A program made the translations under genes and the position numbers. Shown here piece after piece: positions 1-64,000 of a DNA stretch of 64,000 nt; position 1 is the first letter of the stretch; each line of letters opens with the position of its first letter. The DNA lies in the NCBI GenBank assembly GCA_977018835.1, contig OZ361256.1, forward strand, positions 62,001 through 126,000. Reading direction: 5' to 3'. The notes under the pieces were generated by a model, which was given only the letters and a program-made list of their open reading frames with translations, was not told the DNA's origin and made no database searches. The stretch comes from Minutocellus sp. GHC0000111. Lineage: Eukaryota.

Positions 1-2222
1 TCGGGTCACAACGCACAGCACTACATGTTTCTTGATGTAGGAAGAACCCTCAACCGAGATGATGTAGAGCCACCGGCGATCCTAATGACCTTGATCTCTG
101 GCTCCGAGGCCGTGATGGCTGAGAGAATGTCTGATGCAGCGCTTACCGATGACATAATGTCTACGCTGAAGATATTATATTCAGATATGGATGTACCGAC
201 GCCGACGAGTGTTCGAATTACACGATGGGGTGGCAATCAGTTTTCGAGGGGGTGCTACACATTTCTTCCTCCAGGGACTTCTGATCAGGACTACTTCCTT
301 CTTCAGGCTCCGTGTAATTCCAAGGGAGAAGCATTCATGGTAAACAAATCGGAGACAATGCGTCTCTTTTTTTGTGGGGAGCACACTACCAGCCTTCATC
401 CGTCGATGGCCCACGGTGCATATCTCTCCGGCCTTCGAGCTGCGGCGGATGTTTTGAAGTACACAAAGCCAAACGCTGCCAGACCAATCAAGCTGAAGAC
501 ATGTCGATTCCGATATCCATTTATCGACAGAAGAATCCACACGTAGCTCTGACCTGCAATTTATGCTTGCAGCCGGGCAATAGAAAGAGAGAGGGCGCGC
601 TTTTGGCATTTCAGAAGGGAGGACGGAGAAATGCTGCTCATTCCAATTGCGCCGCGACCTGTCCTGAGGTTTCTCTCGAGAAGGGTATCTGGAAGAATGT
701 GACCCGCGCATGCGCTCGAGGGTCAAAGTTGGCGTGCCTCTCGTGTGGCCAAAAGGGGGCGACGATAGGATGCACCTTTGGGACCGACGCTTGTCTCTTA
801 TCGTACCACTTTCGTTGTGCGGAGAATACCGGCTGGAACTTCGATCGCGATGGAAAGGCCTTCTTCTGCGATTTGCACCGTATGTATGCACCCAACTTTT
901 CGAAACTCCGTCTGATATCGAAAGAATTCTATTCTCTGAAGAATCCCAACACGCCCATTGTTTGTTCGCTATGCAAAAATGAGGATGGAGGGGCGGCGAG
1001 TAGCTGTGGCGATCTTCTGGCGTTCCGCCAGGGTGCGAAGCAAATCTTGGCTCATTCGAATTGTCTGCGCCACACCACGGTGGTGAAAACTCTCGTCGAA
1101 GACCCTGTAGGTGAAGACGACGGTGATAGCGGTGTGATGAACCAGGATGAAGAGGATAGTCTCGGTGGTGATGACGTAGAGGAAGAAGAATATCAAAACG
1201 TGTTCGAAGCCTTTGAAGCAGCTAAGCAGTGTGCCGAGTGTGAAGGCTCGGGAGCCACAATTCAATGTTCACGTGAAAACTGCCCTCGTTTCTATCATCT
1301 CATGTGTGCTGAAGACGTGACTGATTGGACATTTGACAGTCGAAAGCGAGGTTTTGTATGTGACCGACATTCAGATCTGACTGATTCGAATGGGTTCGGG
1401 CCAATCAATAACCTGGAGAAGTCCTCTAACGATCACGATCCGACCGATACAAAGAAGCAGCTTCCTGACTCAGAAACAAATGGGAATAGCATCGGCAAAG
1501 ATGGTGCGAGTACCAACGGAAGCAAGCCTTCTACTCCGACCAAACTCCCTGCCTTTTTACAGCATGATCTCTTTTGCAAGGGTGCTGGAACTGTTGGCAA
1601 TAGCACCTCATCATCACACAGATCGCCACGGAAGCGGAACTACAAACCATCAAACGAATACATCTTCCATGCCGCAAGAGACTCTGAAGAGAGCGGTGAG
1701 AATGGAAAATCTTCCAATACTGAAGATAGTCAGGGCAAGACCAACAATATGGATGGCGGACAATCCGTCTCACTTTACGAAAGGGTGCTCACTGAGAGAC
1801 TTACCGTGGATCCCCATCATGCTGACCCCAAAAGGTTTGGTAAGTGGTTCCAAACAACCACAACGGCCAAGAGGGCGGGCACGACAATCCCATGGAATTT
1901 GCAATTATCCGTGGTAGATCATAGCGTCGAATCTTCTGGAGCAGCGGCTGCATCATTGTCGCCTTCATTATCACCTCCTTCTCCGGCTACTCGGCCATTG
2001 ACTCTGGAAGTGGTAGGAGGCAGATCGAATACCAAATACTGTCACGGGCTGGAACCGGGCGACGTCATCGTTGCAATTAACGGGACAAAGATTGGTTCCG
2101 ATGATCTTCCAAACTTTGTTTCCGTGGCCAGCCTCATGCAAACGGGGTTGGAATTGCATCTGGATTTGCTTCGGGAAAAATGCGTTGAAGGGATTGATAG
2201 CCCTGCCGATGCGAACAAATGA
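1..2222 (+). CDS. 3' part of a flavin amine oxidase (LSD1/PAO-like) fused to two extended PHD-type zinc fingers and a C-terminal PDZ-like domain; 5'-partial, one frameshift near 480
   Basis: ORF 25-546 has amine oxidase C-terminal motifs (ITRWGGNQFSRGCYT, RLFFCGEHT, AHGAYLSGLRAA). Overlapping ORF 372-2222 has two CxxC...HSNC...CxxC...GATI-C...YHxxCA...FxCDxH modules and GLEPGDVIVAING (PDZ-like). Confidence 0.75.
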
Positions 2223-2538
2223 ATGACCATATTGTGCCAATCTAGCTAGCTCTAGTATGCCGGCGTACCTTTGGCCCTAGCTACGTAGCTAGATACAGTG
2301 GCAAACGATAATAATTAACTTTAACTTTATATAAAACATTAATCTTTTAAAATCTCTTTTCGTAACTCTTGATATGCTGCCGAAAGATCATTTCCCTTGT
2401 CTTCAGCTACCGATAGAGAGATGGAGAGAAGTCGTCCTTGCCTCGACTCTTCAAAAGTAGGCACGACCTGCTACACGTACTACTAGACTAGTAAGACATT
2501 TTCAACGTATGGCATCGAGTCGATGATCCGTGTCGAGT

Positions 2539-3513
2539 CTAAACAGAAGTTGCTTCCGCCTCGGCCGCCTCGGCCATGGCGACGACTTCAGCGACGGCTT
2601 CGGCGGCGGCACTCTCGGCGGCGGAAGTGTCGGCAGCGCTGGCGGTGGCCTCGGCGGCGACACTTTCCTTGTAGTGCGAGGCGCACATGAAGTTGCACCG
2701 CGATCCCTGGCTCTGCTTGGGACAGTCCGCCACGGAGCAGAGCGGATGATGACCGCCGTTGGGATTGCGGCGGACCTTGCGCGGCCGGCCGCCGGACGAG
2801 GCAGCAGCAGCCGGCGGCACCCGGATGCATTTGACTTCGCCACCGTTCTGCTTCAGCTCCTCCTTGTAGTGAGCGGCGCACATGTTGTTGCACCTGCCGC
2901 CCTGACTCTGCTTGGGGCAGCCCTCCTTCTTGCACAGCGGGTGGTGCGACTTCCTCTTGGCACCACTGGCATTGGGAGCTTTGGCGGCGGTAGTACCAGA
3001 AGCGGCGGCGGCGGCGATGTCGGCGTCGGTGACATTGCCGGCGGAAAGCTTGCCGCCGGTGCCGATGGAGGGGATGACACCGCCGTTGTTGGCCTTGACC
3101 TCCTCGTTGTAGTGCGCGGCGCACATGTAGTTGCATCGGCCGCCCTGGCTCTGCTTGGGACAGCCGTCCTTCTTGCAGAGCGTCCGGCGCTGTCCTCCGC
3201 CGTCCATCTTGAGCCGTTCTCCCGCGGCGCCCATCCCGACCATGGTGGCGGCCGCCAGGGACTTCTTCTTGAAGTCCTTGGCCTGGTCGGGGTTGGCCGC
3301 CATCCACTCCTTGAAGTGGAGGCGGCACATCTGCTTGTTCCGGCCGCCCTGGCTCTGCTTGGTGCAGTCGGCGACGGAGCAGCGCCTGCGGTTGCGGTTG
3401 CCGCCGGCGAAGCCACCAGCAGTCGCAGCGTCGACTGCTACTGGCGCTGTGCCGGTGGTGCCGAGGGCCGGCATTTCGGGCTCGGCGGCATCGGTAGGGT
3501 TGGATGATGACAT
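2539..3513 (-). CDS. Protein with four C-x4-C...C-x2-H zinc-finger-like repeats (stramenopile WRKY19-like repeat type)
   Basis: 324-aa ORF with four copies of C-x4-C(T/P)KQSQG(G/S)R...MC-x2-H separated by Ala/Gly-rich linkers. Confidence 0.8.
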   Translation of the reverse strand: MSSSNPTDAAEPEMPALGTTGTAPVAVDAATAGGFAGGNRNRRRCSVADCTKQSQGGRNKQMCRLHFKEWMAANPDQAKDFKKKSLAAATMVGMGAAGERLKMDGGGQRRTLCKKDGCPKQSQGGRCNYMCAAHYNEEVKANNGGVIPSIGTGGKLSAGNVTDADIAAAAASGTTAAKAPNASGAKRKSHHPLCKKEGCPKQSQGGRCNNMCAAHYKEELKQNGGEVKCIRVPPAAAASSGGRPRKVRRNPNGGHHPLCSVADCPKQSQGSRCNFMCASHYKESVAAEATASAADTSAAESAAAEAVAEVVAMAEAAEAEATSV

Positions 3514-3852
3514 GTTGATGCTTGTAGTAGATATCTTGGGACGAATTTGAATTCCTCTTGCGAATTTGACTGTTGGAGTTTCTTGCTTTCCGAGAGAGAT
3601 TGATTATGTGCTGGAATATCTCAAGGAGCGATCGATCGAATTACGTCGAAAAATGAGAACTGAACAATATTCCAAAACAAACAGAGATGCTTATTGCATT
3701 GACTGGGTATCTCGGTATCCACCTTTGGAGTTCGAGTGCACAACACAGCGTACGTATCTTGGGTGGTATGGTGCCGTATCGTTGGATTGTGAGGTTGTTG
3801 ACTGTGCTTGTTTGTTGCGTGCCGAGAGAGGCGAAGGCGGAACTGACGGTTA

Positions 3853-6112
3853 CCTTTCGAGTTCAGAGGATTTGAAAGTGACGTGATGATGACGTATTAG
3901 AAACACGACCACACCAGACCAAAAATCCAAGCTCACTTTTTCTAACTCCGAGGAATAAATGACGGTCAAGATGGAAGTCGGGGCAAGAACCAAGTTATGG
4001 TCACCAACTTCTACATATAGTCGAGAGATATTGTGCACCAGAACCAATAAATGTACATTATGTGATGATTTTTTTCGACATTTGCATTCCTCACCCCGGG
4101 AAAAAATACATTTTTGGAAGCACCAAAAATCAAAATGAAATGAATAGAAATGGACATGCTATGATAAGTTATAGCAAATCAATGACTCCATCGTCTTCAT
4201 CATTTTCATCTATGTCGTCCTCAATGTCATCATCTTCGCCGGGAGCATCAATTGGCCAGAGTGGTTCACCATCCTCTTCAGCTTCTTCCTCGGCAATTTT
4301 TGCGAGACCAGCCTTTCCCCGTCTGGTCTCCACAAGATTGTTACCGCCACGACTTCTCTTGATGTTGTTATGTGTCACTGGAAGTTTTCCAAATACATTG
4401 AGAAAGGCCTCTTTTGATGCGACATTGGCCCATACTTTCATCACAGTCTTGTCAAGAGCATTCGCATCATTCTTCTGACCGACCGCGATGCTCCTTTTCG
4501 ACGGCCGACTGCAAAGACATCCAGATGCCGAGATCAAGAACATTTGTCTCGGGCGACCGAGGAACCTGCTGGATTATCTCAATCTTATATTTGTTTTTGA
4601 GGTCCTCGGTGTACTTCTCAACTGCTTCATTGGACCCATATGACCGCCGGCATTGTCCATCATAAGACATATAACATCAGACTCCTGAATGAACATGTTG
4701 TCAATCTCTCTGCGTGTTGCGATCCAACAAACCACCCTCGGACTGCAAGTCAAGTGCATCGGCAAAAACTGCGAGTTGTCGTAGTTGGCCAAGGTCCACA
4801 TCGAAAAGCTCTCTCAAGTGCTGCCGCTGCACCTTGATTGCGAGCTTCTGATCTCCAATGGCAGCGACGTGATGCAACAAAGTCGAGGCCGAGAGCGACC
4901 TTTACCTGTTCATCAATGTCACTGGAGGTGGCACAGACAACGGAAGTATCGGCTCCTCCTAAACCTTCATCATTGGGGGAGGCTGCAGCTGCTTCAGTGG
5001 CGGAAGTATCACCAGTTCCCTTCAGTATGCTGAGGAGACTTGCTGGCATCCAACCCAGTTTCTTGGCCTCGTCGACTAGTGATTTTGCTCTTGCTTCGCA
5101 ATGCGCTGACTGCACCTCCTTTCTGTGAGCTGACAACCTCTCACCTAGCTTAGTAGCTAAGACAGTCGAGCGCCCACCAGAGAACAGAACTTCATCGGGA
5201 TTTCTTTTCTCGTGCACCTTCTGTCCCTCCGGTCCAGAGAATTTCGGGTGGTTGTCCTCCTTCTTTTTACGCAACCTGTGAGCACAAACACAAAGCGCCC
5301 TGCGTCTTGTCTTCCCTCTCGGCCGATGCGTCGACAAGTGCAACTTCAAACTGCAATGCTCCTTGAGATGTTGCTGCATATCCTTCCATTTTTCCTCGTT
5401 GTACTGTAGCTCATACTTTCCTCCACCGACGGACTTGGAACGCAACAAGTCGGCCTCGATGAAAGCAGGGAGGACGTCTTCCCATTTCTGCCGAGAACCA
5501 ACACAAATGTCATCTTTGCCGCAGGAATCGGGGGTTACTCTCCACCACAGATCCTTACCAGCCCTTCGAATGACATCTGCTGCAAGGAGAAAGGCCATGG
5601 GGATAGGAGGAGGGGGCGTCCTCTTCTTCGCCGACGACGGTGACGGTTTGGCGCGGGGGCGAATTTGACCGTGGCCGCTTCTTCGACGTGTTTGCGCTCG
5701 GCGATGGTGTTTTCGGCTCAGCTGCCGCCTTCCTGGATGCCTATGTGTTGCCTCTCTTGCTCCCTGAGAACGAAGTTCTGCTGCGTTTGTATTTTTTGGG
5801 CGTGGTCTGGTTGGTCGTCGTCATCGTCACAAAATTTGCGGGTTGCGGTGTGAGAGGGGGTGTGCGGGGGACCAAAAAATATATGTGTTCCTGCCAGAAT
5901 CTACTGGACCTGCGAATTCAGTGGATACTACTGGTCGGTGGCAACCTACTGAATGAGCAGGTCCAGTAGACACGAGTTGAGGAGTATTTGCGTTCCTCCC
6001 GAAGAGAATGTCGACTAACAAAACACGTGGTGGGAAATGAGAAATGGGTGCAAGAATGACCTTTTTTAGGGGTTATTGGTATACCCTCTACAAATCCTCT
6101 GAAACCGAAAGG
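3853..6112 (-). mobile_element. Degenerate Tc1/mariner DNA transposon (DD39D-type) with TA target-site duplication
   Basis: Left end TA|CCTTTCGAGTTCAGAGGATTTG (3851-3874) and right end CAAATCCTCTGAAACCGAAAGG|TA (6091-6114) form a 22-bp TIR with 2 mismatches. Transposase remnants lie inside. Confidence 0.9.
4169..5598 (-). pseudogene. Broken mariner-type transposase
   Basis: MDNAGGH...QVPRSPETNVLDLGIW; 39 residues separate the two Asp once a 2-bp insertion near 4640 is corrected. Several frameshifts; the first catalytic Asp region appears deleted near 4710. Confidence 0.8.
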
Positions 6113-6331
6113 TACGTTTGCTTCGCGTACGTACGTGAAATGGTTCCGGGTTTCTTTTGACTTCTGTTTTCCGTCTTTCCTTCGTCCGTCTTGCGCGTTC
6201 GGCGACTGTCGTGCGTGCCGTATCTTCCAAAAACCGACACATCATACTAGTAGCTATGCCGCTCCATGCATGAGCTGGTAGAAGTGTACTCTAGCTAGCT
6301 AGAGTAAGTAAAGCGAAAGCTTCAACAAACC

Positions 6332-9300
6332 ATGACGGAAGGCGGGGCTCCACCTCAACCTCCGGCGCCGGCATCCGGCGCTCCGAAGCCGGCTCCCAAG
6401 CTGAAAATCCGGGCCCCGACACCCTCGGTCTCCACCGCCGCTGCTGCTGCGACTGCTACTACGGGTAATGCTGCTGCCACTGCCGCAAGTGCTGCAGGTG
6501 CTACCGCCAGTACGAGTACTGGTACTAGCAGTGCAGCAGCGGCGGCGGTAGCGGCGGCGCAGGGACCATCGACCAAGCAGGGCATTCCCTCGCCCCGTCC
6601 TCCGAGCGGTACTCGTCCGGAACGATACGATCCACGTGAGAATGAGGCCGACAATGAGCCAACACTCTTGCCCGGCAATGGAGCGACGCCCTACCTCCGC
6701 CTGCTGCACCAGCGGACCGAGCTCAGCTTGGCCTACCAGGACGGTTGTTGGGAGTACGGTGGCGAAACGACGCTATGGTTGGTCGACGAGGGAACGTACG
6801 GGAGTGACGCCAGTGGTGGTGTTGCCAAGGCGCCGATGCCACGTCCTCCTGCTTCTGCTTCGGGTGCTGCTGCTGGTGCTACAGCTGGCGGTGCTTCTTC
6901 GACAACTCCCGCCAAATCGGGTGCCGCCGCCGTTGTTGCTCCAACTCCTCCACCCCAAAAGAGGAGGGAGCTGGCCCTCCACCTGCGCGGCGGATGTCGC
7001 GTGGAATCGGTCAATGTGGAGAGCTGCATTGTCACGGCAAAGACAGTGACGATGACGACGGCGACGGCAGCATCGTCATCACCAGCAGCAGATGCAACCA
7101 CTGGTGCTACGAGTACTGCTAGTAATGCTGGTGAAGCAAATACGGAAGCAGCAAAGGGTGAGAGTCCAGCCGCTCCTGCTGCTGCTAGTTGTGCCCCCAC
7201 CGTCACCACATCGGCGTCGATGCAGCCCATTCCTTCCGAATTCGTCCACTTTGACCCTCTGCAGACGGTGCTGCGGAAACCGGTGTCGTCGTATACGGCC
7301 GATGAGTTTGAAGCCGAGATGATGGAAGCGGCGCGCAATGATGATAATGGTGATAATGGTGGTGATGCTTTGTTGGGAGATGATGAGCCCGGCATTCGAA
7401 AGGGTCGATGCCACGCCGATACGCAATGCGCAAGGGGTGGATCAGGCATGATGGACGCCATCCGTCTCGCGAGCGCTGCCAGTCGGAATGGAGAGCTGCG
7501 CATACTGGTGGGAGATGTATCGCCGGCAGATGGTGGTCAAAAGGAAACGGAAGCCAAACGTCCTCCTGCACCCGCGGCAGAGGTTGCCGCCGCCGCGCGC
7601 AAGTCGGCCAGTGACGTTTGGGCGGCTTCCCTCAATCGTCTCTCCGTCCTCCGATCTGGTCCGCCGTCGATGCCGGGACGGATCGTCCGGCGCCTCCGAA
7701 GTCGCCTGTCCGATCGATGCGAGAAGCGTCGAGACGGTCGGATCAAGCTCGTTTCGGATAGGATGGCCAGCATGACGGTGACTAGCACGGATATTTTGGC
7801 ATCTGAAACGGATGGTGGTAAGGTCAAGGATATGTTCGTCCCCTCTGCGCTCAAGGTTACTGTCCGATTTGTACTCCCGTCTCTTCCGCCTGGTCTAAGC
7901 CATCACGCTGGTGGCATTCACTTTGTGGCGCCTGCCATCAGTGCTAGTATCAATGGGCAGGATGAAGCCTCTGCAACCACTGCTATCAGCCCTCACGTAT
8001 ACACCACGGTGGGTATACATGGGGACCATGAGGGACCACGATCGTGGCTTCCGACACTAGATTCTGCTTCCTCCAAGCATAGGGCCAGCCATGAGCTGAC
8101 TGTAAAGATGACTGCCCAGGAGGAAGAGGGACTGTGGAGCGCAGGATTTGGCGAAGATTTTGGGTGCGGAGAAGGTGTAGGGCATTGTGTCTTCCCTCCC
8201 CGCTCTTGCTTGGATGCTCCGGAATCAGGCGAGATCGATGCTGGGCAGGCACCAGTAGTCGATGGCAAAAGCAGCGGGGCCGACGACATTGCTATTAGGC
8301 ATCAAAGCATTGGGCAGAGGGTGAGGGAAGCCCTATCAAAGGCGCTCGGAACTAGACATGTTGATTTTTGCATCAAGTTTTTCCATGGGCTACCATCTTC
8401 GAGGCCCATTTCTTTGTCGAATGGAGTGAATATGCCGCACATCATCCCTCTCGATGTAAACGAGGAGCCCCATCAGTCACACAGGCTTGTCACATCCCTC
8501 TGGACGACAGCCTCGTGGTCGCCCATCCCAGCGCGATCTCTTGGATTTGCCACGGGGCCCTTTAGGGCTCTCTATGATCCTGAATACTACACTCACGATG
8601 AAGATGACAATGATGAGGAAGAAGAGGATACTGATGTGAAAAAGAGGAGTGTGGCGGGACACCGTGGTGGCGACAGTGGAGATATCGACACAAATTCGAG
8701 GTCCGGGGGCAGATCAGTCCCCCGACCGTCGAAGAGCTTGCTATGGTTCGAGCCGAGGGCATCAGACAGCTGTACTTTGCAATCAAATCGGAGCGAAAGG
8801 ATATCTACTTCAATGCGCCTGATATTGTGGGCTTAGCTGAGCTGTTTGATGAAGTTCTTGGTCCAGACAGTGACCTCGGCGGTGGTGGTACCAGCAGCGG
8901 AATTTTGTCGGTTTTTGCCTCCTATCACTTCCATTGTCAGCGCCGAAGCAGAATGCCGTCGCATACTCCAACTCGACCGGCACTATTGCAGCAACGTCTT
9001 GACATCGAAACAGCGATCATTCGCTCTACCTCTGGCGTTCCCAACCGTGCGCTGTCCCTTACGAGAGATGTACTGGCATTACCATCGTACCGTTCCTCGA
9101 GTCATACGCAAATTTGGATTCCAGGAGCTGTCGCTGGTGGTACGACAAGGGGCTCATTGAATGATTGTCCTGAGACCTGCGGCTCCAACCCATTCCTTGG
9201 TGGTGCGGTGTTTGATTCCGCACTCCTTCCGCCGCCAGGACATCGACTGCCCTTTCATTGCGGCGGACGGGTACTACAGCTTGCCCAAGCACGCGCGGCG

Positions 9301-12300
9301 ATCCGAGGGTGGATTGTTGCCGCTCTACCCCTTGGAAGTCAAGATGATATTGGCCAGGGATATCTGCACTGTCTGATTGAGTCGGTCTTAATGGGCCTGT
9401 ATGAAAAGGGACACGGCGCTTGGGGTGAGGGGGGGCAAGAGGCTCTTTTTATTTCTCCCCTCGATTCGCTATCGGAAGCGGCCTCAACAGCCCATGTCTC
9501 GACTTCCTTCCTCTATCCAATGTTGACGAAGATGCGGATGGAGGTATGCTTGGAGGTGGTGTTGCCGCGGTGCCTACTGAAGATAAGGGTCACCTTTGGA
9601 GGTCTGTAGCCAATGGTACCGAGTCTCACACTGGTTCTCTCGACGAATACTCTTTGAGACATTTACTAATGAGAGATGTTCTTGACTATTTGGAGCGCCA
9701 GGACCGAGATGTACCACTTCCGAGCAACAACTGGCTTGGTTCGCGGCTGTCGGCAACATTTTTGAGCAGCAATAGCACTTCTTCTTCGGCGATAGGGTGC
9801 GGAGCGCTTGAATTGGTACACCCAATGGGAGGCATTGTTTTCCGTCACCTAAAGACGGAGGTGCTTCGAAGAGTAGTGGAGGGAAGGGCAGGCCTCAACA
9901 ATCTTGTTCGAGTAATTCGAGCTGCATTCGCAGCCGCACTCCTTGAAGATGCTGGCGAGACGAAACTAACTCTTCCACAGGAGGAAGATAAGAAGCGCAA
10001 GAAAAAGAAGAAGCCTGTGCACTCTGCAACTCCAGATGCGACTGCCGCCAGTTCTGCCGAGGCGCCGGCCACGCCAGCTGCGGCCTCAAGCGCTGCTGTC
10101 CCCTCCGCCGCTCAAGACTATGCTCGACCAATGCCACCGTATGCAACATGCGTCGATGAGCTCATCAAGAAGGGTGGACTGACGCATATGACATTTGCTC
10201 GCGCCTTGAGGATGCTGTCCGGACCAGTCCGTGAACCATATCTCCGTGGCTCTCTCATTGACGTGGATCGAGATGTCTCGAACAAATTTGGACAGTCGAC
10301 TCGGCAACTCGTAGAGCCTGAGAGCTTCCCCAACTCATTTGTGCGCGGTGCATCATCACTTTACCTGCGTGTCGGGGTCCACGTCGAACCAGCTGGTGGA
10401 GGCGGGGCATCCGACACCGCGGGAGGTGGCTCTGGTCCTCTGGCCATGAAAGGGACGTCCCTCGTAGTTTTCGTTGAGCCTGTCGTCCCAATGGGAGGAA
10501 TCAACTATGGGGGTCCCATTACAATTCGAGTCATTGAAAATGAAGGACAGTGCCGTGAATTTGTCAAGACGGTACCTGTTGATGGTAGCAGAGCCGATTG
10601 GGGACCAATTTTTTACATGCCAAACCCGTCACGACCCAGAAACAGCAAACGGCGGCCACTGGAACGATTGAAAGTGGAGCAAGTGGTCCCAAGTCTCCTG
10701 GTGCGGCATCGGGGGCGGCTGGTGGTGGTTCCTCGGCCTCTGGGGGAACCGATCCTACGGAAGGAAGCGCAAGAGCTGCCCTCCCCTCCCAGTCCATCTT
10801 CACACCAGACACCATGCTTCATAGCATGGGCTATCAGGCGATAGAGCTCATTCGTCTCACGAACCGAACTCCTCTTCTTTGGGTCAGCATTGACCCTCAC
10901 TTCATGTATGATGGTCGTGTATCGATCTTTCAGCCCGATAGCTGCCTTGCGGAGAAGCTCTTTCATGATGGAGAGGCAATTTCGCAGGTTGAATCCATCA
11001 GAGCGCTTGCAGAACGGCCCCATCGCATTCAAGGCTCGGTTCAGGTCAAGACGATCTTTGACGTCGACGTTGCAGAGCTTCCCGTCCGAGTGCTGGGCGA
11101 TTGCCTTCGCGGCTCGGCGACACTTCAGCGAGATCTGCCTCACACCCCAGCAGTGAGAGTTCAAGCAGCACTAGCAATTGCACAATGGCAGAACAATAAA
11201 GCCCCTGACTCCATTGATATTGTTGGGGGAGATGCATGGGTCGGACTTGATCTTCTCCTGCAATATTTCAAGGAACGATGGATGAATGGCGACACAGTCA
11301 TGCCCGTCCATTATACCCGCACAGTCTGCAAGACAGCAAAGAAAAAGAATCTTGGAGGAGATAATGTGGGCGATGAAAGGTCTGCAATGGGTGACTACAT
11401 TTATCTCGACTCCATGACGGAGCCATCGGAGCGTGCGAGCATGATTGAATTGGCGGAGGCAGTCCAGTTCGAGGAGGACGAAGAATATCGCGTCCGTTCG
11501 GCAGTAATTACAGCCATCGCCTCAATTCGAGCAAAGGATGGTCGTACGCCGCCTGCTGTCATTCGATTCCTTACTAACATTCTGAGCTCAGGAGATGGAT
11601 CTATTTCGGGAAATATCATCCCACCCAGCGAGGACAGCCTTGTCCGGAAGAAGCGTCTTCGCCGTAGTATTGATCAAGAAGATAAGGGCGATGATGATCA
11701 AGCTGATAGCTCTGACTGGACAGAGGACCTCATGGACGCTCCTTATGTATCTGCGACATCGCTGGCAGATTCACTTCTGGCCTTGTGCCATGTCAATGTC
11801 CGCCCTGCTCAACCGGACGATCCCGCAGTAGGAGGACCTGGTACTACGAGTATTCCTTCGTTCCAGCATCCAATTTTGCCGCTGATGGCGCTGTGCCATC
11901 GTTGGCTGGAGTGGGATCTCTACAGAGAAGATGTGAGGCTGGAGGCTGAGGCCGATACCATGACCGGAGTCGGATCGGGCTGCTATTCTACTGTATCAGC
12001 ATGCGCCATCACTGCTCTCGTATCCTTGGCGCTTTTGCGTCAAAGCACAAGCGATGCAGGACCCGCCGAGGTCCCAGCAGCAGCAGACATCAAGCACAAT
12101 GCGAGCAGTGGGTCACCATCTAAACGCAAGATCCACGATGACGATAATCATCACACAAAAGCAGAACAAGCATCCACCGCCAGATACTATGCTGAAATTT
12201 TCGATAGCAGACCTGTGCGAGCAGATGCGACAAGGGCAGCTGCGGCTCAGGCTGTCACCTGTATATGCTGCGCGGCAGATCGCCTCAATGACCAAAGTAC

Positions 12301-13238
12301 TGATTCTCTTGGCCTCCTTACCGCTCTAGGACAGAATTCAAGAACCCACAACATCCCCCGGGTTGCGCCAGTCTCTCGTTGCTTTGATGTTTGATGCATG
12401 CACCGGAAAAGTTTGCTCGATGCAAAGAGCAGCAATCGTCGGCGGGAGGAATGATCTTTGCACCAGTTCCTCTCGATTTACACAGGGTCCACTTGGAGCC
12501 AGCCATGGTGGAGACAATGGCAGTGCTTTTCTACTATCTGTTTCTGAGGATACATACCCGGCTGCGAACGCGGTAAACGATGGCGCCAGACAAGGCCTGC
12601 GTACGATGAAAATGGCTGGACGAGATCAAGCATCGAGCGACGTTACTGTTGTTCGTGTTGCCAGATTTGCAACAACGCTTTGGAGGACAATCAACGGAGA
12701 AACATCTCCCACAACCGCAAGGGAATCGTCTAAGCCCGGAGTCTGCTCACAGGACGGACAACTTCGATGCAGTCTCCTTTCCCTTTGGCAGTGGATTTGG
12801 TCCAAAACCTGCATTGCCGTCCTCAGGGTGCAGTCCTGGGATGGCATCGCCGGAACAAAGCGGTACCTCGAGCTCGGTGCTGACAAAGTTATGAAATTTA
12901 CGGCGGAAGAGAAGGATGCATTGAAAGAAGAAGAGAATGCTTGCATGGGGCTGAAGGCAATTGCCGATAGCGAGATTGATCGACAGAGATGGCGAGGAGA
13001 AATGTCCAAACGCTCGTTCGAATTCCACAAGAGTGAAAAGGCGGCGGCCCCAAACGTCGCTGTCGAAACACTCACAAGCACCAGCCAAGATATTGGCAAA
13101 CCGCTGCCGTTGGTTGCCAAGGATGCCGCCTGGAGGAGTGGAGGATGGGTAGCAAGTACAGCGCAGCAGAGACGAGCAAAAGGTCTCGATGGAGGAAGTG
13201 CTATCACGAAGATCCGATTGACGGTGGCAAAGTCCTAA
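6332..13238 (+). CDS. TAF2: TFIID subunit 2 (TAF2)-like protein, split by four frameshifts (about 8710, 9430, 10610, 12330)
   Basis: Consecutive overlapping ORFs. M1-aminopeptidase-like scaffold motifs (GPRSWLPTLDS, PIPARSLGFATGPF) and TAF2-like C-terminal motifs (PLLWVSIDP, LFHDGEAISQVESIRAL, VRVQAALAIA). Three of the shifts are at homopolymer runs. Confidence 0.75.
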
Positions 13239-13362
13239 TTTTTGCAGAAAGGTGTATGATATCGCTGTCCAGGGATTGCTTGCAAGTCCGGAACATAGAT
13301 AACTGAGTGTCGTACGAATTCCGTCTTATGTAGTTCTTTTATAAATTGCGCATATTTTGTAT

Positions 13363-14860
13363 TCAGCGAATACTTCCAATTCCTGCTTGGTGAGCAGCTC
13401 GAGATGCAGTAAATTCGCCATGTGGTGGAAGGCCTGCACTCAACGAGCTGTGTTTATCATCCATCATATATTCCGCCAGCCGCACTCCACTCGTCCAAGC
13501 TCCTCCGATTGAGGAATCCAGCAGCCAGTCTCCACAGGCACCAACACCGAAATCTGAATCAAACAAAAATCCAGATTCAGCTGCAGAGACTTCCGTTTCA
13601 CCGGTAGCAGTGCTGTTGGTCTTCCAAGTGTTTAGAGGCACAGCCGCTCCCCATAGCTGTAGTTTGCTGTCCAATATATGTTCCTTCCTCAAAGAGTCGG
13701 GTGAGAGACCCAGACTTTCTGAGATGGCCTGCAGAAGAAGGCTGCTTACTTCTTCGACTGTGTCACTCGGGATATTTTCCTGGGGTGCTTTGAATTTCTT
13801 CGCGAACGTCGGCGAGCTCAATACTGTCCAAACCTCAAAGCGATCATTCTTTATCTTTTGTCCATCATTTTCCTTTCTAGTCTGACAAGTCAGAAAGCGG
13901 AGCTTTGGGTGATTTTTTACATAACAGGATATAACCTCTTCCCCCAGCTTTTCGCTTAAAGGCGATCCATCCTTTTTGATGGCAAAAGAATACGAATAGA
14001 TGCTGTTCAAAGTTTTGCGTTTTCCTCCCCACTTTGGGACCGTTGGCGCAAAATTTGTTCGAAGCAAGCTGTGGAGCTTCCTTGCTGGCGTTTTGGACAT
14101 GAGCCTATCCGCACACTTCCCGTTGTGGGCGATAACCAGCTCGTCGAATGTACCGAGTGGCTTTCCGTTTCTCTGTACACGCCACAATGGCCTACCTTTG
14201 TCGCCATTGAATTTCACGCCGTTGCCCGGGCTCACCCACGCATCTTGTTCAATCCTAAATTCGTTCTTGCCCGAAGCAATGGCTTGAGGAACAGCACTCA
14301 TACCACCGTTTCCATACCACATTTCGCTCAAGAAAGGATTCGCCGCCCTTTCCATCAACAATATCACAAACCGACCCATCTGGAAATTTCTTAAGTACAC
14401 CATCGGCTTCCCACTGTCTGACTTGCTCTTCGAATGCCTCAAAGCCTTTGCCTTTGGGGATAGTTAGAATTTGGGCCGCATGATCTATCACAATGCTGTC
14501 CAAAATCTGACTCTTGCTGGCACCATCCTTTGTGCCTTGGTCACCAGGCAATCGAGACGAGCAGCGACCTCCCGGTCTGAGCCTTCCAGTATCAAACACC
14601 GTTGGAATGTACTTGTCTGACTTGGACAACGTCGCCGCGCATGCTAGTCCTGCAATGCCTCCACCGATGACGGCAACTGACTTGGCATCACTATTCCTGC
14701 CATCAGCGGAACTCATCATCATTGTAGCTTCGGTTGCGAACGATTTGGCTGGCGCACCGACAAAGGCGCATGCGCCAGCAGGCTGGAAACTACTAGCAAT
14801 AGCAATCAACGCAAGGACCCGAGCTCTGGAGACACTGCTCGTCACTTGGCGAGGCATCAT
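13363..14860 (-). CDS. Renalase-like FAD/NAD(P)-dependent oxidoreductase with bipartite-type N-terminal targeting peptide; frameshift near 14340
   Basis: VAVIGGGIAGLACA Rossmann motif, GGRCSSR, DHAAQ and C-terminal GACGDW...GAWTSG; hydrophobic N-terminus followed by ACAF. Confidence 0.8.
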
Positions 14861-15282
14861 TGGGACTCGAAAATGTAACGATGGATGCTAGTACAGCAGT
14901 GACTGCGAATGCGAATGACGCATACGCATGTGGAGCCGAGGGCTCGCAGCGACTGGGTCATTGGTATGCACGCTTGACGACATGACACGACGATGACGGA
15001 CGCGACAATCAATGAGCCATGATGATCACCCAGATGCCCAGATGGTCTATCGCTCGCTCTTGGTGAGGGCTAGGAATATATACATTTTACTTCACAGTTA
15101 GATCTATAACTACGAATACTTTCAATCTCCTGAATATATAACACTGAATCAAATTTTTGTTTCTCAACAACCAACTCCTTTGTGGGGGTTGCAGGGTTGG
15201 TTGACCTTACATGTATCTCTTTCCTCCCTTTCTGCATCTGGGGGCTTTCATTTGCAAAGGGTGCATATCTGTATGAAATGAA

Positions 15283-17117
15283 TTAGATCGCCGTAGTATT
15301 GGAATGGAGGACATCGTCAGGATGCCCTTCATGGATTTCTCCGTGATGATCCGGGGGAACATCCACGTCTGGTAAAGTGACCGCAGCAGCCGCAGCGGCC
15401 GCCGCCGCCGCAGTGACCTCAGCGGGGACATCCGTTGCATCGTGGTGATGGCCGCCGACCTCATCATCACCGATGTGGTGATGGCCGACATCATCTCCGT
15501 GTGGATCTCCAAGCTCGGGTGGTGCCGCGTGAGCTCCGACGATGCCTAGATCGATGAGATCGGAAAGCATGTCCTCGGGCATTGTTGACGGCTGACCCAT
15601 CTGGAGCTTGGCTCCCTCCCTCTTCATTTCCTCGACGACTAGGCCCAGGGTCGGGTTCTTCTCGTAAAAGCCAGGGACGGAGGCGTGGCCGTGTTCGTTG
15701 ATGAATGCACGGAGAGCATTAATGCCCTCCCGAAAGCGCTTGTGGGCCATCTCCTCGCGGAGCTCGAATATGAAGCCAATTTCGCGAAGCTGCTGCATCC
15801 TCGCGGGAGACAGACGTTTGGACTCCTTGGGCTTGCGACCCTGGCGGATGAGGCGGTACTGACGACGGATGTAAGAAACCCACTTTCCGAGGCCGGGGAA
15901 GGTTTGGTCGTCCTCTCGGACGTTGCAGTGGCCATGTTGGCTCCTGAACTGAGCCAGTTCGGCGAGACGGGTATTCCAGGACTCCTCGCGAGACGAACGA
16001 GGCTCAAAGTTGAACCCTACGTCAAGTAGCTTCTGAATATTCTCAGGGGTGAGAGTACAAGGCTTCGAAGGATTACGCTTGTGCATGCGGTAGAGACGGC
16101 GCTGAGTGTCGACCCTGCCACGCAAAGGCAATGCAATTAATCAATCACAGTAGCAAGTAATGATGAATCGAATCCATAAGGAATAGTAAAGGATTGTGAG
16201 ATCCTTCCCAAAATGAAAAACTTCAAATGAAACTTTATTAATAGACCACTCATCAAACGTACCAAGTTCCAAGTTGCGGGTTTGGAGGATACTTCTGCGG
16301 AACATTCGCATGTCCATGCTTTTGTTTGAACTTTCGCAGCTCCTTCAAGCGCTCGTCGAAATTTTTCCGGGTCTTGGTACCGATTACCATAGGAGCGACG
16401 ACATGGTGAATTTGCTGCTGGTGGTGGTGGTCGACTGCGGCATGATCCACTACATCTTCCTCCTCCACTCCCACTTCTCCGTGGTGGTGGTGATGATGAT
16501 GTCCCAAATGATGATGATGATGGCTGTGGTGATGATGCGCCTCAACCGCCGCGGCGGCAGCATGTGCTTCGGCCATGGCGTCGGCGTCGTGCTCCTCGCC
16601 GGGAAGGACGGCGGCCACCGCCACAGCCGCCTCGGTGGCATCCTCGTCCACATCTTCTTGTCCGCCGGCTGCATCCATGGCAGCCGCCGTGGCGGCGGCT
16701 AGGACAGGATCTGCGGTGGTGCCATGATGATCCTCATGCATATGAGCTGCGTGGGCTGCGATATTGAAGGGAACAAGTGCAATTCAAACGGTGAGAAAGG
16801 TAGAACAAGATGGGATTGGATGGCTGGGTACCAGTTCGTCCCACAGGACAGAGAGGCAGAGCTGCCACAATCACATCATGCAAATACCATTTCTTCTTTC
16901 TCGGTGGGCGAAACTCAAATCCAATGACACCAACCCAACACATCCTTACGAAGAATGCTGCATGACACATAATTCCTTGCGGGGACGCATGTGTCTAAAA
17001 AAATCACCAAACATGAAAACCCAACTCACCAGCGGCATGGGCCGCGGCCGCCGCGGCGGCGGCCTCGTGGGTGGCATCCCACCCACCCGTATCATCAACA
17101 TCGTATTGGTCTGCCAT
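15283..17117 (-). CDS. Helicase-associated (HA) domain repeat protein; exons 17117-17030, 16755-16263, 16114-15283
   Basis: Three HA repeats (FKQKHGHANVP...LGTWVDTQR, FRSQHGHCNV...LGKWVSYIR, FINEHGHASVP). Introns 16756-17029 and 16115-16262 have GT...AG ends and join the exons in frame. His/Ala-rich N-terminus. Confidence 0.85.
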
Positions 17118-17153
17118 GATGCGCTTGGATATTCAAATTGCCTTGCACCACCA

Positions 17154-17342
17154 TTGTGGGTACCGCACGGTGGGGATGAGCTGGCGACGGTGGTTAGCAG
17201 CAGGCACTAAAACTGCATTCCTGTAGTGCCCAGTTTTTCTGCTGACCACCACCTTCGCCTCCTCTCGTCTCAACTGACCAAGCCACAACCATCTGCGATT
17301 GCTGCCGTTGCAATTGCTAAGTCAGCTTACAGTGCCGGCTCC
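17154..17342 (+). repeat. Left terminal direct repeat of the YR retrotransposon (189 bp)
   Basis: Identical to 25233-25421 except 17161 T versus 25240 C and 17334 G versus 25413 A. Confidence 0.97.
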
Positions 17343-17561
17343 CAGAGCCTGTCTCTCTCTCTCAGTAGTTAGTTAGTTTTAGCATTAGGTTGGTGCTGCT
17401 CTACGAGTTCGTAATTGTTGGCCGACACACCACCACTGCACTGACTGCTTGCTGTTAGTCCAGAGAGACCGCAGTCGACTCCGGAGTCAAACGGCCACGG
17501 CTCGGCTCCGTTGATAGTGCACGTAGATCCGATACCAGTCTCTACGACGGCAGAACAGTGC

Positions 17562-18992
17562 ATGGCCGAACCAGATCGACCGGAACTGGATCACGTGTTG
17601 TTCGGAGTGGCAAGAGACCTCATCGTCCGAGGAGACTCTCTCCTGACCTTCCACGAGGCTGGGACAGACTCAGACGTCAGATTCGGCCCGGGCGCAGAAG
17701 TTTCTTCACAGCCAGGGCGTCGTCCGAGAGACTGACCACAGACGCACTGGATTGGTGGAAAAGTTTTGCCGAGGGCCGAATCGACGTTACCGAGTGCCTC
17801 ACCGATCTCGTCGAGCGCGCCACAGGCTACCTCCCATCGAGAGCCACGGGGTGCCAGCCATCCCCAGCAGCAGCCGTTTCACACCTTACTCCAGTAGCGC
17901 ACGGTCTGGTCGCCGAGCACCTCGAGCAACAAGCCTTCTTGGTGTCACCGGACTGGCCCACGCACCTCGTCAACATCTGGCTGATAGCCACGCGCCTTGC
18001 CGAGCCTGAGATCCGCCGGGCACACGAGACGGCAACTGAGTTGGTTGGACCTGAGCAGTGCACTGTGCCGACTACCACGGGCAGACGGAGGCGTCGTGGT
18101 TCAACAGCATCGGGGGCGAAGGTGTCCGGAGGCATCGGTAGCAGCAGCGCGGCAACACCATTGCATCTGGCCCCAGCTCTGCCGGCTCACGCAGTGCATC
18201 CTCCACTACCAGGCCGACCGAAAAGAAAGACGGCGCATCGCGGCCAGAGAGGGCAGACCTCTAGAGCCGACACCGCACGCTTGCATAGGTTCACGGGGGA
18301 GCGAGCTTCCACCAACGCTGCCGCTCACTTATTTCGAGTGGGAGGTAAGGCCACTCTTCTACCCACGTGACGCACACGACCGAACCGAGCGGGCTGGCGT
18401 CAGTGTGGCATTGGAGCGAGGAGATCTCATCGGCCCTTTCGCCCTGATCACCCAGTTCCCGCTGGATTCGCCGTGCCCGTTCCAGAGACGGCAGCACCTA
18501 CGACCGGACCAACTCACTGAAGCTGTTGTCAACTGGGACAGTGGATTCGAGAGCCTCACCAGCGCTCGACTCCGACACACTCGGCCTGACAGCAATCCTC
18601 TTGGACACCGAGTGGAGGTCAACCCGTACGAATGCTGGGGAAGGCTGGCAGACCTAACGGCGTCCCCCTCACACCACTGGGTAGGCACCTACCATCGAGT
18701 CTATCCGAGGTGGCTAGACGACACGGCCGATCCAAATCGCTGGGAGGGTGCCCACTGCCGCGTCTGGCCAAGAGCATCAATTCACCGGCGCCCCGACGAT
18801 CTCGAGGCACCTATCCGCCTGCGAGACATCACCGCCGATATTTTGGAATCAGAGCCACCGCATCAGGCATTCAACATCCTTCTATCCGCCTTTGGAGAGC
18901 CCGACATCGCCGACCGCATCCTCACCCTCACGGCCGATCTGAACCACATCCAGCGCCGAGAGGACCGACGCCGAAGGCGACAGGCAAGGTGA
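17562..18992 (+). pseudogene. Additional retroelement ORF of unknown function upstream of gag (frameshifted)
   Basis: Three overlapping frames (from ATG 17562, then within ORFs 17558-18370 and 17997-18992) give a plausible protein of about 470 aa ending just before gag. No recognised domain. Confidence 0.5.
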
Positions 18993-19008
18993 TCGAGCAT
19001 TGATCACC

Positions 19009-21068
19009 ATGGCTTCATCTTTCAACACCTGGAAGTCAGTCCTGCTGGCACAAGAGACACCGGCCGGGGCCGACGCCGCCGTAGCTCGAGATTTCCAGAG
19101 ATTCCTCGCCGACAACGTCTGTGAAACCGACCCCACGGCCGCCATGGTCCAGAGCCATGCCCGAGCGATCCAGCAGCAAATCCGCGACGCCGAGGGTTTG
19201 TCCATGCTGGCCCACCATCATCCAGAAGGGAAAGTCGTGGTGATTCACCATGCCGTGGCTCAGGGAGGCACCACCATGCAGCCCGACCTCAGGTTGGGTG
19301 GGCTCCTCGGGATCGACGATGTGGCCCCGGCAATGTCGTTGGCCCAACCTAGCCTCTTGCGGCACAAGGAGGTCCTAGCCCCATCGGTGGAAGCCACACT
19401 GGGGGCACCGTCAGAAGCCGCCCTAACCGGTCTCACCCAGGAAGGCTCCAACACCCGCCACCGGAGTGCCTCCACGAAGTTTAAGTCCCTTGTGCTGCTG
19501 CCACCTTCGATTCTGCAGAATGTTCTGGAAGAGCACGAGGCATCGCCTTGGGCCATCCTGTCCGCCATCAAACGTCGGCTGGATGAGGACGCCGGCAGCG
19601 ACGACGCATCAGACAGCGGTGACGACGAGGGTCACGGCGCAGCAGGTCTTCGCTCCAATGAGGCTATTCAACACGTCGTCAAGTGGCTGTGGTTCGTCGC
19701 CACGTCCGAGCAAGGTGACATCCCGGCCGTCAGCTTGCACCCAACGACGGACCCGGCTCTCAAGACACACGCCCGTGAGATGCACGCTCGGTGCATCACT
19801 GGCGCCAGTGGCGACGGACCACCAGCCGGTGGCGCCCCGACCGACTCTGCAGTTACCACTGCGGCCAACGCCATGACTAGGGCCGCGTCCGAAGTGTCCT
19901 CCCTCACCGGCGCAGTCATGGCCTGCACTGACAAGGTCGACAAGAAGCACTCGGTGAATGGCGCCATCCTCAAGGCCTGTGCCGCTTTCTGCCGGGTCTC
20001 GACCGAGCATGACAATGATGATGTAGCAGCGATCAACTCGAATCTTCCCGAAGGATTGAAAGCACTGCTGGAAGAGTCAAACCTCAAGCAAGCAGCCGTC
20101 GGCCTCGAGCTGCATGTAAAGGGCAAGACCGGAGTCAGGACATCTCTCCAGGGCCTCACCACTCTTACGTCCGCCTCTTTGGCTTCGGGAAGAGCGACAA
20201 GAAAATCTACGATGGCTTCTCTGTCTTCGCCTTTAGCCCGGTAAACTCCAGCAGCAGCAATGCGCCCCTGTGCCTCGCCGCCTCTCAAAAGAAAGGACAC
20301 ACCTCGACTCAGGTGAAGGCTCTTCTGAAGCAGAACTGCCGGTCCCCAACCGAGTGCGACGGTGCCAAACGTCACATCTCGGCCTTCGGCGCTGGCACTT
20401 CCTTCCTTGCCGGAGAGGATTCCGAGCCCGCTCGCTACGTCGCCAGGGTCCTCAGTCACATGAAGACACACGAGGACCAGCACCGCGACATCGCCGAGAG
20501 CCATGGCGAGAAGTTCTGGCTGGCGATGTTCCACAACATCGACGCCTCCATCCATGCATTCTGGAAAGCTTGTCTCCGTTCCCCCGACGACGCCGGCAAC
20601 GACCTCTCTTGCTTCTCAATGGCCGACGAGTCCAAAAAGACAATGAAGACTCAGAATCCTTTCATCTACCCCAGCCACATCAAGCTCGTCCAATCGGCCG
20701 ACGCTCCCACCCCTTCCTCGGATTCCGACTCCGACAAATCAGAGCCAAGAACCAGTCCGAAAAAGAAGCAAAAGACGGGCGGCGCCAGCGGCAGAGCCCA
20801 CCAGCACGAACACTTCGTCACGTTCGATATCAACCCCGGCAACTTTGCAAAACGGCATGGCAAGAAATCCGAGCCCTATGAGGACAGACCTGAAATTAAT
20901 GGCTGTAAATTCTGCCCTCCATTCATCCTGACAGGTGTCTGCGGCGCCGGATCCTCGTGTAAGCTCAAGAAGTCGCATGTCAAGAGGCCTCTTAAGGCAT
21001 CGGAGAGAGGACCCGTCGAGCAGTGCGTCGAGAAGTGCGATCGGAAGTGCGAGGAGGCGGAGGAGTGA
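19009..21068 (+). pseudogene. gag-like ORF with C-terminal CCCH zinc finger; frameshift near 20175
   Basis: ORFs 19000-20244 and 20313-21068 join through GFGKSDKKIYDGFSVF. CPPFILTGVCGAGSSCKLKKSH near the end; positioned before RT. Confidence 0.7.
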
Positions 21069-21672
21069 CGGATCGGGTGGGCACGGAGGCGTGGCCCACC
21101 CTCGGAGGATGCTGGAGAAACATCTCGGCCAGCCGGCCGAGCTCGTCCCTCCAAGCGCCGTCGAGTGCAGCCAGATGCGTCGGCGTCGATCCGCCCCGGT
21201 GGCTCCAGCCGCCCAAGGTTGTCCGGCACCCCAAAATCCGGCGTGTGCGGTCGCAACGACATCAGCAACCAATCCAGGCTCTCCGGTGCCCCTAATGCCG
21301 GAGCAGAAGGCCGAGGCGTTAGCAGTGACCTTCGGTCGGGTCCTGGTCCCCCTAACACCAGCGGTGATGCCTGCGCCGACAACAGCATCTCAGGCTCTGG
21401 CTCCAGCACCACTAACGCTGGCGGTGCGGAAGCCACCGACAACCTCTTCGACCGGCTAGGCCAGCGAGAGAAGGATCTCCTAGGTAAGCAGCCCCAACCC
21501 GAAGCACAGTCTCCCCCTGGTTCCCCTACGCACAGCAAGGAAGTAGAACCGATGCGCCAAAATGGTAAGTGAGACCAACAGGTGAAGAAACACCTACAAC
21601 AAACGGGGCAGCCCAGCGCCCACAATGGGCCCACCACGGTCGGACAGACCCGCATGCTCGTGAACGTGCAGC

Positions 21673-24044
21673 ATGCACATGTCTCACCTTTTTCTCGCCT
21701 TATGCAATTCCACGTGGGAACTAGAGCCCATCTTCGATGTTTCCACCTTGGCACAGCACGTCCGACGAGCAGTCGAGTCCCCGTCGGCCACACCGAAGCC
21801 CACGGAGTTCAGATTTGAGCTCTTGACGGAGGCCGCCGCTCACAATTGGTCGGTCCTCAAGAAATGCGATCGTTCTCTGAGCAGGGCACTCGAGGCGCAG
21901 GGCGGGTCGCCACTCCAACCGGGATCGGAGTTCAGAGACCTGAGTCTTCTGGAGCCGATTCTTGGCCGGCACCCGCTGTGGCCCCGCTTCCGCTCCATTC
22001 TCGACAGTGGATCCGACTGGGCCCTCGATCCGGTGAGCGACGAAAGCAGACTGGACAGCGTGATAAAGAGCATCGGCCGAGGCAACCACAAATCGGCCAG
22101 GGATAGGCCGGAGGCACTCAAGGACCAAGTTCTCGACGACGTGACCCGCGGTTTCGCCCTCCCTCTGCCAGCAAAGGTCGCGCCCCTCATTCCTGGAGCG
22201 GAGGTGGCTCCGATGGGTTTGGTAGCACAGAACACGATCAGCGAGGCTGGCGAGATCATGCCCAAGGACCGCCTGACTCACGACCAATCCTTCGAGATCG
22301 GTGCCGCACGGTCCGTCAACAACAGAGCACGCATGGAGGACCACCAGCCAGTGGTGTTCGGCCATGCCCTCCGGCGAGTGATCCACTACATCGTAGACGC
22401 CCGTCACAAGCATCCCCGCACTCCCATCCTCCTGCAGAAGGTCGATTTCAAGGCTGCGTGTCGCCGGGCCCACTTGGCTCCCAGCACGGCCGTCAAAACG
22501 ATCACCACCCTGGATGGCATTGCCCTCATGTCCCTCCGGCTGACTTTCGGCGGCCGCCCTTGCCCGAGCGAATGGTGCAACATGTCCGAATCGGCGGCCG
22601 ACCTGGCCAGGGCCCTCCTGCAATGCTCGGACTGGGACCCGTCAGAGCTCCACAGCCCCCAGCAGAAGCACTTGGGTCGCCCCAAGGTGGAGGGCGACGA
22701 TGTGCCGTTCGCGCCGGCCCTGGACATGATCGCAACCCTTCCTTCCCGACAACAAGGATGGCGTCGTCGAGCCGCACATCGATGACCTCATCGCCGCAGC
22801 CCCTGACCTGGGCGACAACAAGGATCGGATGTCCGCTGCCACCCTCCTCGCCATCCACGCGCTTGGCCGACCGGTGTCCGACAGCGAGCCACTGCCCAGA
22901 GATGACCTTGCCTCCATCAAGAAGCTGCTCGCCGAGGGGACGCCTTCCGAAGCACTGTGTCTCTTGGGGTGGGATGCTGACACCCGGCGGCTCCTACTGA
23001 GGCTCCCTTGGAGCAAGCACCTGGCCTGGCGCGATGACATGCTTCGGCTCCTCAGAGCCCGCGGCGCCACCAGATCAGAGCTGGACACCTTGGTTGGAAG
23101 GCTAAACCACGTCGGACACATCACTCCAGCCCCGCACGACACTTCCTCAGCCGCCTTCGGGATCGGCTCTGGAAGGCCCGCCGCCACGGCCGCCAACGGT
23201 TCGACTCTGAGGATGCAGAAGACCTCAACCTGTGGCTCCGCTTCCTCCGAAGGGCCGCCGATGGCATGAGCATGAACCTCCTCACGTGCCGTTGCCCCAC
23301 CCACGAGAGCACACAAGTGACGCCTGCGAGCACTGCATCGGCGGATGGTCCTCATCCGGCAGAGCGTGGAGATTTGCCCTCCCCGAGGAGCCATGGGGCC
23401 GGTTCACCCTCAATTACCTGGAATTCCTCGCCGCCGTCATCGGCCCATGGATCGACCACATCGAGGGCAACCTGCCAACCCTCTCCTGCGTGCTGTCGGG
23501 GACCGACAGCACCACGGCCGAGGGATGGCTCAGGAAGTCGAACTTCGTGTCTCACGGCGAGAAGGATGCCGACGTAGCGGTCAAGCTGGCCACGGCGCGG
23601 AAACTAGCCGACATGCTCATCGAGACCAACACCATGCTGTGCTCACAGTGGTTCCAGGGGAAGCGCAATCCGGAGGCCGATTCTCTTTCTCGTGACACCG
23701 ATCTCTCTGATGCTGACCTCACGAAATTGCTTCTGTCATCTCCCGAATGTCAGCTTCCCTCAAATTTCAGGATTGCACCACTGCCCAACGAGATTGCTTC
23801 CTGGATTGTCTCGCAGGCGCGGACGCTGCCCGTCAGGAGGAAGCAGTTACAACGGCCACTGCCGAGAAGCACGCTCTCGCGTGGAGCCGCTGGACTGAGT
23901 TCCTGCAGCTCATCGGGACCGGGGACGACGTCTTCCTCGACAAGGCATCACCCCGAGACCGAACAGTCACTCTCGGCGCCTTTGCCCACGCCGTCCGACA
24001 GGCCAGCTTTTCGGGGCCAAAGTTTTCGCGACTGGCTGCGTTGA
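21673..24044 (+). pseudogene. Reverse transcriptase-RNase H (DIRS/Ngaro type), frameshifted and mutated
   Basis: RT motifs KDRLTHDQS, KVDFKAACRR, LTFGGRPCPSEW, PHIDD (YxDD position), LGW and LVGRLNH. RNase H motifs SDACEH, LNYLEFLA, TDSTTA and NPEADSLSR. Frameshifts near 22745, 23130 and 23310. Confidence 0.9.
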
Positions 24045-24955
24045 CAGTCCGAGACACCGTCTCACAAGCATGCTCGTCGTCCTTCCGGCACAACCAGCGC
24101 AGGGACCCAGGGAAAGACGACATCGGCCAGCCTTCATTCCTTCTACAGCGGCAGTTCCGAGGACACAGCCAGTCCGACCCGGCCGAGCGGCCGGAGAAGG
24201 CGATCACCTGCCGGCTCCTCCGAGAGATCGCCTCCGTCAGGGAAACGGAAGAGGACCGTGCAGTCGGGCAACTAGCCGTCGGCGCCTTCTTCTTCGCGAT
24301 GAGGTCTTGCGAACACTCCAGAGTCAGCGGTGAGCGCAGGACCAAGCTGCTCCGCCTCCGCAACATCCAGTTCTGCCGCGGCCGACGGCGCATGTGTCAC
24401 AACGACCGGTCCCTCCTCTCAGCAGACTCTGTCTCCGTCACCTTTGAGTTCCAGAAGAACGACGAGCGTGACGTCACGACTGCGCAACACTGCACCCACG
24501 ACGCCACCCTCTGCCCAGTTCGAGCTTGGGCTGCCCTGGTGAAACGAGTCCTAGGGCACCCTAGTGCCAACAGCGTCACGCCGGTAAATGCCTTCGTGGT
24601 CAACGGCGTATTAAAATGCATTCCTGCCACCCGAACAGTTGACAAGATCCGAGCGTCGGCCACAGTGATTGGAGAGGACGTCCTGGGCTGCCATCCCTCT
24701 GAATTCGGATCACACTCCATTTGCAGCGGAGCAGCAATGGCAATGTGTCTAAATGATGTTCCCACGTGCACAATCATGCTGGTAGGGCGGTGGTCCAGTG
24801 ACGCCTTCCTCAAGCACATCCGTCGCCAGGTCCAAGAATTTACATCCGGAGTCTCCACACGCATGATCCAACGAGGAGGCTCCTTCTTCAACGTGCCCCA
24901 CGCACACTCGACGAGCCATCGCGAAGACCCAAGGACCCCAAATTGCCGCCAATGA
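23747..24955 (+). pseudogene. Tyrosine recombinase with mutated catalytic residues
   Basis: FFFAMRSCEH, QKND, LCPVRA, HSICSGAA (HxxR position reads C) and GRWSSDAFLKHIR (catalytic Y position reads H). Overlaps RNase H in another frame. Confidence 0.92.
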
Positions 24956-25232
24956 TTCGCCGGCATCAACAGTGTTGGCCGAAATGCCGGCTTCGGGACT
25001 CCAATGCCCCCCTTCGCCCTGTTCACCTAAGCACGACACACATCATTGGCCGATCTGTGCTACGGAAAGGAGGAGGGGGAGAGGGACCTCACCCTATGCT
25101 GCTATCTAAGAAGTTTCATTTACCGCCAATGCCAGCTCCAGTTCACGTAGTTAAACTGCATTTCATGTTCTACTAAGTTGCATAGAGTTGGGAGAATCAG
25201 CGGAGGGAGGTGCTGTGTTCGATGTGTCATCG

Positions 25233-25421
25233 TTGTGGGCACCGCACGGTGGGGATGAGCTGGCGACGGTGGTTAGCAGCAGGCACTAAAACTGCATTCC
25301 TGTAGTGCCCAGTTTTTCTGCTGACCACCACCTTCGCCTCCTCTCGTCTCAACTGACCAAGCCACAACCATCTGCGATTGCTGCCGTTGCAATTGCTAAG
25401 TCAGCTTACAGTACCGGCTCC
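25233..25421 (+). repeat. Right terminal direct repeat of the YR retrotransposon (189 bp)
   Basis: Matches 17154-17342 at 187 of 189 positions. Confidence 0.97.
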
Positions 25422-26376
25422 GACGGTTGTATCCCACCAAACGGAACATGATGTGATCGAGCTCCGCTTCCTTCAGCACCACGCAAGCACGCAAGCAAGC
25501 AAGCAAGCAAAGCTCACACGCAGGTTTCAAGCTAAGGCACCGGGTGTTTTGGGGAATGATGACGACGGACAGGCGGATTTTCTCCCTCTTGCTGGCTGGG
25601 CCGTGTTTTTTTGGTTCTGCAGTTCTCTCGATGATTCTCGTTACACCCCTACATGTACTACGTAGCTACATCTAGATAGACTAGGAATTCCTAGCTAGCT
25701 AGTATTTGATGAGTGTACGGACGGGTTTCATCCAACCAGAGCACCGCCACGCGCATTGCCTGGTGGCGGTGGCGGGTTCCTTGGCAGTCGCAAGTTTGGC
25801 AGGAAGCGCTACCGGTAGCTCCAGGAAATTGCCCACAAAGCAAGAGTACTCACAAACAGGCTGTTGCTTCTCAGACACATTTGCATGTTTAGAGATTGAA
25901 ATATATCATGGTATTTAGAATCAAACGTTGTTTCTTTGAGTTGAGTGTGCGAGTTCCATCCGGTTGTTCAAAACATAAATGCCACACATAAAATACGATC
26001 GCACGCACTAGATCTACTAGCTAGGGATCCCTATTGATAGTAAATGCATATAAAAAATATGTAGCCCATTAGTTTAACTCATGCTCGAAAACGTAGCGCT
26101 ATTCATACCCCTGTTTTCGAGTGCATAGGTTCCATCCGGTTGTTAAAACATAAACAAAACATAAATCATAACCTGTACCAGCAGACTCCTCTAGATCTTC
26201 CGGTACTGGCATTGAGAAAAGACGAGAGAACTTTCTTCGTTATCGTCAATCATCTCTCATCTTTCTCCTTTCTCTTTTTATATCTTTCCTGATAATCTGA
26301 ATCTCAAACCACATTCAATTCCAATGTGCACAAAATCAAATTCAATCAAATCCAATCGATCCAATAAAGCATAATC

Positions 26377-28155
26377 TCATATCTCTGCCACAGCACCGAC
26401 TCCAACAGCTGCTTGATCTTTGCTATCATCTTCAACATCAGCACCCAGTGATGGGCGTGCATCATCATTGCCCATTTCCATTTCCTCCCTCACCTTCCTC
26501 TCCACTTCCGCGTCCACCTCCTCGGGAGACAACGTGCCCTTGGCGGCATCGGCATCGGCGGCAGCAGTTATCTTCGCCGCCGTTGTTGTTGCTGCCTTAC
26601 CCCCCTTCATTTGCATCAGAGACCGAGTCTCCTCCTCCAGCTTCTTGTCGCGCTGGTACTGATCATGATGACGCTTGCACATCCCCAGGATGACGGCCTG
26701 CTTGGTGCAGTCCGGCACGGCGCACGATCGGCGCTTGGCCCCGTGGCGGATGCACTTGCCGCCCCGGACGGCCACCCTGGTGCAGCCCTCGGCCTCGCAC
26801 TTCTTCCGGGCCGGGCCGTGGCTGCTGCAAAGGCCGGCCTTCTTGACGTTCTTGGTACAGCCGGGGTGGGTGCACTGCTTCCGCTTGGCCCCGTGGGAGA
26901 TGCAAAGGCCTCCCTGCACGACGCGGTTGGGACATCCGTCGATGGTGCACTTGCGCCGGACACGGGTGCTGCCGCTGCTCCCTCCGCTCGATGTGCGCCG
27001 ATGATGAGCGGGCTTGTTGATGGCAGCCGATGCAGATGCAGATACCGAGGACCCCTTGGGACTTTTGGGACTCTTGGGGCTGCCGCGAGCAGTATTCTTG
27101 GACTCTGGTGAGCTCTCGGGGCTCAGAATCGCCGTGAGCTTGGTCGCCGCATCGTGGATCTCCCCTGACTTGCTACCGCTCGCCGTTGCATCACCACTGT
27201 TATCAGTAGTAGTAGCAGTTCGAGGAGAAGTCTTGAGCCTCTTGGAGATTGTTTCCCACGTGACCTTGGTGGGATCGGCTGTGGATGTACCCGCAGCAGT
27301 CATACTGGTAGTACTACTAGATGTAGTAGCAGCTGCAGCAGCAGGAGGTGTCACCAGAGGGACGGGATGGGGATGATGGTGATAGTACGCCGAGTACGCC
27401 GTCCCATGGGGAGGAGGAGGCGGCGGAAGGTGAGAGTGAGGATGAGAATGAGGCGTCCCTTGAACATGCGGCGGCGGTGGATACATGTGAGGATGGTGAT
27501 GGTGGTAGTGCGGAGGATGATGCGCCATCATGTGCGGCGGAGGTGGAGGTGGAGGCGGCGGCGGCCCATGATGAGCATGAGCATGAGCATGAGGATGGTA
27601 CGAGTACGTGCCAGGCGCAGTGGGATGATGATGAGGAGGAGGGCCATAGGCGTACACCCCCTGTGCATGTGATCGACCGTAGTCCTACGAGCAGCCGGTG
27701 GAGCCGATGGGTAGGCGTATTCGTAATGCCCGTAATAATATCCACCCGGCGCTGCTGCCGCTGCTACACCTGGCGCTGGAGCCACCGCTGCACCCGGTGG
27801 GGGAGGAGCCGGCGGCAGGGCCGTCGAGACGGGAGGAGGCGCCACAACTCTCCCCCCGAGGCCGTCGCACATCGGCCGAACGCTTGGTCCCCACCACCGC
27901 GACGTAGCCTGCATCGTCCGCGCTGTTATCAGCTGGAGGATGGTCGGTCTGCGCCGTGGTGGGCAAGGTTGCAGTAGAAGCGGCAGATTTTGCCGCGCCC
28001 AGAGGAGTTGTGACTGGACCGTTCGTGACGCCTTCTCCACTGTTCGGTGAGACGGCGTGGGAGGCCGTCGGTCCCACCGCTGGCCTGACAACACCGGAGG
28101 GCGACGTCCTCTCTTCGGCCGCCTTGACCAGGAAGTCCAATCCACCGCTGTCCAT
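26377..28155 (-). CDS. WRKY19-like zinc-finger repeat protein with Pro/His-rich N-terminus; frameshifts near 27850 and 27660
   Basis: Four C-x4-C...G-x-C-x2-H repeats (CTIDGCPNRVVQGGLCISHG and similar). N-terminus MDSGGLDFLVKAA; the shifts coincide with G/C runs. Confidence 0.78.
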
Positions 28156-28367
28156 GCTCTTTGCCCTGCTACTGGTATCGGTGGGAATTCGGCACAAGGT
28201 TGGCATGCATGCAACAAGGTCAGGGCTTCATGGACTTGAATTTTGTGGCGCAACTCACAGGCAATCTCAAAAAAAATTCACTCCGACCTTGACTTTGGGG
28301 CGATGCCGGCGCAAACGGACGAAAAAAATGGTAAAAGTGAAAAGTAGAAAGGAGGAGACATTTCCAC

Positions 28368-28393
28368 CATGCGAAGCAACGTTGCTTCGCATG
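28368..28393. repeat. Perfect 26-bp palindrome flanked by a 7-bp direct repeat
   Basis: TTTCCAC|CATGCGAAGCAACGTTGCTTCGCATG|TTTCCAC (28361-28400). Confidence 0.95.
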
Positions 28394-29951
28394 TTTCCAC
28401 TCTTTCCCCCCTTCCTTTTGACTCCCCCGCCGATTCCGGTAGCGGCACCGCATCCCTTGCCACCGATGGCTCGGGACAGCCCTACCTGCCCCAGGTCAAC
28501 CACCGACATTCGGCCAAGGATTGGATCCACAACGTCGCCTCTCTGCCTCACTCCAGCATTTTGCGCGACATTAAGGCTCCGGTCCTGGCCGTCATGGGGT
28601 GGTCGACCTTCGTGTCCGTCGTCCATCGGCTGCTGCTGACCAGCGCCAATCCCGTCTGGGCCAGCATGGGGAGCAAGCTCCAGGTGGGGGCCACCGCCCA
28701 TTCCTTCCTGGTCAGCTCCCTTGGCCTTCTCCTGGTACTCCGTACCAACAGCGCATACCAGCGCTTTGCGGTAAGTTTTCCTTCGTTGGATAGATTCAAC
28801 AGATTCGATGTCGAAAAAAAGATCCAAACGACCCTTTTCGTTTTAGCGATTTGATGGTTGGACCCTCACAGATTCATTAGATTCGTTCAATCTTCACTCA
28901 CCAATTTTAATGCGCTATCTTACTACTACGTTTGACCTTACAGGAGGGTCGACGAATCTGGGAAAGGATATTGTCCGAGAGCCGCAATCTGTCGAGGATG
29001 ATGAACCTGTACCGGCAGGACATTGGAGATGCTCGCCGATCCAGAATCACGCAGCTTCTGGCGGCCTTCCCCTACCTGCTCCGTCATCACATCCGACCCA
29101 AATGCTTGGAGTGCAATGGTAAGAATATTTCCAAGGAGAACCGGATCCTCCTTCCCGAGCCTTTGATTGAGCCCGTCGAGACGCGTCACGATAACGATAA
29201 GACCAACGGTGGCTCAACCAACGCCGAGATTCTGCAGGGTGGACTGACCAGCGAGTGTTGGGTCGACAAGACGACGTTGCCCTGGTCACTCTTTCCCGAT
29301 ATGGCACTGGCCAAGGTTGCTGGAGCCAAGAACCGTCCTCTCTGGACCTGCGATCGACTCGGCAGAGAAATTGCATCCGTCGCCTACAGCGACAACTGGA
29401 CCAGCCGAGAGCGTCTAACCATGCTCAGCAAGGTGGAGAAGCTCAGCAACGCCATCGGAGAATGTGAGCGGATCCATCAGACGGCTGTTCCTCTCAACTA
29501 CGCCCGGCATTCCCTCCGCTCTCTTACCATGTGGCTCTTTACGTTGCCCTTTGCCCTCATTCGAGATTACGGTTTGATGACTGGCCCGATCATGGGCGCT
29601 ACCGCCTGGCTACTCTTTGGTGTGTATCAGATTGGCCATAGTATTGAGGATCCCTTCCAGGGCACCCTCCGCCTTTCCATCCTTTGCGAAGCCATCCGCA
29701 AGGACGTCATGAGCGCCAGTAAGGACGATCGCGACAGCGCATATGCCGCCAACGATGACGACATTGCCGACGAGGATTGGACGAGCGTCACTGGCGCCAA
29801 GCAGCCCTCCATCACCAGCGATAAGAGCCTTAAGTTCGAATCGGACGACGTCCTTTTCGAGCAGGCCAAGATTGGTGAGAGCAAGAAGGATAGAGTTGTA
29901 CTCAACACTTCGAGTCTCATGAACCAGACTGTCGACAGTTGGATGCCTTAG
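28369..29951 (+). CDS. Bestrophin-like anion channel (UPF0187/VCCN1/BST type); intron 28771-28943
   Basis: SSLGLLLVLRTNSAYQRFA|EGRRIW, GECERIHQTAVPLNYARH and IGHSIEDPF. The GTAAGT...CAG intron joins in frame. Start codon uncertain. Confidence 0.9.
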
Positions 29952-30118
29952 ACAAGCTACTACCTGAACAACCAATTTTGCTACTGTCTTCAAAGAAAGA
30001 AAGACCCCCATAAAATAATAGAATATAGAGATTAGAATAGCTACAATAAATATATTGCATAATCGAGAGTATACGCGAGCTACGTAGCTCACCCTTATGG
30101 TCGTCATATTATTCATCT

Positions 30119-30859
30119 CTACTTCTTCCACGCGCTCTTATTTGCTGTGAGTGTCACATGCATCGTCACGTGCTCTCCGGCACCACTCTCCCTTTGCTTA
30201 CTTCTTGCCAACTCGAAGCTCGAGCGCAATACATTGAATACTTCCTCCCCATCTCCATCCAATGTCGTACAGAAGTGACCCTGTAATTCATCCTTGAAGG
30301 CTGGACTCTTGCGTACTACCTCCTCCATGACGGCATCAATTGTATCGATGTAATTAGAACATCCCATGGGATAGACTGAGAATTGACATGCCACCCTCTT
30401 GGGCAATAATTTGGCATCGTCTATCCATTCGTCTTTTCCCGCCGATACAGTCCGTTCCGGCAATGTTGTAGTAGTAGAAGCAGGTGCCAACTCTCGATCT
30501 CGATCTGCAGGACTGCCGGCGAAGAAGGAACATATCATGCTCACGTGCGGCTCGCCCTCGGCTCTGCAGGCTCGACCGAATATCGCCCGAGCGGCCTCAA
30601 ACAGCGCCGGTTCGGGCCCAATCAGTGCCGACGACACATCGTCCGGTTGAACCGCAACACCCAAATCGGATGTTCCTGCCACGGCATCCTTGATCGTTTG
30701 CTTCAGAGATTGTCCTGGGCCTGTTTTGGGATAGAGGCTGATTCGAACTCCTGCGAGGGGAGACGAAGGGGCTTCGGTGGAGAAGGCATCGGTGTTACAT
30801 GTAGCGAGCGCGAGCAACGCCGACGCTACCAGGAGAGGCCGGAGAGGAAGGAACACCAT
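30119..30859 (-). CDS. YkoF-like thiamine/HMP-binding protein with signal and transit-like peptide
   Basis: Two ferredoxin-like halves (RISLYP...DDVSSALIG...PHVSM and ACQFSVYPMG...HFCTTLDG...HVTMHVTLTAN) resemble bacterial YkoF. N-terminus LLVASALLALATCNTDA-F. Confidence 0.75.
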   Translation of the reverse strand: MVFLPLRPLLVASALLALATCNTDAFSTEAPSSPLAGVRISLYPKTGPGQSLKQTIKDAVAGTSDLGVAVQPDDVSSALIGPEPALFEAARAIFGRACRAEGEPHVSMICSFFAGSPADRDRELAPASTTTTLPERTVSAGKDEWIDDAKLLPKRVACQFSVYPMGCSNYIDTIDAVMEEVVRKSPAFKDELQGHFCTTLDGDGEEVFNVLRSSFELARSKQRESGAGEHVTMHVTLTANKSAWKK

Positions 30860-30982
30860 TTGTTTTTGCAATGAACTCAGAGCGAAGAGCAGCAGGCTGG
30901 CGGGCCGGGATCAACTGACGACCGACCTGCTGGTCCCGGTATGATAGAAGGGAGGGTCATTTCGAGCACAAGCAACGCAACC

Positions 30983-32704
30983 ATGAGGGGAACGACCGCT
31001 TGCCTTGCCGCAGCAGCCTCGGCCCTTTTCCTCGCGAAATCAACCGCAGGGGAAGAGGAAGAAGGCCATACATATGCTGGAGGAGCGCTGAGAAAGACTA
31101 CGGCGACGATCGGCATAAACAAGGCCGGCTCTGTGCAATCCCGGCACGAGAAAAACAACAACAATGGCCTTGTGACTCTTCCGCTCATCCCCCATCGAAC
31201 GATGCTGGACCGGCGCCGGAGGGAGCGACGCCTTCAGGGACATGAGGAGGAGGAGGGTAGCGACATATATGCACATTACGACGAGGTCCCCTCGGATGGG
31301 TACCCTCGCCGGAGGTTGACGGAACCAGCGTCGAAGCCGGGAGGTCGGTTTGAAGTGATGAGCTTGTATCAGGGCTTTGGTACGCATTACGTCGATCTAT
31401 GGGTGGGCACACCTCCTCAGAGGCAAACCGTGATTGTCGATACCGGTTCGGGCGTCACCGCGTTCCCATGCTCCCTTTGTCACGACTGTGGCGATGAGAA
31501 GTATCACACCGACCCCATCTTCCATGAGGATCAGTCCAAGAGCTTCGCTCCAGTGTCTTGTGATCAGTGCAGCCTCGGCCCCTGTGGGTCTCTCGGTCAT
31601 GGTGGTCTGGACGAGGTGTGTCTTGTTACCATGCGTTACGAAGAGGGCAGCACGTGGAAGGCCTTTGAGGCCAAGGATTGGTGCTATCCCGGCGGTCCAC
31701 ACGACCAAGCACTGGCCGAAGTGGATGGCAAGCTGGAGCTGACCGCCGAAGAGGCCGCGGCTGACGGTGCCGATCCGGAGCTTGCCGAGACCTTTCGCTT
31801 TCCTCTCAAGTTCGGTTGTCAGACCATGCTCACGGGACTGTTCAGGACGCAGTTGGCCGACGGCATTATGGGAATGGAGGACGCACCCACCGCCCTATGG
31901 AGACAGATGTTCCAGACCGGCGTCACCAAGCGCAACTCATTCTCGCTCTGCTATCGACGTGTCAACCATGCCGAGAAGGTTGGTACCGAGGCCGGTGCTC
32001 TCACTTTGGGTGGGAGCGACGCTCGGCTTCACGAAACTCCCATGGTATGGGCCGAAAACTTTGGCGTGGGCAACGGATGGTACTTGGTACACGTGCAGGC
32101 TGTCTACATCCGTGCCAGTGGTGGGCATTCGGCTGCAATCGAGGAGCCTGATGACATCACCAAGGTCGACATCGACAGCGAGATACTCAACAGCGGTGGT
32201 ATTATCGTTGACTCTGGTACGACGGATACCTACCTGCAGAGGGGTGTGAAATCTGCCTTTCAGGCTGCTTGGAAGGAGGCGACCGGACAAGCTTTGCCCG
32301 TCGGCGGTAAACAATTCCATCTCGACGGCGGCGTGGATGCACTGAACAACTTGCCAACATTCATCTTTCAGCTCCGCGTGGCTTCCCATCTCGATCCTGA
32401 CCTGGATGTTCAGGCCAAGGATCAGGCCTTGCCTAGAATGGCTGCTCCGATCGACCCATCCAATCCGAAGGACGTCCTCGTGGCGATGCCTCCGGCACAT
32501 TATGTGACCCCAGTAAGCGACAAAGGTGATTGGAAGCTGAGGATGCACTTCAGTGAGGCCGATGGTTCCGGAGGCGTTCTTGGGGCCAATGTGATGCTTG
32601 GTCATGACGTAACAATTGATCTTGACAATAATAGAATCGGTTTTGCGGAGAGCAATTGCGATTATGATAGCTTGAGCGGCGCCGAGGAGGAGGACCAGAG
32701 GTAG
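30983..32704 (+). CDS. Pepsin-family (A1) aspartic protease, secreted
   Basis: VIVDTGSG and IIVDSGTT catalytic motifs, FGCQ, DGIMG, VLGANVM and RIGFAESNC; signal peptide. Alternative start at 30941. Confidence 0.93.
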   Translation: MRGTTACLAAAASALFLAKSTAGEEEEGHTYAGGALRKTTATIGINKAGSVQSRHEKNNNNGLVTLPLIPHRTMLDRRRRERRLQGHEEEEGSDIYAHYDEVPSDGYPRRRLTEPASKPGGRFEVMSLYQGFGTHYVDLWVGTPPQRQTVIVDTGSGVTAFPCSLCHDCGDEKYHTDPIFHEDQSKSFAPVSCDQCSLGPCGSLGHGGLDEVCLVTMRYEEGSTWKAFEAKDWCYPGGPHDQALAEVDGKLELTAEEAAADGADPELAETFRFPLKFGCQTMLTGLFRTQLADGIMGMEDAPTALWRQMFQTGVTKRNSFSLCYRRVNHAEKVGTEAGALTLGGSDARLHETPMVWAENFGVGNGWYLVHVQAVYIRASGGHSAAIEEPDDITKVDIDSEILNSGGIIVDSGTTDTYLQRGVKSAFQAAWKEATGQALPVGGKQFHLDGGVDALNNLPTFIFQLRVASHLDPDLDVQAKDQALPRMAAPIDPSNPKDVLVAMPPAHYVTPVSDKGDWKLRMHFSEADGSGGVLGANVMLGHDVTIDLDNNRIGFAESNCDYDSLSGAEEEDQR

Positions 32705-32825
32705 AAATTTCTACTGATTTAATTCACTTAAAGGACTGTAACAATAAAATGGAAACAAAATTCATGCATTTCTTTAATGATATTCTATTTATGAATGCGT
32801 ACGGGTGGCCTTTGTTGGCATCTAT

Positions 32826-35800
32826 CTAAAGAAGAGAAGCAAATATTGTGGCCCCTGCGACGACAATCGATGTGGCGATCGATAATTGAGTTCGACGAGA
32901 CGGGGATGAGGAGCTTGTGCCGCAAACACCGCCGAGGCCGTCGACGTTGCCAACCGCTTCGCAGTCAACGCCCATCTTCGGTATGGCACTAGCAAACGCT
33001 TGGAAAACCTTCCTTGTGCCGTCACGAACAGGCTCGGAGTCGAATTGAAAGTCCATATTCCTCTGGATGACTCTAGCAGCATCCCCATCTACCTCGGCAA
33101 CATACGGTAAGACAGAATGAGAAAACACGTATCCTTCTGCCAGGTCCTTGCTCTTATCGAAGAACAGCAGCTTTTCGTTCGCAATGGCATAGCGCAGAGT
33201 ACCCTGGATGAGAGGTACTTGTAAGAGCTGCTCAATCTCTTTGGTGGTCTTTTGGAGTGCGTCGCAATTACTGCCCATTGTCTCACCCCTGCCGGCATAA
33301 AGCAGATCAATCAACAAACCATTTAGTTCGGCTGTTCCGTCGTTCTCACATCGGTTGAATTGCTCGCATCTCTTGTTGGCAAGGCTGTACATCATGAGAC
33401 CACGGTCTGTACCTCCAGACTCGGTGCCCTCGAGAGAACCAATCAAATACGCTGCCGCCTTGTCCCACTCGTTGGCTGCATTGGCCTTTCTCTGGGGATC
33501 GTTTGATCGGCAGTCATCAATGGCTTCGTACATGGCCTCGAGAGCTGCCATGTACACAACCATGTATTGAGATGCCTTGACAACAATCTCCGTTCGTTGT
33601 TCTGGTGATGCCAGGGACAATTTGTCGGTATCGAGGGCCATGGAAATCATATGGTCGGCGTAATCGGCAGCGTCTTCAATCTCATCGACTTCAGCTCCAA
33701 AATAGTTCTTGAAGTACTCAAACGATGGGACAATCTGACGAGTTGAGGTAGTTGCGAGGTCCTTGAGGGAAAATACCTCGTCGCCGATGCGTGTTGTAAT
33801 TGAGGCGTGTCTTCCAAGAGTGTAGTAGTCTCGGACGGCGTCGTATGCACGCTCTTTCATAAAGATCTGGATCGCCTGAATGTCCAAATCAAGTGCGGCG
33901 ATCTTGCGAACATCAGTCTGGGGGATGTAGCCCGCAAGAGGGTTGAGTTCTGGCGTGCCGACGCAATCACCACCATAATCGTTGAAAACACCAATATCAT
34001 CGCAAGACAGGCCGAGGCATTGGTAAGTGCTCTCAATAACGCGGATGATATTGTCGACGTCGACCACATTGTATTGCTCCACCATGAGCTTGTCTCGGAG
34101 GAACTCAAAGTTGCCTGGATTGCACGCCGCAGTGAGGGGCACAAAGGCTTGAGCGTACAATTGGACTCGTTCCCGGTCGTTCTCGGCGAGATTGTAAATC
34201 AGATTCTGGATGAGTGGGACCGTCATTTGAGAAATGATCTTGTGAGCAATAGAGCGCAATCTCTTGTAGCTGTCATTATTCGTCGTACAGGCTCCAGGGT
34301 AGGAGATCTCGTTCTTGGCATCATTGAGTAGAGAGATGATCTTGACGTTGACGGTTGACTGCCCGGTGCTGTCCTGGCCAAACTTTTCACCAATCTCCTC
34401 AGCGAGGGCATAGAGGGAGTGACCTTCCTCAGCGGACCCCGTCTGCTGGCTATCACCAATGTAGTAAGCTGCAACTTCGTCGATAGAGTGGACGCCGTCG
34501 TCGTCCTTGAGGAGTTTTCGTCGACAATTATCAACGCCCTGATACAACTCATGAACAATGTACATCCAAAGATTCAATACCCGAGCAGCCTCAACCGGAA
34601 TGAGGGAACTGCCCTGGCTCTCGAATGCTTTCTGCACGATAGAGTCAGCATACTCGCCAGTCGGCCCACCGAGATAGAGACCATTGTCGATGCCGTCTAG
34701 AGCATACTTGAAGAGGATGTAAGTTGGCTCTTGGGACATGACCAAGGGTGCAGATGTACTGAAGCTCGACAAACTGCGTGTTCCAACCTTTTTGCCATTC
34801 TTGTCGTAAATGTCGGAGTTGAGTCCACCCTCGTAGATTCCCCTGGCAACTTCGGAGTTGCCATCCTTGAGGGCCTTCTCCATATCACGAAGATCAAGAG
34901 CAAGCAGCGCTCTGTCCTGAACATAAGTGCTGGTGGTGTACAGACCATTCGCCAGGGTTACTGGAGTATCAACTGCTACCGCGTCGGCGGGGCAGACGCC
35001 AGTTGCAGTGGCCTGGAAAACACCGACTTCCGTGCAATCAGCACTCATAAAAGCAATGGCGTCGCGGAATGCATCAATGACCGAGTCCACACTTGCTGCC
35101 CCACCATTAAGTTTCATGTTATTCTCGATGGTTGTGGCACTGCTTGGGTTGGAATCATCAACAAGAGGAGCGACGGCATACATAAGTGCATGTGCTGCTC
35201 CTGCAATGCCATCGGACGAGCCCATCTTAGACAGCTGAGCCGTGGCATTGATACTGCCCTGAATCAAGGCAACTTGCAGAGACGAAGTGATTCCAACGTC
35301 AACAAGATCCGAGGCTCCCTCACATTCGGAATCACTCAAAAACAGCTTGCCGCCGGTGAGATACTCCACAAGCTTCGAGCTCGATGCACCGACGTTCGAG
35401 TCGGAGCACTTGCCAAAGTTGTCACAGATTTCATTCCCAAGAGAGTACATGAGTTTACCACCCGAAGGATAATCAGACATTTGCTTTGCTCCATCAATTG
35501 ATCCAATGAGGACCGCAGCGGCACGATCCCAAGAGGCACTTCCGTGGTCGGAAGAGTCGCTCTCACACTCGTCAATAGCAGTGTAGAGCTCTCGGATACC
35601 ATACATGTAAGCTACCATCTCTCTGAGCGCACCGACGACAAACTGTGCAATATGGCTGTTAGAAAGTCCCCCAAAGACCCCCTTCTTGTCGAATGCATCC
35701 ATGATGATGCTATCAGCATAGTAGGGATTCGAGTAATACGACGAGTAGATGTCGAACTGAGTATTACCGGGAACGATGCGGTCGTCGTCGGTAGCAAGAT

Positions 35801-38800
35801 CTTGGAGAGTAGTGTAGGCATCATTTCTCTCAATGATGCTGTTCTGGCCGCCAACATAGATCGCGCGGGCCTGCTGGGGTGCTCCCATTTGCAGCATGAT
35901 GTTGATCTGAAGGATGTCCCGATCGATGGAGGCGATTCGCGACACATCTGTGGAAGGCTCGTATCCGGCCAAGGAGGTTGACGTTGCGACGCCGCCGCCG
36001 CACAGTTGTTGAGTTGCGACGGGGTCCTGGAGAATGCCAATGTCGGAACAAGTCAGACCGAAGCAGCTGAGGCTGTCTCTCAACTTGGCAAGAATATCGC
36101 CAAGGTCGTTGGAGTCCCACTCGTAGTCAATCAACTCATCGCGGAGGTAGGCGAAGGCTCCGGGGTTGCATCCTGCCACCTGAGGCACGGTTGACAATGC
36201 ATAAAGTTCGATGAAGTTCTCAAGCTCGCTTTCGTCATCGGCAGTTGCAGCATTCATGTAGTATACAAGATTGCGGATAAGTAACCCGTTCATCTGAGCA
36301 ATAATCTTGTCCACAGCACGACGGAGCTGGATCGGAGCTCCACCAGAGCAAGAGTCTGCCAGAACCTTGGCGTCACGGAAATGGCTCATGATGAGCGTGT
36401 TGGAGGACGCCTCACCAGGGCTTTCGCCGAATCTATCCGCTGCCTCCTCGGCCATTGCATACATGAGATTACCATTGCTTGATCCCTTGATTTGTCCAGC
36501 TCCAACGTAGTATCCAACGGCAGTGTCCATTGCAAGCGCACCGTCAATGGAGCTATCCGTACACGAGAGGACGGCCTGCTCGAGATGATGGATGATTTCC
36601 ATCCAAGTATTCAGCGCCACGGACGCAACAGCGGCCAGGTCAGTGTCCTCTGCTATCTCAAGAGCCTTGGAAATGACAGTGTTGGCGTACGAGGAGTCCG
36701 CTAAACTGCCAGTACCACCGTCCACAAAGACCGGCTCGTCTCTAAAGGCAAAGCGGAAGATGTTGTACAGACGATCCTGACCATATCGCGAGGAAGCGTC
36801 CGTACTGAGGCTTGATAGGCTGGTTGTAGAGCTCTTTCCGTTGTTGTAAAGCGTCTTGGCATTGGCAACGCTCGAAGAGGCAATCTCCTTTACATCGTTC
36901 GCGATAAGACCAGCTTCCTTGCCAGCTGTCGTGAAGGTGTAATCCACTTGACCTCCCTCCGGTTGAGTGGCAGGTCGAGTTGGGGCTTGTGCCGGCACGG
37001 AGGTCGGAGGTCGGGCAGTCGGTCCGCTCACCGGCGAAGTTGGGCCAGACTGAGTTGGAGGGACAGGCACAGCGCCTCCATTTGCCAAGGCACACATGTT
37101 TCCGTTTGCCACAACATCTGTGTAGACACCAACATCGCCGCAGTCAACATCCATCGTCTTCAAAGCTTTGGCAATGGAAGCAAAAACCTCCACATACCCA
37201 TCCGGCACAGGCTTGCCTCCACTGGAGGGAAAGGCCATATTCTTGTCGACAGTTCTAGAATCGAAGGCATTCACTTGGTTGAGGTAGGGCAGGATTGATC
37301 TGGACGCACCAAAGCCTTCTCCGATACTACCTTCCCTGGAATTGGCTCCGAGCATGTCATTGACAGCGGCAAAGTGGAGTGTTCCCTGGATCATTGCCAG
37401 TCTCATATCGCCAATGAGCTTTGCGGGGAGAGTAGGATTGGGCAAGGCCGCGCAACTTCCATCGGAAAGAGACTCCTTGCCTCGCTGAAAGAAATCAATC
37501 ATATCACTATTTGCCTGAGCTTTTCCATCATCATCGCAGGTGCCGAACTTATCGCAAACTTCGTTCGCGAGGCCGTGCAGAAGAACGCCGCTGCCCGTAC
37601 CACCAGCAGCGGTACCTTCGCCAGTACCGACATACAAGGCAGCGCCGCGGTCCCAGGCATCCTCGGCCGCCTTGGAATCCGATCCACAAAGATTAATAGC
37701 CTTGTGCATCTCCTGGAGCGAGTACATTGGGGTGACAAGAGTTTGGAGCAATCTGAAAACAACTCCCTGGAGCTGTTCCGGAGAAGCCCCAGGAAAGTTG
37801 GTCGATGCGCTTCCCTTGAAGGCATCCTGGATCATGGTATCGGCATAGTTGTCATCGTCATTGTAGTACGTCTTGAACCAATCAGATTCAGGGACAACCG
37901 ATCTTTCACTGGAAGTGGCGATGGACTGCAAAGAAAGAAGCGAACCATCCTGCATACTATTGCGTCCATTCACATAAATGTCCGCGGCAGCATCGTACGC
38001 TTCCCAGCCCACGAGGATCTTGATGCGCAAAACATCGCGATCGAGCTTGAGAATCTGCACATTTTGCATGAATGTTGTGTTTTTGATAAAGAACAAAGGG
38101 TATGAGAAACCAAATGTCTTGGGCAATTATGAAGAATCCAAAAAATGATGAGCAATGAGCATGCAATAGATCGTCAAGCAAAAAGAGCAAAACTCACTTC
38201 CGAAACATCCCGCTCAGGCATATATCCAGCGATATCGGTCACCAACGCACTGTCACTGCATTGAGGGATCGCACCATTCTTGTACGAGCCAACATCCTGG
38301 CATGTAATGCCAAGACACGGGTACAGAGCCTGCAATCTCGACACGACTTCGGGAAAGTCCTGCTGATTCAGGTCCTTCATCACGAGTTCCTCAAGGAACC
38401 AATCGAACTCGGCCGTGCTGCAAGCGGCAATCTGCGGCGTCAGGGCCAAAGCATAGAGCTCCAAGAACTTCTCGTTTTTCTCGGAGCTGTATTGGTAGAG
38501 ATTCTGTACGAGCGGTACAGTCATCTGGGCAATAATCTTGTTGACGATGAAGCGGAACTGCAGGTAACCATCGGGCTGCTTGCAGGCACCGGGCTGAATG
38601 ATGTCCGTCTTGATCTGATTGAGGAGGCCAATGATGTTGGTATTGACCTCGGCCTCGATGTTATCCTGTCCGAAGCGGAGACTGGCCTTCTCGGTGAGGC
38701 TGTAGAGCATGTGTCCGCCCTCATTCTCACCGAATTCCTGTCCACTACCGATCCAGTAGGCAGCGGCCTTGTCGAGGGCGGCTTCGCCGCTGGGCGAGTC

Positions 38801-39367
38801 CGACCCGGCCGACGTGGCGGTGGCCTTGCATTCGTTCATGGCCTCGTACAGGTGGTGGACGACGGTCATCCAAACACTGGTCACCAGGGCGGCATCGGTC
38901 TCAATGTTTTCGGTGTTGAGATCGAACAAATCCTCCACGATCGTGTTGGCATACACTCCCACATCCTCGTCGTCGAAGTGGTTGAGGTCCTCGTGCTCCT
39001 TGACGTTGCCAATGTAATTGAAGGCATATCGGAAGACGTTGAACATATCGTCGCCCTTCATGAGCGATGCGGCGTCCAAACTGAGCTTGGCGAGGGACTT
39101 GCCAGGCGACGAACCGCCTCCATCCTTGTAAATTTGCTTCTTGGTGGCAAGGTCAGTGCTCTCCTTGATGGCGGCAGCATCGAGGGCGAGGTTGGCCTCA
39201 TTGATGGGATTGGTAGTGGCAGTGTAGCCACCGCCTGCCAATTTGAGTGGCTGAGCATTGGCCAAGTCTACGTTCGAAAGAAGAAGAGCCAATTGTCCCA
39301 CCACCAGCATAAATGATGATGAAGCTGCGGACCCGCCAAGAAGACATGAATTGTTGCGGCGCCTCAT
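32826..39367 (-). CDS. Surface protein of about 2132 aa with six Fea1/low-iron-inducible periplasmic protein-like repeats; intron 38055-38197
   Basis: Hydrophobic N-terminal segment; six repeats with (W)D(K/R/E)AAAY.IG...G..(L/M)Y.LA...FG-like and (M/L)TVPLIQ-like motifs; C-terminal hydrophobic anchor. Phase-0 GTGAGT...CAG intron joins DVSE|ILKLD. Confidence 0.75.
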
Positions 39368-40021
39368 GCTTTGTGTATTGTTTGGTGTGTAATGTATGTG
39401 ACGAATGCCAATGACAATTGAACGAGTCTATTGTCAAAGCAGATAGTCGATTGGTTTGAAGATAATATATCTCTCTGTTGGAATTCAGATGCCAGCAGAC
39501 AGTCCGCACGACAAAAGCCAAGAATGACCAAACGAAAAGTACGATTTGGATTGTCGGATTGGCAAGACCGGTTCGCGTCGCGAAGCGAAAGAGTAACCCC
39601 TGTCGTGTCGATGTGAGAAGCCAAGAGAGCAAAGGGGCGCCCAGCGATTGGATTTATTCCCTCGTGTGACTGTTTCAAGAGGACGCCAGGCGGGCGAGCA
39701 ACTGAATCTTCCACGCTGTGCAATGTGCAGGCGACGCTTGCTACTTCCAAATTGATCCGATCGCGGGAGTTGCGCGAAGCCGTGGAAGGAGACAAAAATG
39801 TGAGAGCCAGGCATGGCGACCCGGAAGTGATCGTCTTTCCATCTTCCGTCAGAAATGCCAGATCACTGTGACGAAACACAGAAATGCTGCGTATCTTGTT
39901 TTTGGCTTTCGTTCCTTCGCTTCCGCCCTCGCAAGCACCTGTGAGCACATCACGTCCTGTTTGTTTGCTTTGTGCCTTGCCGTAGTAGGAATAATCATCA
40001 ACCAAAACACGGCCAAGATAA

Positions 40022-43000
40022 ATGGACCTTCAGGCCATCCTCGACGCTGGAGACTCCTCCACGTCGTCCTCGTCCGATGGCGGTGGCGGAGGCGTCTACG
40101 CCCGTCGACCGGCTGCTCCTACTGCTAATGCTGCGAGGGGACGGCCCTCGGCTGGTGCTGGTTCCTCTTCCGCTGCTGCCGCTGCTGGCGGTGCCAGTGG
40201 TGCCACCGCTCTGGAGATGGACCCTGACCTCGAGCAATTACTGCGGGTCGACTCCGACAGTGACGACAATGACGACAGCAGTGATTTTGATGCAGATGAG
40301 CAAGACGTCGGCGGCAGATACCAATCACGGCACGGCACGAGAGGTTCCTCTTCGGCAGCCGGCCGTCCAAGCGTCGGTACCAACAATGTGCGCGGCGGCG
40401 GCGGCGGCAGTAGCAGCCACGCCGAGGAGGAATGCCAAACTCCGGTGGCCAGGAGCAGCGGCAGATCGGTATTTTCCATGCCGGCCGCCTCCGGTGGTGG
40501 TGGATTGTCGTCGGCCCGGTCCGTCTCGGTTCGAAGCAGCACCACCAGCGGCGGCGCGGCCTCCGTTTCGGCCGACACGTCCATGACGCACACTGCCGAA
40601 GACTGGGCCGTCTTGCAGTCGATATTGGATGATGACGACGATGACGATGAGACTGACAGTTCGTCTTCCTTGAACCGCAACAGCAGCATCGATAACGATG
40701 TTCAGATCGGACTGAGCAAGGATTGGGCCTCCCGTGTATCCCGTCACACGGGCAGCATTGGTGTCGGCTATGGAAGTAGTACTCGCAACAATAGCAGCAG
40801 CAGGAGCTCGAAACGCCGAGGCGATGATTATGATGAGGATGAAGATGACGAGGATGATTTGGCCGATCTGCTCGGGTCCTCATCGGCTGCCAACCGACCG
40901 TACAGGACGCCGTCCTCGTCACACAAGCGCACAACAAGCCGATCGTCGGCTCGGTCCTATGCCAGCGGCAGTGGCAGCAGTAGTCTCGCCGCATCGACGA
41001 ATCCGGACGTCGATGCCATCCTTCGGTCCATGGCAAGCGAGGATGACGATGACGACGATGTCGACGATGTTGACATGGACACGATAACCGCCGGCTTGAA
41101 CAATGCCAGCATTCGCGACGGGTATGTGTTCAACTTTGGTGACGATGCGGGTGCCAAATCCAACAAACACAATAAGAAGAAGGGTGCCAGTGTCGGCGCT
41201 TCGGCATCATCCACTCCGGTCAAATCATTGGGATATGACATGGCCAAGACGGCGTCTTTTGACCGGAAACGATACAGAGATAGGGCGGCAGCGCATAGGT
41301 CGGCCGAAGAGAAGAAGGAGACATCCTCCCCTACGAGCGAGGTCTCGGCATTGGCTGGATCGTCCGGCGTCATGTCGCCGACCAACGCGTCTCAGGTCAT
41401 ATCAGCAGCGTATCTTCGCCATGCACGAAATGCGGAGCAGAAGCTTCTCCGACCGCGACAGAAAGATATTGTCAGCCCGCTCATGGTGAAGCGTCGGATG
41501 AAGCCTCGAGAGATGCTGACGTCGAGAATAAAAAAGGACGGTGCCGGTGCTGGTGCCTCCTCGGGTTCCGGGAAGGACAGTGAGAGTGCGGCGGCAAAAG
41601 CTACCGCTGCAGCAGCCGCCGCCGCGGCGGCCCGTCTTCCGGGCACTGCATCGTCCGCTTCGGTTGTGGAATCCAAACCTCTGACGCGGATCGGAAAGGA
41701 GCTTCTCATGAACTCGAGGGAGAGGAAATTTTCTGTCGGCCTTCCAACAGCCTTGGCCGTTTCGTCCAAGTTCATTGCTGTCGGAACACAGAAGGGACAA
41801 GTCCTGGTCTTTGATCACTTTGAGGTTCTGAAGCTGAGATTGGGTGGTTCGCCTTCATCCTCGGGCGGTGGAGGCCCTGAGTTGAGTCCCTCCGCTGGTT
41901 CGGTCACCTCGATTGATCTTTCTCATGATGGCGATGCTCTGATAGCAGGATATACCTCTGGACTGGTGGTTTTGTGGGATGCTATTCGAGGCACAATCCT
42001 TAAGTCGGTCGGCGATGCGCACGCTAGCCCAGTAACATCGGTTCGCTTCTTACCTCAGCCAGATTCCCTCGGTGTCGTGACAGTAGATGCAGGAGGGTTG
42101 GTGAATCGGCTGATCTTCTCCAAGGCAGTCCTCTGGGGCTCCTACAATGTCGAAACCGAGTGTCTCTTGGATGGCACTGCCGGACAAATACTTGCCACGC
42201 ATGTACTATCGCCACTTCCATCGGTGACAACTCCTGCGGGCAGGGGCGGTAATGAGGAAGTCTCTGGCCCCCATCCTGGCTTTAAGAAGCTCGTTTTGGT
42301 TGCTCTGTCATCGGATCGGAGTACCTTTTCAGTTGCAGTCGAGCCAAAAGTGAGCGTGCTCTATAGATGGGCGAGACCGAGTGACGAAATGATGGATATT
42401 GATTCCTTTTTCTCCACTTTGACAACAGCAAACGCAACAACTGATACCAGTGCATCCGATAGCTCTGCTCAAAAGTCACGGCCTGCTCCTGCACCGACTG
42501 CCTTTCTGCCTTGTATTTCTTGGGGTTGGTCCCAGGTCCAAGGTGGGGGCAAGGCACTAACGCCGATACTTGCTCGAGGATGGGGATGCGCAATACAGTT
42601 TTTACGGGCCAGTTTTCCCGAAATTGATGACAGTGGCCTCGGTGATGATTCCGAAATGCCTCCGTGGCCTGCATTCGGCGAATACAATGAGTTTCAGTCT
42701 TCGGCTCCGGTCGTTGCACTGGAATGGTTGGACAGCAGATCTCTGGTTTATCTCACTGTTACAAATGAATTCACCATCGTTGATACTGTGATGATGACAC
42801 TGATGGAGCGCCTTGACTTTTCAGTTGTAAAATTGGTTTATGCCGAGTTTGCACTCAGCCGAACAGCATCAACCGCCATTAGTAACAGTGACGGCGGGAC
42901 GAATCCAATTACGGTGCGATCGCAGAGCATCACAACAACATTTCAGAATAGCATTCGATCAGCCGATGGTCGGATTCTCATCCTTTGCCAAGAAGGTCTC

Positions 43001-46000
43001 CTATCTGTTTCCAATCTGGGTATTGAAAAGAGAGTGTCAACGTTGGAGGAAGACGGAGAATGGCTTGAAGCCCTTGCTTTGGCCCTGGACCATTACGAGT
43101 CTACCATCAAGAGCCTGGAGGATCGTCGTCGACTCCGAGATGGAGATTTGTCCAGGCATCCCGAATTCGCCAAAGGGCAACGAAGTGAAGAAGAGGAATG
43201 GATTGCCTCCTTACTAATGAGGTATATGCATTTAGCGGTTGAGAATGCCCCAGAGCCCATACAAGACGACAGCTTGAGTTTGTCTGGAAGGGGGAGGCAG
43301 CAATCGAGGTTCATTGATCTGGCTCATGGACACTTTCAAATGTTGGCTGGAGTCTGCATTGATTTCTGCGTAGTTACTCGTCGTTTGGATCTTCTCTTTG
43401 GTCCGGTCTTTGAATGCTTCAAGGTTGCCCAATATGTCAGTGTCTTCTTCGACGTACTGGAGCCCTACGTTCTCAACGACAGGCTAGATTACATCGCCCC
43501 GGAGGCCATGACACACTTCATTGAGCACTGCAAGGCGATGAACGACCTTGCCATTGTTGAACGATGCCTATTGCATATGAATGTGGCATTCATGGACTTC
43601 GATACCATTCTTTCGCTGCTCCGGTCAAATGGCATGTACACAGCTCTTCTTCATGTACGAGGTCAGATTCGCGAGAAATCGAGCGCCCGGTTTTTGACTG
43701 CTTTCGAGGGGATTGAAAAGCGCCTCGAAGAATAGTCATGCTGAAATATTTAAGAAAATGGCTATTTTTACTCTAATTTTGATTTATCTTCATGTGAAAC
43801 AATAATTCGGATAAGACTTCAGATTTCAGCGGCTCTAATCAAATGGACGCGTTCGTCGCACTTGGACCGGTATACTGCTTCCCAACGAGTGCCGATGATT
43901 CATCTGATTCGGCCGCCTTCCGTTCTGTCATCGACGATCTTGCAACGGCGACCCGGCGGTATACTGCACCATGTCTCTTTGCAATTGCCAAGTGCAGGGA
44001 GCAGGCAAAGGTGGACTATTCGGTGCTGTCCAGCGCAGAGCATGGTGCACGATTTTCGGGATGGATGAAGGCGTATGGTGCTCTACCTGCATCTGAGAAG
44101 GCGATGTGGGAGATGAAGAGGAGATCTCATCTGGCTATGCAGCCATACATTCGAGATGTTATTGTTGATGCTCTGATACGAAATCCTCGGGAATCTTGGC
44201 GGGAGCTGGAGGTGGATGTCAACTTTTTTGGTGTTCCTACTCGGCAATACGGCGGTGGATAATGTCGCGGGAAGGGTTCCGGTACTATGCCGAAAGGATC
44301 ATCCCTCTCCTTACTACACATCAGATGGAGAAACATTTGGCATTTGCGCGGAAATTCCGAAACAATTGGGGGCTCGGCGGTGGCAAGTTTCTCCTTGTTA
44401 TGTTCGATGAGAAGTGGTTTTGGGGGGCTTGGTTCTTCGATCGTATGCCAAGCAAGTTGCAGAATTGGGTATTGATCCTCGGTCCTTCTCGGCATATCAC
44501 CGAAATCACATCAACAAGTGCATGGTGGTGGTGGCTGTCACTGCCTTGGCTTTTATTGACAGCATTGAGAATGGCGGCATTGCGTTCAAGCTTGGACTTT
44601 TTCGGGCGAGGCAGATGGTAAGGGAGGCGGTGCGGCAGGCAGATGGTAGAATCAAATATTGCGGCCCGGTGGTTCGGAAGAAAGACGATCTATACCTTGT
44701 GGATTGCGCGGTGACTGGATGCAGCCATGGCACCCTTGATAATCCCAAGTTCCCACTGAAAGCTTTGTTTGAGAACAAGATATTTCCGGATGTTGAGGCT
44801 TTGGTCGGACCTGGCGGAAAGTTTGAAGGCTATGTCCCTATTTTCCAGGGCGACAATGCTGCGCCCCATGCCGAGACTGAATTTGTGGAATATGTGGAAG
44901 GATACTGTCGGGACAAGGGATGGCGTTGGGAACCTCAGGCCCCGCAAATGCCCCATATGAATGTTCTTGATCTGTCTGTTTTCCCTTGCATGTCAAAGCA
45001 GCATACAATGTTGTGCCGCGATCGGGAGGGGCTGAAGGTTTTGACAGAGGATCAGACTTACTTGCTTGGGATGCAGCGGAGGAAGTTTGGATGGGGCTGG
45101 AAAACTGGAAGATCGCATCGGCATACATCCAGGCTCATAGAATTGCAAAGAAGGTAATCGTTGCAAAAGGCAACAATGATTTTCTTGGAAACGGTGAAGG
45201 CATTCATGTTGGGGTGCGAAAGGATTTCAGGCCGACTGAAAATGGCATGGTTCGGATAGATGGGAAAATTATCGCCTCCTGCTGATCCAACCATGGATAA
45301 TTAGTCCTGCGGTGCTTTTAAGTTATATTGTGTTTAATAATACTAGATTGGATTGTAGATCTGGATACTAGCTGCTGCAATACATGTACTTTGCATTGTA
45401 CATGTATTCAATGCCGGTAGATCTAAGATTCAGGCGGTTGCGGGCCCAAAAAGTCGCTGTTTTGGTCCCGACCCTGCGCTCGATTTCTCGCGAAACGGAC
45501 TTCGTATACAGTCGGGGTCTGGACGACTTTGCTACGCCTCTCGCGGAATTATTTGAAGCTATTTTCAGTGCAGCAGATGATTGCAACGCTCGGATATACA
45601 AGCGGCCAGATGGCGTCCCTAAGAATTTGTACGAGAGATATGGCTATAAGGCCATTATGTATATTGAATACTGCCTAAAGGGGAAGATGTTTCCGCAGGG
45701 GGGACAAATTGAGCCCATGGACAAGGCCCAAGCCATTCGTCGTGAGATTGTACATTTTCTGCAGGAAAAGACATATGCTCCACCACCGACGGTTCGATGT
45801 ACTGCAATGTCTCGGCGAACCCGTCTGAGAAGGTTGCCCTATAAGGCATTGGTCTTTGACTACATCAAGAATGACTGCATGAGCAGTATTGTCGATTGTG
45901 CGGCGTCGGAACAAGAATTGAAAGGAGAAGCTCCTGCCTCTGCTAAGGACCTGTTGAAGGAACCTATTTTCGGCAAACTCCCAGAACTCATCAACTTGGA

Positions 46001-47276
46001 TCCAGTGCAGTCTACCCAGCTCGTCACTGAAGTATTCATCGAAGACGTTGATGAGGTTATTGCGTCTCTCGACGGAGAAGACAATGAGATCGCTCTGTTC
46101 AACTTCTTCCATGCCATCGTTTCTGGTTCGCTCGCAAAGATTGATCCTGTGGCCGGCCCGGCCCTTCTTGCAAATTTGACCCTATCGCACCACCAAAAGT
46201 ACCTACTGCTCATGGCTCGCTATCATCCTGAAATGATGTACCAACACTTGACCACACATGACAACTATAGAGTCGAGGATTGTCTGAAACTCTGCCAGGA
46301 GTACGACATTGCTGATGCCTCCGCATATCTGCTCGAGCGGATGGGTAATGTGTCAAGTGCCCTGCAGCTCATGCTTCAAACTCTCGAGGCTCGTCTAATG
46401 GGATTGAAGCGTATTATAAGATCAATTGGTTCTGAAAGTGGATCGAATCATCGGCGTAGGAAGGGCAGCCACTTGTCGACCTCTAGTACTGGCTCGAGCA
46501 GAAGAGGAACCAACGCCAACGTAAAGGGTAGTCAGTCTACAGCCATCACTGCGAATGATACCTACAAGAAGGAACTGGAAAAGGTTAGGCAAAGTCTCGT
46601 CGTTGCTCTGGATCTCTGTGAGCGCAATTCAGGTGCATCCAAGCCAAGATCAGATCACGGATCGCAGCTCTGGTTCAACATCCTTGATCGCTTAACCAAT
46701 GCTAAGGGATTTCTTCGGCTCCATAAAGAGCAATCAGAGCATTCAACCATCATGTTGGCTCTCCTTGCTGAGCTTCTTGAGCTAAGTATGCAGAGAATGG
46801 TATCCGTCGTCCCACTTCCTGACTTACTCCGAAAGATCACGACCGACCATTCTGGAAGCAGTCTGGGAGAATTCAAGGAGATGCTTGCAACTCTTCTCAA
46901 GACGTACAACACTGAGCTGAAACTATCCAAGAATGCCCTTGGTGTAATGAACAATGATATTAAGCAAATGACAGCTGAGAAAAGGCGGCTGAAACTTCGT
47001 GGTTATCGAATTGAGTCTTTTGATGATTCTCGTGTAAAAGTGGTGGATATTTCGGGAGAAGCATCAAGCGGCCAGGGGGTAAATGAAAGCACCAATTTGT
47101 CGCGACTAAGAGCGAAGCGAAACCAACGCCTTGCTAGACAGGGTGAGAAGCGTGGTAGGTCCAGCCTCAGTACCAATCCGAGAAGCAGAATGGTTTCAAT
47201 TCAATCGTCGGCTCACTTTGGTCCTCGCCAAATCGGTCGCCTCTCGCAAGCAGATAATTATGGCAGACTAATGTAG
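40022..47276 (+). CDS. VPS8: VPS8 (CORVET subunit), interrupted by a transposon at 43658-45504
   Basis: WD40 region (GLPTALAV...IAVGT), GEWLEALALAL, LEPYVLNDRL, VERCLLHM and clathrin-repeat-like DASAYLLERMG. Removing the insert and one TA restores GMYTALLHV-YSRGLDDFATPL in frame. Confidence 0.88.
43658..45504 (+). mobile_element. Tc1/mariner DNA transposon (DD38D spacing) with TA target-site duplication
   Basis: TA|CGAGGTCAGATTCGCGAGAAATCGAGCGC at the left and GCGCTCGATTTCTCGCGAAACGGACTTCG|TA at the right: 29-bp TIR with 3 mismatches. Confidence 0.95.
43843..45285 (+). pseudogene. Transposase, frameshifted
   Basis: MFDEKWF, FQGDNAAPH and QAPQMPHMNVLDLSVF, with 38 residues between the 2nd and 3rd Asp. 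Spread over ORFs 43843-44262, 44196-44621, 44414-45157 and 44986-45285. Confidence 0.85.
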
Positions 47277-47353
47277 TAAAGAGTATGTAGAATAGCATAC
47301 TGCATCTTTTATTATTTATCATCATCCATTTAGATCTGAGAAGTAGCTCGTAG

Positions 47354-50280
47354 CTAATCGTTTTGACGTTGAGCTTGGTTCAAGAGAAAAAAAAGAATCT
47401 GCGTGCTTGACGTTGCCTCGTCAATCTTTTTGTCGTCTCTAACTCGAACGAAGCGTGGGAACCGGAGAGAAATACCTCTGCCTTCATCGTCGTCCAGATC
47501 AATATCTCCGTCAGCCCCGTCCAATCTACCGAGCGCTGCCTTGTGCACCGGAGAGATGGTCAGATCTGCCCCTCTAATCTCCCACACCTCGCTTGGTGCA
47601 AACCAATACGGGGGGTTCTCGCCCGTCACAATATTTTCCGGACTTTCTTCCAGCGTCTTTTGAGAGTAAAAGTCAAATTTGCTTTGATAAAATTCGTCAC
47701 TGAAGCCGCTCATAACTCGACAGAGTGACTGCAGCTCGCCAGTTGAGGGCTCGTAGATCGCACACAAGAAAGGGCTGAACCAGTTGGCTTTCCTGCCGCT
47801 TCCTCGCCAAGCTCCGATTGGTATCACATCAATGGAATCGGCAAGGTCATCAATGTAATCTTTCTTCAGCTTTCTCCAACCTCCAAATCCACCGGACTTT
47901 TCTCTCGATTCATGCGAGAAATAACCGGAGTGGAGAGACTTGATCATGAGGCCCTCGCATCGACCAGAAGGGCCTACTGATTCGGCCAGGAATTCATCAA
48001 GCTTGGCCTTTGCAGCTTCAATGCCTGCATTGCCGGCAAATGACACATCAATACTCTTTGCAAACTCAAAATAAGCTGGCGTTATCATATCTCCAAGCTT
48101 TTCTCGCAATAGGACTCTCCGCTCTGAAAGTGACCTGGAGAGCAGTTCATCATCGTTAATTAGTAGAACATCAAACGCAAATACGCACACATCGATTCCA
48201 TCCTCACCCTCGTCTTCTGACCGCTTCATGGTCGACAGCACCTGGAATGGTAGGAGTGATGTCTCCTTCTCCCCTCTCTTGACAGCACAAATTTCTGCAT
48301 CAATAACAAAAGATGATATGCCTTGGGGCATATTTCCCCTAATCCAAGGAACGACGCTGTTTGCAAACTTCGCCGTCATGTCATCAAGATGCCGAGAAAA
48401 AATTTGAACCTTCACCGAGCCATTTTGCTTTGCGGCGTGAAGCTGTGCTCTCTGCCCGTCGTATTTATACTCACACGTGATGTACGAAGTCTCAAGGCTT
48501 TGGGAGAGATCGGCGGGGCCGTTTTCGGTTCCAGCATCAGCGGACTTATAGAACTCACTGTAATGACTTACAACGTCATCTACCCCTCTCGAAGGAGCTG
48601 CAAGCATAGGCTGAATCGGACAGAAAACCCTAACACCGCATCGTGCTGTCATTCCATCAAGCCCATACTTGACGAGCGTCAGTATACATGCTTTGAGGTG
48701 ATGATGACGAGAGTAATTTATTCGGAATTGCTCTTGGGCTTGTTCAATGTCAGATTTGTCGATAGATTGCTTCCCCTTACCGCCATCTTGCCAGTCCGCA
48801 TTCACATAACCATTGTCTTGTAGAACATGAGCAGCCGATAGACACCGAAGCAACGTAATAAGCGTCGCACCTGTACGAACATGTTCACAAAAGATCTTCA
48901 CTGCAAAACGAACTTCCTCATGCTCTTTGCATCGAGTGAATATCTTGTAAAGAGCTTCTTTTCGTTTTCCTTCGACACCCTTCCCCCCCCACCCTTGGTA
49001 AGCGAATGTAACCAAACAATAGCATCAGTGATATCCGAAAGGAGCAACGGCTTTGGAGGTGGTCCCCACTGAAGACGCGTTTGCTTCACCGCACTACCCG
49101 CAGAGCCTACGTCTCTACCTGAAAAAATATCAGCAGCGCCATCCCCAAGTTCCCCCCTATCCCTAGCTTTCTGACTTAATTTGGCTGAAGAGCACGAGAG
49201 AGCGTTGCATATCGCCTGCGATATCGCCGAGTGACCAATGTTGAGCACAAGTCCAGTGCTAGCAACGTTTCCCGAAAGCAGTACAGCATGAAGAGTGCTA
49301 CAATCGGGAAAAATCAATTCTCCCGATCGCATCTTGTCATCGTCCCACTCTATGCCTCTCATACGATCATAATATAGCAGTGTGAGAAGATAATTCGTCA
49401 TAAATCTCTCCTTTTGTAGGCGTTTGGTAGTAGATGCGACCAGGGTAAGAACCTTGGACAAATGCAGGAATGGTGGCGATATCTTGCGGCCAATGTAGTA
49501 TTCTGCCAAAGCCTTTGCATTGAAGTCTGCCGAAGAAAAGTCAATATCAAGAGTATTGTTTACATCACTTGCATCCTCCGCCTTGATTGTCCTTGTTCTC
49601 GCTGCACTCACCACATTGTTCCTACTGGCATCATCGCCACAATTGTCTTCCGTTTTAATGCCAATCTTGGTATCTCCTCTTTCTGATTCCTCGTCCAGAA
49701 TTGACTCGTCGCCATGATTATCTTCCGTTTTAACGCTGATGCAGTCCTTGCCATCATTATCTTCCTTTTCAATGCCAATCTCGGTATCTTCAGCTTCTGG
49801 TTCCTCATCCAGAATTTCAATAACCTCATCGGTGGTGTCCGCTTCCTGCTTGACTCCGCCAGCTTGGTCATCATTCGTCTGATGATTCCTTTTGGCCTTC
49901 ATGAGCGAAGTGACTGTTCGTTGCGTCTTGATCGATTTTCCTGGTGGAAGGGCGAAGAACGCTCCCATCGTTTTTTGCTGCATGTTGGCGGGCGAGCCAG
50001 TTGACGCCGACGTTCGCCGCCTCTTCTTTTGGGGCGAAGAATCTGACGTTGAGGCCGAAGCTGCTGATGCATTCGCCCTCTCAAAGTGCGCAGAAACAGC
50101 AACCTCGACAACTGAACTAACTCTCTCATCTTCGGTGGCCTCGGTCGCCGACGAGGAATGGCGACCATCGGCACCCATCCCCAGGGTCTGGAGCGCATCG
50201 TTCACCAATTGTGAAGCATCTTGCCTGCTAATACCGAGAAGGTCTGCCACCTGGGCAGCCACTGTCGACGCGAACGTCAT
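47354..50280 (-). CDS. LIG1: ATP-dependent DNA ligase I-like; frameshift at a C-run near 48985
   Basis: CEYKYDGQRAQLH, EGLMIK, WRKLKKDY and SLRFPRF; N-terminal PIP-box-like QKTMGAFF. Confidence 0.85.
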
Positions 50281-50407
50281 GACTCGACTCGACTCGACTC
50301 CTCGGCTCACTCATCGGCGGAAATGAGCAAAGCTAAAAGCTGATGATGAGTTGCTGGTACATGTAGCTACGTAGCTACTACTAGGCCTAGTGCCTGGTAC
50401 GTAGCTA

Positions 50408-51010
50408 CGCTGGAACGAGAATGAAACTGACGAGGTGGGACACCCTCTTTGCCCCCCGAACGGTTAGAGATACAGCACAAGTCGAACAGAGTTACCCCAG
50501 GTAAATTTATGCGTTCTTTCGATTGGTCGTTGCGACAAAGTCTGGAAACGGCCGGAAAGTGGTCTTTTTGGGGGGGTATTTTTTCGAAATCGGCAAAGAA
50601 ACGATTTTTTTCTTTTGTCGCAACGACAGGACTGTTCCTCAAGAAAACAATTGTAAAGTTTTTCCAGAATTGCTCTATCTGCCTTGGTTGTTGGGGCAAT
50701 TAATCTTTTCTGTTTTACTAGGCGGTTGTTAGTATCTTTTTTTCTCGCCAATTTTCTGAAACATAAAATTTTCTCCAACCTGATAAATTTTATGTTCACT
50801 TTCTCCGTGACGTGGCCATTTTTCACGCAGGCGAAGTTAGCGAAAAAGGGTCATGTTCAAGGCAACTAATTGCTATCACCAACTCAATTGCATCGGCTCA
50901 AAATACATCAGGAGAACCCTCTCAGAGTGCTCTATCGGTGGTTTTCCGAGGTTGAGTGTGCGTGATTTTATTACTAGCACAAGACAGTGAGTTTTATTCT
51001 GTTTCCAGCG
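50408..51010. mobile_element. 603-bp non-autonomous TA-flanked element (Stowaway-like MITE)
   Basis: TA|CGCTGGAACGAGAATGAAACTGAC and GTGAGTTTTATTCTGTTTCCAGCG|TA form a 24-bp TIR with 4 mismatches. AT-rich, non-coding interior. Confidence 0.8.
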
Positions 51011-51509
51011 TAGCTAGGCATTGCGTTCTGCTGTTCTGACTGCCTGCTTCCGGCCGGCCCTCTGTGCCGTGCTCTGACTTGTTCGACTGTAAGTAATTTG
51101 AAGTGCGACCAATTTATCTCGAGATATGCAAGCACAATCGACGGCCCACCACCAAACCAAAATCGCCGCTGCCGGCGACTTTGATAACTAGGCCTAGCTA
51201 GTAGAGGGTTGCTGGCGCCAGCGCTAAATGATATCCGGGTTTCTTTTATTGCCGGTTGCCGGTACCGTAGCACGCAATCTACGTAGCTACAGCCGTAGTA
51301 GCACGCGGAGCTAGCTAGCTAGTAGCTAGCTACGTAGTAGCTACGTACCTAGGTAGATCTACTAGACTACATGTAGCTAGCAGGTAGATCTGGAGAGACT
51401 ACTCGAAAAAATAGAACGAACTCTCAACATTTTTTAAAGATTTACCTCTACATGTATGACGTACGACTCAGATCTATGGCGGTTCAATTTGAATCAATGG
51501 CTATCATCA

Positions 51510-54500
51510 TCAGCGTCCCTTCTCCAACATGGACTGATATTCTTCTGCAGATATCTGGTAGGCGGCATCAAAGACACGCGCTGGGATTCCATCTCCAAGA
51601 CGAGAAAAGACGTCCCTGCTGCGACTGCTCAGAGATGCATCGCTGACGCACATGTCCTCCTCCTCTTGGTTGACGATTGCTTCCAACAAATTCTTTCGTT
51701 CTCCGGCCGTGCAGACGTGACGACAAAGAATGCCAAAGAGCTTCACAGTATTTTTAAGGTTCAATGGGCCGAGCTCTTCGATGTGCTCGCCTACTCCTGC
51801 AAACGATGACAGATTCAGCGGTGCATTTGCAGTGAGCAAAACACGGACGTACCTAGTCTGTCGGAACAGATTGTTGAGGAAGAGGGGCAATTCTGCAGCA
51901 TCCTCCGACCCCTCCATCACCTCGATTCTATCCAACACAATGAGAGATCGATCCGAGTGGAGTGCTTTCAAGATCGAGTTGGCAATCTCGTCCATGTCGT
52001 AGGCCGTCGGTTGTGGTACTGCCATCTCGGCCGCTACAAGCTGCTTGTGCAATGGCGACAAGATCGCACTGAGGGGCTGGCTCCTCCTGGTTTGCCGGGC
52101 CCGTACGTAGAATATATTATCGATTCTCATGTCAGCTTTGCGATCGTAGACATAGTGGCAAAGGGCAGCTACAAGTGAGCTCCTGCCCATTCCGGTGGGT
52201 CCGACGAGATTGACAAGGCGCTTGTCAAGGACGGCATTCAGCAAGAGATACATCTCGACCTCCCTACCCAGGAATCCCTGCGGTGGAGTTGGAAGATGAT
52301 GATCCGACTGCGAAGAGCTTCCGCCTCCACCATCCGCCTGCCTCGAGCTTCCCTTCTTCGCCATACTTTTCCTCATCAAACTTCGTCTCGGTACACCAAC
52401 TGAACCAAACATGACTTGCTGCAAGTCGGCAGACGGTTTGGGCCATTCGGGAAGAGAATTTGCATCGAAGACGGGATAGTCATGATCACCGTCTTCAGGT
52501 AGCAGTACAAACTTTTTCATCTCAACGTCGGGGAGAGGGACAGAAGGTGAGCAGGCAACAGCTTGCCTTCCAATCTCAAATGAGTCCTTCACAGTCCGGC
52601 CAATGGCCAGCGCCAAGTAGAATGCGCGAGTGAACGCGAGCGCAGAGCTGTCCATTAACTGCGACTCTTGCTGGCAACAAACGACATGAGGGACGCCAGC
52701 ACGGACGAATGTTTCACCTGCCAGTAAGGAATGACATGCCGACACAAAGACAAATTGAAAGGGGGCAGATTCATCCTGAGCATTTCGAGAAATGAGTTCT
52801 CTTAGAATATCGACCGCCAACCACTGCATCCCGCCCTTCCCGTCTTCGAAAGTTAAGTGTGATGGATGGCCATGGCCAGAAAAGTGTAGGCAAGTACAAC
52901 CAACTGTCATATTCGCTTGGAGTCGATTCATCGTAGCGCAGTCAAATGCAAGATCGATGTCTCGAGATGCTTCCTTAAACAACTGCCACAAGAGCTCTCG
53001 CTCGAGCTCAAAATCGAATGTATCGATTGGACAAAGTCTACCATAGACGTCCTTGTAAACCAAGGGTGCCGAAAACAAAACAGCGATCTTGTTGTTTGTG
53101 AGACTCGTCGACGCCTTAGCACCCACATTCTGAGAAGGAACGATGGCGTTCCTTTGAAGTGAGCTGTTGATATCCAGAGTTTGGTCTCTGGAAGTCGCAT
53201 ATTGCTCAACTTCCATAGCAGTATTCTTGACAAGAGGGCCTTCCCCAATAGAGGATTGTCCTAGGGACACATTTTCTGACAAATATGTCGAAGGAAGCGA
53301 AATATCACTTGGCTGGAGAGCACCTTCCAGAGAGCTGGGTCCACCGGTAGAAATCACAGCGGGGACATTTGCCGCAGAACCACTTTCGCCAGAAGCCGAT
53401 GGCTGTTCTTGGGCTAAAAGCTTCATGTTCGTCTCGTGTTTCTCGATGTTGAAATCCCTTACACATTGAATTTTACCTTGGTTCAGGAACTCCTTTATGC
53501 CGAAAATCTGAATTTTGTTCAGCGGAGGCTCGTTGTTCTGAAGGCCAAGATAAGCCAATCGATGTGCTCCTTCTAACGCCACTGATTCTTTGATAAAGTC
53601 ATCAATAGAAGCATTACTGAAGCTGTTTGAGGAAAGGTCCAGTGAGCAGAGCTTCCGACCAGATTTCAGCACACTCAGTAGAATTTGGAGAAGGTCTTCG
53701 CCTTCACTTTCGGCAAGGTCATTGTTCGAGAGGTCGATCGATGATAGACAAAGGCCGTCATTGATCATCATCTCTAGGATATCAAAGGCTAACCTGCCTT
53801 GACTGAGATTGTTCGATGCAAGACCAAGCCAAGACAACGATGAATGCCATGGATCGAAACTGGAAAGAGAATGGTCTTGAACGTATTTCTCCAAAACTTG
53901 TCGCGTCGACTCTCCGCGTCCAATGGCATTTTGGGATACATCAAGCCTTTCTAGTGAGCATCGTGAATCCTTGTTGTAGATGATAGAGAGTAGCGAGGCA
54001 ACCGATTCATCTCCTAAGAGATTTCCGCTCAAATCAAGCGCCACCAAAGACTGCAAAGAAGGATGTCTAAATCCTAAACCTCAGCCACTGGGGTGAAGTT
54101 GTGACCCGATCAACGCATAAAAGGCAGTGAAGGTATCGTGGCGTAGACCTGGACTGTTGCAAATTGACAGAAATTCAAAAGCGGCACCGGCCACACTTGA
54201 CTGCTGAGGGACTGCCAGATCATCGAGTGAATAATTGTCTGTCAAGTCCAATTGACCCATCGCTTTCAGTGCTGACACCAATTGAGAGAAAGAGGCATCG
54301 CTGGGGACATTATCGAAAGTAAGACAGGTCACCCATGGCGGAAGGCTTCCGGCTAGATCTGCAAGGGTAGTTGATCCCGATGGATCCTGGTTGCGCAGAC
54401 CTACTGGAAGCGGCGTATCGGGACCCTTCTTCGAAAAGGATGTGGCTTGAATGATGGGGCATCGGTACAAAGCTTGGACAAGAGATTCTGCATACTCTCC

Positions 54501-57500
54501 GGCAAAGGTGGAATTATTGAAGCTGAGAGTCCAAAATGCATCATCATTTTCGTTCATTGAGGCGTGCTTTTCACATACTCGCGCCAACACTTGCCCTTCT
54601 CTTCGAAATGAGAAATAGCTGCGCTCTGGCATAACTAATGCCCGAAAATCGAATGAGGAGGAGGGAATGAATTCAGTTAGAGGAACGACGGCACTTTGGA
54701 GCATCTTCGACGGTAGAATCATTTTGACAAGAGACTGGATTCGTTCCGGCAGGATACTGAAGCCTCCTATCTGTAGCTGATCTTCATCAAATAGATTTTG
54801 GTGGGTAAAAATCCATTCCCTTTCAATGGTCGAGCCAATAATTGAGCACGGTGACGCCGAAAGAAGGCTCTCGTTTGAGGTTCGAGTTTCATGCAACGAA
54901 GATTCCTCAGATATCTGCGAAGTTTGTGACATACGACGAAGGTGTGAAGTTAGAGAGGCCCTCATGTCTGTTCCGGGTCCATCTTCCGTCACCGATAATG
55001 ATGGCATGGCCTTTTGACTGTGATCGAGAGCATCATCGTCGAATGGCGCACTCGAAGTCTCGGAGAAAATCGACTTTCTTTCCCAGCTTGTATGGCCCTT
55101 GGCTTCGTTGGCGTGATCATTGCCATAGATTTCCCGGTATTGTACAATCATTTTTCGCCGCATATCTGCGCTATCGTGATCATCACAAAGGTCCCGAAAG
55201 ACGGATTTGAGGATCTTGATTTGTTCCATTTCACCGACGGAAGAACTGGGGGAATAATCTCCGTCGCCTTCATGGATGCGGCCCATACTGCCCAAAGTCG
55301 CTGCAATTTCTTGGAGCGATTCCTTCCAGATGGAGAACAAGACCTTGCGGATTTGGCTCCTTGCCATTGCCTGCAATGTGAGGGAACGTTCGAGGCAGAA
55401 CCAGTCGGCGGCAAGCTTGGGATCATTTCCGATGCATTGGAGGTCAATGTCATCATCCCTAAATCCAATGCTGGCACAAACGTTATTGGCTGCTTTGGAT
55501 ATTTCTGTATCATTGGACCGAGAATTCTTCATTTGCAACAGTTGCGATATCAATCCATCTACCAGGCGGATTTTTCTGAGGGAGGAATGATAAAAAAGAA
55601 AAATGAATAGATCGGGAGTGAGGTGAGGTGTACTTTCAAGAAATGCAGACTCTAACAACGAAATTTTCTCTCTCAAAACTCACAAAGGCTCGTACTGAGC
55701 TAAGTAGGCAAGCCCACGCAAGGCATCAAGGTGCTGTTCCCTGACCCTTTCCACTTCTAATTCTCCACTACTGGCTCTTCGACGCAAAACATTTGTAAGG
55801 GCAAGAAGTACATCGCCAGCCCAATGCGTCAATCCAAATGTCGACGCACGCTCCGACAGGAGCAGCGGACAAAGCGAAGCCAATGACCGCGACGATTCTA
55901 GACTGAGCTCATTGATATCAAATGAGGTAATGTCTGCACTGTATTCATGTGCTGCAGATGGCAAAGGAAGAGATGTGAGGATGAGGAGAGCTTCGAGACC
56001 CCCAGACTCGGCAGTTTGTCGAAGTACCTCCATACTCTCAGAATTGGCATTGATATCGGAGAGAGATGAGCGAGATCGTTTGCTACGAGGATGTGATGAG
56101 GAAGCTTCTAGCAAATTTGCTAGCGCCAGCAGCGCACTATACAACTCTTCCAAGGCATCGCCCACTGAATCGCATATTTCATGAAGATCCCTAGCTTTTC
56201 TGCGTTTGATAATCTTGTAGAGCTTTGGAGTATCTTGGTGAAGTACAAGACCAAACGCCTCGGCTGCACCTGAGCAACTGAGATGTTTCCTGGGGCGTGC
56301 ATCCGCGCTTATTATGCAAAGGAAGTCGACGCTCATCAGACGCAACTTCGATGGAAGCGTAGCCTTTGCCATCATGATCAAAGGCTCTATTGCTCCACCA
56401 TCAATCAAGGCACTGCAATTGATGGAAAGAGGTTGGAATAGACGAAAAACTGTAAGGAGGTGGAATTCGGTGGTAGGAAGGTAGCGATCAACACCAGAGA
56501 CTGTCTGAACTGAAGAAAAAATAAGGACAGAAAAAGAACACCAGAGCACTACTTACTCCAAGATCCCAGCCCTCTCTGAGTAGTCATGACCAACATCAGA
56601 ACTCCATGGCACCAGAAGCAAGTTGCAAAAGGGCATTTCCGACGGCTAAAGTCGTAGGATTCTGGCCATTCCAGCCGCCATCTGCAGTGGAATAATTTGC
56701 AAGCAGCTGAACTAGATAATCCAGCCCATTATTATCGATGACTGCGGCACGAGTGTGAGGCGCAATCGAAAGGCTTGCAAGAATCTCTGCGACAGCTAGT
56801 CGAACATCCGCCTGATCCGAAGTTGTCAGTTTGACAATTGCGGGCACTGCAGTTAGTGGCGGACGAGAACGAAAGTGGAGAATTAGTAGGGGCGAAATCG
56901 ATAAATTAATGTCAGTGAAGTAGAAGCGTGAGCATGGTCCAAAGTAATAATAATGACTGAAACTTCAACACCAGAAAACTTACGGGCATTTTCATTGACA
57001 ATTTGAGAGTGAATCCATCCAGCCATGTAGGAATCATCAAGGGTTGCGAGGAAGCGTATGGATTTTTCAGCAGGGAATACCAAGTCATTATGACCGGAGT
57101 TTAGCCACTGAACAAGAACGCCGAGTAATCCCTCCCTCACGGCGATGGAGCGTGCTGGTTCCACTGAACAAACTGATTCCACGGCTAGAATGATACCAAA
57201 GGTAGATGCCGACGCGCCAAGCGAATCATCATTACCGCTACTAGACGGTATGATCTTTTCAGCAAGAGTCACAATGAGGCTTACAGATTGCTCCAGCAAC
57301 TTTTGCATCTCGGTGAGGTCTCGACGAGGGTCAAGGCTGTGAAGTCTATCACCGACGTTCTTCAAGGCAAATGACTTTGCCAACGGTCCTCTGAATCTAT
57401 GGCGCTCTGCACGCGGCATTCTCTCAGATACGATTGATAGAGCGCCCACAGACTTTGACTCCTCATGTTCTTGGTCCTCTGAACTTCCTTTGTCGCCCAG

Positions 57501-59812
57501 TAAAGGTTCTAGGCTGAGCCAAATATGGGTTAGGGCCAGTGCCGCGCTCTGTCTCATGGTCGGTGGGTCCAGCCCTTCAATGTACACTTCATCACTTGAA
57601 CTTACGATATAGCGGAGGCATGTGATGACTCTCAAACCAAGATTTCGATTTAAGAGACCATCAGGATCAGTGTAGCATGGAAGAAGGTATGCTACAGCGA
57701 GAGCGGCTACCATCTTGATTTCTTGTCCATCAGAACTCGAGCGGAAGAGAGTCAGTAATGAATGCATTCCTCCAGATGTTTGGATCTCCTTGCGAATATC
57801 CGTTGACTTGTCATCGTCCTCGATAGCTTCATTCTTTGCAAATTTGAGCAGTGCATAGGCACTCGCAAGCCGCTGATTGTGGTGTCCTCTGAGAAGGCAC
57901 AATAAACAAAAAAATCTTTTGCCTCAACAAGCTCTTCAACTTCCGGTGACGACCTTGGCATTTCTCCGCCTTTGTTAGGACCAGGAGCAGGACCCAGAGG
58001 GTGTTGCTTAGCATCTGTCTGACTATCACCGTCTTGGTCATTGTGACGAGACGCATCGTCGCCAATGCTTGTTTCAAAGGCTGAGTGAGGAGCAATATGC
58101 GGCATAAGCTTTGGTGGTGGCTTGAAGGAAGCCTTGATTGTTTCTTCGACCGCCTTTTCCGCTTCAATTGAATACAAGAGAATGCCATTGAGATCAATCA
58201 GCGATTCAAAGTCTACCGAAAAGGTCTCAGATTGCAAGTTGGAGACTACCTGTTCCTGCTTGGATCGGCACAATTTGAGAAGATCGTGAAAGAGTTCTGG
58301 ATCAGCCTCATGAGGATTCTCCGCTAGGTTCCGAAGGTCTCTCGCTGTTGCTCGCGCCTCATCAATATCTTCCCTCGATAGAGGAGGTTTTGCTTGCACA
58401 TTCTTCTCGGGCTTCCTTGCGCTCGTCTCCTGCATACTCTTCTTGAGCACCGCTTCTAATTGGCTGTCCTCATCTCCAGGTCGAACCTGATGAGCACCAA
58501 CACGGGCAGACCTTGGTCGATCATCCCCAAAACCGCTTGTGACCCTGGCAACCTGTGAATTTCCAAAGGTTGGCTTTGCATTGTAAGGAATAGGCGTTGG
58601 CTCATGATGTACGGCGCCTGATAATTTTGCAGTACCTTGCGATGCACCCTCGCTTGAGTGAGATTTGGTCTCTTTATGCGTTTGTGATGCACTCGGTGGT
58701 ATAGTGATAGGGATGAAATCCGAGTCACCTTGATATCGAAATGGATTCGTTGATGGTTCAATACCAAAATTAGCCACCACTGCCGTTCCCTCGGTCTGCA
58801 TTCCAACACCTGGAAACATGGTAACGCCTCTAGCATCGAATCCATCAATTGGTTTCTCCGGATGCAATAACTTTCCATTTCGGGTGAAGAAAACCCGCTT
58901 TAAACCACCAATTTCCCATCCGCATCCTATTGTCTCGCCCTCTTCTATCCCAGCGACCGAGTCATGATGTTCCTGAGACTGCGACTGCTCCACGTTGTTG
59001 AATGGATCTGTCCACGGCAGAGGTTGTTCCACCTTCATTCTTGAGCCATAATGCGAGGGAAAGCTGGGGATGAATTGACCATCCCGTCCAACTTTTGATC
59101 CTCCAATATGGAGCTCTCCATTGTTTCCCAGCCCAATACTTTGTGGCGACTTCCCTGGAATTTGGTGCATGAGAATCGGAAATGGATTGGGCTTGGTCGC
59201 TGCACCCAAAAGGCCACCATCGTACTCGGATCCATCGACCGATGCAGCATGTCCCATCATGAGCTGAGCCTGTTCATGTGTGACCACAGATTCTGCAGGA
59301 ACCATCCCCACCCAAGCTTCGCCAGAAACAATCGTCACTTCAAAATAATACGCAAATGATGGCAGCTGTGTTTCAGCGCCAGCGGCACTGGTCCCACCTT
59401 CGCTCCCGCGGCCGCCGAAATCTCTCTTGGCGAGCCCATCATAATTCTCGTTTGCCGTCTTGATGTTGTTGGTGCTGCCATTACCGCCTGCAACGCGACC
59501 CTTTGATGATGCCAAAGAAGAAAAGTCGGCAAACTTGTCATCATCAGTGGCAGTCAATTCACCCGAATCCCTTCGCTCATGACGAGAGGGCTTTACGAAC
59601 TTGGGAAACATACTGCCTTGTTCATTTGATTGTGAATAAGACGGCATTCTAGCCGTCATGGCGGAAGGTTTTGCATTGGCAGAGTCCGCCATCGCAGCAG
59701 CTGCTGCACTTGCCGAAGTTCTGGTCGCACCATCGATTGCACCAGGTCTCTTGGACCTAGCCGCTTGCAACTCATTCTTGCGCTTCTCAGCTTGCTGGAC
59801 CAAACTTGTCAT
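51510..59812 (-). CDS. Large multidomain protein: SPRY, UIM/GAT-like, ARM repeats, LRR, CHAT (caspase-like) protease, NB-ARC-like P-loop NTPase
   Basis: SPRY (YYFEVTI, TIGCGW, VFFTRNG, ANFG), UIM-like EDSQLEAVLKKSM, ARM repeats, LRR (LDLSGNLL, LDVSQN, IDLSNN), CHAT (LHFSGHG, VFVSACHS) and NTPase (GFLGRE, GPTGMGRSS, LIVLD). Introns 56847-56983, 55576-55683 and one starting at 56556. Frameshifts near 57910 and 56600; in-frame TGA at 54081-54083. Start uncertain. Confidence 0.75.
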
Positions 59813-60111
59813 GGGAATAGGCTTGTTAGTAACGACAAGGGCAACATCTCGCTTCACCAGCGATGTGCGGGACGAGGCAAATGTTGACGACGAGGAAGAT
59901 GGCTTCCGTTTACTCGAAGTGCTACCAGGCGTATCTATCTGGCTGGGCGCGCACTGCGGCGAAGTCAGGGGAGGCGGGGCGGGGCCTGCTGGAATGAGCG
60001 CGACAATGGTAGATCTACTAGAAATAACTAACTTACCGGTACCAGTAACTTGACTTTATCATTATTTACAGTCCCTTCACGTTCCCTCCATAACAACCTT
60101 AACTTTGTAAT

Positions 60112-61608
60112 TTACAGTTCCTTCAAATCCACCCCCCTCTCCTTCAGCATGTCCTCCAGCAACTTCGTATAATGTCGAGAATCGATCCTTGAATATAGCT
60201 TTTTTATTTGCTCACCGTTCTCCTCCAACTTATTCCACCACCGACTTTGTCTTGCATCGAAATTTACCCGATCGGTGAACCACTCTCGGAAGTAACTCGC
60301 GTATAAGATTGGCCGAGCAGTGGGCGATGTGTTCGCTCCACCTCGATGCGTTGTTCGAATATCAAATAGTAGCGCTGAACCGGCTGGGAGATCCAATGCG
60401 ACCTTCGGTGCTTTGATGTTTCCTTCACCAGTCTCTGCATCATGCCAAAAGGATCCATCGCCACCACCAATTGCCGTCGGCGGCAGGTGAGAAATTGGCA
60501 TGAACTCGGTTGGCCCATTGGAACTATCCAAATCAATGAAGGGAACAATCATGACAAGCCCATACGACGGGAGGATGTAGCTGCCCTCTGCAAGGTCGTC
60601 ATCAATCAACGGCCCCATATCAGTATGCCACTTCTGCACCGAGCTCCCTGGTTCTGATTGTATATATGAGAATGTATCAAGCTCAATATCCATTGTTTGC
60701 AAAATCTGCCGAGCCGTCTGAAGTATCATTGACGACGATGTGAGGTCTGTAAAAGGCTTTTGGAGCGGATAGACAATTTCTTGTCGCAGAGTATCACCAC
60801 GTCGCTTCACTTCCACAGTCGATAGATTGATATGTGACGTTGGCTTTTGCGTCGATGTTTGCTCATAAAAGTGATTGGCTTGAGCTCTCGCAGCCTCTTC
60901 AATCTGGGATGTTGGATACACATTGGTCAGAGCAACAAGACCGCACGCTTCAAATACCGATACGATGGCATGCAAGGTGCTGGCATGTAGCTGTTCCTTT
61001 CGAATCTCATCGTCGGTCGGTGAGATGGACATATTATCGGCTGAACACGCATCTCGAACGGCTGCCATGTATTTCTCGCCGTCGATGGCACCAGGCTTAT
61101 GAGCTGCCGAGGCCTCTCTCCGAAGCTCCATAACAGACTTTAGGGAACTGATCAAATCAGCGTGAGGACATGATGGCGGGGACTCATTAACCGACACCAA
61201 CTGGTCAAGCGCAGCCAATAGTTCATCTGAGTCGGCATTGCCAAGCCGTAACGCCAAGCTTGCCGATGCCCTGGCTTCGCAATAAGTATCATCATTCCTT
61301 TCGTAATTTGTTTGCAGTTGCCATTGAGTTGCTAATGCAACTGCGCAGTTGTTCCACAAACTAGCTTCGTGAGGATGGTACCGTGTCCCTCTTTGAAATA
61401 TTGCTACCGCAGAAGAAACATCGCCAGCTTGCAGTGCCTCGGTGCCCAAGCGAATGTACACATCGCACGATGAGGAGGGAGACGGGAAATGCTGCCGGGA
61501 GGACTTGTCGGCATTTGTTTGGGCGCGTTCGAATTCGGCACAAGATGTGCTGGAAAATGAGCAGAGCACAATAACACCCAAGATGTGTGAAAGAGAAGGC
61601 TTCATCAT
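60112..61608 (-). CDS. Secreted TPR plus phytanoyl-CoA dioxygenase (PhyH)-family 2OG-Fe(II) oxygenase
   Basis: Signal peptide, TPR-like helix pair, QKWHTD, NGPTEF and HRGGANTS...RPILY. Confidence 0.8.
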   Translation of the reverse strand: MMKPSLSHILGVIVLCSFSSTSCAEFERAQTNADKSSRQHFPSPSSSCDVYIRLGTEALQAGDVSSAVAIFQRGTRYHPHEASLWNNCAVALATQWQLQTNYERNDDTYCEARASASLALRLGNADSDELLAALDQLVSVNESPPSCPHADLISSLKSVMELRREASAAHKPGAIDGEKYMAAVRDACSADNMSISPTDDEIRKEQLHASTLHAIVSVFEACGLVALTNVYPTSQIEEAARAQANHFYEQTSTQKPTSHINLSTVEVKRRGDTLRQEIVYPLQKPFTDLTSSSMILQTARQILQTMDIELDTFSYIQSEPGSSVQKWHTDMGPLIDDDLAEGSYILPSYGLVMIVPFIDLDSSNGPTEFMPISHLPPTAIGGGDGSFWHDAETGEGNIKAPKVALDLPAGSALLFDIRTTHRGGANTSPTARPILYASYFREWFTDRVNFDARQSRWWNKLEENGEQIKKLYSRIDSRHYTKLLEDMLKERGVDLKEL

Positions 61609-61836
61609 CTGGGGGAAGTCATATGTTCATCAATCACCTATGAGTGAGTCTACAGCAGAGGATGTTGACCACATCTCTTTGGTCTGACCGTCAATACGAG
61701 ATGCCAGATACCATGAGGCGAGTGTCCGTCCGCCATATCCAGCCAGAACCAGAACCGGCGTCAGTTCAGTTGAGCAAAAGTAGGCGTGTTATTAGTATTA
61801 AGTAGTACGGGCATAAGAATCGCCCCAAAATAAATC

Positions 61837-62913
61837 ATGGCGTCGCCCAGCAGCAGCAAACGAAAGAGGCAGCAGGCCAAGGAGGAAGCCGAGCGTCAGG
61901 CCCAATTGGAGGAACTGCGTGCCGAAGAGGCGCAACATTTCGAAGATCTTAAATGGTTTGCCGAACATGCCACCGTCGTGGAATTCGATACCAACACTGG
62001 CCGTCCCATTCGCAACGAATCCTTTGGCGATCCCTCGGACCTGGATCCGATTGAAGGGTTGGTCAAGATTACTCATATTCCGTCGGATTTGCTGCAAGAT
62101 CTGACAACAATTCACGATCACATCAAGGCAGTCACCAGGGACAGGATGGTGTCCTGGTCAGGAGTCGGAGGTGAATGGGACGGACGGTTGCGAGCGTTTG
62201 GATTCCCAACGCAACATACCTTGCGTAAGTTGGATGCAAGCCATGTTCGTCTTCATGCCTTCGAAAAGACTGGAACCGAAGCCGTGGAAGATGAAGAGGC
62301 AAATAGGGCGTCGATCTGTATTCTAGATGACAAGCAAGAGAGAGCAAACGAAAAGGGCGGGGATGAGAATGGTGACATCGGTGCTGGCATATTTCTTTCC
62401 GTTGATCCGTTCAATGTCGCCAACCGAGTGTGCAACGTTATCAACCCAATTCAAGCCGGTATCCCTCTCAGTATTGCCAATGCCTCCCAGATTATTGCGT
62501 ACCAGCCGAATCTGCATAATGGCGCTCACTTCCTCAAGCCGCATATGGATCAGCCACTCCACGAGGGATTTGGGAAGATGATTGTCACAGTTGCAATTCG
62601 CGGTGGCGGAGCTACAATTGTATTGCTTGATAAAGATGAGAATGGGACTACAGAAGATGGAGACAAGTATCAGCTGAGCTGGCGGTTTCATTTGTGTCAG
62701 GGAGAGGCGTATGTATTGACCGGCCGAGCGAGGAATCTGTGCTTGCATGGAGTGATTGCGGATGACCCTTCGGGTGTGAGGGAGAGTTTGAATCTACGAT
62801 TTGGCATTCACAGTGTGGCAGAGGCAAAGGCAGCGATCTTTGATCACTGGGTCGAAGGCGAAGTTCCCATTGTAGAGGACTGTGTGCCGTATTCCTCAAT
62901 TGACATTATTTGA
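61837..62913 (+). CDS. AlkB-like 2OG-Fe(II) oxygenase
   Basis: HMD...HGV...RESLNLR matches the HxD...H...RxxxxxR pattern. Confidence 0.72.
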   Translation: MASPSSSKRKRQQAKEEAERQAQLEELRAEEAQHFEDLKWFAEHATVVEFDTNTGRPIRNESFGDPSDLDPIEGLVKITHIPSDLLQDLTTIHDHIKAVTRDRMVSWSGVGGEWDGRLRAFGFPTQHTLRKLDASHVRLHAFEKTGTEAVEDEEANRASICILDDKQERANEKGGDENGDIGAGIFLSVDPFNVANRVCNVINPIQAGIPLSIANASQIIAYQPNLHNGAHFLKPHMDQPLHEGFGKMIVTVAIRGGGATIVLLDKDENGTTEDGDKYQLSWRFHLCQGEAYVLTGRARNLCLHGVIADDPSGVRESLNLRFGIHSVAEAKAAIFDHWVEGEVPIVEDCVPYSSIDII

Positions 62914-63681
62914 TAAGGGTCATGCCCTTATGCACTTGTATTTTTAAAGCTAAGTTATGTATGTATAATATCGATTTCGGGATAAGATCAATTTTTTAAG
63001 TTGAGCAAGTTATTTCGTTATAGGAATAAGATCAAATGAATCAAGTTCTGGTATGATGCCGCTTGGTGAGTCTAGAGTTACACTTAGGTATGGTTCAACG
63101 AACGCGAAAGGTCAACAGATTTCAAGCTGAGGAAGCAACGCTGAATTTTCTTTCTGCGTGTCCTTCTCGCGAATCGATTAGCATTTGAAGGCACTTTGTG
63201 CGATCCGACAACTTTTGACTCATCGCGTTGAACTTGTGCTAGCTGATACTGACGAGTGCGATATGAGACCATTGTTTTCACGATGTCAAAGATGTGCGTG
63301 GGTGCGAACTGACTGAGAAGAGAAGAGGAATGAATTTGTTGCCGTGTTTGCCAATGTGATGGTTGCTGTGTTATGAGCGTCATTGTAAGGGTTGATGAAA
63401 CGATGTACCTTTGAGGATGCGAGATTGGACACAGCAGATCATGCACTCGGCACCCCACAATCGAATGAAGGATCCAAATTTTCCTCAGAAAGGTTCGCAG
63501 TCTTCATCAGGTTATGAGACCTCCTGGAAAAAGATTGACTCGATCGACTCGACTAAGAGACCTCGTTTTATCCACAAGCGAAGCGAAAATAAAAAATGAG
63601 CGCCGCACTCCAGCAAGCAACACGTCATCCGACCAAAGCAAACTCCGGCTCCAGCTCCAGCATATCTCATAAACAGCCAAG

Positions 63682-64000
63682 ATGAAGACCTCCGCCCTCC
63701 TCTGTGCTTTCGTTGCCTCCGCCTCGGCCTTCGCTCCTCAGCAGCAGGTCGCCGCTCGCGCCCCTGCTCTCAACGGCGTCCCTCTCGCCAATGGTAAGTT
63801 CAACATCTCAAGCTGATGATGCGAAAGATGTGCAACTGGATGATTCGATTCACTTCCTTGTAATTCCTGCTTATCAGCAAGTGCCCATAATCAACCTCTT
63901 TACTGACATTTCATCAATCGCCCATAATGTTTCCCTTCAACTCATTCAGGCGCCATGGAGTTCGACCGTGTCTGCCGTGAGTGGCGATGCAAGTACACCG
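63682..64000 (+). CDS. Plastid-targeted protein of unknown function, 3'-partial; intron 63794-63949
   Basis: MKTSALLCAFVASASAFAPQQQ... (ASAFAP motif). The GTAAGT...CAG intron joins NG|AMEFDRVCREWRCKYT. Not in the ORF track. Confidence 0.85.

Follow-up and report, generated by a model that had tools for sequence, protein, structure and literature searches.

To our knowledge, the repeat-directed mutators described so far (viz. RIP, 5mC decay, and APOBEC) act on cytosine and push transposons toward A+T. For Bigelowiella natans, a bioRxiv preprint of 2026 by Mettrop et al. reportedly describes how the integrated DNA of NCLDVs and virophages undergoes TpA hypermutation, TA becoming TG or CA while genes are spared. 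RIP is characterized as a change of C:G to T:A that occurs mostly at CpA and makes TpA. Diatoms encode DNMT4 relatives of RID (PMC9998398), and retroelements carry context-specific transitions as the mark of host deaminases (PMC4866542). Our analyses of a stretch of DNA of 64,000 nucleotides (the window) have identified an 8.27-kb copy of a tyrosine-recombinase retrotransposon (17154–25422, + strand) which constitutes a TpA-hypermutated domain, and its comparison with sister copies shows that A:T-to-G:C transitions arose independently in the copies, with TAY on either strand as their focus.

Extent and protein content of the element

The ends of the element are given by an empty-site joint (17153>25423) present in contigs of two runs, X1 and X6, and these empty-site contigs show that the insertion is still polymorphic. 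The depth of the element contigs is about 2500 and that of the empty-site contig 131, values that were not taken as copy numbers. A preliminary description of this DNA had placed a retrotransposon at 17343–25232; the depletion reported there is real, but the element is larger and carries a 189-bp direct repeat at each end (Table 1). These terminal repeats show just 2 differences, both at their RTAY sites, which suggests that the hits fell after cDNA synthesis.

Between the repeats, RTAY makes up 5 of 102 TpA steps (at 17532, 18626, 18838, 20827, and 24608, exactly the sites first counted), compared with 627 of 1830 in the rest of the window (Fisher p 5e-12). In 500 dinucleotide shuffles of 17343–25232 the expected number was 22.9 ± 4.4 with a minimum of 10, and a count of 5 or fewer arose in 0 of 500. 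RTAY density is 0.85 per kb inside the element vs. 11.25 outside, and that of YTAR 4.8 per kb inside vs. 4.5 outside. The depletion ends at the ends of the element, three long inner segments having 0.3–1.5 RTAY per kb and six flanking segments 9–16 per kb; the neighbouring genes retain their TA steps, and within the window the signature is confined to the element. The long stretch free of TpA that had also been reported was recovered in our recount.

Table 1. Features of the retrotransposon copy, in window coordinates
Feature	Position	Strand	Remarks
Left terminal direct repeat	17154..17342	+	Outer RTAY at 17161 intact; inner one reads TG at 17334
Upstream reading frames, in pieces	17459..18992	+	From ORF list; no family assigned
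Gag-like region, two frames	19009..21068	+	Label from position only
Reverse transcriptase (RT)	21673..23269	+	Relatives at 35–97%; present copy frameshifted twice (22737, 23130)
TpA-free stretch, 599 bases	22396..22994	.	No TpA at all
RT KAACRR Tyr position	22459..22461	+	TGT here; copies Cys 20, His 3, Tyr 0
RT YxDD position (PHIDD)	22775..22777	+	CAC here; copies His 20, Cys 3, Tyr 0
RNase H-like region	23211..23710	+	Overlaps YR start; from translation and tblastn of copies
Tyrosine recombinase (YR)	23747..25027	+	PF00589 in relatives; fold match
YR RSCEH Tyr position	24314..24316	+	CAC here; copies His 11, Cys 9, Tyr 0; RNA-run contig reads TG
YR likely catalytic Tyr	24815..24817	+	CAC here; copies His 6, Cys 3, Tyr 3
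Right terminal direct repeat	25233..25421	+	Inner RTAY reads CA at 25240; outer one at 25412 intact

Pfam searches gave no match for the eight frames of the element itself and no family for the upstream reading frames; an ApeA-like identity for an upstream ORF was considered and rejected, the atlas leads being at most 0.90 with few shared features. The gag-like region, which also has no Pfam match, consists of a frame at 19009–20244 without Tyr and one at 20022–21068 with a Cys-rich end, and it differs from other copies by small duplications. The paucity of Tyr first noticed in the reading frames is confirmed (none in the 402-aa YR and the gag frame, one in the 370-aa RT frame), except that the gag frame has 411 aa from its Met and not 414. 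The PHIDD motif is not in the frame of this 370-aa RT ORF, owing to a 4-bp duplication at 22737.

For the RT, Pfam searches (with its own frames and with relatives) and PDB sequence searches gave no useful match, and the predicted structure of a relative (P0157, pLDDT 85.5) resembles the RTs of MMLV, foamy virus, and Ty3 (best E 2e-9); by this predicted fold the RT of the element is of the LTR/retroviral type. The motifs TDS..A..W and AD.LSR downstream of it we take to be RNase H-like, and Pfam was blank for this region. No methyltransferase family was found by Pfam, which also misses the RT, and little room for one is left between the RNase H-like motifs and the YR. PF00589 was detected in 27 of 50 relatives of the YR, and the predicted structure of one relative (P0001) resembles Cre and Xer (best E 2e-7). 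A tyrosine recombinase thus takes the place of a DDE integrase in this element; the YR of the present copy is interrupted by a stop at 24953, a position at which Ser stands in 15 of 16 aligned rows. The viral contigs searched contained no relative of the element.

Substitution context and tyrosine codons among sister copies

The sister copies were compared through the proteins of 62 sister-copy fragments, the retrotransposon being present in some two dozen copies, each with the majority of its TA steps turned into TG or CA on both strands. Ancestral Tyr codons toggle among Tyr, His, and Cys from copy to copy, and Arg was found in 0 of 303 Tyr-site calls. At 18 three-state sites, T>C and A>G outcomes are equally common (140 and 130, respectively, p 0.58), and 73 calls are ancestral. 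The six His or Cys codons cited at the outset lie at the places given for them, each after a purine; relatives carry Tyr, which goes against a natural His or Cys at these positions. In 112 distant RTs the KAACRR position is Y in 97 and F in 13. The near-invariance claimed for the catalytic residues holds for the YR, in which 101 of the 102 distant relatives have Tyr at the likely catalytic position, but the YxDD position is either Tyr or Phe (Y 44, F 33, and H 1 of the 82 aligned among 112 examined). Survival of RTAY is 1/108 in the RT vs. 24/131 in the YR, and Tyr is left at the two RT sites (22459 and 22775) in 0 of 23 copies. Of the 45 polymorphic common codons, 43 fit a TA ancestor, 14 fit TA only, and 0 fit CG only, the TA ancestors being derived in part from the polymorphism itself. 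In outgroup DNA, the sites with such a derived ancestor read TA at 7 of 22 (L001, the nearest outgroup) and 7 of 19 (L002) and CG at 1 each. One presumed TA site, 24364, is CG in both outgroups.

When the changes are sorted by context, A>G is seen at 470 of 1130 TAY (42%), 30 of 340 TAR (9%), 16 of 809 AAY (2.0%), 20 of 1982 CAY (1.0%), 4 of 3338 GAY (0.1%), 1 of 3141 GAR, and 0 of 1077 AAR. C>T affects 24 of 5491 CpG (0.4%) and 12 of 11196 other C positions, and transversions number 31 of 61655 (0.05%), with 1 of 2550 at TA. In keeping with what had been predicted, A>G and T>C changes that differ from copy to copy are concentrated at TA sites, and the bias by context far exceeds an effect of GC content. 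The preliminary description had further envisaged a process acting on both strands at a palindromic motif, RTAY. Both strands are indeed affected, but the unit is TAY: at five one-strand sites the TAY strand has 48 hits and the TAR strand 8, which rules out a strictly palindromic motif, and Tyr codons following a pyrimidine (24374, 23795, and 22387) have also changed, contrary to a strict RTAY context. The target is TAY on a single strand, RTAY being a target on both; hence RTAY, with two target strands, is nearly erased, and YTAR, with none, survives. The resulting fingerprint has T far ahead of A and C, and these ahead of G, at position −1, and pyrimidine far ahead of purine at +1, with GTAT the fastest context. 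In the DNA contigs, 16 of 19 CA/TG swaps lie in R..Y flanks against a background of 25% (p 9e-8). Relative to other copies, 10 of the 13 listed indels are copy-specific tandem duplications of 2–4 bp.

All four gametes are present for 190 of 213 pairs of RT sites, with a mean r2 (0.063) that equals 1/n (0.062), and within copies 309 of 650 pairs fall on the same strand, compared with a null value of 315 ± 10, which shows no strand coordination. Some linkage is seen among YR sites (r2 0.125 vs. 0.068; four gametes in 52 of 68), and the survival of sites varies among copies (p 0.014). The non-TA RT codons show 87 departures in 9484, as in young copies, and the non-TA alleles (106 singleton vs. 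16 shared) indicate that the copies are nearly star-like.

P0322, which is 43% identical and represents a second family, lacks Tyr altogether in its 402 aa and has Cys at four Tyr columns (chance about 0.015 over 316 proteins); no close copies of it were found among 98 hits. RTAY depletion is not seen in 44 related metagenome loci (o/e 0.86–2.0), where a short-read consensus would hide it. In a further 12 distant proteins, scattered His and Cys stand at the two conserved tyrosines of the YR; these could reflect ordinary decay and were left out of the evidence.

Candidate explanations for the transitions

The best explanation, to which we give an even chance, is a host genome-defence enzyme that deaminates adenine in the double-stranded DNA of the transposon after insertion. 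In a host that is likely a diatom, such an enzyme would act on resident transposon DNA as a mirror image of fungal RIP. It could be a zinc deaminase of the TadA/ADAT fold, guided to silenced or repeated DNA, and the hypoxanthine formed from A would be read as G when the DNA is next replicated. The first hit would destroy the 5′ T or A on both strands, so that each site would be hit once and end as TG or CA. A timing after cDNA synthesis is suggested by the star-like copy set and by the two terminal repeats, whose differences are confined to the 2 RTAY sites. A defensive effect is suggested because the recombinase has lost its likely catalytic Tyr and the RT its YxDD Tyr. The damaged base may be A or the T paired with it, both of which fit the sequence. 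No deaminase family was found among the 36 ORFs of the window that were scanned, and the rate at AAY, which is not below those at CAY or GAY, runs counter to the TadA analogy. The linkage among YR sites, the uneven survival among copies, the higher RTAY survival in the YR than in the RT, and the metagenome loci lacking the depletion also speak against this explanation.

The evidence from this organism covers one transposon family. Somewhat less probable than not, in our estimate, is the fuller proposal of a diatom "reverse RIP", in which a natural enzyme attacks TAY in the double-stranded chromosomal DNA of transposons and deaminates the adenine, without CpG decay, and disables nearly every copy of a family while insertions are still polymorphic, as part of a defence system shared with chlorarachniophytes. 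If true, genome defence would gain its first natural DNA adenine deaminase, a counterpart in nature of the laboratory-evolved adenine base editors. A mutator that runs from A:T to G:C, at about 100 times the level of CpG decay in this DNA, would add another chemistry of genome defence to the known one on cytosine, within one of the main groups of primary producers. Such a mutator would distort the dating of diatom transposons and annotation that relies on GC, and it would evade RIP indices. The family, young and with CpG intact, provides a good test bed, its quantitative fingerprint being suited to the screening of candidate enzymes.

Alternatively, the thymine of RTA could be oxidised in silenced transposon DNA (to 5hmU or 5fU) by a dioxygenase of the TET/JBP type, the oxidised base pairing with G. 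5fU miscodes, and pure transitions on both strands agree with such a process, which we nevertheless regard as unlikely. TET/JBP enzymes of dinoflagellates produce 5hmU concentrated in repeats, for which an early report gave a preference for TA and TC (PMC11572971), and the T-dioxygenases of phages are sequence-specific (PMC13229309). However, a study of Breviolum found no sequence preference for 5hmU (PMC11071213), and in the copies TC (GA on the opposite strand) is the least changed context. The literature found on diatoms and 5-hydroxymethyluracil concerns dinoflagellates by title.

It is improbable that an error-prone polymerase like pol eta, which places G opposite template T at WA, has repeatedly resynthesised the silenced transposon DNA. 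The WA motif of pol eta matches the order T, then A, C, and G at −1, and the short tandem duplications hint at repair synthesis. However, TAY exceeds AAY 21-fold, AAR is unchanged, and the many A transversions that pol eta leaves in somatic hypermutation are nearly absent here, where TA sites have 1 transversion vs. 470 transitions at TAY. Changes made once per copy during retrotransposition, either by A-to-I RNA editing or by deamination of the cDNA or of an intermediate in circular form (a counterpart of APOBEC restriction that acts on adenine), are decidedly improbable. The young, nearly star-like copies and the polymorphic insertion are consistent with that timing, and a double-stranded circle could have been hit before it integrated. 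RNA editing, which gives A>G on one strand, is rejected on the even numbers of T>C and A>G, interleaved within each copy, and the complete loss of Tyr at the two RT sites looks as if the source element had been hit too.

Ordinary causes (viz. the decay of CpG in methylated DNA, which is another source of CA/TG swaps, GC-biased gene conversion, or assembly error) are very improbable, even though either a CG or a TA ancestor would explain 29 of the 45 polymorphic codons and free exchange between copies could erase linkage. CpG decay is rejected on the absence of CG-only codons and of Arg, on a CpG o/e of 0.91 inside the element and 0.93 outside, and on the few changes at CpG; gene conversion yields no TAY preference; and assembly error is rejected because contigs from eight runs carry the same letters or swaps (e.g., 22421–22702 is identical in X1). 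Three runs labelled as other organisms (X15, X17, and X19; depth 2–11) have the same swaps, may hold traces of the same organism, and were kept out of the outgroups. It is scarcely credible that the element is stored recoded and that RNA editing restores Tyr in its transcripts, for although the frames stay largely open and Tyr codons become His or Cys and not stops, one and the same codon would need two chemistries, depending on the copy, and contigs from RNA runs, which cannot reveal editing levels, match the DNA in change counts and read TG at 24314–24315.

Relationship to known systems

Fungal RIP (RID/DNMT4) and the process at this element share confinement to repeats, seen in the window as sharp limits at the element ends, and dinucleotide-specific transitions that cripple transposon proteins. 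The direction is opposite, the element changing from A:T to G:C with its GC raised (C>T 0.1–0.4% vs. A>G at TAY 42%), and, unlike in RIP, strand coordination per copy is absent. The editing of LTR retrotransposons by APOBEC and hyperediting by ADAR leave clusters on one strand (G>A or, on the transcript, A>G), whereas both strands are changed evenly within a copy of the element. Natural members of the TadA/ADAT group act on RNA. Bacterial TadA, ADAT2/3, and the TadA-derived adenine base editors convert A to G with a preference for 5′ T and 3′ C, as seen here, but the editors were engineered for DNA and their rank for 5′ A differs from that of the element: they work best after T, better before C, worse before A, and lowest after A (PMC8989541).

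The element has in common with Ngaro, by the definition in PMC4157794, an RT, an RNase H-like region, and a YR on one strand, and direct repeats. A methyltransferase, which Ngaro elements lack, was likewise not found here, in Pfam searches that also miss the RT and leave the frames at 17459–18992 without a family. However, Ngaro elements have split repeats (A1-B1-A2-B2), whereas this element has one pair (A1, A2) at its termini and no B pair of at least 25 bp, and its empty site joins right after A2, so that the split-repeat feature is lacking. Hence, the element is classed, from its domains and repeats, as Ngaro-like only.

The preliminary description knew of no pathway that fits these changes. 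This stands insofar as the literature searched, which was not exhaustive, yielded no account of diatom transposons with TpA or A-to-G hypermutation, and it is qualified by the preprint on B. natans. As the B. natans process is reported, the two are alike in that TA becomes TG or CA in foreign or mobile DNA and genes are spared. They differ in that B. natans is a chlorarachniophyte with viral inserts, whereas the present host is likely a diatom (a stramenopile) in which a young retrotransposon family is affected by the TAY rule with no loss of CpG. TpA hypermutation of foreign DNA is thus not wholly new, and what sets the present case apart is a retrotransposon of a likely diatom, resolved copy by copy, together with the TAY rule.

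Element identity and setting

The flagged stretch belongs to a tyrosine-recombinase retrotransposon. Contigs from two sequencing runs join 17153 directly to 25423, hence the element, its pair of 189-bp direct repeats included, comprises 17154-25422, and its empty site persists. By gene content the element is Ngaro-like, although unlike Ngaro it has no B repeat pair; the RNase H motifs and the gag label of its reading frames are our presumptive assignments. The named relatives obtained in homolog searches are from Fragilaria, Skeletonema, and Attheya. Reverse transcriptases (RTs) of retroviruses and Ty3 are matched by the structure model of an RT relative, and Cre and Xer by that of P0001, the closest recombinase retaining Tyr; 27 of 50 relatives match PF00589. 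Low-depth contigs of two runs (X6 and X7) connect the ends of the element, passing from 17380-17381 to 25049 or 25105 across 14-36 other letters, and these joins are perhaps short non-autonomous derivatives. Short matches at 22659-22693 and 23485-23523, within contigs otherwise unlike the window, suggest further related retrotransposon families.

Other proteins of the window belong to the Fea1-domain, helicase-associated, Vps8, and DNA ligase families of Pfam; by these proteins and the named relatives of the element, the window is eukaryotic and probably of diatom origin. The ORF with CHAT and LRR regions is possibly an immune-type gene, and RTAY content in its region is near normal.

Features of the window outside the element, and tandem duplication sites within it
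Feature	Position	Strand	Source
1766-aa ORF in which three stretches are Fea1 (low-iron-inducible), and adjoining Fea1 ORF	32826-39427	-	Pfam
CHAT + NACHT/STAND NTPase + LRR ORF, then unannotated ORFs	51510-56552	-	Pfam
Five long overlapping ORFs, partly low-complexity, without Pfam family	6308-13238	+	ORF and Pfam scan
Tandem duplications	17462, 17636, 19216, 20162, 22737, 23130, 23305, 23835, 24074, 24873		

Loss of TpA in the window copy and its sister copies

Copies of this retrotransposon carry context-specific A:T to G:C transitions, which fall on both strands, arise independently in each copy, and in the window are confined to the element. RTAY makes up 5 of 102 TpA sites in the flagged stretch vs. 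627 of 1830 outside (p 5e-12), where shuffling of the stretch predicts 22.9 +/- 4.4, and this depletion stops at the element borders. RTAY falls from 11.25 per kb outside the element to 0.85 inside and one-strand TAY sites from 17.1 to 8.1, with YTAR at 4.5 and 4.8, respectively; CpG depletion is absent in the element (o/e 0.91 vs. 0.93 outside). The codons at which the preliminary description read His or Cys in place of Tyr were all confirmed.

Homolog searches (two) and a cluster look-up yielded at least 313 proteins, one cluster contributing the 15 of its 31 members that were listed; 88 of the proteins give high-identity alignments to the element. After removal of the window's own 2, 10 of a ~80% sister lineage, and 14 that were short-contig or duplicate, 62 proteins from large contigs were retained, all fragments (~23 rows per RT site, 10-24 per recombinase (YR) site). 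Two alleles occur in at least 3 rows at 45 of 927 covered codons, and a TA ancestor one transition away fits 43 of these (of the 45, 14 fit TA only, 0 CG only, 29 both, and 2 neither). Both outcomes can be distinguished at 18 codons (16 Tyr, 2 Ile), where the calls comprise 140 T>C, 130 A>G, and 73 ancestral; of the 303 calls at Tyr sites, 0 are Arg. Distant relatives have Tyr at the YR catalytic position (101/102) and in RT AYRR (97/112); at the YxDD position they have Tyr in 44, Phe in 33, and His in 1. Outgroup DNA, which is 70-77% identical, has TA at 7/22 and 7/19 inferred sites and CG at 1 in each outgroup, the other inferred sites differing there and being polarised by the copies alone.

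Among the 76 distinct differences listed (40 of 107 and 40 of 60) between the window and contigs of eight runs, 38 make up 19 CA/TG swaps, 16 of them in R..Y flanks vs. 25% expected (p 9e-8); the rest are 16 single transitions at TA, 17 other transitions, and 5 transversions. The presence of these swaps in contigs of eight runs rejects assembly error, and rescue by RNA editing is rejected because RNA-run contigs carry the same kinds of change as the DNA, including TG at 24314.

Tandem duplications of 2-4 bp account for 10 of 13 listed indels relative to other copies. They lie away from TA sites, differ in other runs, and look frequent given the family's youth; many copy proteins are frameshifted. 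They may be an additional trace that repair has left in silenced DNA.

Independence of the changes and their sequence context

All four combinations are present in 190 of 213 RT site pairs, with a mean r2 of 0.063, the level of sampling noise (0.062); YR sites show some linkage (52 of 68 pairs; r2 0.125 vs. 0.068). Within single copies the outcomes show no strand coordination (309/650 pairs, null 315 +/- 10), and non-TA variants are both rare (87 of 9484 RT calls) and mostly singletons (106 vs. 16 shared). The lack of RT linkage and of strand coordination, together with these rare variants, indicates a young, nearly star-like family mutated copy by copy.

Counting amino-acid-visible changes per opportunity, A>G occurred at TAY in 470 of 1130 cases (top strand 39%, bottom 45%), a count not fully independent as TA ancestors are partly inferred from the same copies, with 60 of 63 sites altered. 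The corresponding counts are 30/340 at TAR, 16/809 at AAY, 20/1982 at CAY, 4/3338 at GAY, 0/1077 at AAR, 3/2542 at CAR, and 1/3141 at GAR; C>T changes number 24/5491 at CpG and 12/11196 in other contexts, and transversions 31/61655. GTAT is the fastest context, followed by GTAC. A palindromic RTAY target acted upon on both strands had been proposed initially: the two-strand action holds, but five one-strand TAY sites received 48 hits on the TAY strand vs. 8 on the TAR strand, hence the motif is single-strand TAY.

A second recombinase family is represented by P0322, a singleton with 43% identity from a 5167-bp ENA contig. Its 402 aa lack Tyr altogether, and four Tyr columns, the catalytic one among them, read Cys; the chance of such a loss is ~0.015 among 316 proteins. 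RTAY loss is absent at 44 related metagenome loci, which do not bound its range since short-read consensus restores ancestral bases.

Timing, chemistry, and comparison with known systems

The 189-bp terminal repeats of the window copy have 2 differences only, both at RTAY, the inner site being altered in each; if, like LTRs, they leave reverse transcription as identical sequences, the hits came later. The process would have acted on double-stranded DNA at a stage following cDNA synthesis, and likely once the element was inserted. Tyr is kept at either of two RT sites in 0 of 23 copies and the recombinase Tyr is missing from 9 of 12, suggesting a defensive outcome, and we consider this description as a whole very probable. 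The outer RTAY is intact in each terminal repeat, and RTAY survival climbs toward the 3' end (24395-24815; 1/108 in RT, 24/131 in YR), which may reflect a targeted domain fading at its borders or collection bias of YR copies. No diatom reports of such TpA hypermutation were found among the paper titles and abstracts searched; the window contributes copy-resolved evidence, in a young family, of TA erasure uncoupled from CpG loss.

Adenine deamination is our preferred proposal for the chemistry, at about even odds. Thymine oxidation would give the same sequence outcome, and 5fU miscodes. Thymine oxidation has a precedent on dinoflagellate repeats (PMC11572971). However, TC is spared in the element copies. 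For a polymerase resembling pol eta, the order at -1 fits, but neither the 21-fold gap between TAY and AAY nor the scarcity of transversions does. Returning to adenine deamination, natural TadA acts on RNA. TadA-derived editors resemble the process in the element in their pure transitions, dominant 5' T, and favoured 3' pyrimidine, and differ from it in the rank of 5' A (PMC8989541).
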